Made by a program: the position numbers and the translations under genes
The notes under the pieces: model-generated
The model's database searches: none
Told to the model about the DNA's origin: nothing
The model's input: only the letters and a program-made list of their open reading frames with translations
Shown here: positions 1-64,000 of the stretch, piece after piece
How the letters are laid out: each line of letters opens with the position of its first letter
How positions within the stretch are numbered: the stretch's first letter is position 1
Source: Escherichia phage 121Q
Strand: one strand, 5' to 3'
Sequence record: NC_025447.1
DNA: 64,000 bases

Positions 1-107
1 GAGGTTCAGATTTAAGAATGCTTCTCACCCTAGACACAGATTCCCAAGAGCGTTTTGTCAATGAGCACATTAGAGCACTTTTAATGGAAATTCAAAGTAA
101 ACTATGA
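1..107 (+). CDS. LGT-QE family small protein (5' partial, runs off window start)
   Basis: In-frame ORF to TGA at 105-107 overlapping next ATG; motif LTLDTDSQERFVNEHIRALL resembles the LGTxxQE core of downstream paralogs. Confidence 0.45.
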   Translation, partial: GSDLRMLLTLDTDSQERFVNEHIRALLMEIQSKL

Positions 108-319
108 AGGTAATATCAAACCAAGAGTACTTGGCACTATTCAGGAAGAATAATCACAAATATATGGCACTTGATTCAAGAACTGATATAAGTGAACTTG
201 AAAAAAATCTTTTGCGTTCAGAGATGATAGTACTGACACTCTTAGGAACACAGCATCAAGAAAGAACTGTTAATTCACACATAGAAATACTTAAGAAGCT
301 TATACAGGAAAAGTTATGA
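104..319 (+). CDS. LGT-QE family small protein
   Basis: 71 aa ORF; core LTLLGTQHQERTVNSHIEIL; ATGA coupling to both neighbours. Confidence 0.6.
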   Translation: MKVISNQEYLALFRKNNHKYMALDSRTDISELEKNLLRSEMIVLTLLGTQHQERTVNSHIEILKKLIQEKL

Positions 320-537
320 GAATCATAACACAACAAGATATTCTTAAGTTCACAAGGGTTCATGCATCTGAATTTGATGCTATATTATCAAAAAGTTACA
401 ACAACCCTTATACAGAAGATGTACACTACAATGAATTATGGGTGTATATACTTTTAGGTACAGATCATCAAGAGCAAGCCGTACAGAGGTATTTGAGTGC
501 TTTAAGTACTGCTACTGCTAATGGAGTATGTGTTTAA
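316..537 (+). CDS. LGT-QE family small protein
   Basis: 73 aa ORF; core YILLGTDHQEQAVQRYLSAL; start overlaps upstream stop. Confidence 0.6.
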   Translation: MRIITQQDILKFTRVHASEFDAILSKSYNNPYTEDVHYNELWVYILLGTDHQEQAVQRYLSALSTATANGVCV

Positions 538-781
538 TATGAAAGTACTATCTGAATTAGAAATGCATAATAGATTATACAAGTACTACCATTTACTTAA
601 ACCTATACAGAGGATTAAGTGTCCCTTTGAAGTGAAACAGGTTTTAATTTATGAGCATAAGTTCTTTGTATCATTAGGTACGAACCATCAAGAGTACTTT
701 TTGAAGTTGTACTTGATTACATTAATAGATTTAATTCACTATAAAACCAAACAAGCTAATAAAGAGAAATATGAAAACTAA
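521..781 (+). CDS. LGT-QE family small protein
   Basis: 86 aa ORF; core FVSLGTNHQEYFLKLY; alternative non-overlapping ATG at 539. Confidence 0.55.
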   Translation: MEYVFNMKVLSELEMHNRLYKYYHLLKPIQRIKCPFEVKQVLIYEHKFFVSLGTNHQEYFLKLYLITLIDLIHYKTKQANKEKYEN

Positions 782-1112
782 AATTCAACTCAGGGTATAC
801 ATATCGTATGAAAATATATACGTTAAAAGTAGTCTATGTAAAGATGTAATGGACTACAAAGGTAAACCATTCACAGTTACTTACAGTTTAACAGGAGGTT
901 TATATATCTCTTTTGCTAATTACGAAAATAATATGTACGAACACATTGACATTGAAGATTTAAGTACTTTATCACCAGAGGAATACTTTCAGGAATCATT
1001 AGTATGGGATTTAGAGTTTCCTATGCCATTAGTACATAAGATGATAGTACTAATGAAAGAATCTAAACAGGAGCCTAATGGTGATTATGAAGAACACATT
1101 ATTGAGTATTAA
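771..1112 (+). CDS. FQxS-core family protein
   Basis: 113 aa; C-terminal core SPEEYFQESLVWD shared with ~50 paralogs. Confidence 0.65.
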   Translation: MKTKIQLRVYISYENIYVKSSLCKDVMDYKGKPFTVTYSLTGGLYISFANYENNMYEHIDIEDLSTLSPEEYFQESLVWDLEFPMPLVHKMIVLMKESKQEPNGDYEEHIIEY

Positions 1113-1144
1113 GAGTTCTGATAGTACTGATAGTACAAATGTTC

Positions 1145-1173
1145 TTGACAGTACTTTTCATTACTGATATAGT
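1145..1173 (+). promoter_or_regulatory. sigma70-like promoter
   Basis: TTGACA, 17-nt spacer, TATAGT in intergenic gap upstream of 1203 ORF. Confidence 0.5.
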
Positions 1174-1202
1174 GCACCAACGTTAATCATAGGGTACAGA
1201 TT

Positions 1203-1448
1203 ATGTTAAAATTTTTAAATTTCCTTATCGTCTTGTGTATTGTTCTTGGAATTGCACCGTTTGTATTAGCGTATCTGGATTCAGATGAAATGCAGAAGAT
1301 GAATTGCACAAAGACAGGACAGAGTAGAGAAGAGACGGTTATGATGCCTGTAACGGTTATTGTGAATAACATACCAATTACGAACATGATTCCTACCCTA
1401 ACGACAACGTACCAGTACTCTTGTACAGATGGAGAGAGGTGGAGATGA
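1203..1448 (+). CDS. hypothetical small protein, hydrophobic N-terminus
   Basis: 81 aa ORF after promoter; N-terminal FLIVLCIVLGIAPFVLAYL looks like a TM helix; minus-strand ORF 1187-1387 judged a shadow. Confidence 0.4.
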   Translation: MLKFLNFLIVLCIVLGIAPFVLAYLDSDEMQKMNCTKTGQSREETVMMPVTVIVNNIPITNMIPTLTTTYQYSCTDGERWR

Positions 1449-1765
1449 AATTTAATATAGCAAAAACATCGAATGTATGTATATTTGGTTATGCAGATGA
1501 GTTAGGTGATATTGACATTCTTTTGTACAAAAAGGATGGTGTTATGCATTTCAAGTACCAGGATGAAGAGGCAGACAATTATCCTTTACCTAATTTAGTA
1601 CAAATGCAGGAAGAGGAATTATTCCAGTACAGCTTAGTATATGACATTGATATTTGCACGATGCCAGTACTAATTAATATTCAAAAAGTGATGCTCGATG
1701 TGTTTGATAGGCTAATACAAGGCACACAAGGAAGAACCATATATGTCAATGTACAAGACAATTAA
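1421..1765 (+). CDS. FQxS-core family protein
   Basis: core QEEELFQYSLVYD. Confidence 0.65.
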   Translation: MYRWREVEMKFNIAKTSNVCIFGYADELGDIDILLYKKDGVMHFKYQDEEADNYPLPNLVQMQEEELFQYSLVYDIDICTMPVLINIQKVMLDVFDRLIQGTQGRTIYVNVQDN

Positions 1766-1958
1766 TCAAGAATGGAAGACCCAAAAGTACAGGGAATTCA
1801 GTACTAGTTTAACAAAAGATGCATTGAATTTAAAAAGAACAGAGTTTGATATGTTTATTTTTCTTGGAACACGTTCACAGGAACAATACATTCATTATTA
1901 TATAAGTTCATTGCGAACGGAGATCGTATGCAAAACACAGGGTATTATAAAAAAGTAA
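1743..1958 (+). CDS. LGT-QE family small protein
   Basis: core FIFLGTRSQEQYIHYYISSL. Confidence 0.6.
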   Translation: MSMYKTINQEWKTQKYREFSTSLTKDALNLKRTEFDMFIFLGTRSQEQYIHYYISSLRTEIVCKTQGIIKK

Positions 1959-2194
1959 ACCAATATTTGTACGCTACAAAGTACAGGGATTTTTGTTTAA
2001 AGGGTGGTGATGAAGATTTTTCTTTGCGATTATCAGAATTTAATCTGTTATTTTATCTTGGTACATCGGAACAAGAAGAAATGGCACAGAAATTTATCAA
2101 GCACCTTGAACAAAAAATTCATATGCAAATTTTGATGCTTAAGGTACATAATGAGATAAACAAATATGAACCCAACAATAGTACAGGATCTTAA
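1928..2194 (+). CDS. LGT-QE family small protein
   Basis: core LFYLGTSEQEEMAQKFIKHL. Confidence 0.6.
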   Translation: MQNTGYYKKVNQYLYATKYRDFCLKGGDEDFSLRLSEFNLLFYLGTSEQEEMAQKFIKHLEQKIHMQILMLKVHNEINKYEPNNSTGS

Positions 2195-2552
2195 ACAAGT
2201 AATATTCCTTTTGAATACAAGAAGTGAATTGTATACAGAGTTAGAAGAGATTAATGCATTTTATCAGAATTTTGTAATTCAAGAGTTCAGTGATTTAATT
2301 ACAGATGCATTATTTGAATTCTCGGAGAAATACAAAGGAACAGAGTTCAGTGTTAAGAATGTTATTCGTCCAATTACAAGGAAAATTATATTATCACATT
2401 TTACATTTGACAATAAAGATTTATTCAGTCATAATCCAAGTACAGCTTTATATTTTATTCCTGATTCAGACAAAAATCATCCTATTCATTACGGATGGAT
2501 TTTGTCGTACATAGTACAAGGAAAGGAGTATCCTATTAAATGGAACGATTAG
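2166..2552 (+). CDS. hypothetical protein
   Basis: 128 aa ORF in gene-dense + strand array; no recognisable motif. Confidence 0.45.
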   Translation: MNPTIVQDLKQVIFLLNTRSELYTELEEINAFYQNFVIQEFSDLITDALFEFSEKYKGTEFSVKNVIRPITRKIILSHFTFDNKDLFSHNPSTALYFIPDSDKNHPIHYGWILSYIVQGKEYPIKWND

Positions 2553-2900
2553 GGCGATTAGATTATTACACAATTAATACAAATTATTTGTTGCGTAATA
2601 TAAAATCCGATTACAAAATATGGATAAAGAACAGAGATAGTATGTGTTATGAATTTTATTTAGATTATGCCATCAAACGCTTTTTAAGAGAAGAACATTA
2701 ATGCACACCACGCACACAGAGCACAAAAATACAAAAACGATAAATGTTTTAAATGATTCTTTATTGGTGAGTATAAATTTATATTATAAAATTCATTTAA
2801 ATGGTGGTATTGAAAATTTTAGTTATTATTTGAGTACAATATCGCAAGAGCATTTAATATACCAAGATCATTTATTGCACCCGAATCCATAAGGCAAATT

Positions 2901-3446
2901 ATGAATGATATAGAATTATTAGCACACAAGATTAGTACAATAATGCTTATCCTCAATAACAACCATCCTATATCGAAGATAGATGGAATCCTGAGTCAGA
3001 GGACAGGTGGTAGTTTATATTTGACATTAACAGAGGTTATCGCAAGGAATTACATTGATATTGAAATCGAGAACAGTGATGCATCAGGAAAGGTTGATGT
3101 AGGTGCATTAATCAGTTCAAATCCAGTATCAGCATCCCCATTGACCAAAGGTGTTAGTACAGGATTCGAAGGGTATTTGTGGTACAATACCAATGATGAT
3201 TATTTTATATATCAGCATTCCAATACAAATTATGATGAAGACAAATTTCAGTTCATAGACCCTTATGATGAAGCTGAAGTATTTCAAAAATCATTAATCA
3301 CAAAACCGCATGAGATGATGTATCTAATGTTATTCAGTACAATGCATTTGAATCCATTAATTAAAGGTTTAAAATTTTATATTCAATTGAATTTAGTCCA
3401 TGTAGTTTATGATTTATTAATGCAAGGATATAGTTATGAAGTATAA
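2901..3446 (+). CDS. FQxS-core family protein
   Basis: core DEAEVFQKSLITKP. Confidence 0.6.
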   Translation: MNDIELLAHKISTIMLILNNNHPISKIDGILSQRTGGSLYLTLTEVIARNYIDIEIENSDASGKVDVGALISSNPVSASPLTKGVSTGFEGYLWYNTNDDYFIYQHSNTNYDEDKFQFIDPYDEAEVFQKSLITKPHEMMYLMLFSTMHLNPLIKGLKFYIQLNLVHVVYDLLMQGYSYEV

Positions 3447-3753
3447 AATGCTTAATACAGTATCAGGGGTATATGTAGAATTAGAATCCGATTATTCAGA
3501 TGGATGGAATTTTATTAAACGACACGATAGAAATACATGGTACATGGCACATTTGGATAATGACGTAATAATAGATAATTTTGTCGATTTTAATACATTA
3601 TCAGAAGAAGAATTTTTCCAAATGCAATTTGTGCTTGATACAAATGGATTTGATTTGCTATTATTAAGGAATATTCAGAAAGCGGTTAATGAATTCATAA
3701 TCCAAAATAATTCAGGTAAAATGGGGATGTTCCATGATCTGGAAGTACAATGA
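3436..3753 (+). CDS. FQxS-core family protein
   Basis: core SEEEFFQMQFVLD. Confidence 0.6.
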   Translation: MKYKMLNTVSGVYVELESDYSDGWNFIKRHDRNTWYMAHLDNDVIIDNFVDFNTLSEEEFFQMQFVLDTNGFDLLLLRNIQKAVNEFIIQNNSGKMGMFHDLEVQ

Positions 3754-4291
3754 AATTCAGTACACCTACGCTAATGCAATCCTTATGGGACAAAAGTTAG
3801 CTTGTATTGTTGCAGCCTTATATAATGCCCAGAAATATCACAAGCGTCATTTCCACAAATGTATTGGTATTATTCCATCGAAGTACAATACATATATTGC
3901 GTGCACGAGTCATTTTGATAAACGATTCAATACACCTGATACCCCAAATGCCAGTAGTGTTATTGGTCTTTTGGATTTCGCACCTGGTGCTGTTATTGGA
4001 AAGAATGATTTAGAGTACACATGGTATAATAAAAATGCCCCGTTAGTAATGGTAAAATATGATACAGAAACGAATAAAACAATAGAGTACAATACATATA
4101 AATCAGAGGAAGAATTTTTCCAAGGTTCATTGCTTGTGCCAGTGCGTTTGTTGTTTTATAATGTCCTTATTAGTACAGTACACAATAGTCCATTACACAA
4201 GAATCACAAAATTAATTTCAATTTTTGTGCTTATGCGATTGATGGTGTGTATGAGTGTTTAATGGAGGTATTGAGTTATGAAGCTGAATAA
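3734..4291 (+). CDS. FQxS-core family protein
   Basis: core SEEEFFQGSLLVP. Confidence 0.6.
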   Translation: MIWKYNEIQYTYANAILMGQKLACIVAALYNAQKYHKRHFHKCIGIIPSKYNTYIACTSHFDKRFNTPDTPNASSVIGLLDFAPGAVIGKNDLEYTWYNKNAPLVMVKYDTETNKTIEYNTYKSEEEFFQGSLLVPVRLLFYNVLISTVHNSPLHKNHKINFNFCAYAIDGVYECLMEVLSYEAE

Positions 4292-4619
4292 TACATTTGA
4301 TATTAATAAGTTAAGAGAATGGTTTTATAGTATTGAAATTGAAGCCATCCCGTATCATAGATATGAACAATATAATTTAACCAGTATTGATATCAGTGAG
4401 TTGTACGCGTATTATCAAAGTGCATTAGAGATGCATAAGTTATTTTTGAGTACAGATTTTGTTCTAAATTACAATTTTGAGGAATTTAATAATTATAATT
4501 TAGTACAGAAATATGTAGTAGCAAAGTATATGTACCTTCAAGGAATTACAAGTAATTTGGAATTCAATACAGTCCTTGCTTTAGTTGAGGTAATTTTATG
4601 CAGTACATGTATGATTTAG
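4278..4619 (+). CDS. hypothetical protein
   Basis: 113 aa ORF, overlaps neighbours by a few nt; no family motif seen. Confidence 0.45.
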   Translation: MKLNNTFDINKLREWFYSIEIEAIPYHRYEQYNLTSIDISELYAYYQSALEMHKLFLSTDFVLNYNFEEFNNYNLVQKYVVAKYMYLQGITSNLEFNTVLALVEVILCSTCMI

Positions 4620-5104
4620 AGTTCAGCTTAGATGCTGCATTTAAATATGTTCACAAGATAGAAACAATATACAGTACATTATGTGCAATACAATCAGTAT
4701 CATCTGAGTTTGATGTTGGTGAAAAATATCAGGTATGGAATAATACATTTCTAAACAAAGAACGTTGCTCTACGGGGTTTAATATTTTAACATTTAATCC
4801 CAGCAATTGTTACCCAGAGAAGCATGAACGTTATCCGAATGACGACATGTGGTTTGATTACACAAAAGATGGTGATATGTCATCCCTTGTAGTTCCTGAT
4901 GATTTTAATGCCGAAGATTTAACGGAAGAGTGGTGGTTTCAACAGAATTTAGTACACGATGATATTGATTTATTTTTTTATGTAGTATTTAAAATGCTTT
5001 ACCACAACAATATATTAAAAGATAGTGTGTTTTTTTCATGTCTATATATTGATGATTTGTACAATGAAATCCAAATCAACATTCCCAGCACGCCTGTATC
5101 GTAA
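4598..5104 (+). CDS. FQxS-core family protein
   Basis: core TEEWWFQQNLVHDD. Confidence 0.6.
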   Translation: MQYMYDLEFSLDAAFKYVHKIETIYSTLCAIQSVSSEFDVGEKYQVWNNTFLNKERCSTGFNILTFNPSNCYPEKHERYPNDDMWFDYTKDGDMSSLVVPDDFNAEDLTEEWWFQQNLVHDDIDLFFYVVFKMLYHNNILKDSVFFSCLYIDDLYNEIQINIPSTPVS

Positions 5105-5129
5105 GATATGGGCTTTTTTCGTTTTGGTA

Positions 5130-5158
5130 TTGACAAAGAAGTGCAAAGCTGTTATCAT
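5130..5158 (+). promoter_or_regulatory. sigma70-like promoter
   Basis: TTGACA, 17 nt, TATCAT upstream of AAGGAG RBS. Confidence 0.5.
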
Positions 5159-5186
5159 GTGTAATCATTTTAAAGGAGAACATATA

Positions 5187-5687
5187 GTGAGTTTCATAAT
5201 CCCAAGTACATACGAAGATGCATCAAGTGCAGTTCATAAGATTCATTATATTTTTAATTTAATTATTAGATCTGCAAAAATTAAAATGTATGCACCTCTT
5301 GTGACAAATAATCGAAATGAAGAAATTTTTATTAGCACAGACAAAATTATTTTTCCATATTTCAATGAAGATAGATTGTGGTTCATACATTTAGCTGCAT
5401 TACAAAAATATAAGATGTCAATTCGTAATAATTTGGTTATACCGTTATATCATCCCGATATTGGAGAGGATGAGTATTTTCAGTACAGCACAGTACACCA
5501 CCATGAAGATATCTTTGCTGCTATGCTTATTGCTAAATTGAACACCGTTGATTTGGAGCAGTACAAATACAATAATAAATCATGTAAGATCATAATCCCT
5601 GCATTCATAGCTCTTTATGATTATGTGGTGCATAACAAAAAAGATGATACATATGCTTTCAATGAAGAGTATTTGAATTTTTTTTAA
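5187..5687 (+). CDS. FQxS-core family protein (GTG start)
   Basis: AAGGAG 8 nt upstream of in-frame GTG at 5187; core GEDEYFQYSTVHHH; ORF-track start at 5025 would run through the promoter. Confidence 0.55.
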   Translation: MSFIIPSTYEDASSAVHKIHYIFNLIIRSAKIKMYAPLVTNNRNEEIFISTDKIIFPYFNEDRLWFIHLAALQKYKMSIRNNLVIPLYHPDIGEDEYFQYSTVHHHEDIFAAMLIAKLNTVDLEQYKYNNKSCKIIIPAFIALYDYVVHNKKDDTYAFNEEYLNFF

Positions 5688-5696
5688 GGAGAACAT

Positions 5697-6224
5697 ATGA
5701 GCAGTGACGTGCAGAAATCAATGACATTCAATGAAATTGGTGCATTTAAAGATAAGATCATTGATTGTCTTGAATACATGATTTGTAGTAATATCGAAAG
5801 TATCGAGATATTTAACAAGACAAATCGCTCTTACCATATGATGTACATTGCAAACAATAATGGTATCATTCCATTTATTTCGGATAGTACAATATGGTAC
5901 GCATGTGATACGAAAAAAACCACAATAGGTTTACATTTATTTGAGACACATTATGATCTAATTATTCCTGAACATTGTATGCAAGAAGAAGAATATTTTC
6001 AAATGCAATGTATACATTCACCATTAGTGTTGTTTAGTTTATATATTATACCTTATATCACCAAATGTGTTCATGAGAATAAAGCTCCGTGGAATCATGA
6101 ATTTGTATCGTTGAAGTTATTGTATAATGTATTAGTAGAATATTATGATTACAGGCACAATGGTACAATCAGTGATGTATGGGATTTTGAATCGCTAAGG
6201 GTGAAAACATACACAGGTGAATGA
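5697..6224 (+). CDS. FQxS-core family protein
   Basis: AAGGAG RBS; core QEEEYFQMQCIHSP. Confidence 0.65.
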   Translation: MSSDVQKSMTFNEIGAFKDKIIDCLEYMICSNIESIEIFNKTNRSYHMMYIANNNGIIPFISDSTIWYACDTKKTTIGLHLFETHYDLIIPEHCMQEEEYFQMQCIHSPLVLFSLYIIPYITKCVHENKAPWNHEFVSLKLLYNVLVEYYDYRHNGTISDVWDFESLRVKTYTGE

Positions 6225-6840
6225 TATGACCAGAATTAAAATGTATGATTTGATGCAGTACAGTAAAATTGCCATTCCAGTGCTTAATAAAGTGCTGGAT
6301 GCATTCATTGCCAAATACCCTGAGAATTCAGTGTTATGTATTCCATTTAGTGTTCCAGATAAAGATGATATATTCCAAGTGAATGTCAGTACACGTGGTA
6401 TTACATTGCAGCAGAAATACATGGATACGGAATATTATGGAATAAAGTTGGATTCAGTACAGGGTTCAAAATCAGCCTATGATTTTTTTGTTCCTAATAA
6501 TATAGAGTCATGGGAAACAAACATTTCAAAGAAAGATGAAAATGATGTTCCTATTAGTGGTGTGTTCAACAATAAAGTTTTTTATTATTACGAAACCGAC
6601 AAATTCCCTGAAGAGTTATATTACAATTCAGAAATGAGTGAGGATATAGATGCATTCATGTTTCAATTATCTTTAGTACATGATATCATTGATGTTCAAG
6701 AGTTAAGAGCAGAAATCAATTTAGCTAAAGAGTTATCGGACATGCTGCCACCGTTTAGTATGCTTTTTTGTGAAGGAGGTTATTTTTCAAAAGAAGTGTT
6801 TGAACATTTCGTAGATGTTGTAAAAGGGTTGGATATATAG
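6217..6840 (+). CDS. FQxS-core family protein
   Basis: core DIDAFMFQLSLVHD. Confidence 0.6.
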   Translation: MNDMTRIKMYDLMQYSKIAIPVLNKVLDAFIAKYPENSVLCIPFSVPDKDDIFQVNVSTRGITLQQKYMDTEYYGIKLDSVQGSKSAYDFFVPNNIESWETNISKKDENDVPISGVFNNKVFYYYETDKFPEELYYNSEMSEDIDAFMFQLSLVHDIIDVQELRAEINLAKELSDMLPPFSMLFCEGGYFSKEVFEHFVDVVKGLDI

Positions 6841-6841
6841 T

Positions 6842-7036
6842 ATGCTTATAATTGATATTAAACAAAAATACCGTAAGTTTGATTGGTTCACCGATAGTTT
6901 CCAGCTTGAATTATTACATATGAATATCAGTGAAACATTATGTGCAGAAACACAAGATGAATTTGATGATAGAGTGATGAACATAGTAATGCTTTCTTGC
7001 TTTAAACATTTTGGTTATTTTTTCGGACAGAATTGA
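6842..7036 (+). CDS. hypothetical small protein
   Basis: 64 aa ORF tightly following upstream stop. Confidence 0.4.
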   Translation: MLIIDIKQKYRKFDWFTDSFQLELLHMNISETLCAETQDEFDDRVMNIVMLSCFKHFGYFFGQN

Positions 7037-7045
7037 GGTAAAAAA

Positions 7046-7561
7046 ATGCATCAACACAAGCATCATTCATATGATTTTGCAATTAACATTATGAAGTTCA
7101 TTCGAGCGTTGGAGGATGGGAAGCTTAGTCATAAGTACAGGAAAGAGGGTAACAATTGGTTCAGAAATGATTCCGAGTTCAGTTGTCATAAAATCGTGTA
7201 TAGTAATCAGTACAGTGCCAATTACCTACAAGATGTAGTGATGTGTTTTGAATACGTGTTGCAGTTCAGGGGTTCAATCCAAGATGAGTTGATGGAGAAC
7301 ATGTACATCCGATACCTTCCAATGCTCAAAGATGAAAATGTATTATTAAATTCAATATACCAACGAGTTCGTGAAATTGAGTGCAGGGATATATTAGATA
7401 CAGAAGAATCGTATTTCCAGCATTCCCTGATTTATTCACCTGATTTATTACAGGTACATAATTTGTTTAATACATTACGTCAGAACATCAGTACAGACAT
7501 ATTTTTGTCATTATCGGATTATGATACATTTGTCAAAGATTTAGAGGAAATAGGTTTATGA
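7046..7561 (+). CDS. FQxS-core family protein
   Basis: core TEESYFQHSLIYSP. Confidence 0.6.
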   Translation: MHQHKHHSYDFAINIMKFIRALEDGKLSHKYRKEGNNWFRNDSEFSCHKIVYSNQYSANYLQDVVMCFEYVLQFRGSIQDELMENMYIRYLPMLKDENVLLNSIYQRVREIECRDILDTEESYFQHSLIYSPDLLQVHNLFNTLRQNISTDIFLSLSDYDTFVKDLEEIGL

Positions 7562-7899
7562 GTCGATTTTCGGTTTGTGTGGTAAACATAAAAAGTGATG
7601 GTAGTTTAATTGAATTAGATGTATATGATGATGATAATGCATATGGTATTAAAGTACAGGACAATGATGTGCAGTTCAGTTCAAGAACAAATTTTGAAAA
7701 TCCAGTCCAAGTTCCTAATTTCATAGAAGATGAAGCAGCACGTTTCCAATACGAAACGGCATATGACAATGTACATATGCATATTATTATGCAACAAAGT
7801 TTAGTTCAATTAGTTCCTTTGTTCAGACAAAATATATATGTACATGAATTGTCGATCAATGACGTTCGCAGTTCCGTATTGTTCGATACAAATATGTAA
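7558..7899 (+). CDS. FQxS-core family protein (divergent)
   Basis: core DEAARFQYETAYD. Confidence 0.55.
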   Translation: MSRFSVCVVNIKSDGSLIELDVYDDDNAYGIKVQDNDVQFSSRTNFENPVQVPNFIEDEAARFQYETAYDNVHMHIIMQQSLVQLVPLFRQNIYVHELSINDVRSSVLFDTNM

Positions 7900-7909
7900 G
7901 GAAAGTACA

Positions 7910-8461
7910 ATGAGTTCAATGAGTTTATTAGATACATTAGAAAAAGACAGAAGTGCAATTAAGCGTTTAAAAGAGCAAGTACAAAAGATTGTATACAACG
8001 TTGATAAGTTTGAAGTCCCAGGAAGATTTGGTGATATTTCCCATACGGAGATCAAATCCCTTAAGTCAGATTTGTTGATTAAAAATAAAAATGGGTTGAT
8101 TTTAGTTTTGAGTTCAGATATGATGGGGGCAACACATAGTTATAATGCAGTATCGGTGCGTTCCGAGTGTGAAGGTATATATCTATCACAGGGTTTCAAT
8201 AGCGAGACACAGGTTTGTTTTTGTGATGCAGTACATGATCCTATGAAGTTCACGAGAAGTGAAGCCCAAGCGTTATTAGAGCTATCAGACGAGAGTTTGT
8301 TTCAGTACAGTACAATGTATGACAATGATAAGCTTCGTTGTATGTACGCTGTAAAGCATTATACACAGGAGTTTTCTGGATTTGCATACCTTTTAGTTAG
8401 AACCAATACCAGATATATTGATATGTTAGAAGATTACATCGATAAAGTTGTTAATGTATGA
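7910..8461 (+). CDS. FQxS-core family protein
   Basis: ATG at 7910 after AGGAAAG; core SDESLFQYSTMYD. Confidence 0.6.
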   Translation: MSSMSLLDTLEKDRSAIKRLKEQVQKIVYNVDKFEVPGRFGDISHTEIKSLKSDLLIKNKNGLILVLSSDMMGATHSYNAVSVRSECEGIYLSQGFNSETQVCFCDAVHDPMKFTRSEAQALLELSDESLFQYSTMYDNDKLRCMYAVKHYTQEFSGFAYLLVRTNTRYIDMLEDYIDKVVNV

Positions 8462-8615
8462 TTTTGTGATGGGATGATGCTAATGAAAGAGTTATTTGAA
8501 GATCAGTTCAATACATATGTGGATAATATTCTTTATTCCAGTCGTGCCAGTCAACGAGGAAATCGTGCTTACAATATTGATTACCTATTGGTGGTGCTGA
8601 GTTCACAGTACACCA

Positions 8616-8846
8616 ATGCGGTACAAAGGGTTTATTATGAAAAGTGCAAGTAATAGTGATATTGCAAAGGAGAAGTTTAAGTGCAGTTTAGATTACGGTT
8701 TAAATGATTTTCTTACATGCACAATGTACAGGAATGATGATTATGAGCAATCCGTAATTTCGTTGCACAGATATTTCGAAATAATTTACGCAAGATATCT
8801 TAGAAGGTTAGAGGGAATAGGGGATTGGAATTATGATTACGTTTGA
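8616..8846 (+). CDS. hypothetical small protein
   Basis: 76 aa ORF; start uncertain (alternative ATG at 8637). Confidence 0.4.
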   Translation: MRYKGFIMKSASNSDIAKEKFKCSLDYGLNDFLTCTMYRNDDYEQSVISLHRYFEIIYARYLRRLEGIGDWNYDYV

Positions 8847-9069
8847 AGAACCAGAAACAATGAGTCCATATACGATGAAAGGTTTTGAATTCATGATGGA
8901 TTCGATTTTGAAGAATTCGTGTTTAGTACACAATCCTGAGCGTGCAACAGTGAGGGAATATCAGGACAATGCATTACAGCGTGTAATGAATATGTACAGG
9001 AATACGAGTCGCAAGCTTTGTGCGTTGAAAAGGATTGAAGAAATCAAGGTTTCTAGGCTGAATAAATAG
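8833..9069 (+). CDS. hypothetical small protein
   Basis: 78 aa ORF overlapping upstream gene end. Confidence 0.4.
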   Translation: MITFEEPETMSPYTMKGFEFMMDSILKNSCLVHNPERATVREYQDNALQRVMNMYRNTSRKLCALKRIEEIKVSRLNK

Positions 9070-9268
9070 AGACGTTTCATTTTGACAGGCCGCAGGGGGG
9101 GTCAAAAAAATTTCCGCTGAAAAACATGCTAAGGTATATGTTTAATATAAAGTTTTATATTGTGTTTTTCAGAGTACAGTTCATGTTTCCTGAAACAAAA
9201 AAAATACCCCGCCACCGAACGTGCTCTTTATATTGGAGTTTACCTTATTAATTATAGTAGAGATTAAG

Positions 9269-9646
9269 ATGGAAATAAAATATAATGAATTTTGTGCAAG
9301 GACATGGATGTACACTGGTGAGTTAGTTACGCACTCTAACTTATACAAGGGTGATTTAAACTACGCCAGGGACAAGATTTTAAAGTACTGGAATGCTGAC
9401 TTTTATTTGATGGATTTTAGTACTGGGTTTAGGGGTAAAGCAACCGAGATGTTGGACTATACAGTACTTGATGATGCTGCACTGTTTCAGGAGGCATTAG
9501 TATTTGATAAGAAGTACATCTGTACATTAGAAGAGATGATTGAATTACAGCGTAGAATTAAATGTATTCACAGGGAATGTATAGATATCTGGTGCAGTAC
9601 TGGTGAAGATAATTTTTGTAATCATTTCAATCTAGGGGAAGTGTGA
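9269..9646 (+). CDS. FQxS-core family protein
   Basis: ATG at 9269 (ORF-track start 9221 is GTG with no RBS); core DDAALFQEALVFDKKYICT nearly identical to 10235 and 10588 genes. Confidence 0.55.
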   Translation: MEIKYNEFCARTWMYTGELVTHSNLYKGDLNYARDKILKYWNADFYLMDFSTGFRGKATEMLDYTVLDDAALFQEALVFDKKYICTLEEMIELQRRIKCIHRECIDIWCSTGEDNFCNHFNLGEV

Positions 9647-9870
9647 TGGAATTTGATTTTTTAATATCAGTACATACGGTCAAGGGTGCACCTCAGTACC
9701 TTTGTAATTTAAACAAAGGTGATTTGATTATGGATACAGATACAGAGGTTGTATACAGTTCTAATGTTCTGTGCAAGGAATTTCAGAATTCGAAAATGCT
9801 TGAGTTATTGTGCATTGCTGATTGTAATATTCTGTACAAATTCAGTACTAATCTGAAGGAGATTTTATGA
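9643..9870 (+). CDS. truncated FQxS-family paralog (N-terminal module only)
   Basis: N-terminus MEFDFLISVH...CNLNKGDL matches the 10235 gene but the ORF ends before the FQxS core. Confidence 0.45.
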   Translation: MMEFDFLISVHTVKGAPQYLCNLNKGDLIMDTDTEVVYSSNVLCKEFQNSKMLELLCIADCNILYKFSTNLKEIL

Positions 9871-10235
9871 AAAAAGAAATTAGAATCCAATTCGGTATGA
9901 GGAAAAAAGAGGTCATCTGTACACTGAATCATGCGGACGTGGAAATGGGTGGTGCATTACAAAAATTCTCACATTTTGTTCTTGTACTATATGAAAATGG
10001 GTCTTTTAAAATCTTCACATATGATGATTCAAAAAATTACCGTAATGATTTTGTAAATCTTACAGTACTGTCAGAAGAGGAATTCTTTCAGGAAAGTACT
10101 GTCTGGAATTTACAAGGAGCACCAATTGAATACGTCCGTGCTACACAGGTAGAGATGATCAAAACAATGCAGAACTATCCAGAAGATTATATGACTAAGT
10201 TTCATGAATCTTTTAATGTAGAGGTTGAGTACTGA
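9867..10235 (+). CDS. FQxS-core family protein
   Basis: core SEEEFFQESTVWN. Confidence 0.6.
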   Translation: MKKEIRIQFGMRKKEVICTLNHADVEMGGALQKFSHFVLVLYENGSFKIFTYDDSKNYRNDFVNLTVLSEEEFFQESTVWNLQGAPIEYVRATQVEMIKTMQNYPEDYMTKFHESFNVEVEY

Positions 10236-10591
10236 TGGAATTTGATTTTTTAATATCAGTACATTCTTTTAAGCACAGTTTTCAGTACTTTTGTAATTTA
10301 AACAAAGGTGATTTAATGCACAGTGCGAATGAGTATATTCATTTTACTGATGGTAAATTCTCATTTATTGATTACAGTTCATTAGATTTTCCATACACTG
10401 ATATGCCGGACTATACATTGATGGATGCTGGTGAACTATTTCAAGCTGCATTAGTATTTGACAAGAAGTACATCTGTACATTTGAAGAAGTAATTACTAT
10501 ACAAAATGAAATGAAGGTGTATGCATCGTTGAATAAACCTAATGAATGTATTAATCAAGAATACAAATTCAATATAGGAATTCCAAAATGA
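10235..10591 (+). CDS. FQxS-core family protein
   Basis: core DAGELFQAALVFDKKYICTFEE. Confidence 0.6.
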   Translation: MEFDFLISVHSFKHSFQYFCNLNKGDLMHSANEYIHFTDGKFSFIDYSSLDFPYTDMPDYTLMDAGELFQAALVFDKKYICTFEEVITIQNEMKVYASLNKPNECINQEYKFNIGIPK

Positions 10592-10947
10592 CATATGATT
10601 ATTCTATGTACTATTATAAGTTACCTAAAGGATGGGACTTGTGCTGTAATCTTATTAAGGGAGACTCGGAACATGAGTTGAGTTTATATATGCACTACAA
10701 AGATTCTTGTTTTAAATTTATTCATGTATTACATGATGGCTATGACTATGAATCTGAGAGTCTTATAGATTATACAGTACTGGACGATGGTGAACTATTT
10801 CAGGAAGCATTAGTGTTTGATAAGAATAAGTACTCCTGTACATTTGAAGAAATGGTTTCTTTGCAAAATGAAATGAAGAGATTTGAAAAAGAAAACGTAT
10901 TTAATCCATCCCCATCAAGAACGAATAATTATTATTTCAATATATGA
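10588..10947 (+). CDS. FQxS-core family protein
   Basis: core DDGELFQEALVFDKNKYSCTFEE. Confidence 0.6.
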   Translation: MTYDYSMYYYKLPKGWDLCCNLIKGDSEHELSLYMHYKDSCFKFIHVLHDGYDYESESLIDYTVLDDGELFQEALVFDKNKYSCTFEEMVSLQNEMKRFEKENVFNPSPSRTNNYYFNI

Positions 10948-10956
10948 GATTATAAA

Positions 10957-11451
10957 ATGACATTACAGAGTTCATTGGAAAAAGCAAAGAAGATTCATGA
11001 GTACATGAATATGGTAAAAGAAGGTTCAGTTTACGGTGTTTTCAAAGACACAAGTACTCAATATTATGTGCCAGATAACCTCCTTTATAATGACTGCTCA
11101 GATACAGAAACGTGCGTACTGGATACAGAAACGTGTGTACTGGATACCGACCCTAATGATTATGAATGTTTCATTGATATGCATAATGAGTACATGGTCT
11201 ATATTAATGATGCAGATATTACCATATACAGTACTGACTGCGATTCCGATGACATTATAATTCCGAGTGAAGTACTAGAAGGTCAGTGGGATAGTGAAGA
11301 GTATTACTTCCAACAAAGTACTGTTTACGATGATGAAGTACTTGATGTTATTATAATTATGTGGTACTTTAAAAGTATTGGTTCTGGGAACTTCTATTTC
11401 GATTACAAATACGTAAAGAAAACTGTAGATAACGGTATTAACAGGTGTTGA
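10957..11451 (+). CDS. FQxS-core family protein (tandem subfamily copy 1)
   Basis: N-terminus MTLQSSLEKAKKIHEYM and C-terminus SEEYYFQQSTVYDDEVLDVIIIMWYFKS; contains in-frame 21-bp tandem repeat. Confidence 0.65.
   Translation: MTLQSSLEKAKKIHEYMNMVKEGSVYGVFKDTSTQYYVPDNLLYNDCSDTETCVLDTETCVLDTDPNDYECFIDMHNEYMVYINDADITIYSTDCDSDDIIIPSEVLEGQWDSEEYYFQQSTVYDDEVLDVIIIMWYFKSIGSGNFYFDYKYVKKTVDNGINRC
11101..11142 (+). repeat. 2 x 21-bp tandem direct repeat inside a CDS
   Basis: gatacagaaacgtg[c/t]gtactg twice, encoding DTETCVL DTETCVL. Confidence 0.7.
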
Positions 11452-11452
11452 A

Positions 11453-11923
11453 ATGAGTTTAGAAAGAGCATTAGAGATTGCGAAGTTAATTGATTTATGC
11501 AGCAAAGAAATTGTATCAAATTGTCTCAATGGATATCTATTCAAGGAAGGTAAATCATATTGTCGAATGATATACGATGACAGTAGTGAATATATCCATA
11601 TGTATGAAGAAAACTTAGATTCTTCTGAAACAACACTCAATGGGTGTGATGTTAATTTGGAAGATAATTACATGTACTTCTGTCGTGATGCTGATATTTT
11701 AATACAAGATTCTGACATTCTAACTGGTGGTGAAGAGAAACATCTTCCGTATTCAGTACTGGATAATAACTGGGGTAGTGAAGATTACTATTTCCAGCAG
11801 AGTACTATATATAATGAAGATATACTTGACAAACTTGTTATTTCTTGGTACTTTCATAACACGGATTATAGTAGCTTCTACATAGACTTGGATCTACTAA
11901 GAGTACTTAAAGAGGATATATGA
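11453..11923 (+). CDS. FQxS-core family protein (tandem subfamily copy 2)
   Basis: core SEDYYFQQSTIYNEDILDKLVISWYF. Confidence 0.65.
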   Translation: MSLERALEIAKLIDLCSKEIVSNCLNGYLFKEGKSYCRMIYDDSSEYIHMYEENLDSSETTLNGCDVNLEDNYMYFCRDADILIQDSDILTGGEEKHLPYSVLDNNWGSEDYYFQQSTIYNEDILDKLVISWYFHNTDYSSFYIDLDLLRVLKEDI

Positions 11924-12360
11924 GTTTAGAAAAAGCACTAGAACTAGCCAACAAAATACATCAGTACCATGATAAAATAAAAAGTGGGTTCTATGCTGAT
12001 AAAGTACATGCATATGGGAATGAATATTACCTCACTGGAGTAAAGAGATACTCTAATGATATTTTACTTATGGGTCATGATAAAGACAATAATATACAGT
12101 ACTCTTCATGTAGTCAATATACTAGTTTTATGGTATATATTCCTGGTACTAAGATTACTTTTGACACATCAAATACACCTGTTGACTTCGAGGTACTTGA
12201 TGGCCCGTGGGGTACTGAAGAGTATTACTTCCAACAGAGTCTCATTTTTAACCAAGAAATGCTTGATTCCTTGGTTGTGTTGTGGTACTTTAAGGAATTG
12301 AATTTTGAACCATTCTTTCTTGACTGGGGATCATGTGAGTATTTAATTTCAGGGGAATAA
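11920..12360 (+). CDS. FQxS-core family protein (tandem subfamily copy 3)
   Basis: core TEEYYFQQSLIFNQEMLDSLVVLWYF. Confidence 0.65.
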   Translation: MSLEKALELANKIHQYHDKIKSGFYADKVHAYGNEYYLTGVKRYSNDILLMGHDKDNNIQYSSCSQYTSFMVYIPGTKITFDTSNTPVDFEVLDGPWGTEEYYFQQSLIFNQEMLDSLVVLWYFKELNFEPFFLDWGSCEYLISGE

Positions 12361-12362
12361 TA

Positions 12363-12851
12363 ATGTCATTACAAAGTGCGTTGAAAGAAGCAAAGAAGAT
12401 TCATGAGTACATGATTATGGTACAGGAAGGTTCAGTACCAGGTGTATACAAAACATCAGATACGGAATTCTTCGTTAAGGATAGAGATGATTATGACGAT
12501 TCAGAGGTATGTGCAGAAACATTAGTACTGCACACTGATACTGGTGACAGTGATAACTGTGAATATCATATGTACAATCAGTACATTAGTTATTGCCGTA
12601 ATGAAGATATTACCATCTACAACACAGATAGTGATGCTGATGACACTATCATTCCTTATTCAGTTCTGGAAGGTCAGTGGGATAGTGAAGAATATTACTT
12701 CCAGAATAGTACTATCTACAATGAAGAAGAACTGGATGTTATTGTGATTATGTGGTATTTCAAAAGTATTGACTCCAGTAGTTTCTATTTTGATTATGAA
12801 TATGTAGAGAATACAGTAGGAGAAGGTAATGTCATTACAAAGTGCTCTTGA
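12363..12851 (+). CDS. FQxS-core family protein (tandem subfamily copy 4)
   Basis: N-terminus MSLQSALKEAKKIHEYM; core SEEYYFQNSTIYNEEELDVIVIMWYFKS. Confidence 0.65.
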   Translation: MSLQSALKEAKKIHEYMIMVQEGSVPGVYKTSDTEFFVKDRDDYDDSEVCAETLVLHTDTGDSDNCEYHMYNQYISYCRNEDITIYNTDSDADDTIIPYSVLEGQWDSEEYYFQNSTIYNEEELDVIVIMWYFKSIDSSSFYFDYEYVENTVGEGNVITKCS

Positions 12852-13281
12852 AAAAGCAAAAGAACTACATGGATACTTTGAAGATATAAAGGCCGGAAAG
12901 TTCAAAGAAGTGTACAAAGCCGAGAACGGTAACTACTACAAAGATGAAATGTATAATAACTCCGTTGGTGTAAGGGTTATTCTTGGGTTGAATTCCAATA
13001 GCCCAGTGTCGTATTCGGAATACAATAGAGATGCAGAATTCATTAGTTATGTTGAAAATGGTAGCATTCGTTTTATTAATAGACAAAAACCATTAACATT
13101 GAATTGTGAAGTACTGAATGGTCCGTGGAATAGTGAAGAGTATTACTTCCAAAACAGTACTGTATATGATGATGAAGTACTTGAAGCATTAGTTATTATG
13201 TGGTACTTCAAGAGTGTTAGCTGTCCTCGATTTTATTTGGATTTCGAAGATCTTCGTAAAGTACCAGAAGGTATAGAATGA
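12829..13281 (+). CDS. FQxS-core family protein (tandem subfamily copy 5)
   Basis: core SEEYYFQNSTVYDDEVLEALVIMWYFKS. Confidence 0.65.
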   Translation: MSLQSALEKAKELHGYFEDIKAGKFKEVYKAENGNYYKDEMYNNSVGVRVILGLNSNSPVSYSEYNRDAEFISYVENGSIRFINRQKPLTLNCEVLNGPWNSEEYYFQNSTVYDDEVLEALVIMWYFKSVSCPRFYLDFEDLRKVPEGIE

Positions 13282-13592
13282 AAAACTTATTCAGTGTTCA
13301 GTACGTTCCTGGTGAAATTGGTTTATTGTATCTATTTGACCATGATAATTCATTATTACTAGTAGTGAAGAAATGCCAAGCTAGTTCGTTTGTTGAATAC
13401 ATTCACGATAGTGAATACATTCCTGATTTCCTAGAGTGTGATTATCACGATGAACATGAATCATTTATTTTTCAGGAATCACTCGTATGGGATAAATCGA
13501 TCAACTTCTTTACGTTAATTGAATTACAAAAGCAGGTGAAGTATTATTGGGATTACTTAATTACACAGGATTACATTGAGATTGAAACATAA
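13278..13592 (+). CDS. FQxS-core family protein
   Basis: core HESFIFQESLVWD. Confidence 0.6.
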   Translation: MKNLFSVQYVPGEIGLLYLFDHDNSLLLVVKKCQASSFVEYIHDSEYIPDFLECDYHDEHESFIFQESLVWDKSINFFTLIELQKQVKYYWDYLITQDYIEIET

Positions 13593-13900
13593 TGACAAAA
13601 AATGAATTTGATTCACTTTGTACGGTTTATAATTCATTGACAGAAATACCTGACTTTATTAATTACATTTCAGCTTTAAATCAAATTATGAATAGTTTTG
13701 AACAATCGTTTGAAGAGAAATATGCAGGTAGAAAAGTTCTATGTCATATGTCAATGTACTTGGGAGATGGTGAGCCTTACACTACCAGTACTACATGTGA
13801 AATAAAAAAATATAATATATTATTGGGCACAATAGAATTCACAGTATCCAATGGTGGTAGTTATATGTACTTTAGAGATGGAGTGGTTGAATTATTATGA
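13592..13900 (+). CDS. KYxG-V family small protein
   Basis: 102 aa; EEKYAGRKVLCH motif shared with small proteins at 45-49 kb. Confidence 0.5.
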   Translation: MTKNEFDSLCTVYNSLTEIPDFINYISALNQIMNSFEQSFEEKYAGRKVLCHMSMYLGDGEPYTTSTTCEIKKYNILLGTIEFTVSNGGSYMYFRDGVVELL

Positions 13901-14346
13901 GTTACGAAAGTGCAATCAAGAAAGCAAATGATATTCTAAAAGTTGTTCAGTTCTTCAAAGAAAATCCTGAATACTTAGCTGATGAAAACCATGATCACGA
14001 TGAGAGATTGAGACGAAAAATTGTCGCTTTATTTGACACTAATGCGGATAATTATAGTCTAATTGAGTTAGCATACGATTATATTTCATTGAACCGAAAC
14101 GGACATTTAGTTAATATAGAAAGACATGCGAGTGAAGAATCTTTTAAAATTTCAGACATTTTATCCCTGAGTACTGAAGAAGGGTACTTCCAGGGTAGTA
14201 CTGTTTATGAACAAGGAACACTTGACAATCTATGCACATTCAGTGTAATATATCAGAAATCAGTACTGGATGTATTTTATCTTGACACTGCTGAACTGGA
14301 TACACTAATCAATTTTGTTACTACTGAAGAGGCCACATTTGAGTGA
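13897..14346 (+). CDS. FQxS-core family protein
   Basis: core TEEGYFQGSTVYE. Confidence 0.6.
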   Translation: MSYESAIKKANDILKVVQFFKENPEYLADENHDHDERLRRKIVALFDTNADNYSLIELAYDYISLNRNGHLVNIERHASEESFKISDILSLSTEEGYFQGSTVYEQGTLDNLCTFSVIYQKSVLDVFYLDTAELDTLINFVTTEEATFE

Positions 14347-14879
14347 TGAAAGTTAACATCAATGACTTTGATGCATTACAAGATTTATCAAAAAAGATTC
14401 GCATAATCGTACCAGTACTCAAAAAATGCAGTACTGGTTTAATTGATCCTAGTACTGTTGTTAATGAGAAGTACAATTTTCATCGTGTATTACAGGGTAC
14501 AGGTGCATTTCAGAAGTGTGATGTACGTGAGAAACACGTAATTGATACATCATTGTTTTCTATTGGTGCACCTGTGTCGAATAATTCTATTTTCCTGGAT
14601 AACGCAGGAAATATTCAACAATTAACATTTAAGAAAAGGAAAAAGAACAATAACATTGGTGTGTACGCGATGAAGTGGGGTCAACCTGATTTGAAGCGTG
14701 AAATTCACATCCCTAAGTACAATTACAATGCATTTGACGAACAGTGTTTTCAACTATCGTGTACTGACCCTGACTATGCAATCATTCAGTTCTATATGGA
14801 ATTGCAGATAGCATTTAACAGTAATTTATATATTAACTTGTTGGCAATGAACATCGATGAAGTATTCAAAAACATTTAA
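14343..14879 (+). CDS. FQxS-core family protein (divergent)
   Basis: core DEQCFQLSCTDPD. Confidence 0.5.
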   Translation: MMKVNINDFDALQDLSKKIRIIVPVLKKCSTGLIDPSTVVNEKYNFHRVLQGTGAFQKCDVREKHVIDTSLFSIGAPVSNNSIFLDNAGNIQQLTFKKRKKNNNIGVYAMKWGQPDLKREIHIPKYNYNAFDEQCFQLSCTDPDYAIIQFYMELQIAFNSNLYINLLAMNIDEVFKNI

Positions 14880-15075
14880 TCGAATTGAATACATGAGAAC
14901 TGTGAGTGCAGTGTGGGACATATGGTTCACTACTAAACCAAAAATGGATTACCATGACTTTAAGCTCTTGTTCTTCGTTGGCTCTAACAAACAGGATGTT
15001 GCAATGAAGGGTTATATTCAGCACTTACAGGAACTAATACAGAAGAGGGTTAATGAAAATAATAGACCAAGATGA
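14857..15075 (+). CDS. LGT-QE family small protein
   Basis: core LFFVGSNKQDVAMKGYIQHL. Confidence 0.55.
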   Translation: MKYSKTFNRIEYMRTVSAVWDIWFTTKPKMDYHDFKLLFFVGSNKQDVAMKGYIQHLQELIQKRVNENNRPR

Positions 15076-15244
15076 TATTGCTAAACTATTCAATATATAT
15101 TCTACTAGAATGATGCAAACAGACTCATATAGTACTGAATTCAAAGAGTTGAAAGTACTGATGTACTTGGGAACCCAATATCAGGAACAAGTTATTTTGG
15201 AATATATTAATTCGTTGAAGAAGGATATCCGTTATGTACGATGA
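15053..15244 (+). CDS. LGT-QE family small protein
   Basis: core LMYLGTQYQEQVILEYINSL. Confidence 0.6.
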   Translation: MKIIDQDDIAKLFNIYSTRMMQTDSYSTEFKELKVLMYLGTQYQEQVILEYINSLKKDIRYVR

Positions 15245-15794
15245 TTTAGATCTTGCGTTTGAACGTATGGTAATTTTAATGCAATGTGCAGAAATGCATG
15301 AAACAATCCGTCGCACCAAAGGGATTGAATATACAAGTAAACTATTCTCATACGAAAGTCGTCGAGGGATGGATCATTTTTACTGCACTGATTGTTCAAA
15401 GTTTTCAGTACTGAAATATTATCATCCTACTGTTTCCAATAATAGTTTAATATCCACATATGACGGTGATCTGTTTAGTGTAATGTATGACACATTACAT
15501 CCATCAATTTCAATCTATAAAGATTGCGATAGTAGTTTATCGTATATAATTGAAGATTACTTATCTCCTAATACTGAAGAGAATATTTTTCAGAACAGTG
15601 TGTTGCATGATGAATTAAGTATAAAATGCATCTATATGTTCAATAAGTTAAAAGAGTACGCCGATAATAATTACTTCATTGATGATTTAGCGGTATTGTC
15701 TGTTTCCGTTTTTAATACAAATGATATTGATATGAAATACTATAATGAGATTTGTAAAGTACATCATATGTATAAGGAACTATTATGTCAATAA
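15234..15794 (+). CDS. FQxS-core family protein
   Basis: core TEENIFQNSVLHD. Confidence 0.6.
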   Translation: MYDDLDLAFERMVILMQCAEMHETIRRTKGIEYTSKLFSYESRRGMDHFYCTDCSKFSVLKYYHPTVSNNSLISTYDGDLFSVMYDTLHPSISIYKDCDSSLSYIIEDYLSPNTEENIFQNSVLHDELSIKCIYMFNKLKEYADNNYFIDDLAVLSVSVFNTNDIDMKYYNEICKVHHMYKELLCQ

Positions 15795-16387
15795 ATGCAA
15801 ATAAATGTTGTAGTGCAGATGTGCATTTGTTTTTTAAGAAATTAGCAAATGATATTATATATATGCAGGAAATGATTTATCACAAACGAGCGGATTTAGA
15901 AAAAGCATTAGTACAGTTCTCATTTATGCTTGATGGTGATATATTTCTAGAGAGTGATGCATTGCAAATAGTATTAGACAAAAATGCTAAAAGATTTTTA
16001 TTTCATATAGATAATAAATTATGTTCCTCCGTATGTCGTACTTTTTATAATCGTGATTCGGACTTATATCAATTCCTTTATTCTAAAGGTGCAGTAGAAG
16101 CATCATATGGTGATGGTTATGCCCTAGGAAAGAGTATTCCATTTATGAAATCATTTAAAATAGAACACATCAGTACTGATGAAGATGCAATGTTCACAAA
16201 TGATATAACTATGGGACGTGAAGATGCAATGCGATATATTACAAATTCTATGCATACATTCTTTCAACGAACAGAATTTGATAATGTATATATATCAAAT
16301 GTAAATATTTTCAATGACCTGTGTCAGTACTTGAGAAGTGTTTGTAATTTCGATGAAAGCTATTGTAAGCTATATACTGAGGTATAA
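15785..16387 (+). CDS. hypothetical protein (possible divergent FQxS member)
   Basis: 200 aa ORF; only a weak HTFFQRTEFD match to the family core. Confidence 0.45.
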   Translation: MSINANKCCSADVHLFFKKLANDIIYMQEMIYHKRADLEKALVQFSFMLDGDIFLESDALQIVLDKNAKRFLFHIDNKLCSSVCRTFYNRDSDLYQFLYSKGAVEASYGDGYALGKSIPFMKSFKIEHISTDEDAMFTNDITMGREDAMRYITNSMHTFFQRTEFDNVYISNVNIFNDLCQYLRSVCNFDESYCKLYTEV

Positions 16388-16392
16388 AACAA

Positions 16393-16755
16393 ATGAACAC
16401 ATTAAGTATTACATACTATACAACTAAAAAATTAGTTACTTGTTTAATATCTTTGAAGACAAACCATGATGATATGTTTGATATGGCTGCATATGAATTA
16501 GAATTATCAGAAGATGGCTTCAAGAGCTATGAAGTATATAGCTATGTCCGTGAAGATGTAATTGACACTACACTAATGCAAGAGGATGAGTTATTCCAAG
16601 AAAGTTTAGTATGGGATAATAAGTACGATTGTAACTTTGATTTCTTATGTTTAATCCAGAAAGAAATGAAAAGAATCTTTGATAATTATCCAATCAAACG
16701 TTTCAGTACTGCACCTGAGCAATATAAAAGGATTATATTCACCTATGAAGATTGA
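16393..16755 (+). CDS. FQxS-core family protein
   Basis: core QEDELFQESLVWD. Confidence 0.6.
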   Translation: MNTLSITYYTTKKLVTCLISLKTNHDDMFDMAAYELELSEDGFKSYEVYSYVREDVIDTTLMQEDELFQESLVWDNKYDCNFDFLCLIQKEMKRIFDNYPIKRFSTAPEQYKRIIFTYED

Positions 16756-17122
16756 ATTTGAAGTTATTACATATAGTATAGGTGATGGTATCCGTTGCTA
16801 TGTACAAGCAAGGCATATGGTTCCTGATGATAAACTGTCACCCAAAAGCTTCTGTATCACACAAGATCTCTTAGATATCAACGGAGAGTACAAGTACATA
16901 TATTATCTTACTAAGGGTTATTGTAGTACACGTGGTTTTAATATTGTAGCTGTTTCTAGAGATGAAATTGATGATTTAACTGAGTACGGGGAAGAAGAGA
17001 TGTTCCAGTACAGTACTGTTTTTAATGAACTGGATGTGTTTCTGTTACGAAAAATACAACACATTATGCAAGAATGTTTGCATCATAAGAGAGGTATGGT
17101 ATGCGACGTGAATCTGAATTAG
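16745..17122 (+). CDS. FQxS-core family protein
   Basis: ATG at 16745 overlapping upstream stop; core GEEEMFQYSTVFN. Confidence 0.6.
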   Translation: MKIEFEVITYSIGDGIRCYVQARHMVPDDKLSPKSFCITQDLLDINGEYKYIYYLTKGYCSTRGFNIVAVSRDEIDDLTEYGEEEMFQYSTVFNELDVFLLRKIQHIMQECLHHKRGMVCDVNLN

Positions 17123-17442
17123 TTAAAGTAATGTACGCTACTCATATTAAACTACTACTTGTTAAATTTGATTATAATAAAAAACATAATGATTTCTATA
17201 CTTTAATTCGTGATGAAAATACATTCTCCTTGCGATGCAACAATATACCCTTGAAGATAAATGATTTTACTTCACTTGACGAGGGGGAATTATTTCAAGA
17301 ATCATTAGTTTTTAATAGTAATATAAAAATTGATATAGAAGTTATTAAAAAATACCAGATTCTATTGAACAAAATTATGAATTGTTATCCATGTGAAATA
17401 GGTGGTCATATGCAGTTCAAATCAAAAATGTATGAATTATGA
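17101..17442 (+). CDS. FQxS-core family protein
   Basis: core DEGELFQESLVFN. Confidence 0.6.
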   Translation: MRRESELVKVMYATHIKLLLVKFDYNKKHNDFYTLIRDENTFSLRCNNIPLKINDFTSLDEGELFQESLVFNSNIKIDIEVIKKYQILLNKIMNCYPCEIGGHMQFKSKMYEL

Positions 17443-17449
17443 GGTTTAT

Positions 17450-17986
17450 ATGTTAGATAAAAAAATGAACTCTGGAACCCAATATAATCATCTTAAGTTG
17501 GATACATTCGAATCAGCTATCAGTACAGCACAAGATATAATTGATATTATCAAGTTCATTAAAGAAGATAAGTTCAAATGTTTGAAAATACTAAATCGTT
17601 CAATGTACCGTGATAAAAATATTCATGTATCAGTACGTAGACCGAAAGATCAAGAAAGTGGGAGAGATTTCTATAACAACAGTGAGCAGTTCGAATGTGA
17701 ATATGATCCAGAATTTAGAGGTGGTTTCATGTGTTACTGTATGAAGGATACCTCACACATTGAGATACGTTCATCGAAAGGTGGCATACGTACATTAGAG
17801 TTTATTGATATAGTTTTAAATCAGGAATACTACTTTCAACTATCATTATTGTTTCCTGCATACGATTTAGGAGTTCTATTCATGTATAAGTACTTTCATG
17901 AGCACTGGAATGAAGACTTCTATCTGGACTTAGAAGATTACCAATTAGTTTGGAAAGAAATGGTAGAACTTCGCAACCCATCTTGA
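17450..17986 (+). CDS. FQxS-core family protein
   Basis: ATG at 17450 after GAGG; core NQEYYFQLSLLFP. Confidence 0.6.
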   Translation: MLDKKMNSGTQYNHLKLDTFESAISTAQDIIDIIKFIKEDKFKCLKILNRSMYRDKNIHVSVRRPKDQESGRDFYNNSEQFECEYDPEFRGGFMCYCMKDTSHIEIRSSKGGIRTLEFIDIVLNQEYYFQLSLLFPAYDLGVLFMYKYFHEHWNEDFYLDLEDYQLVWKEMVELRNPS

Positions 17987-18012
17987 CACCCTCCGATTCT
18001 TTGTGATATAAT
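17983..18012 (+). promoter_or_regulatory. sigma70-like promoter with extended -10
   Basis: TTGACA, 18 nt, TGaTATAAT; sits in the gap before the 18046 gene. Confidence 0.55.
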
Positions 18013-18045
18013 CTCTTTATATTAATTGTAAAGGGTTATATCACA

Positions 18046-18522
18046 ATGTCCAAAGACCTATCATTTAGCAATGCACAAAAAATAGCAAAAGACATTATCA
18101 GGGTTTATAAATTCCTTACAAATGTTACTGAAGATTTTTCCGTGGGCAAACATACAGTCAAAAAACGAAATGGATACCTTTCCTTTATGGATGGGTTACT
18201 CTATAGTTCAGATGAATCAACTTGTAGTATTAGAGTGCTTGATGAAGTACCAAGTGGTGATTTTATTTCATACCATTTCCCAAGTTCAGATAATTTCAAA
18301 TACTACAATCATCATCTTATAAATGAAGGATTTGATACGGCTGAAATTAACACTGAAGAAGAGTTCTTCCAGTACAGTACTGTGTATCCAGAGAGGATTG
18401 TTTTCAGTTCAGTGATTTACACTGCCCTTAAAAATGAACTAAATTCAGATAGTGATCATTTCTACTTGGACCTGAACAATCTCGATTGTATTATTGAGTA
18501 CCTGGAGAAAAATGGTTTATGA
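18046..18522 (+). CDS. FQxS-core family protein
   Basis: core TEEEFFQYSTVYP. Confidence 0.65.
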   Translation: MSKDLSFSNAQKIAKDIIRVYKFLTNVTEDFSVGKHTVKKRNGYLSFMDGLLYSSDESTCSIRVLDEVPSGDFISYHFPSSDNFKYYNHHLINEGFDTAEINTEEEFFQYSTVYPERIVFSSVIYTALKNELNSDSDHFYLDLNNLDCIIEYLEKNGL

Positions 18523-19013
18523 TTACTACAGAATATGATTACGATGGTGTTTTAGAATTTGCAGACAATATCTATCGCATTGCAAAGGAGTTCAGAAGTC
18601 CTGACCCATTTGGTGGTATGTTCGAATACGATGAGTTTAGTTCATCCAAAGGAAGACTTGCGTTTACTAATGAAAGAGGTAATCAAATCTATGCCGAGTA
18701 CTTTGATGACAATGACTTTCATTACAAAGCCGGATACATTTCATATTGCCCTGGGTCTGATTTGAAGATTAATATTGACAATTATAGAGAAGCAGTATTT
18801 GTTAAGTATGATGATTTAGTGTTCATGTCAGAGGAAATGTACTTTCAGGGTTCTTGTATTCATGATGTAAAAGTACTTAATGCTATGTTATTTTATGGTG
18901 CACTACTTCATCATTACAAATACAAACAACGATTCTTTTTAGATTTAGTAGTATACTATAAATGCGTGGATTATTTGAATGCAAAATACGACAACAATTC
19001 AGTACATGACTGA
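18519..19013 (+). CDS. FQxS-core family protein
   Basis: core SEEMYFQGSCIHD. Confidence 0.6.
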   Translation: MITTEYDYDGVLEFADNIYRIAKEFRSPDPFGGMFEYDEFSSSKGRLAFTNERGNQIYAEYFDDNDFHYKAGYISYCPGSDLKINIDNYREAVFVKYDDLVFMSEEMYFQGSCIHDVKVLNAMLFYGALLHHYKYKQRFFLDLVVYYKCVDYLNAKYDNNSVHD

Positions 19014-19341
19014 TGGTACTGAATACTTTGTTTCAAGATATGTAATCAGACACAATCATTATGTAACCTATATTCCAGAATACAATCAATTTTATATCCA
19101 GATTTATCAAGACAATGGAAAGATAAATGATATATATTCAGAAATAAAAATCCCTGATTATAGTACTTTATCAGAAGAGGAATTGTTTCAGCAGAGCACT
19201 ATCAGTACTGAAGATGTGTACAAAATAATGGAATACCAGAAGGTACTTAAATATTTTCATGAAGTACAGGATATACAAATAGATATTCTTACTGCGTGGA
19301 GTTATATCACACACGAGGTAAATTATGTTCGAAATGATTAA
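19006..19341 (+). CDS. FQxS-core family protein
   Basis: ATG at 19006 overlapping upstream stop; core SEEELFQQSTIST. Confidence 0.55.
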   Translation: MTDGTEYFVSRYVIRHNHYVTYIPEYNQFYIQIYQDNGKINDIYSEIKIPDYSTLSEEELFQQSTISTEDVYKIMEYQKVLKYFHEVQDIQIDILTAWSYITHEVNYVRND

Positions 19342-19738
19342 AATTATGCAACGATGTGTTGTTGACCAACACGGGATATATGGATATCGTTTAAGTGCTC
19401 CTATTGACAAAAATAAAACAACCTATGTAAGCTATAATGCTGTACAAGGATTTGATATATTCATTAGTACTAATTATCAAATCAATCAAGCTAAAGATGT
19501 GTCTATAATGACCCCTGATGAGTTATTTCAGTACAGCTTAGTCTTTCCTTCATGTATCGATTTACAACGTCTAGGAGCGATACAGAAGGTTTTACGCGAA
19601 CATAAAGTACAACCCAATAAAGTCACACACATTCCAGAAACAATCTTCAAAACCATAGAAGTAGAAACTCCTGATTATATGTTAAGTGATGATGAGTACT
19701 ACGAGAAACACTTCCCTGGTAAAGTTTGGAGAGATTGA
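19325..19738 (+). CDS. FQxS-core family protein
   Basis: core TPDELFQYSLVFP. Confidence 0.6.
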   Translation: MFEMIKIMQRCVVDQHGIYGYRLSAPIDKNKTTYVSYNAVQGFDIFISTNYQINQAKDVSIMTPDELFQYSLVFPSCIDLQRLGAIQKVLREHKVQPNKVTHIPETIFKTIEVETPDYMLSDDEYYEKHFPGKVWRD

Positions 19739-20229
19739 TGAACCGAAAGTACAGAGAAACTATGAAGTTCGCTAGGGAGTGTTTAGAAGTGTTTGAGTTC
19801 ATCAATGCTCATAAAGATTTACTCCATAGATACATTGCAATCAGTGAGACAGATGACCATAGGTACATATGTTCTCGAATTCAAGATAAGATATATAAGA
19901 TTGTGTTCTCGGAAACATACACAGATACATCTAATTCACTATATGATTTTGCACGTACTGATTACGTTTCATACAAATCTTGGTCTGATAGTATTAAAAT
20001 TGTGCACAAGCAAAATACATTTTATTCTTTTCTTACGGACATTTCCGAAGAAAGTTACTTTCAAAACAGTTTAATTTATACAGAAAAAGAACTCAAAATG
20101 TTATATATTATGTCGTACTTTAAAAAGTACTGCAAATTTAATACATTATCTTTTGAGATTTCTGCAATGAAAGTATTCATTAAAAATGTAAAAGAACTAA
20201 AGAGGGCTTTTAATGTACATAGAAAATGA
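19738..20229 (+). CDS. FQxS-core family protein
   Basis: ATGA overlap start at 19738; core SEESYFQNSLIYT. Confidence 0.6.
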   Translation: MNRKYRETMKFARECLEVFEFINAHKDLLHRYIAISETDDHRYICSRIQDKIYKIVFSETYTDTSNSLYDFARTDYVSYKSWSDSIKIVHKQNTFYSFLTDISEESYFQNSLIYTEKELKMLYIMSYFKKYCKFNTLSFEISAMKVFIKNVKELKRAFNVHRK

Positions 20230-20755
20230 GAATGTAAAATGCATTACTGAAATTTGTATAAAATTAATGAAAATTTTCATTAACCCAAAATACAAAAAAC
20301 GTTCATTACATCATAATATTGATGAGCATTGTACCATTAATATACTAGGTAGTATTCTTGATGTAAAATATGATGGTAGAATGTTATTTGGCATAAGAGA
20401 AGAGAAAATAGATGATGCATTCTTTTCCTGTAAAGATAAATTTGAACCTTCTGATTATAAAGTAATTATTCGTGATGATAGCATCTACATTAGTAGTGAT
20501 TATTCAAATTACTTCGATAAAATATACAATGAAAACGTTGACTACCATTATGAAATGATAGATTTACCAGTAACAGACATTGATATGGAGAGAATCAAAT
20601 TTTCATTATCAGATAATGAGTACTTAGGTATACAAACATATTATTCACTACAAGGAAAGATTCCACCTGCTATGTATATAAGGATTGAGATTGGTAATGT
20701 ATTCAATGATAAGGTTATATCTATTGCTGATAAAATATTGAGGGTTGAATTATGA
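20213..20755 (+). CDS. hypothetical protein (possible divergent FQxS member)
   Basis: 180 aa ORF; degenerate core region ERIKFSLSDNEY. Confidence 0.45.
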   Translation: MYIENENVKCITEICIKLMKIFINPKYKKRSLHHNIDEHCTINILGSILDVKYDGRMLFGIREEKIDDAFFSCKDKFEPSDYKVIIRDDSIYISSDYSNYFDKIYNENVDYHYEMIDLPVTDIDMERIKFSLSDNEYLGIQTYYSLQGKIPPAMYIRIEIGNVFNDKVISIADKILRVEL

Positions 20756-21315
20756 ATATCAATGATTACCAATTTCATAGGCTTGAATTTCGTCATTGTG
20801 TTGCATTTGCAAAAACATTGATGTGCATCATTGACACTCTTTCATCCAAACAATTTCGTAAGGATAATGATTTATTTCTGAAAAAAGGTCGTGTAACATC
20901 AACCGATATCGGTATTGAACTATTTGTTGATATCAGTGTTGATACCGGAGACAGTACAAGGGTTGGTTGTATAGGTCATATTGGTACACATTGCTTCACA
21001 TGGAATCCAAATACAAGTCAAGTACGAGTTGATTATAGAAATTCACGTTGGGTTGATCTTAGTACTGAATCAGATTTAGAATCAGCTATGTTCCAGCTAA
21101 GTTTAATTCACAATCCTAATGAACTTCTTTACATTATTACTTTCAGTTATCTGTTACAAAACTACGATAATCCATCAGGATTTTTCATAGAATCAGATAT
21201 AGATGAAATTATGGAAGAGATTCCCAGTTTAAAGAATATTCTCGAAGAAAAAGATTTCTATGAAGACTTCAGAGATTTATACGACATGCACTTGGAGTTA
21301 TTTAAGAATGGATAA
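20752..21315 (+). CDS. FQxS-core family protein
   Basis: core LESAMFQLSLIHN. Confidence 0.6.
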   Translation: MNINDYQFHRLEFRHCVAFAKTLMCIIDTLSSKQFRKDNDLFLKKGRVTSTDIGIELFVDISVDTGDSTRVGCIGHIGTHCFTWNPNTSQVRVDYRNSRWVDLSTESDLESAMFQLSLIHNPNELLYIITFSYLLQNYDNPSGFFIESDIDEIMEEIPSLKNILEEKDFYEDFRDLYDMHLELFKNG

Positions 21316-21826
21316 AGATGATATTCTAATTAGACTAATTAATAGTTTAATAAAGTTCTCAAATAATGATGTCGATACATACAAAGTGGGGGATATTGAA
21401 TTTAAATCATTTGGTATGTACGGTGAGGATAAAACATATTATGCGTCAATGAAATTTCAAGATTTTCACGAGATGTTAATATCGTTATCATATGAAGATG
21501 TTGATCCAAGATGGAGTTCCAGTATTTCACTATCGAGAATGGTAATTCGTAGTAAGCATCGTTATATTTCGTCAAAGAATACTCCTAACTTGATTAATAT
21601 TGTGTTGAATGAAAATACAAATCCCCTATCTAAACATGATATCGTACCGTTAACCGATGAAGTTCTTTTTCAATTGAGTACCATTTGTGATGAAGATGTG
21701 ATATCATGTATGAAAATTTATGAGAAGGTTGGGAGTGATATTCCCATGAACTATTACCTAACTATAGATGGAACGTACCTTCGAGATGAGGTTCTAGCGT
21801 ACATTGACAGTGTTTTACCAAAATAA
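21308..21826 (+). CDS. FQxS-core family protein
   Basis: ATG at 21308; core TDEVLFQLSTICD. Confidence 0.6.
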   Translation: MDKDDILIRLINSLIKFSNNDVDTYKVGDIEFKSFGMYGEDKTYYASMKFQDFHEMLISLSYEDVDPRWSSSISLSRMVIRSKHRYISSKNTPNLINIVLNENTNPLSKHDIVPLTDEVLFQLSTICDEDVISCMKIYEKVGSDIPMNYYLTIDGTYLRDEVLAYIDSVLPK

Positions 21827-21847
21827 AGACCCGTATGGGTCTTTTTG
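21827..21847 (+). terminator. rho-independent terminator
   Basis: AGACCC-gtat-GGGTCT hairpin followed by TTTTT. Confidence 0.6.
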
Positions 21848-21913
21848 TGTTTATGGCTTTACAAGAGCATTCAGGTGTGTTATACTTGATTTTAACTAGA
21901 GTTGGAGGAATCT

Positions 21914-22480
21914 ATGAGTACTGAATTAATTAAAGAAGTCACATTACTTCTGAAGCATTGTTTTAAGTTCATTCCTGATACTGGCTCACGCCAGTACATT
22001 AAAGTTAATGAGAAATATAACATCAATATCCTTGTATCTGAAACTGCGAGCAGTTATGCTAACATTGAGTTGGATTCTGAAGAAAAATATACAGTATTAC
22101 AAATCATAGCAGATGTACAACGTAAACAAGATTATCGTTCTTCATTTTACAACGATTATCTGTGCGTTTGCTCAAACTTCAGTGAGAATAAAATTGTGTA
22201 TAAGAATTTATACACACATGAAGTGATTGATACATATAATTATAAAATTTCATCTGATGAATACAATGTTCTAATGTTCAACGCAAACCTTTTGTATGAT
22301 GCCAGTACTGTACGCTGTTTAGAGTTAGCATATAAAATTCCAAAGATCATGGAAAGAAAAGATTTGATTCACTTTAAAACAATTTTAAAATACAGTACAA
22401 AAGAATTAGAGGATTTAGTACAGGCTCTTAAGAATTTCATTAATGAACATGTACCTGTTAAATTCGAGGATGCACAATGA
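21914..22480 (+). CDS. hypothetical protein
   Basis: GGAGG RBS 5 nt upstream of ATG at 21914; no clear family core. Confidence 0.5.
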   Translation: MSTELIKEVTLLLKHCFKFIPDTGSRQYIKVNEKYNINILVSETASSYANIELDSEEKYTVLQIIADVQRKQDYRSSFYNDYLCVCSNFSENKIVYKNLYTHEVIDTYNYKISSDEYNVLMFNANLLYDASTVRCLELAYKIPKIMERKDLIHFKTILKYSTKELEDLVQALKNFINEHVPVKFEDAQ

Positions 22481-23061
22481 ACCATATCAGAACTAAAATT
22501 TTGAGACTCATGCATGACATTGCAGAACTTTCAGAGATTCATGACATTACGGAAATTGTTGAATTTGATAATTATCGACTGAAAATTGAAAACAAATCCA
22601 AACATCGTTTTGGTTCAGTTCAGTTGGATGTATATAAAACTTATGAATTTTCTAAAAAAATTAAAAGTTCATGGGATACGATTACTATGTACATTCGCAC
22701 ATCCAGAAATCGTGAACGTATTGGTTCTATTTCTTCTAATATGGTATTTGCGAATGCATTACATGAAAAAATGAATAAAATTGTAGAATCTGATTTCAGT
22801 GAAGATGATGGTTTTATTGGGTTGGATGTTCCACCAGAATTAGACCAAAGTGAAGATATTCGAGATGCATTCATTTTCCAGAAATCATTGTTGGACAATT
22901 ACAAAGAATTCGAGTACTTAATGCTTTGTTACGATACTGCAAAAATTCTTGATTGTGGTGAACTAGTTATGTACAATGATTTTATCAATTGCAAGACTGA
23001 TGTTCTGAATACACTACTTCAAAATATAGAATCTGTTAAGGAAAAATATGAACGCTTATAG
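22477..23061 (+). CDS. FQxS-core family protein
   Basis: core IRDAFIFQKSLLDN. Confidence 0.6.
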   Translation: MNHIRTKILRLMHDIAELSEIHDITEIVEFDNYRLKIENKSKHRFGSVQLDVYKTYEFSKKIKSSWDTITMYIRTSRNRERIGSISSNMVFANALHEKMNKIVESDFSEDDGFIGLDVPPELDQSEDIRDAFIFQKSLLDNYKEFEYLMLCYDTAKILDCGELVMYNDFINCKTDVLNTLLQNIESVKEKYERL

Positions 23062-23629
23062 TTATATGACAGAACGCCATCAGTTATTATATGATATCAG
23101 TAAAAAAATGCTATCAATTGTTGGTAGTGCGAAAGAAATTGAAAAACAATATCTCATCCGTGATGTAGCAATTTCATCTAAATGTTGGTCAAATGAATAT
23201 TACGACCACGGTATTCTTACTATTTCTGGGGCTAGAAATATTTGTATTGTAAAAAATAAAAGTAAAAGTAATGAAGAGTGTGAGATTAGAACCGATATAC
23301 AAATTAAGGATGATGGAAGTTTTTCACACCACCCATTCCATATTAGTACTATTGGTGTTTTATATAATATTAAAGTACTATTCGGTGATGAAGAGTATGT
23401 GTTAAAAGCTATCAATCCAGATTCAAGTACAGTTGAAGAAGAACTGTTCCAGATGAGCACTGTTATACCTGAAGAGGTTCTTAGTACTGTTGTTTTTTGT
23501 AGTTTAATTTATCATACATACAAAAAGAACCAATTCGATTTCCACATTTTAGGAACGTACATCTTCAATACTTTGAATGTTGATCGTTTAAAAGCATTAA
23601 ATGCAGCAATGGATAAGGTGCTACAATGA
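23048..23629 (+). CDS. FQxS-core family protein
   Basis: core VEEELFQMSTVIP. Confidence 0.6.
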   Translation: MNAYSYMTERHQLLYDISKKMLSIVGSAKEIEKQYLIRDVAISSKCWSNEYYDHGILTISGARNICIVKNKSKSNEECEIRTDIQIKDDGSFSHHPFHISTIGVLYNIKVLFGDEEYVLKAINPDSSTVEEELFQMSTVIPEEVLSTVVFCSLIYHTYKKNQFDFHILGTYIFNTLNVDRLKALNAAMDKVLQ

Positions 23630-24054
23630 CAAGAGATGATTGTTTGTACATATGGGATATAATTGAAACTACACTTTCAAATCCAGAAAATTATAAAACA
23701 AAAAAAAGACAACGACACAAAATATGGATAGATTTGTTCGTTGAGGGCATACACGCAGTGACTATTTGGGATTCACCGAGGGCATCAGCATCTACTCTAT
23801 TGGACAATGAATGCATTGATTGCATTAATTCCACTTTTCATCTCTACGGTACTACATTTTTCGGTACATTTCTGGATATTGAAAGTAAAGATGATATTGA
23901 TTCACTTGCGTTACAATACCAAGTACTGTATAATACTAAATTAATTTACGATTTAGTACTAGCTTCTTATGTGTATAAATTAATGATGAAATATAATCAT
24001 ATTTCTGTTTCAGTTTATACTAAGGATATTCTTTCATTAAGAGACAAAACATGA
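23626..24054 (+). CDS. hypothetical protein
   Basis: 142 aa ORF, ATGA-coupled; no family core. Confidence 0.45.
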   Translation: MTRDDCLYIWDIIETTLSNPENYKTKKRQRHKIWIDLFVEGIHAVTIWDSPRASASTLLDNECIDCINSTFHLYGTTFFGTFLDIESKDDIDSLALQYQVLYNTKLIYDLVLASYVYKLMMKYNHISVSVYTKDILSLRDKT

Positions 24055-24560
24055 GTTTATTAAATGCACGCGAATTAGTTGAGATGTATGAGATTTTGTC
24101 TTCATATAAAAATTCTCATGGAGATGTGATTCTCGACAAAAAGTTCCATGTCAGTGTTGAACATATATCAAATATAGATATGATTTCTTTGGTGGAAAGT
24201 AATAAGTCAGGTCTTGAACGCGATATCATGCGTTTGATTTATATTCCCAAACCATCATATACTAATGATAGTTCAATTAGTAATGAGACATTCATGTATA
24301 GTCCTGGTACGGATTCTACTATAGTATCGCTGTCCAATAAATCAATGGGTACTTTCCAATTCATCTATACCAGTACTGATAACATTGAAGAAATTGAATT
24401 TCAAAACAATACATTAAGTCCATGTAGTAGTGTTATAACCTTTATGTCATATCTATGGTCAACTAAAACAAGTGCTGTTGTATATAGTTCAAATTATACA
24501 CAAGATAGTATTGTTGAATCATATAAAGTTCTAAAGGAATACTATGAAAATAACAAATGA
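24051..24560 (+). CDS. FQxS-core family protein (weak)
   Basis: core IEEIEFQNNTLSP. Confidence 0.5.
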   Translation: MSLLNARELVEMYEILSSYKNSHGDVILDKKFHVSVEHISNIDMISLVESNKSGLERDIMRLIYIPKPSYTNDSSISNETFMYSPGTDSTIVSLSNKSMGTFQFIYTSTDNIEEIEFQNNTLSPCSSVITFMSYLWSTKTSAVVYSSNYTQDSIVESYKVLKEYYENNK

Positions 24561-25125
24561 TTTTATTAAAAGTGTAGTACACCCTATGCTTAGTATTATG
24601 AAAAAAATACAGAATCTACCGGAAGATAACGATTACAAGTTTAATCGTTTTGATTCAGATGTGTTTTGTATTGAAATTGAAATTAATAACAATCGCAATT
24701 TACATTTAAAATTCAAAGAATCGTCAAGTCCGTACTACAACTTTGATATGAATTTTAAAATAGATACTGACATTGAAGAAAACGTAATATCAAATCATAC
24801 TAGCAAAAATGGTTTTATGCATAGAACTACTATGTACAATAATAAAAATAGTATTATATCTAAATGGAATCATCAATTCACTAAAATTTGTGAAATTGAA
24901 TATAGTGATTTTGGTGAAGAGAATTACTTTCAGTTAAGTACAATTCATGAACTTCCACCGTATGATTATGTTAAAACATGGTTTGATATTCATAATATAA
25001 TTGATGATGCAATCAAACTTCCTTTTGGTGTGTCAATATCATATACTGCTCCTAAAACATTTGTTTTTACTGAAGATATGATTATGAAAAAGATATGGGC
25101 AATTATCCCACTTATGATGGATTAA
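24544..25125 (+). CDS. FQxS-core family protein
   Basis: core GEENYFQLSTIHE. Confidence 0.6.
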   Translation: MKITNDFIKSVVHPMLSIMKKIQNLPEDNDYKFNRFDSDVFCIEIEINNNRNLHLKFKESSSPYYNFDMNFKIDTDIEENVISNHTSKNGFMHRTTMYNNKNSIISKWNHQFTKICEIEYSDFGEENYFQLSTIHELPPYDYVKTWFDIHNIIDDAIKLPFGVSISYTAPKTFVFTEDMIMKKIWAIIPLMMD

Positions 25126-25130
25126 ATTCG

Positions 25131-25157
25131 TACCAGGGGTTGACTCTGGTATTTTTG
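25131..25157 (+). terminator. rho-independent terminator
   Basis: TACCAG-gggttgact-CTGGTA hairpin followed by TTTTTG. Confidence 0.55.
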
Positions 25158-25186
25158 TATGATACATTGTCCTAAAGGAGAATTTT

Positions 25187-25738
25187 ATGAACTACAATCA
25201 TGATCTTTTTACATTATGTGCATCCAAATGTGTTGATGGATGGACAGATAAAATCAATACCATAATTCATCGATATCTGGTCTTTAGTTCTCGTGCACGA
25301 AGTGAGGGGGCTATGGATTTCAAATATACACTATCTATTGATGGTGTAACTATCCATGCAGACGAAGAACGTCTGAGCATTAATTTGTATGATTCATGTG
25401 TATTTGCTATTCACCAAAAGATGGGGAAAGGATGGGGTTGTAATAACATTAACTCAAAAGCTATCTTTTGGGTTGGTCACCACCAGACAGTACTTGATCC
25501 TTCAATCAAATCTAATCTTTTATCCGATAATATGGTTTATGATTTATTGTACTCCGAAGAACAACATTTTCAGTTAAGTACATTACATGATCTGGCACAG
25601 TACGAGGATTGTTACAAAACATTAGAACTATGCCATTCCCTTGAACTTAAAGATAAATTGATACAAGTTTACCCTTCATTCTTTCATGAAGAAGTACAAA
25701 GTACACTAGATCATATTTTATATGGATACGATAAATGA
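25187..25738 (+). CDS. FQxS-core family protein
   Basis: AAAGGAG RBS; core SEEQHFQLSTLHD. Confidence 0.65.
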   Translation: MNYNHDLFTLCASKCVDGWTDKINTIIHRYLVFSSRARSEGAMDFKYTLSIDGVTIHADEERLSINLYDSCVFAIHQKMGKGWGCNNINSKAIFWVGHHQTVLDPSIKSNLLSDNMVYDLLYSEEQHFQLSTLHDLAQYEDCYKTLELCHSLELKDKLIQVYPSFFHEEVQSTLDHILYGYDK

Positions 25739-26337
25739 GAAAAAGTTATCAAGAAGCTATTGACTTAATTCGTGAAGTTATCAAGGTGGCTCCTGCTGCT
25801 ATTGAGTTCAAGAAGTCCATATACAAGAAGTATGGTTCAATGTCGAGTATGTGCTTTCAAAAGAAACGTAGAGCATTCACTACCCAGTACTGGAATGATT
25901 CTATCATCCTGAGCAATGAGACTCAGCGTATTTTAACACTAGAATCTGAACCTAATGAGTACGGGGAAGGGAACATTTGTGTACCTGATTATGATGAAAT
26001 TAACTTCAACTGCGGTGATTTTGAAACAACATTATTACTTCATGAGGGTTATCCAGAAGGTGATGTATTAGCTGAGTACAATCCAAAAACTAAAATTCTC
26101 AAAAGAGGAATCCAGTTCACTATTAATAACAAAGATGATGTTCAAGCAGCACTGATGCAACTGAGTACAAGTGAACCTATCACTATTAGTGTAGAAGAGT
26201 TATGGGGAATTATTTCAGTACTCAATGAGTGCTACAAAGTAAAATCATTGCGTAAACACAGCATTATATTACATACCAATATGGCAAATATAAAATGTAA
26301 GCACATTCAAGAAATGGTGGTTCCAGATGGACTTTAA
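25735..26337 (+). CDS. hypothetical protein (possible divergent FQxS member)
   Basis: 200 aa; degenerate core DDVQAALMQLSTSEP. Confidence 0.45.
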   Translation: MRKSYQEAIDLIREVIKVAPAAIEFKKSIYKKYGSMSSMCFQKKRRAFTTQYWNDSIILSNETQRILTLESEPNEYGEGNICVPDYDEINFNCGDFETTLLLHEGYPEGDVLAEYNPKTKILKRGIQFTINNKDDVQAALMQLSTSEPITISVEELWGIISVLNECYKVKSLRKHSIILHTNMANIKCKHIQEMVVPDGL

Positions 26338-26911
26338 AGAAATTGAAAGTAAATTAAAGTACTTCAAAGATATCAAACTTCTTTGGAAAAAGTATAAAGT
26401 TGATTACAATTTCAGTGATGATGAGACAATAAAATACATTGAGATTAATATCAAAATCAAGTTCAAGAATAATAATTATGGTGAAGTAACCTTAAATCAT
26501 ACTGGTATATCACTCAAGGACTATGATGGTACAACACTCGCATATTTTGACTTCACACCAGAACCAGGTGAAACACTACTTAGTGAGATAAATTCCTATG
26601 ACATGGAAGTGTTCGGCGGGAATCCGTTACTGTTCCGACTTTCTGAAGAGTGGAGTGAAGAGTACTACACTTACAAAGATGGTGTAGTACTTGACATTCA
26701 TGGAGAAGTTGTGAATGACTTGGAAGAACGTTTGTTCCAAGAATTGTGTGTTTCAAATACTTCATATGCATACAATCATATCCTTGACATGTTTGATTTA
26801 TATAGTAAAATAGATGCTGAAATGAAGGCACATGGTATTCATTACCTTACAATTAACGACTATGCTCAACTCGAAACCGCTGTGAAAGCATTGACTAAAG
26901 TACTGAAATAG
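26327..26911 (+). CDS. FQxS-core family protein
   Basis: core LEERLFQELCVSN. Confidence 0.55.
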   Translation: MDFKEIESKLKYFKDIKLLWKKYKVDYNFSDDETIKYIEINIKIKFKNNNYGEVTLNHTGISLKDYDGTTLAYFDFTPEPGETLLSEINSYDMEVFGGNPLLFRLSEEWSEEYYTYKDGVVLDIHGEVVNDLEERLFQELCVSNTSYAYNHILDMFDLYSKIDAEMKAHGIHYLTINDYAQLETAVKALTKVLK

Positions 26912-26920
26912 GAATGAAAT

Positions 26921-27334
26921 ATGAAACTGTATCATGCGAGTACTGTAAAAATTGATAACTTTTATATCCCGTATGGTGGTCTTCATATGGGAGGTAAACA
27001 CAGTGCTTTGGAAGCTGCATTACGCAAGCTGAGAAGCCCACTGAACGTAGTAGACGCATGTACAGTATACTTGCATACCTTAGAAGTTGATGTTGATAAC
27101 GTGCTTCTGTGTGAAGATTTAGGCAGTGATGATGAGTGGCGTTCACTTATTGAGAATTGCACTGCTCAAGGTTATGATGCTGTTCAGTACAAAAATGATT
27201 ACGAGCCAGACAATGTTCCTAGCTTTATGATTTGGGATGCATCTAAAGTTCGCATCATTGAAGTTGATGCTATGCATATGGATGAAGCTGAAATGATTAT
27301 CGAAGATTTTCTTGATGAATATGAAGGTGTATAA
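26921..27334 (+). CDS. hypothetical protein
   Basis: 137 aa ORF; overlapping minus-strand ORFs judged shadows. Confidence 0.45.
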   Translation: MKLYHASTVKIDNFYIPYGGLHMGGKHSALEAALRKLRSPLNVVDACTVYLHTLEVDVDNVLLCEDLGSDDEWRSLIENCTAQGYDAVQYKNDYEPDNVPSFMIWDASKVRIIEVDAMHMDEAEMIIEDFLDEYEGV

Positions 27335-27870
27335 TGTCTGACCCGATGGTAGCACTGGCACGTACAAAATTACTATTAAAGATTGGTGAGATTTTTACGG
27401 TTCTTCTGTCCAATAATATTGATATCACTGAGCTAGATATTAAGCAACCGTGGGAAGTGACTATGTTCTCGGCGTTCCACCGATTGTCATATAAAGGTGA
27501 AAGTGTTCTTGATTTTAACCCTAAAGCAAAATTCATAGATTATGCTGCGTTGTACAGAGAGTTGCACCGAAATATTTATTCCGGTTGTATAACCAATAAC
27601 TTCAAAGAAATTAAAGTTCAAACTGCATCACATGAGTTCAATGATTTACTTTATCCAGAATTTAATCTAACGGAAGAATTACTCTTTCAGTACTCGTTAA
27701 TTCTCACAAATCTCGAAACGCTAGAGTACTACAAAGAGTTAGTAGATATTTTTATGAATACACGACTTTCAAAAGATATTGTGATATTCTGGTATACAGA
27801 GCATGTTACGGAGGAATTGCTTACTGAATTTCTTCTAAATATGACAGCTATAAAGGAGAAGTTATGTTAG
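27334..27870 (+). CDS. FQxS-core family protein
   Basis: core TEELLFQYSLILT. Confidence 0.6.
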   Translation: MSDPMVALARTKLLLKIGEIFTVLLSNNIDITELDIKQPWEVTMFSAFHRLSYKGESVLDFNPKAKFIDYAALYRELHRNIYSGCITNNFKEIKVQTASHEFNDLLYPEFNLTEELLFQYSLILTNLETLEYYKELVDIFMNTRLSKDIVIFWYTEHVTEELLTEFLLNMTAIKEKLC

Positions 27871-28337
27871 ATATTTTAGGAAACATCGATACTGCAAATT
27901 ATTTTATCCAGGACGCACTGTTCAATACAGTTCAACAAGGATTAGAAGTTCGTCATAACGTTTACCAAGGTGATGGTTATTTCGTTGATATTGTTGAGGC
28001 ACGAAAGAATACGTTTAATGTTAACATTACAACACTGGGTAGACAGAACATTGCACGAATTTTAGTAAGTAAAGATGAAATTGTATTGAGATACAGTGCT
28101 AAGTTTATGTTGACTTATAAGAAAAAAACTGATATGTTCAGTACTAATTTATTTGATGAACCATTTGACCTTGAAGATATTGAAGCTACTTTCTTTACTC
28201 AAAGTACTATGGTAAAATACACTGATGTTCAATTTTCTGCTGATGTAATGTCAGAAACATTACAAATGATCAAGGTATTATTTTATGCATTTGAGCAATT
28301 TAGAGAAGAAAGAAACAAGGTTAACAACCACAGATGA
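27864..28337 (+). CDS. FQxS-core family protein (divergent)
   Basis: core IEATFFTQSTMVK. Confidence 0.5.
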   Translation: MLDILGNIDTANYFIQDALFNTVQQGLEVRHNVYQGDGYFVDIVEARKNTFNVNITTLGRQNIARILVSKDEIVLRYSAKFMLTYKKKTDMFSTNLFDEPFDLEDIEATFFTQSTMVKYTDVQFSADVMSETLQMIKVLFYAFEQFREERNKVNNHR

Positions 28338-28698
28338 ACTAATAGAGGCGATCACTAAGGAGTCAAAATACCACAAAGGGATTCGTCTATATTTTATAGA
28401 TATTGGTTCAATGGAAGGCATATACATTTATGGTTCACAATCTTTATCTTATGATGTAATGCCAAAAAAACATGTAAAAATCTTTTTAGGTTCAAATAAA
28501 AAAACTTTCTTGACAATTAATGATAAAAACGTTATTATGAATTCGTTGGGTCATGATAAGGTGGAAATTGATCTAAACACGCTTGAGGATATTGATTTTT
28601 TTCAATACGAGTGTTTAGGTGTTGACTTACATGGCATTAGTAGCGATAAGATAAAATCATTAATCAAATATTTCGAAGGTGTTCATAAATGTATCTAA
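28285..28698 (+). CDS. FQxS-core family protein
   Basis: core LEDIDFFQYECLG; start uncertain because of 53-nt overlap with upstream gene. Confidence 0.5.
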   Translation: MHLSNLEKKETRLTTTDELIEAITKESKYHKGIRLYFIDIGSMEGIYIYGSQSLSYDVMPKKHVKIFLGSNKKTFLTINDKNVIMNSLGHDKVEIDLNTLEDIDFFQYECLGVDLHGISSDKIKSLIKYFEGVHKCI

Positions 28699-29186
28699 CT
28701 AAATCAATGAAAAATTCATTTGATAAAATCAAGAGTTGTCTTGATGGGGAAAATATTACAAGTGTTACACAAACTGCTGACCAAATTCAAAGCAGTTCAA
28801 ATGATTGTACTGTTATTTTAGGTTTACATAGTCTACGTTTATCAATAGTAAATAATATTGACAACACTGCTATTGTAATCACACCATGCCATATTCAAAA
28901 TGAGAATGGTGTATATCTTCATCACATGGGAACAGTATTTCATATTTTCAATACAAACGAAAACATTGTTAAGGAATACAAATCTCTTAATATTGATTCA
29001 GGTGAATTATTTCAAATGAGTACTTTGTACTCATGTAATTTTACAGATACTTCATGTATTTTGCCATTTTTCTTGGAAATTATTAAGAAAATGGAAAATT
29101 TAAAACGTGAATACAATAAAGAAATGGTTCCTGAAGCTATATTAAATATTACTAATGCTATAGAGAAGTATAATGCAGTGACTTAA
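28689..29186 (+). CDS. FQxS-core family protein
   Basis: core DSGELFQMSTLYS. Confidence 0.6.
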   Translation: MYLTKSMKNSFDKIKSCLDGENITSVTQTADQIQSSSNDCTVILGLHSLRLSIVNNIDNTAIVITPCHIQNENGVYLHHMGTVFHIFNTNENIVKEYKSLNIDSGELFQMSTLYSCNFTDTSCILPFFLEIIKKMENLKREYNKEMVPEAILNITNAIEKYNAVT

Positions 29187-29228
29187 TAAAAACGCACATG
29201 GAGTGCATTAGAAGATCAAGGATAGATC

Positions 29229-29702
29229 ATGGAGATTAAAACTGTTGAAAATGGGAAAATTGATGACATTTTAGAGTTGGACGCATTCAAAGTTCATGAT
29301 ATAATGTTTAATGTGAAGGACATTATTCAATGTCTATTTTTGTGTAGCAAGACAATGCATGATTTTTTTCACAACCCAAATACTAACGTTTTTATACTAA
29401 CAATCAGTACTGAAAACTCGTTTATCATGGGTATGCCTATGAGTACAAATGAACAATATATTGATTGTGTTATTCGTAATAACGATAGTATTACGCCACA
29501 ATCTGAAGTACGTAAAAAGAAAAACACCTACACAATCAAAGATGATAAAATTATGATGTGCTGTAGTAAAGGGTTTATATTAGATAATTTTATCGTCAAA
29601 GACAGTTATCATGACTTTAAAGTGTCTGAAAATCAATCCAATGTAGTTCTTTATGCGAGTGACATAGAAAGTCTAACAGTTAAAGACCCCAGTTTGGAGT
29701 AA
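29229..29702 (+). CDS. hypothetical protein
   Basis: 157 aa ORF with AAGGAT RBS; no family core. Confidence 0.5.
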   Translation: MEIKTVENGKIDDILELDAFKVHDIMFNVKDIIQCLFLCSKTMHDFFHNPNTNVFILTISTENSFIMGMPMSTNEQYIDCVIRNNDSITPQSEVRKKKNTYTIKDDKIMMCCSKGFILDNFIVKDSYHDFKVSENQSNVVLYASDIESLTVKDPSLE

Positions 29703-29704
29703 GT

Positions 29705-29836
29705 ATGGCTAAGAAAGTAAACAATTTCGTACAGAAACACATGAATGAGTTTAACAAGCCTCAGACACATGTGGATCGTAAAAAAGAAATGAAAAATGGT
29801 AAAGTAAAACACAAGTCGAGATTTATTCTCGACTAA
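29705..29836 (+). CDS. small basic protein (43 aa)
   Basis: Below ORF-track size cutoff; GGAG 6 nt upstream of ATG; translation MAKKVNNFVQKHMNEFNKPQTHVDRKKEMKNGKVKHKSRFILD is Lys-rich. Confidence 0.35.
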   Translation: MAKKVNNFVQKHMNEFNKPQTHVDRKKEMKNGKVKHKSRFILD

Positions 29837-29865
29837 TTTTTTGTCTAAATTTATGAGGATTGTAT

Positions 29866-30714
29866 ATGTTAGACATTTCAGATTTTCTTAATTTTAAAAA
29901 ATATTCAGTACTTGAACATATCAACGAATTTCTGAATTCTACTACACCATTTGGTATCAGTACATCAGATGCATACGATGGATATACAATCTTCCCATAC
30001 AATGACTTTCAAATTTCCGTCAAAAAAGGTTTTACAAAAGAAGTTGCAATTCGTGATGTAGTAATGTATAGCGATTCTTCTATTTCTTACTGTCATGACG
30101 TGAACAAGTTTGAATCTCTTTCAACACCTAATTGTTCATACTACAAATCCCATGACACGATGATGTATAAAGAACAACATATTAATGGTGTTTCGTTCTA
30201 TAAAACTAGCAGTGATAAATCATATACATCTAGAGATGATTTTGGAAAATACACATGTACTATGCACACGGATAATGAAAAAACAAATTACACTCATTCA
30301 TTCGAGTCCAAATTCCAAGAGAGTGAAGTTTCAAATATCACTATACAAGAACAGGTTTCAGAAGGCATTGTATATCGTAGTACTGCATTCTTTCGCATGA
30401 AAGATATTGCCACAGGCAGACCAATGATGTACAATATTGACATATACATGAAAGGTGATATATCCGAAGTAGTGATTAGTACTGGTTATCGTGAAAAATA
30501 TACAGTTACAATGGAATCACCAGATGCATCATTAGTTCACCTCTTTAACAATTTATATACATTCCAATTCGAACTTAGTTTCGATCCAAATGAATATCAA
30601 ATATTTGATATATTAAAAAGTAATATTATTAATAAGTTAGAATATTACTACAAGTTAGGTGGTAAGATGTGCATAGTTAATACTATGTTACATAACATAA
30701 AAGAAACATTATAA
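29866..30714 (+). CDS. hypothetical protein
   Basis: ATG at 29866 after GAGGA (ORF-track 29860 is a TTG start); about 283 aa. Confidence 0.5.
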   Translation: MLDISDFLNFKKYSVLEHINEFLNSTTPFGISTSDAYDGYTIFPYNDFQISVKKGFTKEVAIRDVVMYSDSSISYCHDVNKFESLSTPNCSYYKSHDTMMYKEQHINGVSFYKTSSDKSYTSRDDFGKYTCTMHTDNEKTNYTHSFESKFQESEVSNITIQEQVSEGIVYRSTAFFRMKDIATGRPMMYNIDIYMKGDISEVVISTGYREKYTVTMESPDASLVHLFNNLYTFQFELSFDPNEYQIFDILKSNIINKLEYYYKLGGKMCIVNTMLHNIKETL

Positions 30715-30730
30715 ATCTGGAGGATTTGGT

Positions 30731-31027
30731 ATGGATACTAAATTCAAAATTATTTTTAAAACTAAGCCGTATATTCCACATACAGCAGAACGTTTTATAC
30801 CACATGGTGCTGAGGAAATTATTCACCAAGATGGTACTAAGTTATACCTTGTTCCTTGTTCTTATGAACGTGCAGTAGAAATGTTACTAATGAATGCTAG
30901 ACTATGCAAAAACAAGTACATTAGTTACCTATACAATGAACATATTTTAGATTTCAATGATGAAAATATGTTCATTCTAGCAATTGAGGATTTTGATAAC
31001 TGGTACAATATTATTAAAATCCAATGA
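30731..31027 (+). CDS. hypothetical small protein
   Basis: 98 aa; GGAGGA RBS. Confidence 0.5.
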   Translation: MDTKFKIIFKTKPYIPHTAERFIPHGAEEIIHQDGTKLYLVPCSYERAVEMLLMNARLCKNKYISYLYNEHILDFNDENMFILAIEDFDNWYNIIKIQ

Positions 31028-31032
31028 AAATA

Positions 31033-31071
31033 ATGTGAACATATTAGATTCTTGTGATATAATGTTCACAT
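31033..31071 (+). promoter_or_regulatory. promoter with extended -10 inside a 10-bp inverted repeat
   Basis: ATGTGAACAT ... TGTGATATAAT ... ATGTTCACAT; perfect 10-bp arms flank the -10 element. Confidence 0.45.
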
Positions 31072-31096
31072 CTTTTTTTTGATAACGGAGATATAG

Positions 31097-31483
31097 ATGA
31101 ATACAAGTTCAGTCCTAAAAGCAATTGGTGGTGTTTTACTCATTGAAGTAAAAGGTGAGCCAAAGCTATGCTGTTTAGAAGATATGAAGAATACAAAACA
31201 CTTCAGTACTGGTCAGATTTTCAATGCCATTCGTATTCTAAATGACAAATCCATTGCTGATTATGGAAAAGTTTGGCCTGTATATCAAAATGCTGATGGT
31301 GATATCAGTACTGATTGGAAAACAATTGAGGCGGTACGACAAAGTTGTGAGAGTGATTGGGACTTCATTGTTGAAGTTTGTGATCAACTACAAGAAGATG
31401 TTCCAGAAATTGTTGAACGAAAAGAAGTTCTAGCACGACTTGAAAAATTCCGTCACGGAACACTACAGTATGACACAATCTAA
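31097..31483 (+). CDS. hypothetical protein
   Basis: 128 aa ORF downstream of promoter; RBS ACGGAGA. Confidence 0.5.
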   Translation: MNTSSVLKAIGGVLLIEVKGEPKLCCLEDMKNTKHFSTGQIFNAIRILNDKSIADYGKVWPVYQNADGDISTDWKTIEAVRQSCESDWDFIVEVCDQLQEDVPEIVERKEVLARLEKFRHGTLQYDTI

Positions 31484-31532
31484 TCTGCTTATTAAAAATA
31501 TCTAATTAACATTATATAAAAGGAATTTAAAA

Positions 31533-31838
31533 ATGGAAGACAATGGAATGAAATTTGATATGTTTGAAGGTGTACCAGAGTTCGATTTCAACAAACTTGA
31601 AGAAGGTGAGGAATCAGAACTAGTTAGTGTTACGCTTAAAGCAGATTCTAAAAAGAAATATTCATCATCAGTACGTTCACGTTCACAAGAAGAATACGAA
31701 ACATTTATTGAAAGTATTCATTATGAAACATTCCATCACGCAGATGGAACTCCATATGAAGTACGTGTAACAGTACTGAAGCCTGAAGTAAATCCAATGG
31801 AAAATCTACGTCCTGTTTACTGCTGGGCAAGTCACTAA
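31533..31838 (+). CDS. hypothetical protein
   Basis: 101 aa ORF; AAGGAA RBS. Confidence 0.5.
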   Translation: MEDNGMKFDMFEGVPEFDFNKLEEGEESELVSVTLKADSKKKYSSSVRSRSQEEYETFIESIHYETFHHADGTPYEVRVTVLKPEVNPMENLRPVYCWASH

Positions 31839-31846
31839 TAAACCAA

Positions 31847-31877
31847 AGGACGGGATTTGTTATCTCGTCCTTTTTTT
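31847..31877 (+). terminator. rho-independent terminator
   Basis: GGACG...CGTCC hairpin followed by TTTTTTT. Confidence 0.6.
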
Positions 31878-31889
31878 GTCTGGAGATGT

Positions 31890-32744
31890 ATGAAACTTTA
31901 TCTAATCGTTGACTACAATAAGGATTATGCTGGTAACTTCACCGAAGATTCGGATGGATATTGCACATCGACTAATGTCAATGTACGTAGCAGTAGTGCT
32001 CATGAACATGAATCTTGTAAAAATCTAAAAGATTTTATCGCATACCGAGCATTTGAAAAGAACTTCTGCCGCAGTAGATATTCGAAGTTTGAGTACCCGT
32101 TAATTGATGTTCCTGATGATTTAATGTTCCAGTTAATGCTGACCGGAGTTCAAGATTATGATTACATAGCGTATAATCATATTACTAAGAAAATTTATAT
32201 TGGTACATCATCACATGACACTTCTATGTATGCATCATGCCCAGATGATCGAATGAATGATAGAAAATCATACTATAGTGGGTCAGTTGGTTTAAATGAT
32301 TCATTAAATAAAAATTCATTCTTTGAGTATGTTTATGATTACCATCATGAGAAAAAAGAACGTGAAGATTACTGTATAGCAATTGATAGTACTAATGGTT
32401 ATGAAGACGTGAAAGAAGCACTTATGCCGTACATTATTGAAAAGTACTACAAAGATTTTCAGTACTGTAGTAATTTTCTAATCAGAAATTCTATTATAAT
32501 CGGTCGCCAATCTAGTGCATACTCTCAGTACTATAATGATTCACCAGTAGCATCGGCAAATGAAATGTGTGATATTTTACAAATTCCACGTGAAGATATG
32601 GCATTCATTTTTACATCTTTTATTGAAGATGATGAGTTGTATATTAAAAATAAACACCGTTTCATGCCAAGCAAGATTGAGGTTATTCGAAGTTTTAGTG
32701 TTGATATACTAACAAATTTCACAGAAAAAACCGAATATAACTGA
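31890..32744 (+). CDS. FQxS-core-containing protein (large member)
   Basis: ATG at 31890 downstream of terminator; core PDDLMFQLMLTGV within a 284-aa product. Confidence 0.5.
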   Translation: MKLYLIVDYNKDYAGNFTEDSDGYCTSTNVNVRSSSAHEHESCKNLKDFIAYRAFEKNFCRSRYSKFEYPLIDVPDDLMFQLMLTGVQDYDYIAYNHITKKIYIGTSSHDTSMYASCPDDRMNDRKSYYSGSVGLNDSLNKNSFFEYVYDYHHEKKEREDYCIAIDSTNGYEDVKEALMPYIIEKYYKDFQYCSNFLIRNSIIIGRQSSAYSQYYNDSPVASANEMCDILQIPREDMAFIFTSFIEDDELYIKNKHRFMPSKIEVIRSFSVDILTNFTEKTEYN

Positions 32745-32774
32745 GACAAATGATAAGTTAATGATATAATATAA

Positions 32775-32807
32775 GGTGACAACATAATATGTTAGTCACC
32801 TTTTTTT
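32775..32807 (+). terminator. rho-independent terminator
   Basis: GGTGAC-aacataatatgtta-GTCACC hairpin followed by TTTTTTT. Confidence 0.65.
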
Positions 32808-32809
32808 AA

Positions 32810-33347
32810 TCCTGAAAGGTTCCCATAAGGAAATGATTAAAAGCCTAATCCACTCGAAAATGTAGAGGGTAGATGAGTAGTCCTTTCAGTACGAACAGCA
32901 GATGAAACCCGTTAGATGATGGCATAGTTTGAACCACTCACGGCAATGCGGCTGTATAAAGAACTCCAATAGGATAAAGAGAGTTCCTCGATAGACATAT
33001 AAGGATCGCACCTTACCAATTATCTAAGGGAGATTTCATAAGAAATATGCGGTCGGAATTATACAATATAGTTGCGTCCAAATTTTGTGAAATCAAATAC
33101 AAGTACTGGTCATATGGTATTTGTATTATGTGTCGGGATGTTTAAGACCGACGACCGTTGCTACAAGAACCGCGATAGAGAGAAACAGAGCAACCCGCTT
33201 TCGTCTCGTAAGAGAATTCGTGATATGAACTATGTGAAGGCCACCAGCGTCAAATTTTTTTGTTCTTTCCCCTGCGGGGGGATGAAATATGCTCAAGCAA
33301 ACCCCGTCAATATTAATTAAAAGAAAATAGTACTTGTAGAATTAGAC
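32810..33347. other. ORF-free, hairpin-rich island (candidate structured RNA or control region)
   Basis: No convincing ORF on either strand; locally higher GC by eye; complementary segments CTGAAAGG/CCTTTCAG, GAACTC/GAGTTC, GTCGG/CCGAC, TTGCT/AGCAA, CCCC-tgcg-GGGG. Confidence 0.35.
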
Positions 33348-33422
33348 ATGCGTAGCATGATAATTCTACTGATGTTGATGCAATCAACGTCACGTATATT
33401 CATTGATGTTTCCATAGGAATA

Positions 33423-33968
33423 ATGATGGCATTTATTAGAAAAGAAAAAACTGTTACTTATAAAACTTTGAATTTTGATGATTGCATTAATCAATCACAA
33501 GACGAAGATATCTTTACTGGATATGTGGTTATTAAAGAAAAAGGATGCATTTCTTATATAAAGGAATTACAAAATGGAATTGAAGTGACTTCAGTTAAAT
33601 TACTTCCTACTCAAAAACCAACAATATCAAAAGCCCAGTATGGTAATTATTTTGAAGAAAGATATAGTAATAATTCAATAAGTGTTAAGGCTCATATTAT
33701 TAAAGGAGAACTAGAAGGAGAATATAGAAAATACAACCCACAAGGAAAATGTGTTTGGGTTAAATACTTCAATTCAGGATATGATGTAACATCTGAAATT
33801 ATAGAGTTCTTGGGTTTAAAATGTACCCCTGAGACTATTCATGATTACAAGTTCAATACTGAAGAAGAGTTTAATCTGATGATGCGTTACGGTTCACATT
33901 TTAAATTTTTATATGAATATAACATTGACAGTAGTACTTTTGATAAGATAGTACACAACTGTCTCTAA
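33423..33968 (+). CDS. hypothetical protein
   Basis: ORF 33348-33968; first plausible ATG after RBS-like AGGAA at 33423; start uncertain. Confidence 0.4.
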   Translation: MMAFIRKEKTVTYKTLNFDDCINQSQDEDIFTGYVVIKEKGCISYIKELQNGIEVTSVKLLPTQKPTISKAQYGNYFEERYSNNSISVKAHIIKGELEGEYRKYNPQGKCVWVKYFNSGYDVTSEIIEFLGLKCTPETIHDYKFNTEEEFNLMMRYGSHFKFLYEYNIDSSTFDKIVHNCL

Positions 33969-33984
33969 CAAAAGGAATTATATA

Positions 33985-34506
33985 ATGTCGAAGAAGGATG
34001 CTTCGAAAAAACATTCAGTACATTTCAGTACTGGAAAAGATAACTGGACAACTCCCAAAGATTTCTTTGAAGATTTGGATGAGTTATGGGGATTTACACT
34101 TGATGCTGCTTGTGTAGATGAGACTGCATTGTGTGATAATTTTTTCACTCCAGAAGATGATTCACTATCACAGGATTGGGGAAATAATATAGTTTGGTTG
34201 AATCCACCATACAGTGACTTGAAAACTTGGTTATCTAAAGCAGTAGATGCATATAATAACGGGGCAACTGTAGTTATTCTTGTACCCTCAAGAACCGACA
34301 CAATTGCTTTTCAGGATTATGCTGCTAAAATATGTGATTGTATTTGTTTTATTAAGGGAAGATTACGATTTGGTATACCAGAAGAACCCGATAAGAAAAC
34401 AGATTCAGCACCATTTCCTTCGTGTCTGATAGTACTGGATAAGTACTTAACCACTGCTAAAATCAATTATCTTAAATCTCTTGGGTTGGTGATGAAGAAT
34501 TTATGA
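33985..34506 (+). CDS. DNA N6-adenine methyltransferase (phage Dam-like family)
   Basis: WTTPKDFFEDLDELWGFTLDAAC and catalytic NPPYS motif (WLNPPYSD) typical of phage N6-adenine MTases. Confidence 0.8.
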   Translation: MSKKDASKKHSVHFSTGKDNWTTPKDFFEDLDELWGFTLDAACVDETALCDNFFTPEDDSLSQDWGNNIVWLNPPYSDLKTWLSKAVDAYNNGATVVILVPSRTDTIAFQDYAAKICDCICFIKGRLRFGIPEEPDKKTDSAPFPSCLIVLDKYLTTAKINYLKSLGLVMKNL

Positions 34507-35036
34507 AAGAAACATGTGTATTAACGTTTGGTCGTATTAATCCTGTACATCGTGGACATGGTTTAGTTTTTGAAAAGGCCAAAACATTACAAGAACAGTA
34601 CAATGCTGATTTAAAAATATATCTAAGCACCAGTACTGACAATATAAAAAACCCACTCCCACCTGAACTAAAAATGTATTATACAGAGGGATTCTATCCT
34701 TCAGTGCAAGAGAACATCTACACAGAAGACAATCTATTTGATATAATGAGAGAACTGGATGGAAAGTACTTAGATGTTCTTTTCATTTGTGGTTCTGACC
34801 GTATTGATTCTTTTCAAAAAACTCTTGACATGTACAATGGTAAGTTGTATAATTTTTGTAGTATAAAAGCAATTCAGGCAGGTATTGACCGTAATGTAAG
34901 TCAATATAGCTCAACACAAATGCGTAACTTCGCAAAAAATGAAGATTTTGATAGTTTTCGTGAGTTTTTACCTGGAAATGACGAGGACTTAAAAATACAA
35001 TTATTTGAAGACGTTATAAAATACATGAGGAAATAA
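34503..35036 (+). CDS. HxGH nucleotidyltransferase (NMN adenylyltransferase-like)
   Basis: N-terminal TFGRINPVHRGH matches the G-R-F-x-P-x-H-x-G-H signature of NadM/cytidylyltransferase-fold enzymes. Confidence 0.5.
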   Translation: MKETCVLTFGRINPVHRGHGLVFEKAKTLQEQYNADLKIYLSTSTDNIKNPLPPELKMYYTEGFYPSVQENIYTEDNLFDIMRELDGKYLDVLFICGSDRIDSFQKTLDMYNGKLYNFCSIKAIQAGIDRNVSQYSSTQMRNFAKNEDFDSFREFLPGNDEDLKIQLFEDVIKYMRK

Positions 35037-35038
35037 TT

Positions 35039-35332
35039 ATGTCAGTACTGTTCAAAACCAATCCAGTACTTTGGGATCAAAATGAGCAATCAGGATTTCG
35101 TTCCATCCATGTTGAATACAAAGGTAATACTGTAGTTGCAATTATTGCTAACAAAACTCTAGGAAACTGGACTGCACAGGTTGTTCCTATGGGATATTCT
35201 TACACATCTGATGAGGTACAATTCCTGGCTGAACTATATCGCCAAGTGCCGTTTATCATTAATGTACTAGAAGGTAATGATACATTATCACATGCAGATG
35301 TGATTAATTTTCTTGGAAACTTGCATGTGTGA
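35039..35332 (+). CDS. hypothetical protein
   Basis: 97 aa ORF, tightly coupled. Confidence 0.45.
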   Translation: MSVLFKTNPVLWDQNEQSGFRSIHVEYKGNTVVAIIANKTLGNWTAQVVPMGYSYTSDEVQFLAELYRQVPFIINVLEGNDTLSHADVINFLGNLHV

Positions 35333-35612
35333 TGAAATAAATCTTACAGGATATTTTTTACAAGAATCAATGATTAAATTTAGTGAAAAATTTTCAGTAC
35401 TGGATGGTATCGAAATGTGGCATGTCAAACCACTGTTCCACACTTTCAGTAAAGAGCACAAAATGTTATTGACTGAAGCGAGTAAATCAAATAACATATG
35501 TGAAATCAAAATTGGTGTAAATGTCTATAAAGGGATGGTTATCTTTTTTGACAATAACAGCAACTACTTTTATATTGTTAAGGAGCATTACGTTGACAAA
35601 TACAAATACTAA
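35325..35612 (+). CDS. hypothetical protein
   Basis: ATG at 35325 overlapping upstream TGA. Confidence 0.45.
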   Translation: MCDEINLTGYFLQESMIKFSEKFSVLDGIEMWHVKPLFHTFSKEHKMLLTEASKSNNICEIKIGVNVYKGMVIFFDNNSNYFYIVKEHYVDKYKY

Positions 35613-36207
35613 TACATACTTCCGTTATCTTCGCTTAGGTCTTTCCCTACGTCCGATCCGTGGAAAGTGCGATTCACTCGCTGACCTTGACTATGCATAT
35701 GCATTACATCATGAAGGTGTACAGTATGTATTGGGTGATTATGGTGAATTTGAAGAAACAAATGACAGTACTGGAATTAATGCTGGTGTAGAAAATCTTA
35801 ACAACATTGCTAACAGTTCTCGCCATGACATTGTGTTACAGATTCAAAACTTTATTGAGCAGCACACAGGTAAACGTGTTTGGTGCTATGTCGGTACTGA
35901 TGCACAAATGTCAATTTCATTCGGTAACGATGAAGGATATGTTGCACAGCTTATTATGGATTTTGAATCTGAAGAGAAGTTTTTAGAATTCAAAGAAAAG
36001 ATTATTCAGTCACTTGTTGATATGGGTATCCCCGAAGATAAAATGCCAGAAGTTCAAAACATTGATGAATTTGTTTTGATTCCATCTGATGAGAAATATG
36101 ATGCAATGTTTACTGCCCTTAATATTCCAGGAGTTATTGTGGAGTACTTTGATGATGGTGATGATAGTATCTATATCGATCTAGATGACGATGACGACGA
36201 TGAATAA
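35521..36207 (+). CDS. hypothetical protein with acidic C-terminus
   Basis: ORF ends in DLDDDDDDE; start uncertain (alternative TTG at 35593 after AAGGAG); TNTNTNT low-complexity near N-terminus. Confidence 0.45.
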   Translation: MSIKGWLSFLTITATTFILLRSITLTNTNTNTYFRYLRLGLSLRPIRGKCDSLADLDYAYALHHEGVQYVLGDYGEFEETNDSTGINAGVENLNNIANSSRHDIVLQIQNFIEQHTGKRVWCYVGTDAQMSISFGNDEGYVAQLIMDFESEEKFLEFKEKIIQSLVDMGIPEDKMPEVQNIDEFVLIPSDEKYDAMFTALNIPGVIVEYFDDGDDSIYIDLDDDDDDE

Positions 36208-36214
36208 TGTACAT

Positions 36215-36245
36215 AGCCCGACATAAGTTCGGGCTATTTTTGTAA
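36215..36245 (+). terminator. rho-independent terminator
   Basis: AGCCCGA-cataag-TTCGGGCT hairpin followed by ATTTTTG. Confidence 0.65.
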
Positions 36246-36253
36246 GGGGATAT

Positions 36254-36529
36254 ATGAATTATAAAGTTCTACAATATACATACAGTGTTTTGTTTGATTT
36301 ACATCACAATGGAAGATATCTCAATACAATACGAGAAAACACATTCACTCATACTATCTGGATTAATCACTTAATAATGATACGTGAATATTTTGTTAAT
36401 AGTGAGATAATCATTCGTGGTAAAAAACATAAGATAGAACAAGTTAATAGTTTTGGTGGTAAATTAGTACTATCATTTATAGATAGTAATACTAATGAAA
36501 GATATAGTATAGATTTGGTGGACATATGA
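36254..36529 (+). CDS. TYK-LYDL family small protein (tandem array 1/7)
   Basis: N-terminus MNYKVLQYTYSVLFDL; ~90 aa like its six neighbours. Confidence 0.55.
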   Translation: MNYKVLQYTYSVLFDLHHNGRYLNTIRENTFTHTIWINHLIMIREYFVNSEIIIRGKKHKIEQVNSFGGKLVLSFIDSNTNERYSIDLVDI

Positions 36530-36792
36530 ATTATAAAGATTTCCTACTAACATACAAGATTATTCGAGATTTAGCACACGACAATGATAGCCCTAGTCTA
36601 GAAGACACATGCACTGAAATGATTCATACGATTCGTGGTAAGATTAAAAAAAAATTCAGTACTGTTATTATTGGTGATGACCATGCAGAATTTTCTGATA
36701 TAATCATTAGACGTGATGGTAAAGTTGAGGTTCAGTACTACACTGATTTTGGATTTACCAGTATTCCGTTGGAGATATTCCCTTGGGATTAA
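36526..36792 (+). CDS. TYK-LYDL family small protein (2/7)
   Basis: N-terminus MNYKDFLLTYKIIRDL. Confidence 0.55.
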   Translation: MNYKDFLLTYKIIRDLAHDNDSPSLEDTCTEMIHTIRGKIKKKFSTVIIGDDHAEFSDIIIRRDGKVEVQYYTDFGFTSIPLEIFPWD

Positions 36793-37094
36793 ATTTAAAT
36801 GATATACAATTCACTTATAAGATCCTATATGATTTGTATGATGTATACCTTGTTAGTAACAAAATAGGTTCACATAACCCATACAAAGAACAACCATTTA
36901 TTGATTTATATATTGAGTACTTAGATTCAGTAGGTGAATATATAAAAAAGAATTACAGTACTTTTATCGACGGAAATGATATATTCGAGTTCTCTGGAGT
37001 TAAATCATACAATGGGATTATCCATGTTGAATTTCTTGAAATAACCGATAGGGGATTTATCGAGATTAAAGTTGTGAAGTTGGTGAATTTATAA
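36783..37094 (+). CDS. TYK-LYDL family small protein (3/7)
   Basis: LNDIQFTYKILYDLYD. Confidence 0.55.
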   Translation: MGLNLNDIQFTYKILYDLYDVYLVSNKIGSHNPYKEQPFIDLYIEYLDSVGEYIKKNYSTFIDGNDIFEFSGVKSYNGIIHVEFLEITDRGFIEIKVVKLVNL

Positions 37095-37104
37095 GAGGTT
37101 ACAT

Positions 37105-37416
37105 ATGTTATTAAATGATATACAATTCACATACAAATTTTTGTATATCCAATACGCTACGGTTGATGCTGGAGAATATCTCTACGGTGAAATCTATCGT
37201 TCGGTATGGATAAAGTTTTTGGATGAATTACATGAATATTACCATGATTTGTGTATAGTTCGTGATAATAAAATATACAAATTCCGCGATATTGTTAGTC
37301 ATAGCGGTAAGCTACGATTGGAATTAAGTACTGATAGTGATGTTGATTGGATTGGTGTAAATTTACTGGAGTTGGAGAATGAAAAACAACTTAAAGGAAA
37401 TACAAGTATTTTATAA
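37105..37416 (+). CDS. TYK-LYDL family small protein (4/7)
   Basis: MLLNDIQFTYKFLYIQY. Confidence 0.55.
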   Translation: MLLNDIQFTYKFLYIQYATVDAGEYLYGEIYRSVWIKFLDELHEYYHDLCIVRDNKIYKFRDIVSHSGKLRLELSTDSDVDWIGVNLLELENEKQLKGNTSIL

Positions 37417-37663
37417 ATTCTTATACTTGTCATATGTAAAAGATGAGTACTATGAAAGTGTGTATTATTTTTTATGGCAACATTACCGTACTATAGTAAG
37501 AGATTTATATATAGGAAAATCTATCATATCCAATGGTGAAAAATGTATATGTACTGATGTTGTTAGTTTTAATGGTTCTTTAACACTGTGTTTCAGATGC
37601 GATAATAATAGTGGGTCATTTTCATTAAACGTATATCAGTTAGAAGGAATAAATTTTGAATAA
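37379..37663 (+). CDS. TYK-LYDL family small protein (5/7)
   Basis: LKEIQVFYKFLYLSY; DLYIGKSIIS motif. Confidence 0.55.
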   Translation: MKNNLKEIQVFYKFLYLSYVKDEYYESVYYFLWQHYRTIVRDLYIGKSIISNGEKCICTDVVSFNGSLTLCFRCDNNSGSFSLNVYQLEGINFE

Positions 37664-37856
37664 ATGTCCATATTGTAACAGTACTCAATTAGCTCGTTTC
37701 CGTTTAGATTCAGACTGGGCGACTGGTGCTGGTGATTTCTTCCCTATCAATGATGATGCAGAATACACCGAAGAACAGCACAAAGATTTTGATAAATCAT
37801 GGCGACCTGACATTGAGTGCATTTATTGCCTTAATTGTGAGCGTGTTCATGACTAA
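37656..37856 (+). CDS. C4 zinc-ribbon small protein
   Basis: CPYC near N-terminus and CIYCLNC near C-terminus. Confidence 0.5.
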   Translation: MNKCPYCNSTQLARFRLDSDWATGAGDFFPINDDAEYTEEQHKDFDKSWRPDIECIYCLNCERVHD

Positions 37857-38112
37857 AGCTGAACTAATAGTTCATACATATAAAATGATATCAAGTACTG
37901 AGTTATCATATAGTGCAGATAATCCAGTACTGGATTATTTTGTTGAATTATTGAAAGAGCATTATATTGGTAAATCACTGATTCTTAATAATATTAATTT
38001 CACGGTAAAGGATGTAGCACCTGGAAAAAACGTACTAATAGTATGTGTTACTTCATCTGATAACCCAGTATACCCAATATCAATAATTTTTGAGATATTA
38101 GGAGATTTATGA
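37850..38112 (+). CDS. TYK-LYDL / KYxG-V family small protein (6/7)
   Basis: ATG at 37850 overlapping upstream stop; MTKAELIVHTYKMIS and EHYIGKSLIL. Confidence 0.5.
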
Positions 38113-38399
38113 ATATCATTTTAATGCAGAAAACATATGCTATATTGGTGAAAGATTATTCCATTACTTTCGATTCACAAGAAAGTGCTCTACATAACCT
38201 ATACAAAAACGTAACACAAGAATACAGAAATATGTTTTCTGACTTAGTAGTAGGAAGGTATTTCAGTACTAGAAAATACCCAAAACTTCAAATAGTTGAT
38301 GTTTCTTTTTATTTCAATGGTCATATTACTATTCATAGTTTAGACCAAGATTCAACAACGTACTTAAACTTTTCATTTGATGAGGTAACATTTTTATGA
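38109..38399 (+). CDS. TYK-LYDL family small protein (7/7)
   Basis: MNIILMQKTYAILVKDY. Confidence 0.5.
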   Translation: MNIILMQKTYAILVKDYSITFDSQESALHNLYKNVTQEYRNMFSDLVVGRYFSTRKYPKLQIVDVSFYFNGHITIHSLDQDSTTYLNFSFDEVTFL

Positions 38400-38572
38400 G
38401 AACAGTATTTTTTATCTGGAGTCTTTTTTCATTGGCAGTACTGACAGTATGTGGGATTTGTTTCCTTTCATCAATTAATACTTGGTATATCAATTTACTA
38501 TTTCCATTTGTCGGTGTTGGATTAGGATTTACTTTACATAGTGTATGTAAGGATTACAATGAGAACAAATGA
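38396..38572 (+). CDS. small hydrophobic (membrane) protein, 58 aa
   Basis: Below ORF-track cutoff; ATGA overlap start; translation MRTVFFIWSLFSLAVLTVCGICFLSS... is largely hydrophobic. Confidence 0.35.
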   Translation: MRTVFFIWSLFSLAVLTVCGICFLSSINTWYINLLFPFVGVGLGFTLHSVCKDYNENK

Positions 38573-38837
38573 AGTACTTGTTGCTGAAACAATGAAGATG
38601 ATTTACGATATCACGTCAGCACAGAATATGCCATATCCAACTAAGTCTTTATTGAGGACTGTGTATCTGGGGATAGTACAGGAGTACTACAAATCCAAGC
38701 ACAGAAGCATTATTAGTGTTTATCGTGATTATGAAAGGATTCGTATTTTATTCTGGAACAAGAATCGAGTACGTTCTGAATGTGATCTAGTAGATTTTAA
38801 ATTAGAGAATCTTTATTGCTATAAACAGGGACAATAG
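38559..38837 (+). CDS. hypothetical small protein
   Basis: ATG at 38559 (MRTNEVLV...) in frame with ORF 38541-38837. Confidence 0.45.
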   Translation: MRTNEVLVAETMKMIYDITSAQNMPYPTKSLLRTVYLGIVQEYYKSKHRSIISVYRDYERIRILFWNKNRVRSECDLVDFKLENLYCYKQGQ

Positions 38838-38895
38838 TCTAATTCATGATATAATAATGGGTAAGGAACAATAATTAACACAAGGAGTGTGTGAA

Positions 38896-39624
38896 ATGCT
38901 TGACCGTATCCGTTTCGCTACAGAGATGGCGAATGAATTAAACATGGCAAATTTCCAAATGTTAACATCAGTAATGGCTGAACATGCATGTGCTTATTCT
39001 GTAAGTGGTGTGCAGTGTGGTCAGGAGAATATGTTAGCAGATGTTTATAGTGAAGTACAAAGTAAGCAATATAGTGTAAAGACATATAAGGATAAGTTTG
39101 TTAGTCTTTATATGAACGAAGATATTGCCGAAGACCGCAAATTCACTGATTTTATTATTGAACGCCGAGTATCAGGTGTATCTAATCCTAATGCATCAAG
39201 CGATGAAGTTTTTGCAGAAGTACTGAAAGATATATACGAAAATGAATTAAAAAGTAAGAATCATTACAATGTACGTGAAACTAACACAGTGCTCTTGGGA
39301 TATGATGAAGACGAAGAATACTATTATTTTCGTATGACTGAAGTTCCTTTTGAATACAAATCTCCATATACAACTACAGTGAAAGAATTTACTGAAAAAA
39401 GTAAAAACTTTATGAAGCATGAAGGAAATCGTTGTAGTATAAATGGTTATGACGAAAATGGCATTCACATTTATGAATGGGTTCACCCAAATTGTCAGAC
39501 ATACACTCGTTGCTTGAAAAAACGTTATAATTTAGAAGAGCATGAATCATTCTATTTTAAAGTTAAGAAGCAAGGTTATACTCGCCCCGCCGATTCTGAA
39601 TTGATGGGTATGATATATTTCTAA
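38896..39624 (+). CDS. hypothetical protein
   Basis: AAGGAG 7 nt upstream of ATG at 38896; 242 aa. Confidence 0.55.
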   Translation: MLDRIRFATEMANELNMANFQMLTSVMAEHACAYSVSGVQCGQENMLADVYSEVQSKQYSVKTYKDKFVSLYMNEDIAEDRKFTDFIIERRVSGVSNPNASSDEVFAEVLKDIYENELKSKNHYNVRETNTVLLGYDEDEEYYYFRMTEVPFEYKSPYTTTVKEFTEKSKNFMKHEGNRCSINGYDENGIHIYEWVHPNCQTYTRCLKKRYNLEEHESFYFKVKKQGYTRPADSELMGMIYF

Positions 39625-39634
39625 GGAAACTGCT

Positions 39635-39916
39635 ATGGATTTTTATCTACACACATGGACATACGAACAATATATTACATTATATCTTGAAATTATTAAC
39701 ACAGAACCTAGGTGTGGTTGTTGGTTCGCAGATATCATAAAAGAGTATGCGGACGAATTTGAGTTCGTGTATCTTGGTACTGATATATTTGTAAAAAGTG
39801 TAGGTAAAACCGGACGAATCACTGATATAGATTACGACACTGTTAGTGTGAATTTCTATGTTGATTTTCCTGATGCTGGCGTTGATGGTGTATATTGTCT
39901 TTATGAAATAATTTAA
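39635..39916 (+). CDS. hypothetical small protein
   Basis: 93 aa ORF; minus-strand ORF 39680-39958 judged a shadow. Confidence 0.45.
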   Translation: MDFYLHTWTYEQYITLYLEIINTEPRCGCWFADIIKEYADEFEFVYLGTDIFVKSVGKTGRITDIDYDTVSVNFYVDFPDAGVDGVYCLYEII

Positions 39917-39923
39917 ATTTTTA

Positions 39924-39947
39924 GGCCAGCGTTTGCTGGTCTTTTTT
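39924..39947 (+). terminator. rho-independent terminator
   Basis: CCAGC-gttt-GCTGG hairpin followed by TCTTTTTT. Confidence 0.55.
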
Positions 39948-39960
39948 CGCAGGTACAAAG

Positions 39961-40263
39961 ATGTTCAGTATAGATTTAATTAACAGTACTATCAAAATGT
40001 TGGCAGATTTGGTGAGACAATCCAATGGAACTTTATATTCTGCAATGTATAAAATGTTTGACCGATATATCAAGGATTGTAACATATCATTATATGGACT
40101 TGCTGTTGATATAGACGATTACTATGGAATTAATACTTCATATAAAACAGGAATTTTAATTGGTATTAATATAAAGATGGGGTATCTCCCTTATTACTGT
40201 ATAGGATTACCAGATAATACTTTGGTAGAATATCCAGCCAGTACTATTAAATTAAGAGGATAA
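39961..40263 (+). CDS. hypothetical small protein
   Basis: 100 aa ORF after terminator. Confidence 0.45.
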   Translation: MFSIDLINSTIKMLADLVRQSNGTLYSAMYKMFDRYIKDCNISLYGLAVDIDDYYGINTSYKTGILIGINIKMGYLPYYCIGLPDNTLVEYPASTIKLRG

Positions 40264-40270
40264 AACTAAA

Positions 40271-40849
40271 ATGAATGTATTAGAATTAAGTACTAAGCTG
40301 ATTACTATGCGTAACGAGTGGTACGATTGGTTTTATAATGGTACTGATATGGATTTTTCAAAATATCCATTTATGGAATCAGGATGTGATGCAAGATACC
40401 GCTGGTTGAGCAAAGATTGTTCTGGTTTACATATTCTAGTTGACGATAGTGGTCAGGGAATTATAAAAGATTTACTTCAAGTTGAACAACTCGTCCATGA
40501 TAATTGGTGTGATAACGATCCATACCTTGGAAATATGATTTATGTAAGTGAAGATGATTGCATATTCGTTATCCAGCGTCATGGTAATTCTATGTTTTAT
40601 GTAGCAGACAGCAGTACTCCAGAAGGTGCAGCAGCCGATGGTCTTATGCCTAAGATTGATATATTGGAATTTGGATTACCTGAGCACTTCCAGATTAGTA
40701 CTTTATACGATATTCCACCACTTGAGTTCTTTGAAGAATTTAAATTGTACTACAATGATCTTCAAAAATTGAGTACTGAGAGTCGCCTTGAAATAACCGT
40801 CAAGTACATGGACGGAACGAAATTAACCGATACGGGGATAGAATTTTGA
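40271..40849 (+). CDS. FQxS-core family protein
   Basis: core LPEHFQISTLYD. Confidence 0.55.
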   Translation: MNVLELSTKLITMRNEWYDWFYNGTDMDFSKYPFMESGCDARYRWLSKDCSGLHILVDDSGQGIIKDLLQVEQLVHDNWCDNDPYLGNMIYVSEDDCIFVIQRHGNSMFYVADSSTPEGAAADGLMPKIDILEFGLPEHFQISTLYDIPPLEFFEEFKLYYNDLQKLSTESRLEITVKYMDGTKLTDTGIEF

Positions 40850-41535
40850 TTAAAGATTTAGATAGAATTTTATATGTACTAAGGGGTGTAATTACATTAC
40901 ATCCACAAATCAATCGAATTGAAAGTACATTTCAGTTGGAGTCAAGAGAAACTCCATATTCACATATATCAAATGTAGTTGGTTCACTCAGTACTGAAGA
41001 CTCGTCTTACGATATTTGTGTATGTGAAGTACAACCAAGTTCGGATCTTGGATTTGCTATTTTTGATAAAGAACAAAATCTCATTAGTATGTTTCAGTGC
41101 AATAATCCTTTTTGGAAAACATGCCTGTATCCAGAGTGGGCTATGCTTGATCCAACCAAGAGTACCATTAAAGTTTATGACTCTAAAAATGATGAAGTCG
41201 TTATTGATTTGGATGAGTCAATGTCAGAGGAAGAACACTTTCAGCTAATGATGATGCGTGCTATGCCTGAGTACAATGCAATGATTAACACTGTGCAATA
41301 CATTAAGGATACTATGCCATCATTGCGTACACATGAGTTTTGTCATCCTGTATTGTATGAACATTTGGATTTAGATTTCAGTACTATTAAATTCAAAGAT
41401 AGTATTATAAAATATATTCAAGAAAATGTTAAATTTAATTTCATTAGTACTATGAACAATAATCCAAAAACGAATTTTAGGCATCAGTACAATGAATCTT
41501 TTTCTAATGGTCGTGATACCAGTTGGTGGAAATAA
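40846..41535 (+). CDS. FQxS-core family protein
   Basis: core SEEEHFQLMMMRA. Confidence 0.55.
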   Translation: MIKDLDRILYVLRGVITLHPQINRIESTFQLESRETPYSHISNVVGSLSTEDSSYDICVCEVQPSSDLGFAIFDKEQNLISMFQCNNPFWKTCLYPEWAMLDPTKSTIKVYDSKNDEVVIDLDESMSEEEHFQLMMMRAMPEYNAMINTVQYIKDTMPSLRTHEFCHPVLYEHLDLDFSTIKFKDSIIKYIQENVKFNFISTMNNNPKTNFRHQYNESFSNGRDTSWWK

Positions 41536-41536
41536 T

Positions 41537-41800
41537 ATGAATATCCAAGATAGATTACAATTACTGTACACTATTGAACAGGCTGCTTTTGAACTTGTTC
41601 GAAAAATATCAGATGAACTACCTAAAGGAACTAAAGTTCGTGTACGTGAGATGAATTATTTTTCTGGAGTAATTGAAGAACAAGTACTAACAGTGAATAA
41701 AGTAACATACTATGAATCTGAGTTGTCTATTCAGTGTGAATCGGATGATGGATTAATATCATATTATGGAACTGATGTAGATATAGAGGTAATAAAATGA
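41537..41800 (+). CDS. KYxG-V family small protein
   Basis: ATG at 41537; ELPKGTKVRVRE motif. Confidence 0.45.
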   Translation: MNIQDRLQLLYTIEQAAFELVRKISDELPKGTKVRVREMNYFSGVIEEQVLTVNKVTYYESELSIQCESDDGLISYYGTDVDIEVIK

Positions 41801-42939
41801 CCCTTTTACAAATATATGAAGATTTAATGCACTTATGTAATACAAACGATGCGTTTTTTTATGTGGATCATAAAAGTCCTGCTGGTGGTACGTATCGTGT
41901 ATTCAGTTATCGTCTAGCATCATACACTGATTTCATGCAACCAAATGCGTTGGAAACCCGTGGCTCTATGTGGGAAATTGATGAAGAAGGTGACATGATA
42001 CGTTGTGCAGCACGTACAATGAAAAAGTTCTTCAATGCTTACGAGAATCCTGCTACAATGTTCCCTGCTAACACCACATGCGATGACATTGCGGTAGTTA
42101 TGCCTAAGTTGGATGGTTCGATCATCAGTACTTATCGTGATAATGATGGTGAGATTCGTTGTAAATCACATACTGCATTGTATTCTGACCATGCGATTAA
42201 CAGTACTCGACTTATTAACGAGAACCAGAATTTGTATCAGTACATCGACGAAGCGGAACGTTTAGGTTACACAGTTAATATGGAGTATACAAGCCCAGAG
42301 TACCGAATTGTATTACCATATCAGGTAGAACAACTGTTTGTACTGAACGTTCGACATCGTGTGAGTGGTGAGTTGCTATGTGGTAAAGCACTACGTGATA
42401 AGTTTCCATGCCTTGCACAGTACAGTACTAATATGACCGGAAAAGATATTCATCACACTTTTCCGGTACGAAATACCTTCCGTGAAAGCGTGGAGGAAGT
42501 TCATAAAATGCTTGATATTGAGGGTTTTGTGTGCATCCTAAATAATGGGACAATGTGTAAAATAAAGACTGACTGGTACAGTTCATTACATCTTACAAAA
42601 GATAGTATTATTATTGATTCTCATTTATATGAAGCCGTATTAAATGGTTCAAGTGATGATTTAAAACAATTGTTCAGTACTGATGAATATGCTATGCAAA
42701 AGATATTAAGAATGGAACAATTGGTATTTTCGTGCTATAATGCATTACAAGATGAAGTAGAAAGCTTCGTCAAGGAACACAAGCACTTGGAGCGAAAGGA
42801 ATTCGCAATGAAGGTTCAGGAGTGTTTAACTAATGAACTGAATCGTCAGGGCTTGGCCTTTGCAATGTATAACAATAAGAAAGTTGATTACAAAGAGACT
42901 CTTATAAAATACATGAAAATTGTACTAAAGGATTTTTAG
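41797..42939 (+). CDS. rnlA: RNA ligase 1 (T4 Rnl1-type tRNA repair ligase)
   Basis: N-terminal FFY.D....GGTYRVFSY..ASY, ALE.RG, KFFN..ENP and nucleotidyltransferase KxDGS motif (PKLDGS), all as in T4 Rnl1. Confidence 0.85.
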   Translation: MTLLQIYEDLMHLCNTNDAFFYVDHKSPAGGTYRVFSYRLASYTDFMQPNALETRGSMWEIDEEGDMIRCAARTMKKFFNAYENPATMFPANTTCDDIAVVMPKLDGSIISTYRDNDGEIRCKSHTALYSDHAINSTRLINENQNLYQYIDEAERLGYTVNMEYTSPEYRIVLPYQVEQLFVLNVRHRVSGELLCGKALRDKFPCLAQYSTNMTGKDIHHTFPVRNTFRESVEEVHKMLDIEGFVCILNNGTMCKIKTDWYSSLHLTKDSIIIDSHLYEAVLNGSSDDLKQLFSTDEYAMQKILRMEQLVFSCYNALQDEVESFVKEHKHLERKEFAMKVQECLTNELNRQGLAFAMYNNKKVDYKETLIKYMKIVLKDF

Positions 42940-42966
42940 TACTATCTAGCCTAAGCACAAGGAGAA

Positions 42967-43224
42967 GTGATGGCTAAACCTAAGTATAAAAATGACGGTT
43001 CCCTTTCTCCGACTGAGTTCAGGAAAATACAAGAAGAAATCGATGAATTACAGCACAAACGCTCAATGAAAGGTGTGAAGATAAGTAAGAAACGAATCGA
43101 GAATACCTTCGGATGTAGTAGTACTGAATACAAGAAGAAAAGGAAACCAAAAGGTGTTAAGCCGAGAATACATGATGTAACTCGCTATACATCGAAACGT
43201 GAAAATAAATTTGATCCACTATAA
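42967..43224 (+). CDS. small highly basic protein
   Basis: 85 aa rich in K/R (KKKRKPKGVKPR); minus-strand ORF 42951-43133 judged a shadow. Confidence 0.45.
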   Translation: MMAKPKYKNDGSLSPTEFRKIQEEIDELQHKRSMKGVKISKKRIENTFGCSSTEYKKKRKPKGVKPRIHDVTRYTSKRENKFDPL

Positions 43225-43233
43225 GGAGTTCAT

Positions 43234-43464
43234 ATGAAAGTTGAAGTTCAGCATAGTATTGTTCAGGATATGTCAGTAGTTAAATTTCTTTCTCTGAAAG
43301 ATTACTTCAGATGTATCAAGTTCCTAGAAGAATCTCAATTACAGTGGACCCCATTAAAGTACAGTTCATCCAATGATACAGCTAGTATTCGTTGTGATGA
43401 ATCTGTACTTGTGAAAATCTCCAAACGATTTGGAGTAGGAAAAGTTAATGAGCACAGTAAGTGA
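43234..43464 (+). CDS. hypothetical small protein
   Basis: 76 aa ORF; GGAG RBS. Confidence 0.45.
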   Translation: MKVEVQHSIVQDMSVVKFLSLKDYFRCIKFLEESQLQWTPLKYSSSNDTASIRCDESVLVKISKRFGVGKVNEHSK

Positions 43465-43702
43465 CCTAAAATACTACAACAAAACTGCGGATACGTTTAT
43501 TACTCATTTATATGAAGAATTTAGTCGTATCCGTAAGGAATATACAGGTAAATGTATTTTATATAGTTCTTATCATAGTGGTGGAATTGAAAGTGCTTAC
43601 ATTACTAAAGTGAAGTTTTCTGATGACTATCAATTACTCTTTGAATTAGATGATTGTTTCGTTATTGAAGCTTGTTTGATAGTGGATGTTCTAGATAATT
43701 GA
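43448..43702 (+). CDS. hypothetical small protein
   Basis: 84 aa ORF. Confidence 0.4.
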   Translation: MSTVSDLKYYNKTADTFITHLYEEFSRIRKEYTGKCILYSSYHSGGIESAYITKVKFSDDYQLLFELDDCFVIEACLIVDVLDN

Positions 43703-43708
43703 GGACAT

Positions 43709-44023
43709 ATGAATAAAGAACTTGCATTTGAGAGGATCGAAAAGTTAAAGTACATTGAAAAGGAACTAATAGAATCTGTCGAATCAATGGTCGAAGATTA
43801 CGTTTTCGATTTTAAGAAAACATTGATTGGATGTAAAGTTAAATGCTGGGATCATACAATCAGAGAATGGTTCAGTACTATAATTCTTGATGTTAAAGTA
43901 TCGCGTACTGCTATTGGTAATTTAGTAAATGGTGAATGCTTTGTATACACTGAATACAATAACGGAACAAGAAACCTTTCAAGAGGATGGCACAAACTCG
44001 AAGATGTAGAATTCATTGAGTAA
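43709..44023 (+). CDS. KYxG-V family small protein
   Basis: KKTLIGCKVKCWD motif. Confidence 0.45.
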   Translation: MNKELAFERIEKLKYIEKELIESVESMVEDYVFDFKKTLIGCKVKCWDHTIREWFSTIILDVKVSRTAIGNLVNGECFVYTEYNNGTRNLSRGWHKLEDVEFIE

Positions 44024-44035
44024 CAAGGAGTAATA

Positions 44036-44968
44036 ATGCCAACTATTACACTGACAGTTGGATTACCTGGGTGTGGCAAAACCACATGGGCAGTTCAAGA
44101 AATTAAAAATGCCAAATCGAAGACTATCAACATTAACCGTGATGACATTCGAGAATCAATGGCAGGGTCACATGATGCATACAAATTCAACGACGCTAAT
44201 GAGCAGTACGTAACTAAAATGCAGTTCAGTGCAGCAAATTCAGCAGCAGAGAATGGTTGGAACATCATTGTGTCCGATACGAACCTTAAACAACATTTCC
44301 GTGATGAATGGAAACGTTGGGCTAAAGATAATGAATACGACTACAAAGAAAAGAACTTCTACGAAGATTTCGTACCTAATGAAGATCGTGGTGCAGATGT
44401 TCATGTTTTCTTTAAGATTAAAGAGTTCGTAAAACTTTGTAAGAAACGTAACCTCATGCGTGAGCGTTCAGTACAAGATAATATCATCGACACTATGGCA
44501 GATACGTACTATTATAGTAAGGCCATGCACATTGGTTACTATGGTAATTCACGAGAAGCTGCTGTTATCGTTGATATTGACGGTACTCTTGCTCATAAAT
44601 GGGGTCGCAATCCTTACGATGAAAGTACTGTTCTTCAGGATACACCAGATGAAGAAGTTATTTTGTCTATTATCGCTGAAGCAGTTTTTCATAAACGCAA
44701 GATTATCGTCATGAGTGGGCGTACTGAAGGGTGTCGTGCTGATACCGAACAGTGGCTTAAGAATTGGGGTATTCCTTACGATGCATTGTTTATGCGAGAC
44801 ATAGATGATAAACGTCCCGATGATGTTGTAAAATTCGACCTGTACATGAAAAATGTGGTTGATCATTACGATGTTAAAAAGGTTTATGATGACCGCGATC
44901 AAGTTGTATTCATGTGGCGTAAGCTACTTGGCTTGAAAGTAATGCAAGTTGCAGAAGGAAATTTCTAA
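44036..44968 (+). CDS. pseT: polynucleotide 5'-kinase / 3'-phosphatase
   Basis: N-terminal Walker A GLPGCGKTTW plus NINRDD; C-terminal HAD phosphatase motif VIVDIDGTLA and DDRDQVV; T4 Pnk-like. Confidence 0.85.
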   Translation: MPTITLTVGLPGCGKTTWAVQEIKNAKSKTININRDDIRESMAGSHDAYKFNDANEQYVTKMQFSAANSAAENGWNIIVSDTNLKQHFRDEWKRWAKDNEYDYKEKNFYEDFVPNEDRGADVHVFFKIKEFVKLCKKRNLMRERSVQDNIIDTMADTYYYSKAMHIGYYGNSREAAVIVDIDGTLAHKWGRNPYDESTVLQDTPDEEVILSIIAEAVFHKRKIIVMSGRTEGCRADTEQWLKNWGIPYDALFMRDIDDKRPDDVVKFDLYMKNVVDHYDVKKVYDDRDQVVFMWRKLLGLKVMQVAEGNF

Positions 44969-44972
44969 TACA

Positions 44973-44999
44973 AAAGGGATCATATGTTGGTCCCTTTTT
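44973..44999 (+). terminator. rho-independent terminator (weak stem)
   Basis: AGGGA...TCCCT hairpin followed by TTTTTC. Confidence 0.45.
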
Positions 45000-45017
45000 C
45001 TTTTAAGGTATATTATA

Positions 45018-45194
45018 ATGAATGTAAAAACACAGATGTTGTTACAAAAAGAATACTTAGAAAATATAGAAATGTTCTATAGATTGTCTTTATACGAAAA
45101 TAAAGATAAAAAATATAACTTTTCTAAACAACTAAACACAAGTACTAATGATTATCTATTTTCATCAATGTTTTATGTGAGAGGTTTATTATAA
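45018..45194 (+). CDS. hypothetical small protein
   Basis: Internal ATG at 45018 of ORF 44949-45194, downstream of terminator; weak RBS. Confidence 0.3.
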   Translation: MNVKTQMLLQKEYLENIEMFYRLSLYENKDKKYNFSKQLNTSTNDYLFSSMFYVRGLL

Positions 45195-45454
45195 TGGATA
45201 AATTTCACACAGATATAACACAGATAGGTAATCTTATCAATAGTCTAATTACTGATTTAGAAGAAAAGTATTTAGGTCGAAATGTATACGTAGAAATGTA
45301 TGAAACATATGGTGTTATTGATATGATTTATTACAGTGCATTGAAGTGTGAAATACGTTTAACAGTATGTTTGTTTGAAAAAAATACATTCAACAGAAGT
45401 ACTGCAATTCGCCAAGTTGGAGTTGATGATATAGAATTATACGAGGAACAATGA
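45194..45454 (+). CDS. KYxG-V family small protein
   Basis: LEEKYLGRNVYVEMYETYG. Confidence 0.5.
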   Translation: MDKFHTDITQIGNLINSLITDLEEKYLGRNVYVEMYETYGVIDMIYYSALKCEIRLTVCLFEKNTFNRSTAIRQVGVDDIELYEEQ

Positions 45455-45705
45455 TGTTTGAGCAAGACTTAGAGATATTCAAAAGTCATATTGATTACTT
45501 GACTATATTAGAAAATGATTTAACTACAAAGTACAAAGGTATTCGTGTTCTGTGCTGGTATGATGATTGGGATTATAAACGTGAACTCACTATTGATCGA
45601 ATTTATTTCAGTGACGGTGTACTAAATGTACATGGTGTAAATGATTTTGGTCATTCATATACATATTCTAATAATGCTAAATTTAAAAGGATCTACAATG
45701 AATGA
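45451..45705 (+). CDS. KYxG-V family small protein
   Basis: LTTKYKGIRVLCWYD. Confidence 0.5.
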   Translation: MMFEQDLEIFKSHIDYLTILENDLTTKYKGIRVLCWYDDWDYKRELTIDRIYFSDGVLNVHGVNDFGHSYTYSNNAKFKRIYNE

Positions 45706-46000
45706 ATATTATCATAATTTATTCGATTACATAAAACTAATAGATGATCTTTCTTTCGAATTTCTTAGTACTGAAAAAGTTCTTGAACCTCTCTATTATG
45801 ATTGTATTAGTTCACTATCTTTAGATGAAAAAGAGATATTATCAAATAATTTACCGTCAACCGTCTGTGTAATCAATGGTTCCAAGGCTGTGGTGTCTGA
45901 GGTTAATTTTCATAAATCACTTAATACAATTGTTTACAAGTTCGATAACACTTGGATCAATCATGTAACCAGTAATATTAAATCTGTGAGATTTTTATGA
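45698..46000 (+). CDS. hypothetical small protein
   Basis: ATG at 45698 (MNEYYHN...) overlapping upstream stop. Confidence 0.45.
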   Translation: MNEYYHNLFDYIKLIDDLSFEFLSTEKVLEPLYYDCISSLSLDEKEILSNNLPSTVCVINGSKAVVSEVNFHKSLNTIVYKFDNTWINHVTSNIKSVRFL

Positions 46001-46293
46001 ATATAAAAAAATTATTTGAACAAGTAAATTTATTGTACTGGTGTTCAGACGGTTCAGATAAGGAATATAGTGAAGTTTATTTAGAACTGTTTAGAACTGA
46101 AATTCATTATATTCGAAGATACTTAATTGATAACAAAACTAAAGTACAAGTAAGATACCATAATGGTACTTTAAAGGATGGTATAATTATTGGATTGATA
46201 GTTGCACGATGGTCTAGTAATATTAAAGTTGCAGTAAGATTAATGACTGATGATGGTGTCTACACAATAGAAGCTAGTGAGATTATATATTAA
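45997..46293 (+). CDS. KYxG-V family small protein
   Basis: ATGA overlap start; DNKTKVQVRYHNG. Confidence 0.45.
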   Translation: MNIKKLFEQVNLLYWCSDGSDKEYSEVYLELFRTEIHYIRRYLIDNKTKVQVRYHNGTLKDGIIIGLIVARWSSNIKVAVRLMTDDGVYTIEASEIIY

Positions 46294-46599
46294 ATGGATA
46301 TACAAACATTCAATAAGCTAAAGTACTATGATAATGGTTTTGCATTAATAATTAACGAACTTGATGGGATACCATACGAATATCATAATCAATTAATGAA
46401 GATAGTAAAATGTATATGTGAAGAATTAAAAAGTATGTTTAAAAATGAATATGTTTATGATTTAGGTAATAGTAGCAAAAAACTATACATAAAAAAATTC
46501 TGGGGAACGCATTGTGGTTTAATGGTCGATTTAGGTTTAAGTTTAGACGATAATTCTGAATCATGTTCATTATATATAGATGAAATGCGAATATCATGA
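46294..46599 (+). CDS. hypothetical small protein
   Basis: 101 aa ORF starting immediately after upstream stop. Confidence 0.45.
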   Translation: MDIQTFNKLKYYDNGFALIINELDGIPYEYHNQLMKIVKCICEELKSMFKNEYVYDLGNSSKKLYIKKFWGTHCGLMVDLGLSLDDNSESCSLYIDEMRIS

Positions 46600-46656
46600 G
46601 ACGTATCAGAATTCGGTGATATAATTTGATTACATCACCAATGTGGAGAAGTTGAA

Positions 46657-46983
46657 GTGAATGGTTCGTTTTTAACAATTTTAGAAAAGACATCCGAGAT
46701 GCTTTCTAGTTCGTTAATGCACATTTTCAGTACTAATAATTTATACAATACCCAGGTGTTAGATTCAATTAGTAATAACTATGTGGTAAGTATATCTGAT
46801 GAAATATGTCCATTTAATGCGTATACGAATTATAGTGTAGAAGAGTTTCATATATCCGAGATTCGATGTGGTTTTGGTGCTTGGTTAGTTCTAAATGAAC
46901 GTTCAGGGACGTCTTTATACATCGAAGAAATTGATAAATTTATATACAAAGGAGTAGAATATGTTAACCCCAATCATTCTTAG
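46657..46983 (+). CDS. hypothetical protein
   Basis: 108 aa ORF downstream of GTGATATAAT -10 element near 46614; start codon uncertain. Confidence 0.4.
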   Translation: MNGSFLTILEKTSEMLSSSLMHIFSTNNLYNTQVLDSISNNYVVSISDEICPFNAYTNYSVEEFHISEIRCGFGAWLVLNERSGTSLYIEEIDKFIYKGVEYVNPNHS

Positions 46984-47590
46984 CAGTGCATATGTAATCG
47001 GTATTATTATTTCTGGTATGCTTGCATATAACTATAACAGAAGTGTTATAGGTTATGTAGTACTTGGTACAGTACTAAGTCCAGTGATTGCTATTGGTCT
47101 TCTTGTTATGCTAGGTGAGAAAAATACAAACTTCTTTATTACTAAAGAACTTGATAAAATCACCCCAGCACCAGAAACAGTTATTCCAGAAGTTAAAGAA
47201 GAAGTTAAAGAAGTTGAAGTGCAAATGCAAGTTAAAGTGTATAATACACTTGAAGAAACTGACCCTAAAGTTGTAGTGAATGTAGTTCCAGTCGTTGAAG
47301 ATGTGAAACCAAAAGCTCCTAAAGCACAGAAAAATACTAAAACTGCAAAGAAAGCTCGTTACACTAAAGGTAAGAACAAAGGTAAATCTAAGGATGAACC
47401 ACAACTAGGTGTTCATGACCATACTGCACAAATTGCAACGGCAGCGACCGCAGCAGCAATCGTAACATCACCAATCTACAACAATGATGATTACAGTGAT
47501 TATAGCCGTCACAGCAGTTCTTCCTCTGATTCTTGTTCCTATGATAGCTCTAGTTCTGATTCAAGTTCATCTTCTGGAAGTTGTGATTAA
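46961..47590 (+). CDS. membrane protein with Ser-rich low-complexity C-terminus
   Basis: AAAGGAG RBS; two hydrophobic segments near N-terminus; C-terminal SSSSSDSCSYDSSSSDSSSSSGSCD. Confidence 0.55.
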   Translation: MLTPIILSSAYVIGIIISGMLAYNYNRSVIGYVVLGTVLSPVIAIGLLVMLGEKNTNFFITKELDKITPAPETVIPEVKEEVKEVEVQMQVKVYNTLEETDPKVVVNVVPVVEDVKPKAPKAQKNTKTAKKARYTKGKNKGKSKDEPQLGVHDHTAQIATAATAAAIVTSPIYNNDDYSDYSRHSSSSSDSCSYDSSSSDSSSSSGSCD

Positions 47591-47919
47591 TGTCAATGAA
47601 ACCACTAATTCAACATAATATTTTTTATAGGTCATTATTCAAAATTCAAGATGATTTTTATCAGACGTTGAGTAATGATCTTATAGGTAAAACTGTACGA
47701 TATTCGGAACAATACATCAAACGTATGACAAGTCAGTATATTGACCCTGAATACGAATACGACATTGAACACATTAATCCCAATACTAGAATGAAAATCA
47801 TTGAGATATTTAAGAATGGGAGAACTATAGGTGCTGAAATTGAGTACTTGAATTGTGATTGTTACATAGATACAGAGTTGAGTTTGGATTATCTTGTTTT
47901 AGTGGATGATGAGGAATAA
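47590..47919 (+). CDS. KYxG-V family small protein
   Basis: NDLIGKTVRYSEQY. Confidence 0.5.
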   Translation: MSMKPLIQHNIFYRSLFKIQDDFYQTLSNDLIGKTVRYSEQYIKRMTSQYIDPEYEYDIEHINPNTRMKIIEIFKNGRTIGAEIEYLNCDCYIDTELSLDYLVLVDDEE

Positions 47920-47921
47920 TT

Positions 47922-48137
47922 ATGATAACATTTTTCGCAATATATGGATTTGTAGCATTTGTTACATTTATAACCAACTTTCTAGTACTTAATTGGGGTT
48001 GTTTTAAAGATGAAATCATGATTATCATGAATCTCCAAACAGCAGCACTGATGGCTATTATTTGGCCTGTAACGTTAGTATATATTTTTATTTCACTTAC
48101 CCAAGATATTATTAACAAATATAAGAGAAAGAAATAA
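47922..48137 (+). CDS. small membrane protein
   Basis: 71 aa with two hydrophobic stretches; C-terminal KYKRKK. Confidence 0.5.
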   Translation: MITFFAIYGFVAFVTFITNFLVLNWGCFKDEIMIIMNLQTAALMAIIWPVTLVYIFISLTQDIINKYKRKK

Positions 48138-48388
48138 TGTTCAACAACGACTTATCACATTTGCGATATCTTATGTCTTTGGCTGATGATTTTATAAATG
48201 ATCTGAAGCCAAAATATATTGGTCAAGAAGTACGATTAATAAACTCCAGAGGGTATGGAAAATATATTATTACTGATATGTATATTAGTGGTGGTGAATG
48301 GCGTTTTAAAATTAATACTTATCTTAAAGATGGTTCTTTTGCTGGAACACAAGTTACTAAACACACTAATATTATATGGTTGGAGTAA
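48137..48388 (+). CDS. KYxG-V family small protein
   Basis: LKPKYIGQEVRLIN. Confidence 0.5.
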   Translation: MFNNDLSHLRYLMSLADDFINDLKPKYIGQEVRLINSRGYGKYIITDMYISGGEWRFKINTYLKDGSFAGTQVTKHTNIIWLE

Positions 48389-48390
48389 TA

Positions 48391-49134
48391 ATGAAACATT
48401 TCTTAGAAGTAACCGTACCTGATGATAAAGATTTATACATTGTAGGTGATTTGCATGGTAATGGTAAACTATGGGATGCTACAGTGAAAGAATTTGGTAT
48501 TACACACAATGATTATGTTTTCAGTGTAGGTGATATTATCGACCGTGGAGAACAAAATTCAAAGCTCCTTTTTGAATTTTTGTTCGGAGAAAATCGTTAC
48601 ATGATTGCAGGTAATCATGAGATGATGTGCGTTGATTCGGAAACACTTCGAGATTGGTATCATTGTTGGATAAGTAATGGTGGTGATAAATTCCTTGATG
48701 AAGTTGGAGGAACAGGCATTCAATTCTTTCGTCAGTACTTAAAAGATCTCCCTATGATTATCCAAATCAATCACCGAGGCTTGAAGATTGGGTTAGTTCA
48801 TGCTGGAGTTCCGTTGGAATATACAACATGGGAACGATTTGTTAATGGGACAAAATCACTTAGTGCTGATATAATTGATAAGTGCTTGTGGGATAGGAAA
48901 ACATTCGATTATTGTAGAACGAATAATACCTATTATGCACCTAAGTTAGATGGAGTGCATTGTGTCTTTAGTGGACATACAGCAGTTACTGATCCACTCA
49001 TTTATGGTAATCGCATTTGGATTGATAGTCAGTTCTTGACGGGTGACTTAACTCTCGCTACTCCACAAAGTGGTGGGATGAGATACTTACGTAAAGAAAA
49101 AGATGAATACTCATTCAATCGTTTCAAAAGGTAA
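48391..49134 (+). CDS. Ser/Thr protein phosphatase (PPP family, lambda-phosphatase-like)
   Basis: GDLHGN, GDIIDRGEQN and AGNHE metallophosphatase motifs; GGAG RBS 5 nt upstream. Confidence 0.8.
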   Translation: MKHFLEVTVPDDKDLYIVGDLHGNGKLWDATVKEFGITHNDYVFSVGDIIDRGEQNSKLLFEFLFGENRYMIAGNHEMMCVDSETLRDWYHCWISNGGDKFLDEVGGTGIQFFRQYLKDLPMIIQINHRGLKIGLVHAGVPLEYTTWERFVNGTKSLSADIIDKCLWDRKTFDYCRTNNTYYAPKLDGVHCVFSGHTAVTDPLIYGNRIWIDSQFLTGDLTLATPQSGGMRYLRKEKDEYSFNRFKR

Positions 49135-49139
49135 TAATT

Positions 49140-49409
49140 ATGCATGATGTAGTTAAAAAATATTTGAATGATAGATATATTATGAAAAAATCTATTAATT
49201 CTATCCTAAAAGATCATGCTAATCAAATACGTGAGATTCTATCAAATAAACTTATTGGTTGTTCAGTTGAGTTCAATTACAAAAAGAATGTAGTGAAGAT
49301 TGGAGTTATTAAACGTGTAGTTGCTGTTTATGACCAAAATGTATATGTTGAAATTGAATATGATGGTAAATTATCACAATTAAGTACTGAAGATTTAACA
49401 TTTTTATAA
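49140..49409 (+). CDS. KYxG-V family small protein
   Basis: SNKLIGCSVEFNY. Confidence 0.5.
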   Translation: MHDVVKKYLNDRYIMKKSINSILKDHANQIREILSNKLIGCSVEFNYKKNVVKIGVIKRVVAVYDQNVYVEIEYDGKLSQLSTEDLTFL

Positions 49410-49419
49410 GGAAATAGAA

Positions 49420-49647
49420 ATGAAAGTAATTCAAGTTATGGTAGAAAAATACCAAACTGAAGATGGTCGTATTTTTGATTCAGCTAAACAAGCTGAACAC
49501 CATGAACGTATTATTTCGGGTGCACGTAAAGTGTGTCCTACATGTAGTGGAACACAACAAGTACCGTCAGAAGATTACCGCAGCTTTTATGCTTGTCCAC
49601 ACTGTGATGGGAAAGGCTATGTAGAAAAACAAGAGGTATGGAAATGA
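49420..49647 (+). CDS. small zinc-finger protein (DnaJ-type CxxCxGxG)
   Basis: CPTCSGTQ and CPHCDGKG motifs. Confidence 0.55.
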   Translation: MKVIQVMVEKYQTEDGRIFDSAKQAEHHERIISGARKVCPTCSGTQQVPSEDYRSFYACPHCDGKGYVEKQEVWK

Positions 49648-50057
49648 AATTGTATTGCTTAACTAATATGTACTGTCAAGGTGTCCAAGCTGGTATTCAA
49701 GCATTCCATGCTGGTGTTAAACTAATTAAAGAATATGAAGGTACTGCTTTCAGTACTATTATTGATGAATGGTACTATGAACACGAAACTATTGTAGTTC
49801 TAAATGCTGGTGGACATGATAAATTAAATTCTTATTATAACAACCTTAGCAAACAGGGGAAAGTTCCGTTTGCCAAGTTCAATGAAGCTGGATTGAATGA
49901 TGCTATTACCTGTGTAGCAGTACTGTGTACGTCTGAAATGATTGAAGACATGGCTGTTATGCGTATGAATCTTCCTGCTGGTGATCAACTAATGCAAGTA
50001 AAATATGGTGCATTGTTTGACACACTAAAAGCAATCAGTACAATGAGGACTATTTGA
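49638..50057 (+). CDS. hypothetical protein
   Basis: 139 aa ORF. Confidence 0.5.
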   Translation: MEMKLYCLTNMYCQGVQAGIQAFHAGVKLIKEYEGTAFSTIIDEWYYEHETIVVLNAGGHDKLNSYYNNLSKQGKVPFAKFNEAGLNDAITCVAVLCTSEMIEDMAVMRMNLPAGDQLMQVKYGALFDTLKAISTMRTI

Positions 50058-51256
50058 TGGATTTTCCAGAGAAGTTATTTGTTGCACGTTCCTATGTAAA
50101 CCACAACCAAGTTGATGGTTTTATTATCGATGCAACAAAATCACATACAAAAGCGTTTGAAACAAAGAAAGAGAGAGCAGAGTACTGGGCAAAGAAGAAC
50201 AATCTTCCATCGTTATATATTGACAACGTTCCAACTACTGGATTTTGTGTAGTTGATAAATTAACAATTCATGCACGAGAAACATATTTCACAATCCGTC
50301 ACCCAGAAGGATTTGAATTTATGATTAGTGCCAAAAACATGAATGATTTAATTATCAATAACGATATAATCAAAGGTGTTTTTGTAGACCCAATGTTTTT
50401 CAACAATAACTTAGAATTAATTAATGGTAAAACAAAAACATTTGCTAAGTTAGTTGAAAAAGAAAATAAAAAAGAACAACAAAAAGAAACTGTAGCAGGT
50501 CTTAAAGTTGGTGATGGTTTCACGTATCTCAAAGAAGATTACTATTACTGCGGTAAAGTACATGCAATTTGTATAAAGAAAACTAAAGAATTTGCATACC
50601 CCGACAAAAGTTCTGTTTATCATTTACTTTTTAACAGTACTCGTGGAACTTATGCATTGAATCAACGTTTGGATAATTACAATCTGGAACCTCGTGCACT
50701 CTTGAATAAGAAAACTACGGCAGATGAAGAAATTAAACTTGCTAATGAATTTTGGCAAAGCTATAGAACAAACAGACATAATCCATTAGGTGAATCTAAC
50801 ATTCCAGTACTGGTACACAATAAATCATTTAAAGCAAAAGACCTAAAAATTAAATATGAAGAAATAAATGTTGATGATCTTATGAATAATGGACGTTTCA
50901 ACGAGAACGTACCATTTATGACTAAAGATAATGAACAATCTTATCGCGTATTTTTTGGTGTAAGTAATAATACAACACGTAGTTATTATGGACGTAGCGG
51001 GGATTATAATATTCATTATAATGATAAATTTGAACGCTTTAGTGCATACCCAGTTCAAATTGATGATAATGGAATTATGTCAATGGATGTTGATATTAAT
51101 GAGCACACATCATTTAGTACATGGAACGGTTATCGTTCACCATTCTTCCCACCAAATGAACGCAAAACATCAAGTTCTCGTTACTACCAAGATAAGCCGT
51201 GTCACGTTCAACTATCAATTAGTAATCCACTTTATATTGGAAAGTATTATCTATAA
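50054..51256 (+). CDS. hypothetical protein (400 aa)
   Basis: Long ORF with ATGA coupling; internal opposite-strand ORFs judged shadows. Confidence 0.55.
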   Translation: MMDFPEKLFVARSYVNHNQVDGFIIDATKSHTKAFETKKERAEYWAKKNNLPSLYIDNVPTTGFCVVDKLTIHARETYFTIRHPEGFEFMISAKNMNDLIINNDIIKGVFVDPMFFNNNLELINGKTKTFAKLVEKENKKEQQKETVAGLKVGDGFTYLKEDYYYCGKVHAICIKKTKEFAYPDKSSVYHLLFNSTRGTYALNQRLDNYNLEPRALLNKKTTADEEIKLANEFWQSYRTNRHNPLGESNIPVLVHNKSFKAKDLKIKYEEINVDDLMNNGRFNENVPFMTKDNEQSYRVFFGVSNNTTRSYYGRSGDYNIHYNDKFERFSAYPVQIDDNGIMSMDVDINEHTSFSTWNGYRSPFFPPNERKTSSSRYYQDKPCHVQLSISNPLYIGKYYL

Positions 51257-51267
51257 AGGAATATACA

Positions 51268-52686
51268 ATGAGCATTTTAGCAATTCTTGAAAGCATTAAA
51301 AATACTAGCAGTACTCTGGGCAAAAAGGCTATTCTTGAACAAAATAAAGATAATGTAACTTTGCAAAAAGTTCTGAAATATACACTCGATCCTAGTATTG
51401 TAAGTGGGTATAAAAAGCTACCAGACGCTGATAACGTGTATCAACATATGACATTGGATGAAGCTATTGATAAACTAGAATGCATCTATAAGCGTGCATT
51501 GACGGGACATACAGGGCGTGATTTCATTGCTTCAGTACTAGGTAGTGTGAGTCCAGATGATGCTGAAGTTCTTCGTAAGATGCTTACAAAGAACTTAGAT
51601 TGTGGTATTCAAGAAAAGAACTGCAATGATGTATTTGGTAAAGGATTTATTAAAGATGAACCATATATGCGTTGTTCTTTGCTTGATAAAAAGACTGTTA
51701 AGAACATCAACTTCAAAGGTCATGGTTATGCTGTCTCCGAGGTCAAGATGGATGGTCAGTACTTAAACCATGTAGTCATTAATGGTGCTCTTACCTCTTC
51801 CTCCCGTAATGGTAAACTATATGACTTCTTAGGTTGTCGTGATGGTGAGATGGCAGGTCTTGCACATCAAATTCAAATGAATGATGAACGTTTTAGTAGT
51901 GGTGTCGTCTTTATGGGTGAAGGTCTAGTACTTGATAATGACGGTGAAACTATTCTTCCACGAACAACTGGTAATGGTATCATTCAGAAGGCTGGTAAAG
52001 ATAGTATTAGTCAGAATGAAGCAATGCGTACTGTATTTGTACTATGGGATGTTGTTCCGTATGATGCATTCTGTGAAGGTACATGGAATGTAAAACGTAA
52101 AGAACGTCGCGAACTTCTTGAATCTGCCATCAATGTATTGGGTAGTGATTTTGTACGTATGGTGAAATACCGTAAGGTTCAAAACATTAAAGAAGCATTT
52201 GAGTACAATAACGAACTCATGGATCAGGGTGAAGAAGGATCAGTACTGAAATGTGAAGATGGTATCTGGAAATCACATACATCTCCTAAGCAGTTGAAAG
52301 TAAAACTAAAAATGCAATTGGATTTGCGTATTGTTGGTTTCAACGAAGGTGAAGGTAAGCGTAAAGGTTCACTTGGTTCTTTACAACTTGAAAGTGCATG
52401 TGGCACACTGAAGGTAAATGTAGGAACAGGTATCCGTGAAAAAGATGCAGAGTGGACATTCAAAACCATTTGGGAACGAATGCAAGAACTAATTGGTAAA
52501 GTCGTTACCGTTGAGTGCAATGAGATTGTAATCGACAAGCGTACAGGTGAACCATCACTATTTTTACCAGTGTTTATTGAATTTAGATTTGACAAAAACA
52601 CTTGTGACGATTATACTCGTATCTTAGAAATTCGTGATAGTGCTGTTGAGGTGTTCTCTAACAGTATTATTGAAGCACTTAGCTAA
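51268..52686 (+). CDS. ATP-dependent DNA ligase (T4 gp30-like)
   Basis: N-terminus ILAILESIKNTSSTLGKKAILEQNKDN parallels T4 ligase; adenylation KxDG motif EVKMDGQ. Confidence 0.85.
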   Translation: MSILAILESIKNTSSTLGKKAILEQNKDNVTLQKVLKYTLDPSIVSGYKKLPDADNVYQHMTLDEAIDKLECIYKRALTGHTGRDFIASVLGSVSPDDAEVLRKMLTKNLDCGIQEKNCNDVFGKGFIKDEPYMRCSLLDKKTVKNINFKGHGYAVSEVKMDGQYLNHVVINGALTSSSRNGKLYDFLGCRDGEMAGLAHQIQMNDERFSSGVVFMGEGLVLDNDGETILPRTTGNGIIQKAGKDSISQNEAMRTVFVLWDVVPYDAFCEGTWNVKRKERRELLESAINVLGSDFVRMVKYRKVQNIKEAFEYNNELMDQGEEGSVLKCEDGIWKSHTSPKQLKVKLKMQLDLRIVGFNEGEGKRKGSLGSLQLESACGTLKVNVGTGIREKDAEWTFKTIWERMQELIGKVVTVECNEIVIDKRTGEPSLFLPVFIEFRFDKNTCDDYTRILEIRDSAVEVFSNSIIEALS

Positions 52687-52705
52687 TCATTTATTGGAGG
52701 TAATT

Positions 52706-53497
52706 ATGAAATTTGTTGTAACATCTGACGTACACGGTGGAACTGATTACCTCCATAGCGGTGATTACAGTGATGTAGTACTGATCATTGCTGGGGACTT
52801 CGATGAAGTTAAACGCAGTCGTTACCGTACTGGTATCGAATCACTGTGTAAGCAGTTCAAAAATGTAGTACTGGTTCCAGGTAATCACGAATATTATGGT
52901 TCCAATATCATCAAAACGCATAAAGTACTATCCAATATGCAGGATGAGATTCCTAATTTTATCTTTTTGCAAAACAAATTTGTATGGCTGGATGGAGTAC
53001 TGCTTGTTGGTAGTACTCTGTGGACAGACTTCGATAAAGGTAATTCTTTGACGAAGTTTGATGCTCGTCAGAAGATGAACGATTACAAACATATCCGTCA
53101 TGGAACAACATCAGAGCCTTGGCGTAAAAAACTGACACCTGATGATACTGAGTTTATGCATCACAAAGATAAACAATTTATCAAAAATTCTATTGACACA
53201 GTTCGCTTTATGCATGATAATGATTTCAAGGTCATCGTGATTACTCATCACGCACCAAGTTATCAAAGTGTTTCACCAAAATATAAAAATGATTCACTGA
53301 ATGGTTGTTACTGTTCCGATATGGATCAGTACATTGAAGATTTGGGTGCTGATGTTTGGATTCATGGTCATGTTCATAGTAGCTTTGACTACCACATTGG
53401 TAAGACACGTATCATTTGTAATCCACGAGGCTATGAATCGTATAGTGGATCTTGTGAGAATTTTGATTACAATCCTAAATTTGTATTTGAAATTTAA
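52706..53497 (+). CDS. calcineurin-like metallophosphoesterase
   Basis: GGAGG RBS; DVHGG, GDF and PGNHEYY motifs. Confidence 0.7.
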   Translation: MKFVVTSDVHGGTDYLHSGDYSDVVLIIAGDFDEVKRSRYRTGIESLCKQFKNVVLVPGNHEYYGSNIIKTHKVLSNMQDEIPNFIFLQNKFVWLDGVLLVGSTLWTDFDKGNSLTKFDARQKMNDYKHIRHGTTSEPWRKKLTPDDTEFMHHKDKQFIKNSIDTVRFMHDNDFKVIVITHHAPSYQSVSPKYKNDSLNGCYCSDMDQYIEDLGADVWIHGHVHSSFDYHIGKTRIICNPRGYESYSGSCENFDYNPKFVFEI

Positions 53498-53509
53498 TGT
53501 GAGGATACA

Positions 53510-53893
53510 GTGTCATTGATTTATTTTGAACTACCAGAATATACCAATTATCCAAGCCGAGTTATTTGCTCAGTTTATAGTAATGCATATCATCACTTGT
53601 TAGTGAATAGTAATAAAGCTGTGCATTATTATCGAAATAAAGAACCACGTACATTAAAGAATCGTTATGGTTTTGACCCAACTAACACTGAAGTTGAACT
53701 CTGTGATCTGTTTGGGGAAGTAATGGTGGTGTTGAAACGAGATATTCATCTTTTCCATACATACAAACTTAATCAGTACTTTATGGAAACACTGTCTATA
53801 CGTTCCCATGCTCCGATGATTAAAGTTGATTTGAATTATGTTGATGATAAATTGAAATATGATTTCATAAATTCACTTGTTTATTTGGAGTAA
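53510..53893 (+). CDS. hypothetical protein
   Basis: 127 aa ORF. Confidence 0.45.
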   Translation: MSLIYFELPEYTNYPSRVICSVYSNAYHHLLVNSNKAVHYYRNKEPRTLKNRYGFDPTNTEVELCDLFGEVMVVLKRDIHLFHTYKLNQYFMETLSIRSHAPMIKVDLNYVDDKLKYDFINSLVYLE

Positions 53894-53894
53894 T

Positions 53895-54299
53895 ATGAAT
53901 ATACGTTCAGTACGAATATTTTCATTTGTTGATATGAATGAAAAACACTCTTATGTGTTTGAAACTGTCAATAAGTTAAATCCTCATACGGCAAAAATGA
54001 TTGAAACCATGAAGATCTTGAGTTTTCATATAGAAGTTTACTATCTTCATGACGATTCTGTTTTTGTATATGATGATGGATGGTATGACGGTGTGTTTTA
54101 TGATGACATTAGCACTACTGCTGATTACTACTTTCTAGTGAGTAACCCACTATTCAGTACTAAAACTTTGTTTGACATTACCGATACAAGCGTGTATGAT
54201 ACAAGTCATGTTGAGTTACTTAAGTTTGATCCAGTATTATTCAACAAAGAAACGGCGTATTGGATGACTGATTTCTTTTCAAATATTCCAGTAAAATAG
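53895..54299 (+). CDS. hypothetical protein
   Basis: ATG at 53895 after GGAG. Confidence 0.45.
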   Translation: MNIRSVRIFSFVDMNEKHSYVFETVNKLNPHTAKMIETMKILSFHIEVYYLHDDSVFVYDDGWYDGVFYDDISTTADYYFLVSNPLFSTKTLFDITDTSVYDTSHVELLKFDPVLFNKETAYWMTDFFSNIPVK

Positions 54300-54301
54300 T
54301 T

Positions 54302-54329
54302 TGGACATTTTAAATCTTAGTGATATAAT
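54302..54329 (+). promoter_or_regulatory. sigma70-like promoter with extended -10
   Basis: TTGGACA, 16 nt, gTGaTATAAT upstream of clpP RBS. Confidence 0.5.
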
Positions 54330-54363
54330 ACTCACTACAACGAAATAATAGAGGAAATTAACA

Positions 54364-55059
54364 ATGGTTGAACAATTCATGTTTGGTGGTTATGCTAATG
54401 GCGAAGTACGTAACATTTCTATTCCTTACGTAGTTGAGAAAGTTAATGGTTCAGAACGTACATATGATCTAGCATCTCGTATGATGCAAGACCGTATCAT
54501 TTTCCTTGATACTGATTTCAATGATCAAATGGCACATATCATCAAACAACAATTGGTGTGGTTAGACTCACAAGGTGATTCCCCTATTACATTCTACATT
54601 AGTTCACCAGGTGGTTCAGTACACGCAGGTTTGGGTATTGCAGACGTTGCTAAGTCTTGTATTTCCCCAATCCGCACTGTAGTTATGGGTTATGCGGCAT
54701 CAATGGGTTGCTATACACAATCTGTTATTGGAACTAAAGGTTTCCGTTTAGGTGGTAAACGTTCATACTTCATGTGTCACCAAGTAAGTTCTGGTACACA
54801 AGGTCTAATTACAGACCAGAAGATTTCCCTACAACATTCTGATGCACTGAATACATTGTTGACCAAAGAAATTGCAGAAGCAGTAGGCGTATCACATGAA
54901 CAATTACTAAAAGATGCTGACCGCGATTTGTGGTTAAATGCAGAAGAAGCACTTGAATATGGTGAACATGGTTTCATTGATGGTATTATTCTTGGACCAC
55001 GTAACGAAGAAGGCAAGTACTTAGTTAAGCGTCGCGGCGGTGTGGAAGAGTGGGTGTAA
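54364..55059 (+). CDS. clpP: ClpP-family serine protease subunit
   Basis: DRIIFLD, ISSPGGSV and MGYAASMG (active-site Ser context); His in FMCHQ. Confidence 0.8.
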   Translation: MVEQFMFGGYANGEVRNISIPYVVEKVNGSERTYDLASRMMQDRIIFLDTDFNDQMAHIIKQQLVWLDSQGDSPITFYISSPGGSVHAGLGIADVAKSCISPIRTVVMGYAASMGCYTQSVIGTKGFRLGGKRSYFMCHQVSSGTQGLITDQKISLQHSDALNTLLTKEIAEAVGVSHEQLLKDADRDLWLNAEEALEYGEHGFIDGIILGPRNEEGKYLVKRRGGVEEWV

Positions 55060-55107
55060 GATAGATTTTGATGCCTCAATATGGGGCATCATCTTTGTGG
55101 AGATTAT

Positions 55108-55398
55108 ATGAAAGTACTAGTACGTAATAATACGGAAGTAGCAAATGTATTAGAAGATTCCGATTTTATTAATGTTGCGTTCGATCAAATTAGTGCAGTA
55201 GCACTTGAGTTAAAAAATGTGGATGAATCTGAGCGTGTACTAAATGGTTTTGCAATTGTACTTGAATTAATGAAAGAAGTACTAATTAAAAAGAACATTA
55301 ATCCAGTTGATGCGGTTCAACATGCAGAAGCTGTGCGTAAAGAACACGGTACATTCTCTGACAAAAAATACATTCAAACTGATGAGGTAAAAGAATAA
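55108..55398 (+). CDS. hypothetical small protein
   Basis: ATG at 55108 after GGAG; alternative upstream start at 55081. Confidence 0.45.
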   Translation: MKVLVRNNTEVANVLEDSDFINVAFDQISAVALELKNVDESERVLNGFAIVLELMKEVLIKKNINPVDAVQHAEAVRKEHGTFSDKKYIQTDEVKE

Positions 55399-55399
55399 T

Positions 55400-55846
55400 A
55401 TGTCCAATGCACAATATAAAGATGGTTATGACGCATACAAAGCAAAAGTAGTTCTAAGTGCTGAACAGCTAAAAATGCAGCATCCATTATATCGTCAGGG
55501 CTATCGTGCAGCACAAGCAGAAGCAATGAAGAAAAATAATGTAACTTTCCCTACTACGCTATATGATATTCCTAAACGTCCACACATTTTTAAAGCTGAA
55601 TGGACTGATATTATGGCAGCGACAAAGCGTCCACGTTTTGCTAAATTACACACCGATGAAGGTCGCTGGTTGCTAATGGGGATTATGAAAGCAGTTGAGA
55701 ATCAATCTCATAAGATTGTTCGTTATAAAGATGTTGTTGCTATGGTTGATAAAGCATTTGACCTTGTACTTCAATATGGTTATGATGAAGGTGTACTAAC
55801 TGTTTCTGATTGTGAAAAATATCAGTACACCCCATATCAAAAATAA
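55400..55846 (+). CDS. hypothetical protein
   Basis: 148 aa ORF. Confidence 0.5.
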   Translation: MSNAQYKDGYDAYKAKVVLSAEQLKMQHPLYRQGYRAAQAEAMKKNNVTFPTTLYDIPKRPHIFKAEWTDIMAATKRPRFAKLHTDEGRWLLMGIMKAVENQSHKIVRYKDVVAMVDKAFDLVLQYGYDEGVLTVSDCEKYQYTPYQK

Positions 55847-55856
55847 TATTACAAAT

Positions 55857-55884
55857 AGGAATCCAGTACTGGATTCCTCTTTTT
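55857..55884 (+). terminator. rho-independent terminator
   Basis: Perfect 22-bp palindrome AGGAATCCAGTACTGGATTCCT followed by CTTTTT. Confidence 0.65.
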
Positions 55885-55964
55885 ATTGCTGTATATCAAT
55901 TTTCATCGATCAAAAAATGATCTATATAAGCTAAATACCCAAGGAATCATTGTTACTAGGGTAG

Positions 55965-56519
55965 GTGAATATGCAGCAATATAATTTAACTGAAGAACAA
56001 AGTGATATTTTTTATCATCATATGTTTTTAATTGATGAGTTTGCTTTGAAAATTAATTCTGAAGCAATTGATATATTGAAGAAATGGTATTCATGTTATA
56101 ATAAAAACAAAAAGTGGTATTGGTTTAATAGAAATTTAAAGTCATTTTTAAAAACAATAACACAAGTTGATAGTGTAGAAATGATACATAGTTCAATTGG
56201 ATATAGTTATTTGACTAAACACAATAATACTATGATGTTATCCGGTTTTAAAGTTGAAAGAATTTCAAAGCTTACAGGTTTATCATTAAAAACAATTTTA
56301 TATGATATAGAAAAGATTTGGAAAACTATAGAATTCATGCACAAAAATATGTCATTCATATATAGAAATTATGATATATTCACTGAGGTACGTCAATATC
56401 ATAATAAACCTTATGTATTGAATGAAAAGTACTATAATCATATGGAAGTTTGTTCTAAACTCGTTGATGATTGGAATCTAGAGGGACATAATGAAATACA
56501 CACACCTAAGTATAGATGA
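55965..56519 (+). CDS. hypothetical protein
   Basis: 184 aa ORF, very AT-rich. Confidence 0.45.
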   Translation: MNMQQYNLTEEQSDIFYHHMFLIDEFALKINSEAIDILKKWYSCYNKNKKWYWFNRNLKSFLKTITQVDSVEMIHSSIGYSYLTKHNNTMMLSGFKVERISKLTGLSLKTILYDIEKIWKTIEFMHKNMSFIYRNYDIFTEVRQYHNKPYVLNEKYYNHMEVCSKLVDDWNLEGHNEIHTPKYR

Positions 56520-57015
56520 TACTAATATCTGGTTAGATAACATAATCAAGACATTAGAATTAATTAAACTTACATTACAAAAAACTACTGATATTGAAAT
56601 TAATATTAAACAAGAAATATTAAACTATTATCATAGAAACAAATATAGCACGTTTATCTCTAAATTAATTTATGGATTATATGATATTGAAGATATTTGC
56701 ATCGGTTACAGTACTGGTATTTGCTTCACTGTTAATGGTTTAAAAAATGATTTAAATTTCAGACTTTCCGATGAAGAGCAAGATTTTCGTAGATTTTGTG
56801 ATAATATTATGGATACAGACAAAATTACATTTGTGATTGAATTAAATCAAACATGGTCTACATATGCAGATAAACCATTTGAAATTAATGAAACAGATGT
56901 GTTAAACTATATTCGAGTTATGAAAATTCATGATTTGTGTAAAAACGCATTGTTAAGTATTGGAGCTTATAATGAAACATACGACTTGGTTGAAGATAGC
57001 AGAAGTAGTTGCTGA
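56491..57015 (+). CDS. hypothetical protein
   Basis: 174 aa ORF. Confidence 0.45.
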   Translation: MKYTHLSIDDTNIWLDNIIKTLELIKLTLQKTTDIEINIKQEILNYYHRNKYSTFISKLIYGLYDIEDICIGYSTGICFTVNGLKNDLNFRLSDEEQDFRRFCDNIMDTDKITFVIELNQTWSTYADKPFEINETDVLNYIRVMKIHDLCKNALLSIGAYNETYDLVEDSRSSC

Positions 57016-57451
57016 GGAAAGTAAATGTATTTCACAAAAAGTTGGTTGTGTTATTGTTAAAAATAATAGAGTATTGAGTACTGGATACAATGGAACGCCA
57101 TCTAAGCAGCCAAACTGTTGTGATGTAAATCAACATTTAGTGAACGATGGTCGTTTTCAAGACTGGGTTGATGATGCAGCAAAACATGAACATCATGAGT
57201 GGAGTAATATTCATGAGATCCATGCAGAGATGAACGCTTTACTGTATAGTTCTCCTACTGAACGCCAAGGAGCAACTCTTTACACAACTCTACAACCATG
57301 CTATACTTGTTCTAAGTTAATCGCAGGTAGTGGGATTACCCGTGTAATTTATCACAAAAGTTATCCACGAACACCACCTGAAGCGATTAAAGTACTGGAA
57401 GATGCTGGGATTATTGTTAACTGCATTTATGACAAGGGTATGAATCAATGA
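56972..57451 (+). CDS. cd: dCMP deaminase
   Basis: Zinc-binding HAEMNAL and PCYTCSKLI motifs; GGAG RBS before ATG at 56972. Confidence 0.85.
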   Translation: MKHTTWLKIAEVVAEESKCISQKVGCVIVKNNRVLSTGYNGTPSKQPNCCDVNQHLVNDGRFQDWVDDAAKHEHHEWSNIHEIHAEMNALLYSSPTERQGATLYTTLQPCYTCSKLIAGSGITRVIYHKSYPRTPPEAIKVLEDAGIIVNCIYDKGMNQ

Positions 57452-57702
57452 CATTTATGATTGTTGGATTTCTATCAATATTAGTATTATTTTTTATAAC
57501 AGTAATGTTTGTTATTGATGATAATGACATTTCTCAACGAAACTATGAAGTGCGTTTTTCTGCACAAAACAACAAGTACTACATTGTAAACTGTATACAC
57601 CGTAGTGAGAAAAGGGTAACAAGTAGATTTGGATTTACCATTTATTATAAAGACCGAGTAGAAGCTGACATGATTTGTCAGAAGCTTAATACTGTAGAAT
57701 AA
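57448..57702 (+). CDS. small membrane protein
   Basis: 84 aa; N-terminal hydrophobic stretch MIVGFLSILVLFFITVMFVI. Confidence 0.5.
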   Translation: MTFMIVGFLSILVLFFITVMFVIDDNDISQRNYEVRFSAQNNKYYIVNCIHRSEKRVTSRFGFTIYYKDRVEADMICQKLNTVE

Positions 57703-57731
57703 AAAAAAAGGAGCCACAAGGCTCCTTTTTT
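57701..57731. terminator. bidirectional rho-independent terminator
   Basis: A9-GGAGCC-acaa-GGCTCC-T6 between convergent genes. Confidence 0.7.
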
Positions 57732-57732
57732 G

Positions 57733-58110
57733 TTAACCAGGGATGTTACAATAATACAAATCCCAAGGGTGATATTTCATTTCTCCAGTACTCAATTTAA
57801 TTTTATGAAACTGGAATGATTCGGCAAATGCACTATCATCAATCTTAATACAAAAAGTATTTTTTGCTAAAGTTGGTGCAATCTCTAGTGCAGTTTTAGT
57901 TGCATCTAATCTGATTTTATCTTTATCAAAACTTGTTATAGTTACAAAACGATAAACATTAAAATCAGTGTCGATAAGATCGTAAACACAACTAGAACGT
58001 TGATTAAAGATGTTCAAGTTATATTTCAATTCACCGTTTATATTAGCGGCGGTTACACAAAAGCCGCCGATATTGAATGGTAATTTACCTTGTGCTGCTA
58101 TAGCTTTCAT
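57733..58110 (-). CDS. hypothetical protein (antisense island, gene 2)
   Basis: 125 aa minus-strand ORF with AGAGGAAA RBS; N-terminus QGKLPFNIGGFCVTAANINGE is paralogous to the upstream small ORF. Confidence 0.55.
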   Translation of the reverse strand: MKAIAAQGKLPFNIGGFCVTAANINGELKYNLNIFNQRSSCVYDLIDTDFNVYRFVTITSFDKDKIRLDATKTALEIAPTLAKNTFCIKIDDSAFAESFQFHKIKLSTGEMKYHPWDLYYCNIPG

Positions 58111-58238
58111 ATTTTATTTCCTCTTATTAATAAACAACTACTTTTACAGATTGTTGTACCTTTTATATTTACACCGTCAACTAAATATCCACCTAAAGTG
58201 AATGGAAATTGGTCTTGTCCTGCGATTGGTTCCCCCAT
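58107..58238 (-). CDS. small protein (43 aa), paralog of the N-terminus of the downstream gene
   Basis: Hand translation MGEPIAGQDQFPFTLGGYLVDGVNIKGTT...; AAGGAG RBS 8 nt upstream; stop overlaps next ATG. Confidence 0.4.
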   Translation of the reverse strand: MGEPIAGQDQFPFTLGGYLVDGVNIKGTTICKSSCLLIRGNKI

Positions 58239-58357
58239 TAAGGGCACTCCTTATAAAAAAGCTTTACATTTGGTATGGGTTTGTGATAGAATCTTCACAG
58301 TGATTGTACTAAGGGGATTATCAGATGAGGGAAATTTGAGTTAAGTACAGAAAAAGT

Positions 58358-58386
58358 TTGACTTAAGTGTTTAAGTACTATATTAT
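58358..58386 (+). promoter_or_regulatory. sigma70-like promoter
   Basis: TTGACT, 17 nt, TATTAT upstream of the 58420 gene. Confidence 0.5.
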
Positions 58387-58419
58387 TTATATCTTCCTAA
58401 CCAAAATTAAGGATTTGTT

Positions 58420-59028
58420 ATGAAAAGACTATGGCTTGAGGTAGTACAAGCAGTAATGCTTCTGATGTTGATAAATTTTCCAGCCAGTGCTGGTGTTGAA
58501 AGTAAAAATGTGATAAAGTACAATCCTGAAACACGTAATGTATATTTCATCTCAGATATTACGGATGGGTCACTAAAGCGTATGATGGAGTTGTATGATA
58601 AAGAACACTATGATACCATTACCATCACATCGCCAGGTGGTGATTTTGATGCTGGGATTAAAATGGCAAACTTCGTTAGAGACAATGGTATAAATTTAAT
58701 TGTTTCTAGGTATTGCAACTCAGCATGTACTGTGGTATTCTTCAGTGTAGCTTTTGAAAAGCGATACATGATAAATCGCTCAGTACTGGGACTTCATAAC
58801 ATTTCTATTAAAAGTAATGTTAAAGACGGTGATAATTCTTTTGTATCAGTTAGGCAGCTATCAACTTTTACTGAAGAAATGGCAACTAAAGTAGGTTTTC
58901 TATTTACACTATATTCTGCAAATGGAATTCCACCAGACGTTCTATATAAAGTTAGCCGTTCGCGTGGTGAAGATGTTGTAATATTAACAAAACCAGAACT
59001 GGTTTTTTACGGTTCAGTCAAACAATAA
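58420..59028 (+). CDS. secreted ClpP/crotonase-fold-like protein (putative periplasmic protease-like)
   Basis: N-terminal signal-peptide-like LLMLINFPASAG; TITSPGGDFDAG resembles the ClpP-fold S-P-G-G loop. Confidence 0.4.
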   Translation: MKRLWLEVVQAVMLLMLINFPASAGVESKNVIKYNPETRNVYFISDITDGSLKRMMELYDKEHYDTITITSPGGDFDAGIKMANFVRDNGINLIVSRYCNSACTVVFFSVAFEKRYMINRSVLGLHNISIKSNVKDGDNSFVSVRQLSTFTEEMATKVGFLFTLYSANGIPPDVLYKVSRSRGEDVVILTKPELVFYGSVKQ

Positions 59029-59098
59029 AAATAATTAAAATAACAGGATGATTATGATGTACTTCCTTTGTTATTAATTATATTGAGATTATATAACT

Positions 59099-59359
59099 AT
59101 GACAAACATCCAAAATTTGACATCTATTATTTTTTATGCTACAGTAGTGATGTATATTACTGTACTTTTCCTAACAGTTTTCATTTACAAAGATTACAAA
59201 AATGGCTTTATTGATAACACAACAATGAAGTTCAATTCAAAGTTTGAAGCAATAATTTATTATGTTCTGGCAACATCATATTTGGTGTGTCTAATGTTAT
59301 TAGGTACATTGATTTATATTTTATATACAACTTTATTTGCAATTGGAGCTATTTTATGA
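59099..59359 (+). CDS. small membrane protein
   Basis: 86 aa with two long hydrophobic segments. Confidence 0.5.
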   Translation: MTNIQNLTSIIFYATVVMYITVLFLTVFIYKDYKNGFIDNTTMKFNSKFEAIIYYVLATSYLVCLMLLGTLIYILYTTLFAIGAIL

Positions 59360-59952
59360 CATGTATCATTGCACACACTGATGGTGTAACTTCTTTTATT
59401 GCAGGGGACAAACTGGGAAGTAACGGGTTCACAAAGTCCGTTCAAACTGAGCCTAAAGTATTTGAGAAAGAATTCATTAAAATCAATGATGATGCTGGTT
59501 TGACCCGTACAAAAGAAATTATGGCGATTGGTTACACCACATCATTCCGTATGGGTCAACTTCTTACTTACAGTTTGAATCTACCACAGCAAGATGCAAA
59601 TGAGACGTTTCCACAGTACTTAGTACTGAAAGTTATTCCTATTATTCGTCAAATGTTCAAAGAGGAATGGGGTTCTCGTGATCCTTCACAAGAAGTAGGT
59701 GGTGGACAGTTCATCATTCTTCACAATCATACAATTTATGAAGTTCAAGAAGATTTTTCAGTTCTTCAACCGAAAACACGAATCACCGCCGTAGGTAGCG
59801 GAACATATCATGCTATTGCAGCAATGCAAGCATATATTGAAGTTGAAAATGAATCAAAAGTGCCACTACATGAACGCATCAAATCAATTTTTAAAATTGT
59901 CAGTGATAATGTAACTAGTGTAAGTGCCGAGTTTGATGTTTTAAAGTATTAA
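59356..59952 (+). CDS. putative Ntn-hydrolase / HslV-like protein
   Basis: GGAG RBS; N-terminus MTCIIAHTDGVTSFIAGDKLGSNG resembles the HslV/proteasome-beta N-terminal Thr plus AGD pattern; weak. Confidence 0.35.
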   Translation: MTCIIAHTDGVTSFIAGDKLGSNGFTKSVQTEPKVFEKEFIKINDDAGLTRTKEIMAIGYTTSFRMGQLLTYSLNLPQQDANETFPQYLVLKVIPIIRQMFKEEWGSRDPSQEVGGGQFIILHNHTIYEVQEDFSVLQPKTRITAVGSGTYHAIAAMQAYIEVENESKVPLHERIKSIFKIVSDNVTSVSAEFDVLKY

Positions 59953-59970
59953 AATTATAAGAGAGAATAG

Positions 59971-60165
59971 ATGATGGCATACACAATTTATGAATGGGTT
60001 TTGAGTTTTTTTATAGTTTTTTCTATTGTTGTAATTTATAACAATGCTAAATGCTTATACAGGGACTTGAAATCCAATGGTTATCACAAAGATAATAATT
60101 TTATGTATGCCTATCATATTGGAATAATTCTGTTATTATCAATATATTTAATTGGTTTTTCATAA
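59971..60165 (+). CDS. small membrane protein
   Basis: 64 aa, two hydrophobic helices. Confidence 0.45.
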   Translation: MMAYTIYEWVLSFFIVFSIVVIYNNAKCLYRDLKSNGYHKDNNFMYAYHIGIILLLSIYLIGFS

Positions 60166-60174
60166 GGATCGAAT

Positions 60175-60927
60175 ATGATATCAGAAAAATTTATAAGTAA
60201 TGAAGGTAAAAAAAGATTACTGATTATATCTGGTGCAGGACTTTCAGTCGAAAGTGGGATGGAACCTTTTCGATTTGATGATGGTTTGTGGGATACATTT
60301 AAAATTAATGATGTATGTAACATTGCTAGTTTAACTACAAAATATCATGTTGTTCATTCTTTCTATAATACATTGCGTGTAAAATTGGGACAATGCGAAC
60401 CAAATGCAATGCATTATTTTATAAAATCGTTAGAAGAACAATATGGTGATTGCTTCCTTCATATGACTTCTAACATGGACGATCTTTATACTCGTATTGG
60501 TGGTCATGAGCTTAAACTTCATGGAAACTTGTGCGAAGTTATTGAAAATTATAGTATCAATTCTGATGATTATAATGTTATTAACTGCGGATACGAACCA
60601 TACATACCAAAACATGATGTTTTTGCTAAACCAAATGTGGTAATGATTGGAGAATATCATCGTTATGTTGATGGTATACGCTTACCAATTTACGAAGAAC
60701 GAAATAATGTGTTGAAATCTCTTAATGAAAATGATACAGTTATTGTAATTGGTAGTAGCGATACAGTACTAGTATGGTCGAGATTAGCAGCAGCATTACC
60801 ATGTTATAGTGTTAATGTTAACATTCGTAAAAATGATAATGATTTTTTGTTTAATGAAAAAGTTATCAAGCCAGCAACCAAAGCAATACCACATCTAGAG
60901 ACTATAATTAAGGAACGTATGAAATGA
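60175..60927 (+). CDS. Sir2-family protein (NAD-dependent deacylase / ADP-ribosyltransferase fold)
   Basis: GAGLSVESGMEPFR, TSNMDDLY, catalytic HG (KLHGNL), KPNVVMIGE and VIGSS motifs in sirtuin order. Confidence 0.8.
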   Translation: MISEKFISNEGKKRLLIISGAGLSVESGMEPFRFDDGLWDTFKINDVCNIASLTTKYHVVHSFYNTLRVKLGQCEPNAMHYFIKSLEEQYGDCFLHMTSNMDDLYTRIGGHELKLHGNLCEVIENYSINSDDYNVINCGYEPYIPKHDVFAKPNVVMIGEYHRYVDGIRLPIYEERNNVLKSLNENDTVIVIGSSDTVLVWSRLAAALPCYSVNVNIRKNDNDFLFNEKVIKPATKAIPHLETIIKERMK

Positions 60928-61475
60928 GTGTTAAAGAAGTTCCCTTTGGTGAATATGGCTCACGTGCAAATTTTGTATTTTGTTATTTCTTTGCAAGAAA
61001 ATGTAACCCTTACAAAAACTATGAGTTGAATGATATACCAGAAGTAAATTTAGTTTTACTACAATTACGATGGGATGGTCTTCTTGGTGGATGTGGTGGA
61101 ACCGTAGAAAGTACTGATATCTCACTAGAAGATGCGTTGCGTCGTGAAGTTCAAGAAGAAATGGATTACAATATTTTTGTTTCCCATCTTCGACCACTCA
61201 AAACTTTTGAAATTTACCCAGGTGCAAACAGTCATAGTTTTAGCTATGAAGTAAGCTATGACGAGTTGAAACACATTAGAGATGGATACACTAATGCTAA
61301 ACATGCGAGTGCTGAAGTTGCTGGTGTAAATTTATGTCATATTTCTCGTTATTCTAAGGGACAAAATCGAGAAGCGGGATATAATAATCTTATGACACAG
61401 AACTTCATCGGTACAGCAAAACAAGAATTGGAGTATCTGGTTCAAAAAGAAAACTTACTAATTAGTTATCTATAG
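60924..61475 (+). CDS. Nudix hydrolase-like protein
   Basis: GGTVESTDISLEDALRREVQEEMD approximates the Nudix box (compare MutT GGKIEMGETPEQAVVRELQEEVG) with a one-residue insertion. Confidence 0.55.
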   Translation: MSVKEVPFGEYGSRANFVFCYFFARKCNPYKNYELNDIPEVNLVLLQLRWDGLLGGCGGTVESTDISLEDALRREVQEEMDYNIFVSHLRPLKTFEIYPGANSHSFSYEVSYDELKHIRDGYTNAKHASAEVAGVNLCHISRYSKGQNREAGYNNLMTQNFIGTAKQELEYLVQKENLLISYL

Positions 61476-61484
61476 GAGTTTAAC

Positions 61485-61805
61485 ATGTCTTACGCAATGT
61501 TTTTGGATGATATTCGTGATGCAAATCTATATTATCCAAACCAAGATATGGTGGTATGTCGTGACTTTAAAAGTGCATGTGAATATGTTATTGAAAATGG
61601 AATTCCAGCATTTGTATCATTCGACCATGACTTGGGTGATGTGAGCGAAGACGAAAAGACTGGATATTCTTTTGCTAAGTTTCTTATTGATTATATGTTT
61701 GATAATAATATTAAAGAACCGTTTGAGTACTTTGTTCACAGTAGTAATCCTGTTGGTAAAATTAATATTGAAACATACTTAAACAATGGATTTAACGCAT
61801 TATGA
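61485..61805 (+). CDS. hypothetical protein with acidic FLDDIRD / SFDHDLGD motifs
   Basis: 106 aa; GGAG RBS; motif spacing reminiscent of receiver-like domains, unverified. Confidence 0.45.
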   Translation: MSYAMFLDDIRDANLYYPNQDMVVCRDFKSACEYVIENGIPAFVSFDHDLGDVSEDEKTGYSFAKFLIDYMFDNNIKEPFEYFVHSSNPVGKINIETYLNNGFNAL

Positions 61806-62104
61806 TTCAAACACACATCAAAAGTCTTATTTGTACTGTTCTGTTAGGTGCAGGAGTTCTTTGGTTCGGACAGTATCACGAGAACACTAAGCGTACCAAC
61901 ATTCACTACAATACCGCAGAAGTTGTTAGTTTAGGACAATGTAGCGAGTCCAAATGTTCATTCATGTATAAAACCCAAAGTGGTGAAGTACGTAATGGAC
62001 TATCAAGAGAACCAGTTTCAATTGGTCAACTTGTTTACCAGGAGTGCTGGGAAGAAAAGGTTCGAGGTTCACGTTGCTATGTTGAATACGAACCAAATAT
62101 GTAA
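61802..62104 (+). CDS. hypothetical protein with N-terminal TM segment
   Basis: 100 aa; hydrophobic LICTVLLGAGVLWF. Confidence 0.45.
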   Translation: MIQTHIKSLICTVLLGAGVLWFGQYHENTKRTNIHYNTAEVVSLGQCSESKCSFMYKTQSGEVRNGLSREPVSIGQLVYQECWEEKVRGSRCYVEYEPNM

Positions 62105-62164
62105 TAATCCGAGTCAATAACATTAGTCGAGTACAAGGATGTACTCATAACTCAAGGATGTTTT

Positions 62165-63604
62165 ATGAAAAAATATACAATTGACACAAACGTACTACTA
62201 TCTGACCCTAATGCATCTATTGCTTTTGATGGTGCTGCAATCATTCTACCATTTACAGTACTGGAAGAATTAGATTCGATTAAGAGTCGTAATGTAGATG
62301 TTTCACGCGATGCTCGTGTTGCTATTCGTAACATTGAAGCAATTATTGCAGATGCATCACATGACGAGATTAGTAGTACTGGTGTTAATATTGCTGATGT
62401 TCATACCAATATGAATCCTGATAGCAAATTGTTTGTTATTACAAACGAAGAAGCTGAGGCACTAATTCGTACTAAAGGTACAGAAGAGAAAGTTCAAACC
62501 CTTCTCAAAAGTACTGTACCTGATGATAAAATCATTCTGGTAGCTTTAGCAACAGAATCAGTACTGGTAACTCGTGATATCAACATGCGTATCAAAGCAC
62601 TAAGTTATGGTGTCGAGGTACAAGATTATCGCCATGATATTGTTATTGGTGATAGTGATTTGATTCACATTGGTCAACACCATCTGGAAATCAATTTTTG
62701 GGAAGTATACAGCAACTTAACCAATACTAATATTCAATCCGAACAAGTTGGTCGTCGTTTGTATCATTACATTTCTAAAAGCTTGATTGAACATCTGCTT
62801 CCACAAAATCTATGCATCGGTGATTATCTATATGATGATGCTGACGTATTATTTGTGTACGAAGGACAATCAGCAATTGAGGAAGATGATGGAACACTAA
62901 CACCAGAAGATATTTTGGTATTCCAAGACATTGGACAATCAGTGTCTTTACGTGCTAAAGTATGGGATATTAAAGCAAAGAATATCCAACAAGCACTCGC
63001 CATCAACAGTATTCTCGATCCTGATGTACATCTAACAGTACTGCTAGGTTCTGCTGGTACTGGTAAAACACTAATTACAATTGCTACTGCATTAGAATTA
63101 GTACTGGAAAAACGTAAATACGACCGAATCATCTTCTCTAAAACTCAAGACTCACAGTTTGAAGATATTGGTTTCTTGCCAGGTTCAGAAGCAGAAAAAG
63201 TGATTCCATTCTGTGGAGCCGCGATTGATGCGTTAGAGTTTCTTCATAAAGATGATGCCAATCCACAAGGTAGTATTGAAGAGATTATGAAACGTAATGT
63301 TATTCAATTTAAAGCACTAAACTTTGTACGTGGACGTTCATTCACCAACACTATTCTAGTAGTTGATGAATTCCAAAACATTACACCTGCACAAGCAAAA
63401 ACCATCTTGACACGAGCAGGGTTAAACTGTAAAGTAGTAATTATGGGTAACTTGAGTCAGATTGACAGTAAGTTTATTAGTCCTGTTAACAGTGGTTTGA
63501 CATATGTAACTGAGAAGTTTAAAGACTGGGCAGGTTGTCGTGTCATCGAACTAGAAGGTGTTGTTCGTTCACCACTGGCTGAATTTGCTGAAGAAAATAT
63601 GTAA
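62165..63604 (+). CDS. phoH: PhoH-like ATPase with N-terminal PIN domain
   Basis: PIN-like YTIDTNVLLSDPNA; Walker A LGSAGTGKT; Walker B VVDEFQN. Confidence 0.8.
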   Translation: MKKYTIDTNVLLSDPNASIAFDGAAIILPFTVLEELDSIKSRNVDVSRDARVAIRNIEAIIADASHDEISSTGVNIADVHTNMNPDSKLFVITNEEAEALIRTKGTEEKVQTLLKSTVPDDKIILVALATESVLVTRDINMRIKALSYGVEVQDYRHDIVIGDSDLIHIGQHHLEINFWEVYSNLTNTNIQSEQVGRRLYHYISKSLIEHLLPQNLCIGDYLYDDADVLFVYEGQSAIEEDDGTLTPEDILVFQDIGQSVSLRAKVWDIKAKNIQQALAINSILDPDVHLTVLLGSAGTGKTLITIATALELVLEKRKYDRIIFSKTQDSQFEDIGFLPGSEAEKVIPFCGAAIDALEFLHKDDANPQGSIEEIMKRNVIQFKALNFVRGRSFTNTILVVDEFQNITPAQAKTILTRAGLNCKVVIMGNLSQIDSKFISPVNSGLTYVTEKFKDWAGCRVIELEGVVRSPLAEFAEENM

Positions 63605-63605
63605 T

Positions 63606-63628
63606 ATTGTATGGGACATAATGTCCCA
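63606..63628. promoter_or_regulatory. 23-bp near-perfect palindrome (terminator hairpin or operator)
   Basis: GTATGGGACAT-a-ATGTCCCATAC just after phoH stop, followed by TGATATAAT -10-like element. Confidence 0.4.
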
Positions 63629-63672
63629 TACATGATATAATGTTGTTATCATAATACAGAAGGAGATATAAA

Positions 63673-63861
63673 ATGGCTAAACAACCTAAGAAACAAGAAC
63701 CAGTAGCAAAAGTTAAGAAAGAGAAAGTTATTCAATCCAAAGAACAACGTATGTACGAACAACGTAAGAGTGAAACCCTATCCGGTCTACAAGCTCTACG
63801 CAAGCAAGGTGTACTAACTCGTGCACAGTACCGTGAACTAGTAGCTCAGAAAGGTTTTTGA
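63673..63861 (+). CDS. small basic protein
   Basis: 62 aa, K/R/Q-rich; AGGAGA RBS 8 nt upstream. Confidence 0.55.
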   Translation: MAKQPKKQEPVAKVKKEKVIQSKEQRMYEQRKSETLSGLQALRKQGVLTRAQYRELVAQKGF

Positions 63862-63965
63862 TTCATTTGAAGCAATATTGTGGAGTTCTTAATAAATACT
63901 TTTATAAGAATAATAATACTTTTTATTAAATTAAAAAGAACTCCATGTGTTATTTCAGTTTTTCG

Positions 63966-63991
63966 TCCCTGTCTTTTGGCAGGGATTTTTT
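63966..63991 (+). terminator. rho-independent terminator
   Basis: TCCCTG-tcttttgg-CAGGGA hairpin followed by TTTTTT. Confidence 0.6.
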
Positions 63992-64000
63992 ATATCTATA

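Follow-up and report, generated by a model that had tools for sequence, protein, structure and literature searches.

The methyltransferase gene and its surroundings

The window analysed here is a 64,000-nt stretch of the Escherichia phage 121Q genome (NC_025447.1), in which 116 of the 117 long open reading frames (ORFs) lie on the plus strand. On this strand, the ORF list places a 173-aa methyltransferase (MTase) coding sequence at 33985..34506, starting with ATG and ending with TGA. The codons of the NPPY catalytic motif IV (residues 73-76) are read from the plus strand at 34201..34212, and a predicted strand formed by residues 69-72 lies directly N-terminal of this motif. A Shine-Dalgarno-like AAGGA is read on the plus strand at 33972..33976, 8 nt 5' of the ATG of the MTase gene, and probably acts in ribosome binding. 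The stop codon of the preceding gene occupies 33966-33968, just 5' of AAGGA, and at the opposite end the stop codon of the MTase gene overlaps the start codon of the next gene as ATGA. The MTase ORF is a real gene and not a chance ORF.

The MTase gene belongs to an extended series of small genes without assigned function, and genes for RNA ligase, polynucleotide kinase and DNA ligase follow downstream. The gene directly 5' of it (33348..33968, plus strand) encodes a 206-aa protein of unknown function that corresponds to phAPEC6 gp395c and matches phrog_16210 (PHROG E=3e-94), with no match in Pfam or PADLOC. Because this conserved ORF intervenes, the MTase gene does not stand immediately after the ORF-free island, as the earlier note had placed it. 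The phrog_16210 gene is found in 68 phage records, with genus counts nearly equal to those of the MTase, and it lies directly 5' of the MTase gene in all five genomes read (phAPEC6, vB_Ec-M-J, RaK2, Serratia phage BF and XaC1). Judged by its position and distribution, it would be part of the context of the MTase and a candidate partner at most. On the 3' side, the plus-strand gene at 34503..35036 (gp393c) encodes a cytidylyltransferase-like nucleotidyltransferase (PHROG 3041, E=9e-58; weak CTP_transf_like match). The two genes adjoin in most of the clade and are four ORFs apart in Xanthomonas phage XaC1; these four intervening ORFs indicate that the adjacency is not obligatory and is therefore context only. 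The local order kept in RaK2, Serratia phage BF and XaC1 consists of a conserved non-coding block, the phrog_16210 gene, the MTase gene and usually then the cytidylyltransferase gene. A promoter and terminator scan around the MTase gene gave background-level matches only.

The claim that no restriction endonuclease adjoins the MTase gene holds for about four genes on either side: among the four genes upstream and the three genes downstream, Pfam, PHROG and PADLOC give no match to nuclease or defence families. The annotated neighbours in phAPEC6, vB_Ec-M-J, RaK2, BF and XaC1 are hypothetical proteins or the cytidylyltransferase. These results support the assignment of the MTase as an orphan, without a partner nuclease among its recognisable neighbours.

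Over positions 33000-36000, the identity is 100% with Escherichia phage vB_EcoM_phAPEC6 (MK817115.1), a 352.6-kb jumbo myovirus of the genus Asteriusvirus, and 99.7% with phages G17 and Sharanji. The whole window compares with MK817115.1 as a mosaic, with 100% identity around the MTase gene, 98.3% for 9822-43451 and 92-95% elsewhere, and it therefore represents a near relative rather than phAPEC6 itself. The MTase protein is 100% identical to phAPEC6 gp394c (QDF14018.1), which is labelled 'DNA N-6-adenine-methyltransferase (Dam)' in GenBank, and tblastn shows the same identity for G17 and Sharanji. In addition, tblastn finds the MTase in jumbo phages of Escherichia (31 records), Klebsiella, Salmonella, Erwinia, Yersinia, Serratia, Pectobacterium, Cronobacter and Xanthomonas. 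The MTase is a core gene of all of the approximately 68 RaK2-like jumbo phages in the collection.

The ORF-free island occupies 32745-33347 and contains a conserved block of about 480 nt at 32830-33320. The block shows long identical stretches across the phAPEC6-like, RaK2, Serratia BF and XaC1 phages, the proteins of which are only 30-60% identical, and in the numbering of the stretches examined it lies at 18739-19208 in RaK2, 18846-19328 in Serratia phage BF and 18735-19273 in XaC1. RNAalifold on four sequences predicts 62 pairs in the block, 16 of them with compensatory double changes. A tRNA scan of the island found no tRNA, no Rfam family matches the island at the gathering threshold, and none matches the block even with E-values up to 5. 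The modelled pairing makes the block a candidate for a new structured RNA of RaK2-like jumbo phages. Just 5' of it, at 32741-32808, an extended -10 promoter-like TGnTATAAT is followed by a GC-rich hairpin and a T-run, and this arrangement is shared with Serratia phage BF and XaC1.

Family, fold and selection

The earlier note had described a compact phage-type N6-adenine methyltransferase with an NPPY motif, and the profile searches bear this out. The MTase matches Pfam PF05869 (Dam, phage T1-type) with E=7e-32 and 110.8 bits, where the gathering cut-off is 28.1 bits; the match spans positions 7-149 of the 169-position profile and is the only one in Pfam. It also matches PHROG 111 'DNA methyltransferase' (E=7e-57), and its best PADLOC model is 'orphan methyltransferase' (oMTase; E=3e-34). 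A large protein collection holds 2441 homologues, and PF05869 is present in all 120 of the matches listed. The nearest NCBIfam model is TIGR01712 (phage_N6A_met), yet the MTase is not an equivalog by NCBI's rule, with a score of 91.5 bits that lies under the equivalog cut-off of 97.05.

An alignment of 45 MTase homologues contains 23 invariant positions, among them N73, P75 and Y76, with P74 nearly invariant, and 19 positions stay invariant once the T1, VT2 and Phi93 Dam enzymes are included. All four residues of the motif (N73, P74, P75 and Y76) are invariant between the MTase and these three enzymes. W21, T23, P24, D40, C50, L61, W65, K85, L99, P101, G125, R126, F129 and S146 are also invariant across the jumbo-phage, Phi93, VT2 and T1 proteins.

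The AlphaFold model built from the 45-homologue alignment is confident (pLDDT 87.4, pTM 0.83) and predicts a class-I SAM-dependent methyltransferase fold of the N6-adenine type, with disorder confined to the basic N-terminal 14 residues. HMMER searches for solved structures, with either the single MTase protein or the 45-sequence profile, found none, and fold comparison was the only informative route to solved relatives, the closest being the PCIF1/CAPAM domain (PDB 6irv and 6irx). Compared with its orthologue in vB_Ec-M-J, where the regional DNA is about 84% identical, the MTase gene shows a dS of 0.86 and a dN of 0.05, and the resulting dN/dS of 0.06 therefore indicates strong purifying selection and a working gene.

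Target sequence and the AGTACT palindromes

The target specificity had been called unknown, which is too pessimistic: all four characterised PF05869 enzymes methylate GATC, which makes this sequence the leading candidate, by inference. M.Phi93DAM was shown to produce G6mATC by SMRT sequencing and by DpnI/DpnII digestion of plasmid from an expressing strain, and it renders DNA DpnII-protected in vitro (PMC4190342). GATC is also the target of M.EcoVT2Dam (PMC6602927), of M.EcoT1Dam and of M.Btr190III, the last with substantial off-target activity (PMC4996451). The MTase is 43% identical to M.Phi93DAM over 141 residues, 32% identical to M.EcoVT2Dam and 31% identical to M.EcoT1Dam, while the Phi93, VT2 and T1 enzymes are mutually only 32-36% identical. 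Since GATC is kept across a divergence greater than the distance between the MTase and M.Phi93DAM, it is the best guess for the MTase as well, and we consider it probable that the MTase methylates GATC. In the collection of papers searched, neither a methylome nor enzymology turned up for any phage of this clade.

Several observations nevertheless count against GATC. An identity of 43% to M.Phi93DAM, the nearest characterised enzyme, does not guarantee the same specificity, and the TIGR01712 score under the equivalog cut-off is a further point against this target. In the window, GATC occurs 94 times, compared with 189-219 expected (0.43-0.50x), and relatives show 0.72-0.76x; only 24 of 64 GATC sites (37.5%) are intact between relatives, compared with 53% for all 4-mers. 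Such depletion and fast turnover would be unexpected if methylation by the phage made GATC harmless, and they too argue against GATC, but taken together the GATC statistics of the genome neither confirm nor refute it as the target.

These same points, together with the off-target methylation by the family member M.Btr190III, favour an active MTase with a target other than GATC and unrelated to the enriched palindromes, either a loosened set of GATC-like sequences or a novel short motif, which would have been gained on the stem branch of the clade. Set against this, the four characterised GATC enzymes span the diversity of the family, and the MTase has no clade-specific extra domain: its 130-141 loop and its C-terminal segment of about 20 residues, at first apparently clade-specific, have counterparts in VT2 Dam and T1 Dam. 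We therefore regard such a change of target as unlikely.

The earlier note had also pointed to abundant AGTACT and GTAC palindromes, and this is confirmed. AGTACT occurs 193 times in the window, compared with 21 expected from base composition (9x), and GTAC occurs 541 times compared with 189. CAGTAC is over-represented 14.6x, CAGTACTG occurs 41 times in the window compared with 0.6 expected, and the flanks of AGTACT show a preference for C at -1 and G at +6. AGTACT is enriched in relatives as well, at 7.9x in RaK2, 13x in Serratia phage BF, 11.7x in Xanthomonas phage XaC1 and 13.5x in a metagenomic relative. The sites are spaced at about one per 300-330 bp, occur in all three reading frames and are found between genes in proportion to intergenic length, and this all-frame and length-proportional occurrence led us to reject an explanation by coding or promoter function. 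When the window is compared with vB_Ec-M-J (40.6 kb at 83.4% identity), 74% of the AGTACT sites (100 of 135) are intact, whereas the background is 41.5% among hexamers in general and 40.7% among those matched in composition. Judged by this conservation, AGTACT is a selected, or repair-maintained, element at the DNA level. We considered the SlmA-binding site, which we take to be GTGAGTACTCAC, and the LexA box as explanations of AGTACT and rejected both, because the flanks misfit and GAGTACTC occurs 0 times. A search for AGTACT in jumbo phages found nothing in the collection of papers covered.

One part of the window departs from this pattern. The 7.6-kb segment at 1801-9383 contains 0 AGTACT, 1 GTACT (7.1 expected), 0 TGTACT and 41 AGTACA (15x), and its counterpart in phAPEC6, which is 93.7% identical, contains 0 AGTACT, 0 GTACT, 0 TGTACT and 37 AGTACA. 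Of the 41 AGTACA sites, 34 are conserved in phAPEC6. In Serratia phage BF, the initial 52 kb show no comparable AGTACA-only domain. The strand-specific replacement of AGTACT by AGTACA suggests that AGTAC may have an orientation-dependent reader.

GCGC is also distributed unusually, occurring 0 times in the window compared with 44 expected and 0 times in every RaK2-like stretch examined (RaK2, Serratia BF, XaC1 and the metagenomic relative), while phage T1 contains 255. In addition, 26 of the 64 six-base palindromes are missing from the window, mostly G+C-rich ones. The absence of GCGC is an extreme and conserved site avoidance.

A link between the MTase and the AGTACT/GTAC palindromes had been offered as speculation. 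It would mean that the MTase methylates the adenine in GTAC or AGTACT and that the conserved palindromes are its targets, which would give the phage DNA a dense m6A self-label or protection. If true, an AGTACT-writing MTase would provide a sequence-programmed self-mark read by a phage or host factor, and it would represent a change of specificity in a family known only as GATC enzymes. Both the MTase and the AGTACT enrichment are universal in the clade, and the sites are under selection (74% vs 41%), so some factor must read them. However, precisely because both are universal in the clade, about 68 genomes of which carry the MTase, their co-occurrence is uninformative, and it is also phylogenetically non-independent. 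The family lends the link no support either: the known targets are GATC, with no member known to target GTAC; phage T1 encodes a family member, yet its AGTACT frequency is 0.22x of expectation, and a large marine phage whose homologue is 44% identical is unenriched at 1.08x. Moreover, a protective methylase gives no reason to expect that its target is enriched, and the strand-specific AGTACA domain would better fit a directional reader than methylation of a palindrome. We consider AGTACT methylation by the MTase improbable.

We give still less credence to the proposal that the MTase acts mainly on RNA or another non-DNA substrate. Least probable of all is that the MTase is a relic without activity or that it uses the methyltransferase fold for a structural or regulatory function, given that every family-invariant residue including NPPY is intact, that dN/dS is as low as stated above, and that the gene is retained in every member of the clade from Escherichia to Xanthomonas hosts.

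Proposed role and comparison with known systems

The best explanation, to which we assign a probability of roughly 0.6, is that the MTase is a functional orphan SAM-dependent DNA N6-adenine methyltransferase of the T1 Dam family that most likely methylates GATC and protects the phage DNA. The family, the intact catalytic and invariant residues, the fold, the purifying selection, the core status and the lack of a partner nuclease come from the analyses above; the DNA substrate and the GATC target are inferred from relatives, and the protective role, the least certain part of the explanation, from general Dam biology. Judged by the fold and the NPPY motif, and by analogy with other N6-adenine enzymes, the target adenine would be flipped into the NPPY-lined pocket and the methyl group would be transferred to N6. 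The single-domain MTase would write G6mATC on replicating phage DNA and would thereby keep a fast-replicating 350-kb genome fully GATC-methylated where host Dam is limiting, as in Enterobacterales, or absent, as in Xanthomonas. Full methylation would then shield the phage genome against nucleases directed at GATC in its unmethylated or hemimethylated state.

Dam is already present in most hosts, and the gain from a second GATC methylase is not obvious. Host Dam may lag behind many rounds of replication of a 350-kb genome, and a phage enzyme would keep GATC sites from staying unmethylated or hemimethylated, states in which they are open to MutH-type nicking and to GATC-directed restriction enzymes; where the host lacks Dam, as in Xanthomonas, the phage enzyme would itself provide the mark. 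An anti-restriction role of the MTase, as the earlier note had proposed, is plausible by analogy. The RaK2 paper, which names the MTase orthologue gp447 'dam', reports as data not shown that the only enzymes able to cut the DNA of this phage are those tolerant of Dam, Dcm, CpG and EcoKI methylation (PMC3622015). This Dam-type resistance of the virion DNA also speaks for GATC as the target. A protective methylation by the MTase is already in print in the phAPEC6, Sharanji, UE-S1 and RaK2 papers. The MTase itself thus adds nothing new, and what is surprising in the region lies in the AGTACT palindromes, the AGTACA-only domain, the complete lack of GCGC and the conserved RNA-like block.

Among known systems, M.Phi93DAM of Lactococcus phage Phi93 (an identical protein is present in phage Phi17) shares with the MTase the PF05869 family and the NPPY, RTDT, GRLKF and SAPFPS blocks. 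Like the MTase, it is phage-encoded and without a partner nuclease, and classical motif analysis recognises no motif in it other than motif IV (PMC4190342). It differs in being a minimal enzyme of 140 aa, in which the extended loop (130-141) and the C-terminal stretch of about 20 residues are missing, and, unlike the MTase gene, its gene lies between terminase genes in a 32-kb siphovirus of a Gram-positive host. The activity and the target of M.Phi93DAM have been measured, whereas those of the MTase are predicted. M.EcoT1Dam of phage T1 and M.EcoVT2Dam of the Stx2 phage VT2-Sakai are the founding members of PF05869 and, like the MTase, are coliphage orphans. The loop and the C-terminal segment of VT2 Dam are comparable to those of the MTase, but in both enzymes other residues replace the RTDT and SAPFPS blocks, and T1 Dam is longer by 50 residues at its N-terminus and also contains an internal insertion. 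The T1 genome is also unlike those of the clade, with neither AGTACT enrichment nor GCGC avoidance.

Two further groups resemble the MTase more remotely. Hia5, Hin1523 and Nma1821 are prophage-encoded orphan m6A enzymes that are non-specific and are thought to be broadly protective of DNA; their relatives are E. coli Dam, T4 Dam and DpnM, and they have a DPPY motif near residue 194 and a separate target-recognition region. An assignment of the MTase to this type is ruled out, as Hia5 belongs to the E. coli Dam/DpnM lineage and the MTase matches PF05869 only. The PCIF1/CAPAM domain, a eukaryotic writer of m6Am at the mRNA cap with an additional helical domain, is only 12-17% identical to the MTase, and the likeness is a resemblance of fold and not family membership. 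The closest counterparts are the RaK2-like orthologues (RaK2 gp447, PBECO4, Serratia BF_0063, CBB, GAP32 and XaC1_104), which are 42-100% identical to the MTase, carry the same annotation and published reading, and show no difference of substance from it.

What the first reader, a model, noticed from the sequence alone, without database searches (positions are those of the whole stretch)
41797..44968. T4-type tRNA repair pair (Rnl1 and Pnk) separated by four small ORFs
RNA ligase 1 (41797-42939) and polynucleotide kinase/phosphatase (44036-44968) are the two enzymes T4 uses to reseal tRNA cleaved by host anticodon nucleases such as PrrC. Their presence implies the phage expects an RNA-targeting abortive-infection defence. 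The intervening genes (a highly basic 85-aa protein and three small ORFs) are uncharacterised and sit where accessory counter-defence genes could reside.
Basis: established knowledge. Interest (0 to 1): 0.4.

Follow-up and report, generated by a model that had tools for sequence, protein, structure and literature searches.

The report
T4-type RNA repair genes, jumbo phage
The window comes from a giant E. coli phage and does encode the RNA ligase and kinase-phosphatase pair that phage T4 uses to mend cut tRNAs; this pair is already annotated and published for these phages, so the only new point is that two of the four small genes between them are conserved across the whole phage group.

Summary
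The window is an Asteriusvirus jumbo coliphage, 98.7% identical to vB_Eco_slurp01. ORF 41797-42939 is a T4 RnlA-family RNA ligase 1. It passes NCBIfam TIGR02308 (293 bits against a cutoff of 242), matches PDB 2c5u at 1.5e-56, and has the Rnl1 C-terminal domain. ORF 44036-44968 is a T4-type polynucleotide kinase/3'-phosphatase (PDB 1ltq at 3.7e-38). The catalytic Lys (K104-LDG), the Walker A motif (GLPGCGKT) and DIDGT are all intact. The one deviation is T4 Lys119 of ligase motif Ia, which is His125 here.

The gene pair is already annotated in GenBank for these phages and was called RNA repair in the RaK2 and CBB papers, so it is ordinary.

What I add concerns the four intervening ORFs, which are not equivalent.
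- ORF-A (basic, 84 aa) lies directly after Rnl1 in all 17 architectures examined, including a Xanthomonas phage.
- ORF-B (76 aa) is more conserved than either enzyme and overlaps the Pnk start in most lineages.
- ORF3 and ORF4 form a swappable cassette that is absent, single or double among near-identical phages.

Neither A nor B resembles any known protein. T4 also has unrelated genes between rnlA and pseT, so a role for A or B in RNA repair remains only a hypothesis.

The parts
41797..42939 (+). Rnl1: T4 RnlA-family ATP-dependent RNA ligase 1 (380 aa), with adenylyltransferase domain and Rnl1-specific C-terminal domain
   Evidence: Conserved K104 (KLDG), R55, K77, F79, E163, E242-G243 and K255/K257. 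The motif Ia position equivalent to T4 K119 is H125. 100% identical to the PBECO4 protein.
42970..43224 (+). ORF-A: conserved basic 84-aa protein (pI 10.1), directly downstream of Rnl1 in every relative examined; function unknown
   Evidence: phrog_15306. Found in 60 phage records and 67 protein clusters. Sits immediately after Rnl1 in all 17 architectures examined. AF2 model shows one long helix (15-46) plus a short helix, pLDDT 80. No Pfam, NCBIfam or fold match.
43234..43464 (+). ORF-B: conserved 76-aa protein with a beta-beta-alpha-beta-beta-alpha fold; function unknown
43448..43702 (+). ORF3: 84-aa acidic ORF, lineage-specific, part of a variable cassette
   Evidence: No PHROG, Pfam or NCBIfam hit. 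Present in only 11 Asteriusvirus records. Absent from PBECO4-type and Salmonella SD-type phages.
43709..44023 (+). ORF4: 104-aa ORF, variable cassette gene
   Evidence: phrog_31355. 11 records at >=88% identity and 19 at 34-38% identity. 34% identical to the single ORF that PBECO4 carries in this slot. DNA identity breaks sharply at the end of ORF-B and resumes at the Pnk ATG. Weakly related to 41492-41800, 47590-47919 and 48137-48388.
44036..44968 (+). Pnk: T4-type bifunctional polynucleotide 5'-kinase / 3'-phosphatase (310 aa)
   Evidence: Conserved K15, T16, D36, R39 and the KRNxxR motif (R138, R142) in the kinase. Conserved D180, D182, T184, R191, R229, D262, K266 and D285-D286 in the phosphatase. 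About 21 extra residues in the kinase domain relative to T4.
44972..44998 (+). Terminator-like hairpin followed by a T run, 4 nt after the Pnk stop codon
   Evidence: 11-pair stem. A terminator is annotated at the same place in G17 and in Munch.
41492..41800 (+). 102-aa ORF overlapping the Rnl1 start (ATGA), a weak paralog of ORF4; context only
   Evidence: phrog_28139. Iterated profile search. Homologous to the RaK2 gene immediately upstream of its rnlA.

Best explanation
This is the RNA break repair block of an Asteriusvirus jumbo coliphage. By homology with T4, Pnk would heal the 2',3'-cyclic-phosphate and 5'-OH ends left by anticodon nucleases, producing 3'-OH and 5'-phosphate ends. Rnl1 would then reseal the tRNA anticodon loop, which restores translation during infection of hosts that cut their own tRNAs. 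The genes are tightly packed on one strand, with Shine-Dalgarno sequences before A, B and Pnk, no internal terminator, and a terminator hairpin right after Pnk. Rnl1, the four small ORFs and Pnk are therefore probably co-transcribed. The block Rnl1 - ORF-A - ORF-B - Pnk is inherited across all RaK2-like jumbo phages. ORF3 and ORF4 occupy a slot between ORF-B and Pnk that is empty, single or double in otherwise near-identical phages, so they are dispensable add-ons. What is shown: enzyme identity, intact catalytic residues, gene order and its conservation. What is inferred: tRNA as the substrate, the counter-defence role, co-transcription, and any role of ORF-A or ORF-B. My working guess, at about 0.3, is that ORF-A is a nucleic-acid- or Rnl1-binding helper and that ORF-B is a partner co-translated with Pnk.
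For: Enzyme identity and catalytic residues. Rnl1-specific C-terminal domain (PF20819, residues 268-379); this domain gives T4 Rnl1 its tRNA anticodon-loop specificity according to PMC6379707. Gene spacing and ribosome binding sites. Terminator. The same block is present in slurp01/G17, PBECO4, SD-2_S15, RaK2, GAP32, Munch, XaC1 and ten metagenomic contigs, while most flanking genes are not shared with Munch or XaC1. ORF-B is more conserved than the enzymes and ORF-A about as conserved, except the short RaK2 form. ORF-B overlaps the Pnk start by 13-44 nt in most lineages. Cassette polymorphism of ORF3 and ORF4. The literature already treats these enzymes as RNA repair proteins in RaK2 (PMC3622015), CBB (PMC5259590) and jumbo phages in general (PMC7824862).
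Against: There is no functional data for this phage group, and no host anticodon nuclease or trigger was identified. Ligase motif Ia has His125 where T4 has Lys119, which I recall as essential in T4 but could not verify in the held literature. T4 has rnlA and pseT in the same order on the same strand, with five unrelated genes between them, including alc and an Rz1-annotated gene. Linkage therefore does not prove shared function. Synteny in compact relatives extends further, as 243 aa - Rnl1 - A - C - Pnk - 210 aa - Metallophos - 350 aa - DNA ligase. ORF-A and ORF-B may simply be conserved backbone genes. ORF-B is missing in three compact relatives (L011, L015, L017). The promoter scan shows no excess over shuffled sequence.
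Confidence: 0.75

Rival explanations
1. The enzymes are as described, but the small ORFs A and B have nothing to do with RNA repair. On this view they are conserved early genes of the RaK2-like clade that stay in place because the whole backbone is syntenic.
For: In T4 the genes between rnlA and pseT include alc, an Rz1-annotated lipoprotein gene and three others, and none is homologous to A or B. Backbone synteny extends beyond the block in compact relatives and in RaK2 and GAP32; the 245-aa upstream protein, Metallophos and DNA ligase are shared. ORF-B is absent from L011, L015 and L017 while Rnl1 and Pnk remain. No domain or fold links A or B to nucleic-acid chemistry.
Against: A is immediately downstream of Rnl1 in 17 of 17 architectures, even where the flanking genes differ. 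B overlaps the Pnk start codon in most lineages, which suggests coupled translation. B is more conserved than the enzymes. Small ORFs elsewhere in this region turn over rapidly.
Confidence: 0.55
2. The pair serves mainly functions other than defence. Rnl1 would act as a tail-fibre attachment factor, as T4 gp63 does, and Pnk as a general DNA/RNA end-processing enzyme working with the nearby DNA ligase and phosphoesterases.
For: The PHROG family name is 'RNA ligase and tail fiber protein attachment catalyst'. An ATP-dependent DNA ligase, two Metallophos phosphoesterases and a PTH2-like hydrolase lie 3-8 kb downstream. T4 Pnkp acts on DNA ends as well (my own knowledge).
Against: All ligase catalytic residues and the tRNA-specificity C-terminal domain are under purifying selection across genera, which would not be needed for a non-catalytic assembly role. 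Kinase and phosphatase sites are both intact. Tight linkage of the two genes fits a joint pathway.
Confidence: 0.12
3. ORF3 and ORF4, rather than A and B, are the counter-defence accessory genes. The slot between ORF-B and Pnk would then be a hotspot where alternative anti-defence or host-range cassettes are exchanged.
For: Three allelic states occur among phages whose flanks are 96-99% identical: empty in SD-2_S15, one ORF in PBECO4, and two ORFs here. The breakpoints are sharp at gene borders. The two ORF4 alleles are only 34% identical. RaK2 and L007 carry other small ORFs in the same slot.
Against: No homology to any known anti-defence protein. Small-ORF turnover is seen throughout this genome region, so the slot may not be special. 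ORF4 belongs to a weak paralog family scattered nearby.
Confidence: 0.15

Closest known systems
Phage T4 rnlA (gp63, Rnl1) and pseT (Pnkp) tRNA restriction-repair pathway against PrrC
   Same: Both enzymes are full-length homologs with the same domain architecture: about 36% (Rnl1) and about 35% (Pnk) identity to a T4-type rnlA and to T4 Pnkp (1ltq). The catalytic residues are conserved. The gene order is the same (rnlA upstream of pseT on one strand) with several small genes between them.
   Different: The intervening genes are unrelated. T4 has alc, an Rz1-annotated gene and three others; this locus has ORF-A, ORF-B and a variable cassette. Ligase motif Ia is Ser-His instead of Ser-Lys. The kinase domain has an insertion of about 21 aa. 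The host nuclease is unknown.
RaK2-like jumbo phage RNA repair genes (RaK2 gp464/gp470, CBB_83, GAP32_080/084, PBECO4, G17_00487/00482)
   Same: These are direct orthologs, 42-100% identical, already annotated as RNA ligase and polynucleotide kinase and described as RNA repair proteins.
   Different: Nothing differs for the enzymes. The conservation of ORF-A and ORF-B (and of ORF-C in other genera), and the cassette polymorphism, are not mentioned in the papers I could read.
Bacterial multi-protein RNA repair complexes (Pnkp-Hen1; Pnkp1-Rnl-Hen1 heterohexamer, PMC4411300)
   Same: A kinase-phosphatase and a ligase encoded together with extra partner proteins. The Pnkp1 structure 4xrp matches the window Pnk at 5e-32.
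   Different: No Hen1 methyltransferase is present here. ORF-A and ORF-B are tiny, have no known domains, and no complex has been shown. The ligase is Rnl1-type with the T4 C-terminal domain.

Membership tests
T4 RnlA / Rnl1 RNA ligase family | Passes curated family models | tested here: met
   NCBIfam TIGR02308 (equivalog) 292.6 bits against a cutoff of 242.25. Pfam PF09511 58.8 bits against 28.3.
T4 RnlA / Rnl1 RNA ligase family | Motif I KxDG with the lysine that is adenylylated (T4 K99) | tested here: met
   K104-L-D-G107, conserved in six jumbo-phage orthologs.
T4 RnlA / Rnl1 RNA ligase family | N-subdomain ATP contacts (T4 R54, K75, F77), motif IV (E227, G228) and motif V (K240, K242) | tested here: met
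   R55, K77, F79, E242, G243, K255 and K257. The roles of R54 and K75 are given in PMC6379707.
T4 RnlA / Rnl1 RNA ligase family | Motif Ia basic residue (T4 S118-K119) | tested here: not met
   The window has S124-H125. His is also found in RaK2, GAP32 and Munch, and Lys in XaC1. K123, two residues upstream, aligns with T4 K117. The consequence is unknown, and the His is itself conserved.
T4 RnlA / Rnl1 RNA ligase family | Rnl1-specific all-helical C-terminal domain that confers tRNA specificity | tested here: met
   Pfam PF20819 T4_Rnl1_C, E=6.6e-17, residues 268-379. Alignment to T4 residues 251-374.
T4 RnlA / Rnl1 RNA ligase family | Seals 3'-OH/5'-phosphate breaks in the tRNA anticodon loop | not testable with these tools
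   Requires biochemistry.
T4 Pnkp (polynucleotide 5'-kinase / 3'-phosphatase) | N-terminal P-loop kinase: Walker A GxxGxGK[ST], D35, R38, R126 | tested here: met
   G9-LPGCG-K15-T16, D36 and R39. KRNLMR (R138, R142) matches T4 KRNSKR (R122, R126) after a one-residue register shift.
T4 Pnkp (polynucleotide 5'-kinase / 3'-phosphatase) | C-terminal DxDxT acylphosphatase: D165, D167, T169, R176, R213, D254, K258, D277, D278 | tested here: met
   D180, D182, T184, R191, R229, D262, K266, D285 and D286. Pfam PF25109 HAD_PNKP 148.5 bits against 27.6.
T4 Pnkp (polynucleotide 5'-kinase / 3'-phosphatase) | Homotetrameric quaternary structure | not testable with these tools
   No multimer prediction is available.
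T4-type tRNA restriction-repair counter-defence system | Both healing and sealing enzymes encoded by the same phage | tested here: met
   The two genes lie 1.1 kb apart on one strand.
T4-type tRNA restriction-repair counter-defence system | Genes required for growth on hosts carrying an anticodon nuclease (prr-type restriction) | not testable with these tools
   Requires phage genetics.
T4-type tRNA restriction-repair counter-defence system | A phage trigger of the nuclease (T4 Stp) or an identified host nuclease target | not tested
   I had no verified Stp or PrrC sequence to search with.

The most novel reading that the evidence does not exclude
RaK2-like jumbo phages would run an expanded RNA repair module. 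In it the orphan proteins ORF-A (basic helical, always next to Rnl1), ORF-B (small alpha/beta domain, translationally coupled to Pnk) and, in other genera, ORF-C would be dedicated subunits or specificity factors. They might hold cleaved tRNA halves, bridge Pnk and Rnl1, or block the host nuclease. This would be a phage counterpart of the bacterial multi-subunit Pnkp-Rnl-Hen1 complexes.
Probability: 0.25. Interest if true: 0.55.

Novelty: already known. Interest (0 to 1): 0.25.

Why it matters
tRNA-cutting defences are now known to be common, including PrrC, PARIS, retron effectors, Schlafens, Cas13a and Cas12a3. Phage RNA repair is one of only two known answers to them; the other is phage-encoded tRNAs. 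The enzyme pair here adds nothing new. If the two clade-wide small proteins do take part in repair, they would be the first accessory factors of the phage Rnl1/Pnk pathway. They could explain how repair copes with nucleases other than PrrC.

Tried and rejected
- **Homology of A, B, ORF3 and ORF4 to the T4 genes between rnlA and pseT.** None was found with profile or phmmer searches; all E-values were above 0.07.
- **Remote homologs of ORF-B.** A word-indexed search found only 30 close relatives. A full HMMER profile search of 1.84e9 representatives found only 3 true clusters plus spurious hits in long repetitive proteins.
- **ORF-A as a helix-turn-helix.** I suspected this from the motif 'GV.KS.KRI.NTFGVSST.YKK'. 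AF2 instead gives one continuous helix, with no Pfam hit and no PDB fold hit, so I dropped the idea.
- **ORF-A as a ribosomal S21-like protein.** There is no Pfam support.
- **Non-coding RNA in the locus.** There are no tRNAs in the window and no Rfam hit in 38000-50000 at E<=0.1.
- **Promoters.** The sigma-70 scan found no more sites than in shuffled sequence.
- **ORF-C in the window.** No member lies in the locus; the best window hit is 30731-31027 at E=0.002.
- **Literature on T4 Lys119 and on Burroughs and Aravind 2016.** The papers are not held.
Full report
**What the window is.** A 3.9-kb stretch around the finding is 98.7% identical to Escherichia phage vB_Eco_slurp01. It is 96-98% identical to G17, CRJP21, Sharanji and other Asteriusvirus jumbo coliphages of about 350 kb. 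In total 34 phage records match. Of 143 gene-sized ORFs in the window, 140 are on the + strand. GC content is about 0.33 throughout. No tRNA gene lies in the window.

**Check of the observation.**
- ORF 41797-42939 (380 aa) matches Pfam RNA_lig_T4_1 and T4_Rnl1_C and phrog_562 at 3e-109.
- It also matches the NCBIfam equivalog model for T4 RnlA ligases, above its curated cutoff (292.6 against 242.25 bits), and the solved T4 Rnl1 structures (2c5u, 1.5e-56).
- ORF 44036-44968 (310 aa) matches AAA_33 plus HAD_PNKP (1.9e-43) and phrog_505 at 1e-96.
- It also matches T4 Pnkp 1ltq over its full length (3.7e-38).
- The first small ORF is strongly basic (pI 10.1, 24 Lys+Arg in 85 residues).
- Its likely start is the ATG at 42970, behind an AAGGAG, as annotated in relatives. 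The GTG at 42967 is less likely.

**Catalytic residues.** I aligned the window proteins with T4 and five orthologs from other genera.
- In the ligase, motif I is K104-L-D-G.
- The ligase equivalents of T4 R54, K75, F77, E159, E227, G228, K240 and K242 are all present.
- The one deviation is in motif Ia. T4 has S118-K119, whereas the window, RaK2, GAP32 and Munch have Ser-His. Only the Xanthomonas phage XaC1 keeps Lys.
- In the related fungal ligase this lysine contacts the ATP gamma-phosphate and probably the RNA 5'-phosphate (PMC6379707).
- The His is itself conserved and a Lys sits two residues upstream, so I read this as a variant and not a loss. This is untested.
- In Pnk, the Walker A motif is GLPGCGKT. 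D36, R39 and the KRNxxR arginines are kept in the kinase.
- In the Pnk phosphatase, D180-I-D182-G-T184, R191, R229, D262, K266 and D285-D286 are all conserved.

**The four intervening ORFs are of two kinds.** I compared the locus with slurp01/G17, PBECO4, Salmonella phage SD-2_S15, RaK2 (Alcyoneusvirus), GAP32 (Mimasvirus), Munch and Xanthomonas phage XaC1. I also compared it with ten metagenomic contigs.
- ORF-A (42970-43224) lies directly downstream of Rnl1 in all 17 architectures.
- ORF-B (43234-43464) is present in all but three compact relatives.
- Percent identity to the window protein:

| Protein | RaK2 | GAP32 | Munch | XaC1 |
|---|---|---|---|---|
| ORF-B | 66 | 70 | 73 | 60 |
| Rnl1 | 64 | 58 | 59 | 49 |
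| Pnk | 63 | 57 | 54 | 42 |

- ORF-B is thus more conserved than either enzyme.
- In SD-2_S15, GAP32, Munch, XaC1, L008, L010 and L016, ORF-B overlaps the Pnk start by 13-44 nt. That arrangement suggests coupled translation.
- Most flanking genes are not shared with Munch or XaC1.
- A third family of about 75 aa, ORF-C, sits between A and B, or between A and Pnk, in the non-Asteriusvirus genera. It is absent from the window's locus.

**ORF3 and ORF4 are a variable cassette.**
- ORF3 occurs in only 11 Asteriusvirus records.
- ORF4 occurs in those 11 records at 88% identity or more, and as an allele 34-38% identical in 19 others.
- Against PBECO4, DNA identity is about 97% up to the last codons of ORF-B. 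It then collapses and resumes exactly at the Pnk ATG.
- SD-2_S15 has nothing in this slot.
- The slot therefore has three states (empty, single, double) among near-identical phages.

**What ORF-A and ORF-B are.** Neither has a Pfam or NCBIfam match, and their only PHROG matches are families of unknown function.
- ORF-B has only 30 clusters among 5.8 billion proteins.
- A full profile search of 1.84 billion representatives found only three real clusters for ORF-B. All are from this phage clade.
- The AlphaFold model of ORF-B (pLDDT 83) has a beta-beta-alpha-beta-beta-alpha topology.
- ORF-B has many invariant polar residues: H7, S8, Q11, D12, Y43, S44, S45, S51, R53 and E56.
- ORF-A has 67 clusters. 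Its model is one long helix (15-46) plus a short helix and a basic tail (pLDDT 80). It has no structural neighbours.

**Operon structure.** Gaps between the genes are 0-31 nt, or the genes overlap. AAGGAG sites precede A, B and Pnk. A terminator-like hairpin at 44972-44998 follows the Pnk stop, and a terminator is annotated at the same place in G17 and Munch. Another hairpin lies at 39923-39942. The sigma-70 scan finds no more sites than in shuffled sequence. No Rfam family matches 38000-50000.

**A caution from T4.** In a T4-type genome the order is rnlA, alc, a 117-aa gene, an Rz1-annotated 99-aa gene, a 76-aa gene, a 106-aa gene and then pseT, all on one strand. Close linkage of the two repair genes with small genes between them is therefore also the T4 arrangement. 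From my own knowledge, the T4 genes in between have jobs unrelated to RNA repair: Alc is a transcription terminator, and pseT.3 and pseT.2 are spanins. None is homologous to A, B, ORF3 or ORF4. In compact metagenomic relatives the conserved order also extends outward, as 243 aa - Rnl1 - A - C - Pnk - 210 aa - Metallophos - 350 aa - DNA ligase. The same landmarks occur in the window at 38887-39624, 48376-49134 and 51268-52686. ORF-A and ORF-B may therefore simply be backbone genes.

**Comparison with what is known.** The enzymes are members of the T4 Rnl1 and Pnkp families by every sequence-level criterion tested except the motif Ia lysine. They are orthologs of genes already annotated in PBECO4, G17, RaK2 and GAP32. 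They were described as RNA repair proteins in the RaK2 paper (PMC3622015), and the ligase was in the CBB paper (PMC5259590). Jumbo-phage RNA repair in general is reviewed in PMC7824862. The finding is therefore correct but already known. The conservation of A and B, the ORF-C family and the cassette polymorphism were not mentioned in the papers I could read. They are modest additions that generate a hypothesis.

**Verdict.** The counter-defence role is a sound inference but is untested. Novelty is low and I score interest at 0.25. The most novel reading still open is that A, B and C are accessory subunits of an expanded phage RNA repair module. I give that a probability of about 0.25.

Noticed in passing
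window 771-23629: A 32-member paralog family of proteins of about 75-210 aa fills most of the first 24 kb of the window (phmmer all-against-all, E<1e-3). Two smaller families also exist: six members at 104-2194 and 14857-15244, and five tandem members at 36254-37663.
   Followed up: no
window 48376-49134, 49638-50057, 50054-51256, 51268-52686, 52634-53497: Downstream of Pnk there is a NinI/lambda-phosphatase-like Metallophos enzyme, a PTH2-like peptidyl-tRNA hydrolase (Pfam 25.2 bits against a cutoff of 23), a conserved 400-aa protein of unknown function, an ATP-dependent DNA ligase and a second Metallophos enzyme. The neighbourhood thus has a nucleic-acid end-processing and translation-rescue flavour. 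Lambda phosphatase has 2',3'-cyclic phosphodiesterase activity according to the title of PMC2190708, so the first Metallophos enzyme could contribute to end healing.
   Followed up: partly
window 38887-39624: A 245-aa protein of unknown function (phrog_16105) is conserved upstream of Rnl1 in RaK2, GAP32, L008 and L016. It is directly adjacent to Rnl1 in the compact relatives L011 and L015. It may belong to the same conserved backbone or module.
   Followed up: partly
window 41492-41800, 43709-44023, 47590-47919, 48137-48388: These four ORFs form a weak paralog family of 83-109 aa proteins, with an N-terminal helix followed by an 'L.GK.V(R/K)' motif and a beta-rich part. The added members scored E of about 6e-4 at the iteration in which they joined. 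Three of the four lie immediately upstream of an enzyme gene (Rnl1, Pnk, Metallophos). This may be coincidence in a region dense with small ORFs.
   Followed up: partly
window 42169-42171 (Rnl1 residue H125): Ligase motif Ia reads Ser-His instead of the Ser-Lys of T4. His is conserved in Asteriusvirus, RaK2, GAP32 and Munch, and Lys is retained in XaC1.
   Followed up: partly
window about 44342-44410 (Pnk residues about 103-125): The kinase domain has an insertion of about 21 residues relative to T4 Pnkp (YKEKNFYEDFVPNEDRGADVH).
   Followed up: no
L008 1-913 and L016 1-558 (GAP32-like metagenomic contigs): A gene with the Gad2 (anti-Gabija) Pfam domain PF26128 lies three to four genes upstream of Rnl1 in GAP32-like relatives. 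I did not find a counterpart among the large ORFs I scanned in the window.
   Followed up: no
window 54364-55059, 60175-60927, 62165-63604: The window also encodes a ClpP-like protease, a SIR2-family protein and a PIN-PhoH fusion protein.
   Followed up: no
L003 4233-4457, L005 4260-4487, L006 4294-4518 and eight metagenomic loci: A third conserved small-protein family (ORF-C, about 75 aa) lies between ORF-A and ORF-B, or between ORF-A and Pnk, in the GAP32-, Munch- and XaC1-type relatives examined and in eight metagenomic loci. It is missing from Asteriusvirus and RaK2.
   Followed up: partly

Follow-up and report, generated by a model that had tools for sequence, protein, structure and literature searches.

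The window analysed here, a stretch of 64,000 nucleotides from Escherichia phage 121Q (NC_025447.1), is approximately 94-95% identical in nucleotide sequence to the PBECO4 group and is that of an Asteriusvirus-like jumbo coliphage. A block of genes for nucleic-acid transactions, all on the same strand, encodes an Rnl1 RNA ligase, a T4-type polynucleotide kinase-phosphatase (Pnk), a PTH2-like hydrolase, an ATP-dependent DNA ligase and two metallophosphoesterases, MPE1 and MPE2 (Table 1). A dCMP deaminase gene was also observed further downstream in this block. The PBECO4 counterparts of the RNA ligase, the DNA ligase and the ClpP-family gene are annotated as RNA ligase, 'DNA ligase' and 'head maturation protease', respectively. 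In public records of near-identical phages both MPE genes are already annotated under the same families, and to that extent the finding is mostly ordinary.

Table 1. Genes and terminator-like hairpins in and around the MPE1-MPE2 region (window positions).
Feature	Position	Strand	Product length and evidence
T4 Rnl1-type RNA ligase	41797-42939	+	380 aa; Pfam RNA_lig_T4_1 9e-16, T4_Rnl1_C 7e-17
T4-type Pnk (kinase + HAD 3'-phosphatase)	44036-44968	+	310 aa; Pfam HAD_PNKP 1.9e-43, AAA_33 4.6e-14; PHROG 505 1e-96
Terminator-like hairpin, just 3' of Pnk	44972-44998	+	11-bp stem, then T-run
MPE1, predicted lambda-phosphatase/NinI-family binuclear metallophosphoesterase	48391-49134	+	247 aa; Pfam, PHROG and PDB matches
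Conserved hypothetical protein, directly 3' of MPE1	49140-49409	+	89 aa; PHROG 38615 4e-60; no Pfam match
Small zinc-ribbon protein, CxxC...CxxC	49420-49647	+	75 aa; PHROG 12574
PTH2-like hydrolase	49638-50057	+	139 aa; PHROG 3668 'hydrolase' 1.6e-45
Conserved protein, no assigned function, between PTH2-like gene and ligase	50054-51256	+	400 aa; PHROG 14061 1.5e-202
ATP-dependent DNA ligase	51268-52686	+	472 aa; Pfam DNA_ligase_A_M 1.2e-13, DNA_ligase_OB_2; PHROG 114 2e-119
MPE2, predicted diesterase-type binuclear metallophosphoesterase	52706-53497	+	263 aa; PHROG 1649
ClpP-family protease, 0.9 kb 3' of MPE2	54364-55059	+	231 aa; Pfam CLP_protease 4e-41
Terminator-like hairpin, 3' of ClpP-like gene	55069-55091	+	10-bp stem

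The sequence-only reading had described two metallophosphatase genes flanking the ligase. Both were recovered as + strand open reading frames with the limits and motifs it gave, and their Metallophos and PHROG matches are far above chance. Their position relative to the ligase is exact for MPE2, whose ATG lies 19 nt past the ligase stop codon, but loose for MPE1, which lies 2.1 kb upstream of the ligase with four genes intervening, and 3.4 kb and 11 small genes from Pnk. The start codon of MPE1 is preceded by GGAG 6 nt upstream and that of MPE2 by GGAGG; longer GTG/ATG starts in the mechanical list of open reading frames (48376 for MPE1, 52634 for MPE2) found no support among homologues. Among the intervening genes, the zinc-ribbon protein gave sub-threshold Pfam matches (Anti-TRAP and the DnaJ CXXCXGXG zinc-finger region), and the PTH2-like hydrolase matched Pfam PTH2 (peptidyl-tRNA hydrolase 2) at 2.1e-5, scoring 25.2 bits where the cut-off is 23, and returned no match in a PDB sequence search. 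The 400-aa protein matched nothing in Pfam, NCBIfam, PADLOC or PDB sequences. A scan of the + strand from 44998 to 55069 found a single other terminator-like site, a weak 7-bp stem inside a gene. As no strong terminator lies in this interval, the genes from MPE1 to the ClpP-like gene may form a single transcription unit, and given the 19-nt gap and the lack of a terminator between them, MPE2 and the ligase almost certainly share a transcript.

MPE1 carries the motifs GDLHGN, GDIIDRG and GNHE, matches Pfam Metallophos at 5e-11 and matches PHROG 246, 'NinI-like Ser/Thr phosphatase', across its full length (1e-65). Its closest solved homologue is the lambda Ser/Thr phosphatase (NinI, PDB 1G5B), found at 2.7e-16 when the MPE1 sequence alone was searched and at 1.2e-27 with a profile, and followed by PP1, PP5 and PP2A; the AF2 model of MPE1 (pLDDT 93) has the same fold, with Foldseek TM-scores of 0.79/0.87 to 1G5B and an rmsd of 2.8. 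In an alignment of 20 homologues D20, H22, D48, R52, N75, H76, H137, H196 and D212 are invariant and R169 is present in 90% or more. All lambda active-site residues, including the motif-II arginine of GDIIDRG, are present in MPE1 (MPE1/lambda: D20, H22, D48/49, R52/53, N75, H76, D212/202), and the motif-IV and motif-V histidines and the WxR arginine are likewise shared. The two proteins are of the same size class; however, their identity is only 22-26%, MPE1 exceeds the lambda enzyme by approximately 26 residues and has a conserved tail at its C-terminus (R234, D238, S241), and it is encoded in a jumbo lytic phage amid RNA and DNA repair genes, whereas the lambda gene lies in the lambdoid nin region. 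A further fold match, to the phosphatase module of Clostridium thermocellum Pnkp (PDB 4J6O, TM 0.68), is accompanied by a weak sequence match (E 0.0055 with a profile), and in contrast to bacterial Pnkp, MPE1 is free-standing and distant from the T4-type Pnk, which includes a HAD phosphatase of its own. Residues 10-142 also partly match positions 169-306 of PHROG 8238 (E 1.3e-6), a 737-position profile labelled RNA ligase. A total of 1,318 phage records contain MPE1-type relatives, and these phages include T5-like, phAPEC8-like and lambdoid ones. By sequence and modelled structure, MPE1 is thus assigned to the lambda-phosphatase/NinI family.

MPE2, with the motifs SDVHGG, AGDF and GNHEYY, matches Metallophos at 3.7e-13 and PHROG 1649 at 6e-71 across its full length. 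D8, H10, D31, N60, H61, H181, H222 and H224 are invariant in an alignment of 50 homologues (35-86% identity), so that careful alignment found every metal-coordinating His/Asp residue conserved in both enzymes; both genes are intact and their products are predicted to be binuclear (Mn/Fe/Zn-type) metallophosphoesterases. MPE2 has no motif-II arginine, nor does any conserved basic residue follow GD; it does have GHxH (H222-x-H224) and retains the GNHE histidine (H61). Monoesterase activity requires the arginine of GDxxDRG, which is missing from Mre11, MJ0936 and Rv0805, diesterases carry a histidine in place of lambda Asp202, and the GNHE histidine is a determinant of cyclic-nucleotide cleavage (PMC2190708). 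These features place MPE2 in the predicted diesterase-type clade of metallophosphoesterases. In a profile-profile comparison of MPE1 and MPE2 motifs I-III alone aligned (62 columns, probability 71%), consistent with their belonging to two different clades. Profiles, PHROG assignments and structures thus bore out the original family calls of a lambda-phosphatase/PPP-type enzyme and a distinct calcineurin-like phosphoesterase.

The MPE2 family comprises 9,772 clusters at E ≤ 1e-30, from phages, giant viruses and bacteria, with no characterised member among them, and has a signature of its own (TLWTD, MNDY, HHAPS..S, NPRGY). The AF2 model of MPE2 (pLDDT 95) gave TM-scores of 0.74-0.87 to giant-virus and phage models. 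The nearest solved structure was that of PptH from Mycobacterium tuberculosis (Rv2795c, PDB 6UNC), a single-domain metallophosphodiesterase of similar size, found by fold at 1e-10 and by sequence profile at 3e-8. Nevertheless, the TM-score is 0.61-0.67 and the identity 19-21%, the sequence alignment covers motifs I-III only (MPE2 residues 5-72), outside which the signature motifs fall, and the substrate of PptH is a protein-bound cofactor, for which the gene context of MPE2 gives no support.

The 19-nt gap between ligase and MPE2 is conserved in Rak2-like and Asteriusvirus phages (L005-L008), in which MPE2 identity is just 51-67%. Elsewhere, an MPE2 homologue overlaps an RNA_ligase (PF09414) gene by 4 nt (L016), and another overlaps HAD_PNKP in an Rnl1-HNH-Pnk operon (L002), a synteny repeated in L025, L026, L029 and L043 and confined to one phage clade (69-89% identity). 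In a T5-like contig the distance from the MPE2 homologue to an NAD-dependent ligase is 1.3 kb, and in KVP40 that to the gp30 ligase is 2.2 kb. At one locus (L028) an ORF for a CthPnkp-type kinase (PDB 4GP6, 3e-12) overlaps an ORF for a lambda-type phosphatase (1G5B, 6e-11), and the 10 kb that hold them also contain an MPE2 homologue and a HAD_PNKP gene; this MPE1 relative is thus, from the overlap, predicted to be translationally coupled to a polynucleotide kinase. Together with the partial match to PHROG 8238, this speaks for a link between MPE1-type enzymes and end healing. When lineages were defined as clusters at 55% identity (n=25), a ligase or Pnk was found at most 3 kb from MPE2 in 7/25 and in none of the other 18/25, giving a binomial p of approximately 5e-4 against an expectation of 6% under a naive null. 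This adjacency to DNA ligase, RNA ligase or Pnk in several unrelated lineages favours a role in nucleic-acid end processing, although, given the majority of lineages with no such gene within 3 kb and the other kinds of neighbour, part of the association may only reflect clustering of early/middle DNA-metabolism genes.

We therefore favour, with a probability of roughly 0.45, a joint reading in which MPE2 would be a metal-dependent phosphodiesterase that readies nucleic-acid ends or nucleotide adducts for joining, with cyclic or blocked 3' ends and abortive adenylylated ends as candidate substrates, while MPE1 would be a broad monoesterase acting on a phosphoprotein, or on RNA ends with 3'/2'-phosphates and cyclic phosphates. 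The earlier suggestion that the second enzyme acts on nucleotides or nucleic-acid ends is thus indirectly supported by the diesterase-type site and the recurrent ligase/Pnk adjacency. Lambda phosphatase also cleaves 2',3'-cyclic nucleotides (PMC2190708). The motif-II arginine kept by MPE1 predicts, by the rules for this enzyme and C. thermocellum Pnkp, a phosphomonoesterase that would also open 2',3'-cyclic phosphodiesters. A bacterial precedent was counted for the end-processing role of MPE2, namely the small Mn-dependent MPE of Pseudomonas putida, which is encoded with an ATP-dependent DNA ligase in an Exo-Lig-Lhr-Core-MPE cluster suggestive of a joint repair pathway (PMC7826289); however, that MPE is absent among the sequence and fold matches of MPE2, and no Lhr helicase gene adjoins MPE2. 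Against nucleic-acid ends as the target, the HAD 3'-phosphatase of the Pnk in the window makes a second end-healing phosphatase not obviously necessary, the MPE1 gene lies at a distance from Pnk, and PptH acts on a protein-linked phosphodiester. Both enzymes probably serve accessory, not core replication, functions.

In vitro, lambda phosphatase dephosphorylates proteins very actively, and a protein substrate is thus equally possible for MPE1. It seems rather unlikely to us that MPE1 acts during infection as a Ser/Thr/Tyr (or His) phosphatase on host or phage proteins and so disturbs host kinase signalling or kinase-based defence, much as the sequence-only reading had suggested. The arguments for it come from family membership, namely its kinship to lambda phosphatase, weak matches to models of Escherichia coli PrpA/PrpB and the retained arginine for monoester hydrolysis (PMC2190708), but the PrpA/PrpB equivalog cut-offs are far from reached (63 against 326 bits), the vicinity showed no gene for a kinase or for phospho-signalling in a block dominated by nucleic-acid enzymes, and the relative in L028 is paired with a polynucleotide kinase. 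Even lambda phosphatase is without an established in vivo substrate (PMC2190708), and lambda ninI is non-essential (PMC10695390).

For MPE2, a role as a cyclic-nucleotide or cyclic-oligonucleotide phosphodiesterase, which would destroy CBASS, Pycsar or type III CRISPR messengers or hydrolyse cAMP, is improbable. The diesterase-type site with its GNHE histidine, structural matches to the cyclic-nucleotide phosphodiesterases MPPED2 (TM 0.55) and Rv0805 and to the glycerophosphodiesterase GpdQ (TM approximately 0.46), a faint CpdA match and the wide occurrence of the family in large phages are consistent with such a role; however, these TM-scores are low and the CpdA model is far from reached (15.5 against 225 bits). 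Moreover, members of the family are just as common in bacteria and also occur in giant viruses of eukaryotes, which ill suits a role against bacterial signalling, and the recurrent ligase/Pnk adjacency would be left unexplained.

Less probable again is a role of MPE2 as a nuclease damaging host DNA or trimming DNA ends, in the manner of the mycobacteriophage Gp48 metallophosphoesterase or of Mre11/SbcD. Breakage of host DNA is on record for a phage metallophosphoesterase with diesterase activity, Gp48 (PMC12287305), and the P. putida MPE is an ssDNA endonuclease (PMC7826289), yet MPE2 showed no detectable kinship to Bxb1 gp47 (hhalign probability <1%), a cluster A MPE taken as a proxy for Gp48, nor was the P. 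putida enzyme matched, as mentioned above. Mre11/SbcD share with MPE2 the five generic metallophosphoesterase motifs, the missing motif-II arginine and GHxH, and are among the weaker structural matches, but at TM 0.45-0.48 and a sequence E >0.05; in addition, MPE2 has no capping domain and no SbcC/Rad50 gene adjoins it. The proposed comparison with lambda phosphatase and Mre11/SbcD thus upheld the former likeness for MPE1 and not the latter for MPE2 (TM <0.5). Finally, it is highly improbable that MPE2 is a PptH-like hydrolase cleaving the phosphodiester between phosphopantetheine (or another group) and a protein serine, for example to inactivate host acyl carrier protein, since 6UNC, although it heads the solved matches in sequence profile and fold alike, is matched only in part and with a modest TM-score, PptH is, according to its authors, unique to mycobacteria, and the sole contextual lead, an earlier 'PF00550' annotation of KVP40.0053, which lies two genes 3' of the KVP40 homologue, is not given by current Pfam.

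The other neighbours of MPE2 homologues include Hsp20, dCMP deaminase, tRNA arrays, ribonucleotide reductase and the ClpP-like family, which, assigned by eye, was found at most 4 kb away at 14/81 loci.

The phage encodes two intact metallophosphoesterases of different clades and differing predicted chemistry, MPE1 and MPE2, which share a block with the RNA ligase Rnl1, the polynucleotide kinase-phosphatase Pnk, a PTH2-like hydrolase and the ATP-dependent DNA ligase, and MPE2 has the same orientation as the DNA ligase and is contiguous to it. The motifs that the sequence-only reading had quoted for both enzymes, and their placement near the ligase, were borne out, and the metal-coordinating histidines and aspartates on which that reading depended were invariant in MPE1 (20 homologues) and in MPE2 (50 homologues). 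Both products passed the Pfam Metallophos model (5e-11 for MPE1, 4e-13 for MPE2) and gave full-length matches to phage protein families, MPE1 to PHROG 246 (1e-65) and MPE2 to PHROG 1649 (6e-71, residues 1-263 aligned to positions 36-306 of the 308-position profile). The two family assignments can be regarded as close to certain.

Features of the block that holds the two metallophosphoesterase genes
Feature	Coordinates	Strand	Remarks
RNA ligase, Rnl1-type	41797-42939	+	with Rnl1 C-terminal domain
Small ORF	43709-44023	+	
Pnk, T4-type	44036-44968	+	
Terminator-like hairpin	44972-44998	+	after Pnk
Small ORF	45194-45454	+	
209-aa protein	46961-47590	+	
Small ORF	48137-48388	+	
MPE1	48391-49134	+	ATG, GGAG before it
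89-aa protein			unknown; between MPE1 and ligase
75-aa zinc-ribbon protein	49420-49647	+	between MPE1 and ligase
PTH2-like hydrolase, 139 aa	49638-50057	+	between MPE1 and ligase
400-aa protein	50054-51256	+	unknown; between MPE1 and ligase, directly upstream of the latter
ATP-dependent DNA ligase	51268-52686	+	
MPE2	52706-53497	+	ATG, GGAGG before it; 19 nt past ligase stop codon
ClpP-family protease	54364-55059	+	0.9 kb downstream of MPE2
Terminator-like hairpin	55069	+	after ClpP-like gene

Every gene between about 41.8 and 57.7 kb of the window lies on the plus strand. MPE1 is separated from the downstream ligase by 2.1 kb and four genes, and from Pnk, which lies upstream, by 3.4 kb, 11 small ORFs and a terminator-like hairpin. 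The gap between the ligase and MPE2 holds no terminator, and the neighbours of MPE2 are the ligase and two small genes without assigned function. Apart from the two tabulated hairpins, plus-strand terminator-like structures were limited to one weak intragenic site. The promoter scan was uninformative, since its counts equalled the shuffled expectation; GC skew was above zero in every 2-kb bin of positions 1-64000, so that the cumulative skew climbs monotonically, and no tRNA genes were found in the 64-kb window. Some 20 Asteriusvirus jumbo phages (SHEFM2K, slurp01, phAPEC6, PBECO4 and others) match the 5.1-kb interval at 94-95% nucleotide identity, and jumbo phages of Cronobacter, Pectobacterium and Yersinia are its more distant relatives. 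The RefSeq annotation of PBECO4 lists, in order, a 'NinI-like serine-threonine phosphatase', two hypotheticals, a 'hydrolase', a hypothetical, a 'DNA ligase' and a 'metallo-phosphoesterase', and the upstream ~40 kb of the window corresponds in that genome to a long stretch of unannotated small genes.

The MPE1 motifs for metal and phosphate binding aligned with those of the lambda phosphatase and were invariant across its 20 homologues: GDLHG (D20, H22), GDIIDRG (D48, R52) and GNHE (N75, H76), followed by the C-terminal ligands H137 (motif-IV His), H196 (motif-V His) and D212. The last of these pairs with lambda D202 (YIDT versus WIDS), an aspartate in place of the second histidine of GHxH, and R169 was nearly invariant. 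Searches of PDB sequences returned the lambda phosphatase (1G5B) as the best match, at 2.7e-16 from the sequence alone and at 1.2e-27 from a profile of 20 sequences, and ApaH-type enzymes, PP1 and the CthPnkp phosphatase were far weaker matches. The AlphaFold (AF2) model (pLDDT 93) led Foldseek to the same structure at the top (1.2e-16, TM 0.79/0.87, rmsd 2.8 Å), with TM 0.68 to the CthPnkp phosphatase and about 0.6-0.66 to PP1/PP2A/PP5. We ruled out MPE1 as an orthologue of E. coli PrpA/PrpB or ApaH because the curated NCBIfam cut-offs were missed widely: the PrpA and PrpB equivalog models gave 63.2 bits (cut-off 326) and 53.7 bits (cut-off 332), and the ApaH model gave 32 bits (cut-off 176) over the N-terminal half only. 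PDB matches to ApaH-type enzymes (3e-7 and 1e-4) were confined to residues 14-145. The phage records with a relative of MPE1 numbered 1,318, among them those of T5-like, phAPEC8-like, Vibrio and lambdoid phages. PADLOC gave no match for MPE1.

MPE2 belongs to a separate clade, and a profile-profile comparison of the two families aligned only motifs I-III (probability 71%). Its five motifs, DxH / GD / GNH[ED] / H / GHxH, are all present, and across 50 homologues of 35-86% identity D8-x-H10, G30-D31, G59-N60-H61, H181 and G221-H222-x-H224 were invariant, while the alignment showed no conserved basic residue after G30-D31, the place of the motif-II arginine. The family carries a signature of its own (TLWTD, MNDY, HHAPS..S, NPRGY). 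The 263-aa product, modelled with a pLDDT of 95, has no additional domain, and the best 150 of the 9,772 50%-identity clusters that an exhaustive profile search recovered at E <= 1e-30 were likewise single-domain proteins only (248-295 aa). Far closer than any solved structure came the predicted folds (TM 0.74-0.87) of proteins from other phages and from eukaryotic giant viruses (Terrestrivirus, Port-miou virus, Pandoravirus, Pithovirus, Marseillevirus). Among the giant-virus relatives, those of Port-miou virus, Pandoravirus and Yasminevirus measure 446-492 aa. MPE2 relatives were found in 193 phage records, mainly of large myoviruses (KVP40, cyanophages, Rhizobium and Caulobacter phages), and in at least 591 bacterial genome stretches.

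Active-site rules for these enzymes have been described by Keppetipola and Shuman (PMC2190708), in which the motif-II arginine is essential for monoesterase activity and the diesterase-only Mre11, MJ0936 and Rv0805 are without it, the GNHE histidine is a determinant for cleaving cyclic nucleotides, and lambda phosphatase Asp202, which makes a water-mediated contact, stands where diesterases have a histidine; lambda phosphatase was also found to hydrolyse 2',3'-cyclic nucleotides (PMC2190708). By these rules MPE1, with R52, H76 and D212, is predicted to be a lambda-type mono- plus diesterase, and MPE2, which lacks the arginine and carries H61 and GHxH, is predicted to be a phosphodiesterase with a diesterase-only site.

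The neighbourhoods of lambda-type phosphatases elsewhere bear on what MPE1 might act upon. On one contig (L028, 4942-6970) the ORF of a 152-aa kinase, whose best match was the Pnkp kinase domain of C. thermocellum (4GP6, 3e-12; T4 Pnk only 1e-5), overlaps the 5' end of the gene for a 231-aa lambda-type phosphatase (1G5B 6e-11; 26% identical to MPE1). The next ORF looks, by eye only, like a gene for a FEN-type (5'-3') exonuclease, and the same 10 kb also contain an MPE2 homologue and a HAD_PNKP gene. This kinase-phosphatase pair is a split, ligase-less form of bacterial Pnkp and shows that lambda-type phosphatases can couple to polynucleotide end healing in phages, which bears on the old question of the in vivo role of lambda phosphatase. 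In bacterial Pnkp the phosphatase module is fused to, or in an operon with, a 5'-OH polynucleotide kinase and a ligase, whereas MPE1 is free-standing. MPE1, predicted to be a broad monoesterase, may act on a phosphoprotein or on RNA 3' ends. The suggestion of the sequence-only reading, that it is a protein phosphatase acting on host signalling, retains some probability. Literature searches on 6UNC, on the PBECO4 phosphatases and on the in vivo substrates of lambda phosphatase yielded nothing decisive. A pattern search for related loci built from the MPE1 alignment returned only five close relatives, its patterns being too specific. The T5-like phage pork27 (L178, 3971-5355) encodes a lambda-like phosphatase immediately followed by a second, 173-aa metallophosphoesterase, and this jumbo phage is therefore not the only one with a pair of unlike metallophosphoesterases; ClpP is encoded 3 kb upstream of the phosphatase there (L178, 74-673).

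Homologues of MPE2 recur beside genes for nucleic-acid joining enzymes. On one contig (L002) a homologue of 41% identity overlaps the HAD_PNKP gene of an operon of Rnl1, HNH, Pnk kinase and Pnk phosphatase, a synteny common to five further loci (L016, L025, L026, L029, L043) that form a single clade (69-89% identity); in L016 a second RNA ligase (PF09414, 4e-25) is inserted directly upstream of the MPE2 homologue with a 4-nt overlap. An NAD-dependent ligase lies 1.3 kb downstream of the homologue on a T5-like contig, and the corresponding distance to the gp30 ligase downstream in KVP40 is 2.2 kb. Across 80 IMG/VR loci, we counted ATP ligase in 17, NAD ligase in 2, Rnl1 in 6 and Pnk in 8, each no more than 10 kb from MPE2. 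When lineages were clustered at 55% identity, 7 of 25 had a ligase/Pnk-type gene within 3 kb, for which the naive p is about 5e-4 at an expectation of 6%, a null that is too generous because DNA-metabolism genes cluster. Unbiased clustering of neighbours revealed no dominant single partner, and returned ClpP-like and IF-1-like proteins (both by eye), WYL_2, Hsp20, HTH proteins and many unknowns. The ClpP family, read by eye, lay within 4 kb in 14 of 81 loci, and dCMP deaminase was another recurrent neighbour. The homologue in Caulobacter phage CcrPW (L172, 4001-4762) lies between two large tRNA arrays and adjoins a peptide deformylase gene, and that of Xoo-sp13 adjoins ribonucleotide reductase.

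Bacterial homologues (80 loci, L092-L171) occupied variable contexts and islands (e.g. L117, 2962-6768). Nine of the 80 are found downstream of the gene for a 645-aa AAA+ protein, which matches IetA in its ATPase part and has, by eye, an FtsH-type protease region; seven lie upstream of a RecQ-like helicase (by eye only), and some adjoin toxin-antitoxin-like genes. These islands may represent a defence-island context. The PADLOC match of MPE2 itself, to candidate PDC-S10 over the N-terminal half only, is no evidence for a defence or anti-defence role.

Taken together, we put at about 0.45 the probability that MPE2 is a phosphodiesterase which would act with joining enzymes on nucleic-acid ends or nucleotide adducts, and MPE1 a broad monoesterase. 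Three other roles for MPE2 retain some probability. The nearest solved structure is M. tuberculosis PptH (6UNC; Foldseek 1e-10, TM 0.61-0.67, 19-21% identity), ahead of MPPED2 (TM 0.55) and Dbr1 (about 0.53), and a PptH-like hydrolase is one of these roles; the profile match to PptH (Rv2795c, 3e-8) is confined to residues 5-72. Degradation of cyclic-nucleotide signals is another; membership of the class III cyclic-nucleotide phosphodiesterases (CpdA/Rv0805) was rejected, with a CpdA equivalog score of 15.5 bits (cut-off 225) and a TM of 0.46-0.47 to Rv0805, GpdQ reaching about 0.46. The third is a nuclease; an Mre11/SbcD enzyme was rejected on fold (TM 0.45-0.48), on sequence (E from 0.05 to >0.4), and on the finding of neither a capping domain in the model nor an SbcC/Rad50 partner in the adjoining genes.

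In near-identical Asteriusvirus genomes both genes already bear annotations with these family names, and the window itself contains no new architecture and no anomaly; as things stand little changes. Beyond them go the predicted active-site contrast, mono/diesterase in MPE1 against diesterase-only in MPE2, and the recurrent cross-lineage contiguity of PHROG 1649 with DNA ligase, RNA ligase or Pnk genes, which for an uncharacterised and very abundant family lead to a sharper hypothesis. In an extended form of it, members of the MPE2 family would serve polynucleotide ligases and Pnk as dedicated end-cleaning partners, taking off cyclic or blocked 3' termini or de-adenylylating the intermediates of abortive ligation. 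In this phage MPE2 would then join with the lambda-type MPE1, Rnl1, Pnk and the PTH2-like hydrolase in a damage-reversal island against host defences that attack tRNA and nucleic-acid ends by cutting or modifying them. We consider this extended form unlikely. If true, a general end-cleaning ligase partner would be a new component of viral nucleic-acid repair, and would assign a role to thousands of genes annotated as 'metallophosphoesterase'.

Several leads were set aside. The bacterial Exo-Lig-Lhr-MPE cluster, in which a metallophosphoesterase is encoded with a ligase (PMC7826289), is a functional analogy only, since MPE2 falls outside that clade. Mycobacteriophage Gp48 is a metallophosphoesterase with a counter-defence role (PMC12287305), and a comparison made through Bxb1 gp47 found no kinship of MPE1 or MPE2 beyond the superfamily motifs, hhalign against Bxb1 gp47 giving probabilities of 0.9% (A1) and 0.6% (A2) for the two alignments. 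KVP40.0053, the second gene downstream of the MPE2 homologue in KVP40, drew interest through an old 'PF00550' note because of the PptH match of MPE2; it has no ACP-like sequence motif, current Pfam gives no PP-binding match, and the acyl carrier protein lead was rejected.

Other genes of the block deserve mention. Rnl1 and Pnk, 1.1 kb apart on one strand, are the classic pair for mending tRNA anticodon breaks. The PTH2-like protein scored 25.2 bits against the Pfam PTH2 (peptidyl-tRNA hydrolase) threshold of 23 and had no match in the PDB sequence search; such an enzyme among RNA/DNA repair genes may point to a tRNA-related function. The 75-aa gene overlapping its start encodes two CxxC pairs and is DnaJ/anti-TRAP zinc-finger-like (Pfam below threshold). 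The strongly conserved 400-aa protein belongs to PHROG 14061 (1.5e-202), with no match in Pfam, NCBIfam, PADLOC or PDB sequences. The 209-aa protein matched no family; it combines hydrophobic segments at the N terminus with a Lys/Val-rich middle and a Ser-rich acidic tail (SSSSSDSCSYDSSSSDSSSSSGSCD). About a dozen ORFs of 83-119 aa lie at 43709-49409, between Rnl1/Pnk and MPE1, and the three tabulated small ORFs are weakly alike (E 0.002-0.008, 26-30% identity), a hint of a family of diverged paralogues.
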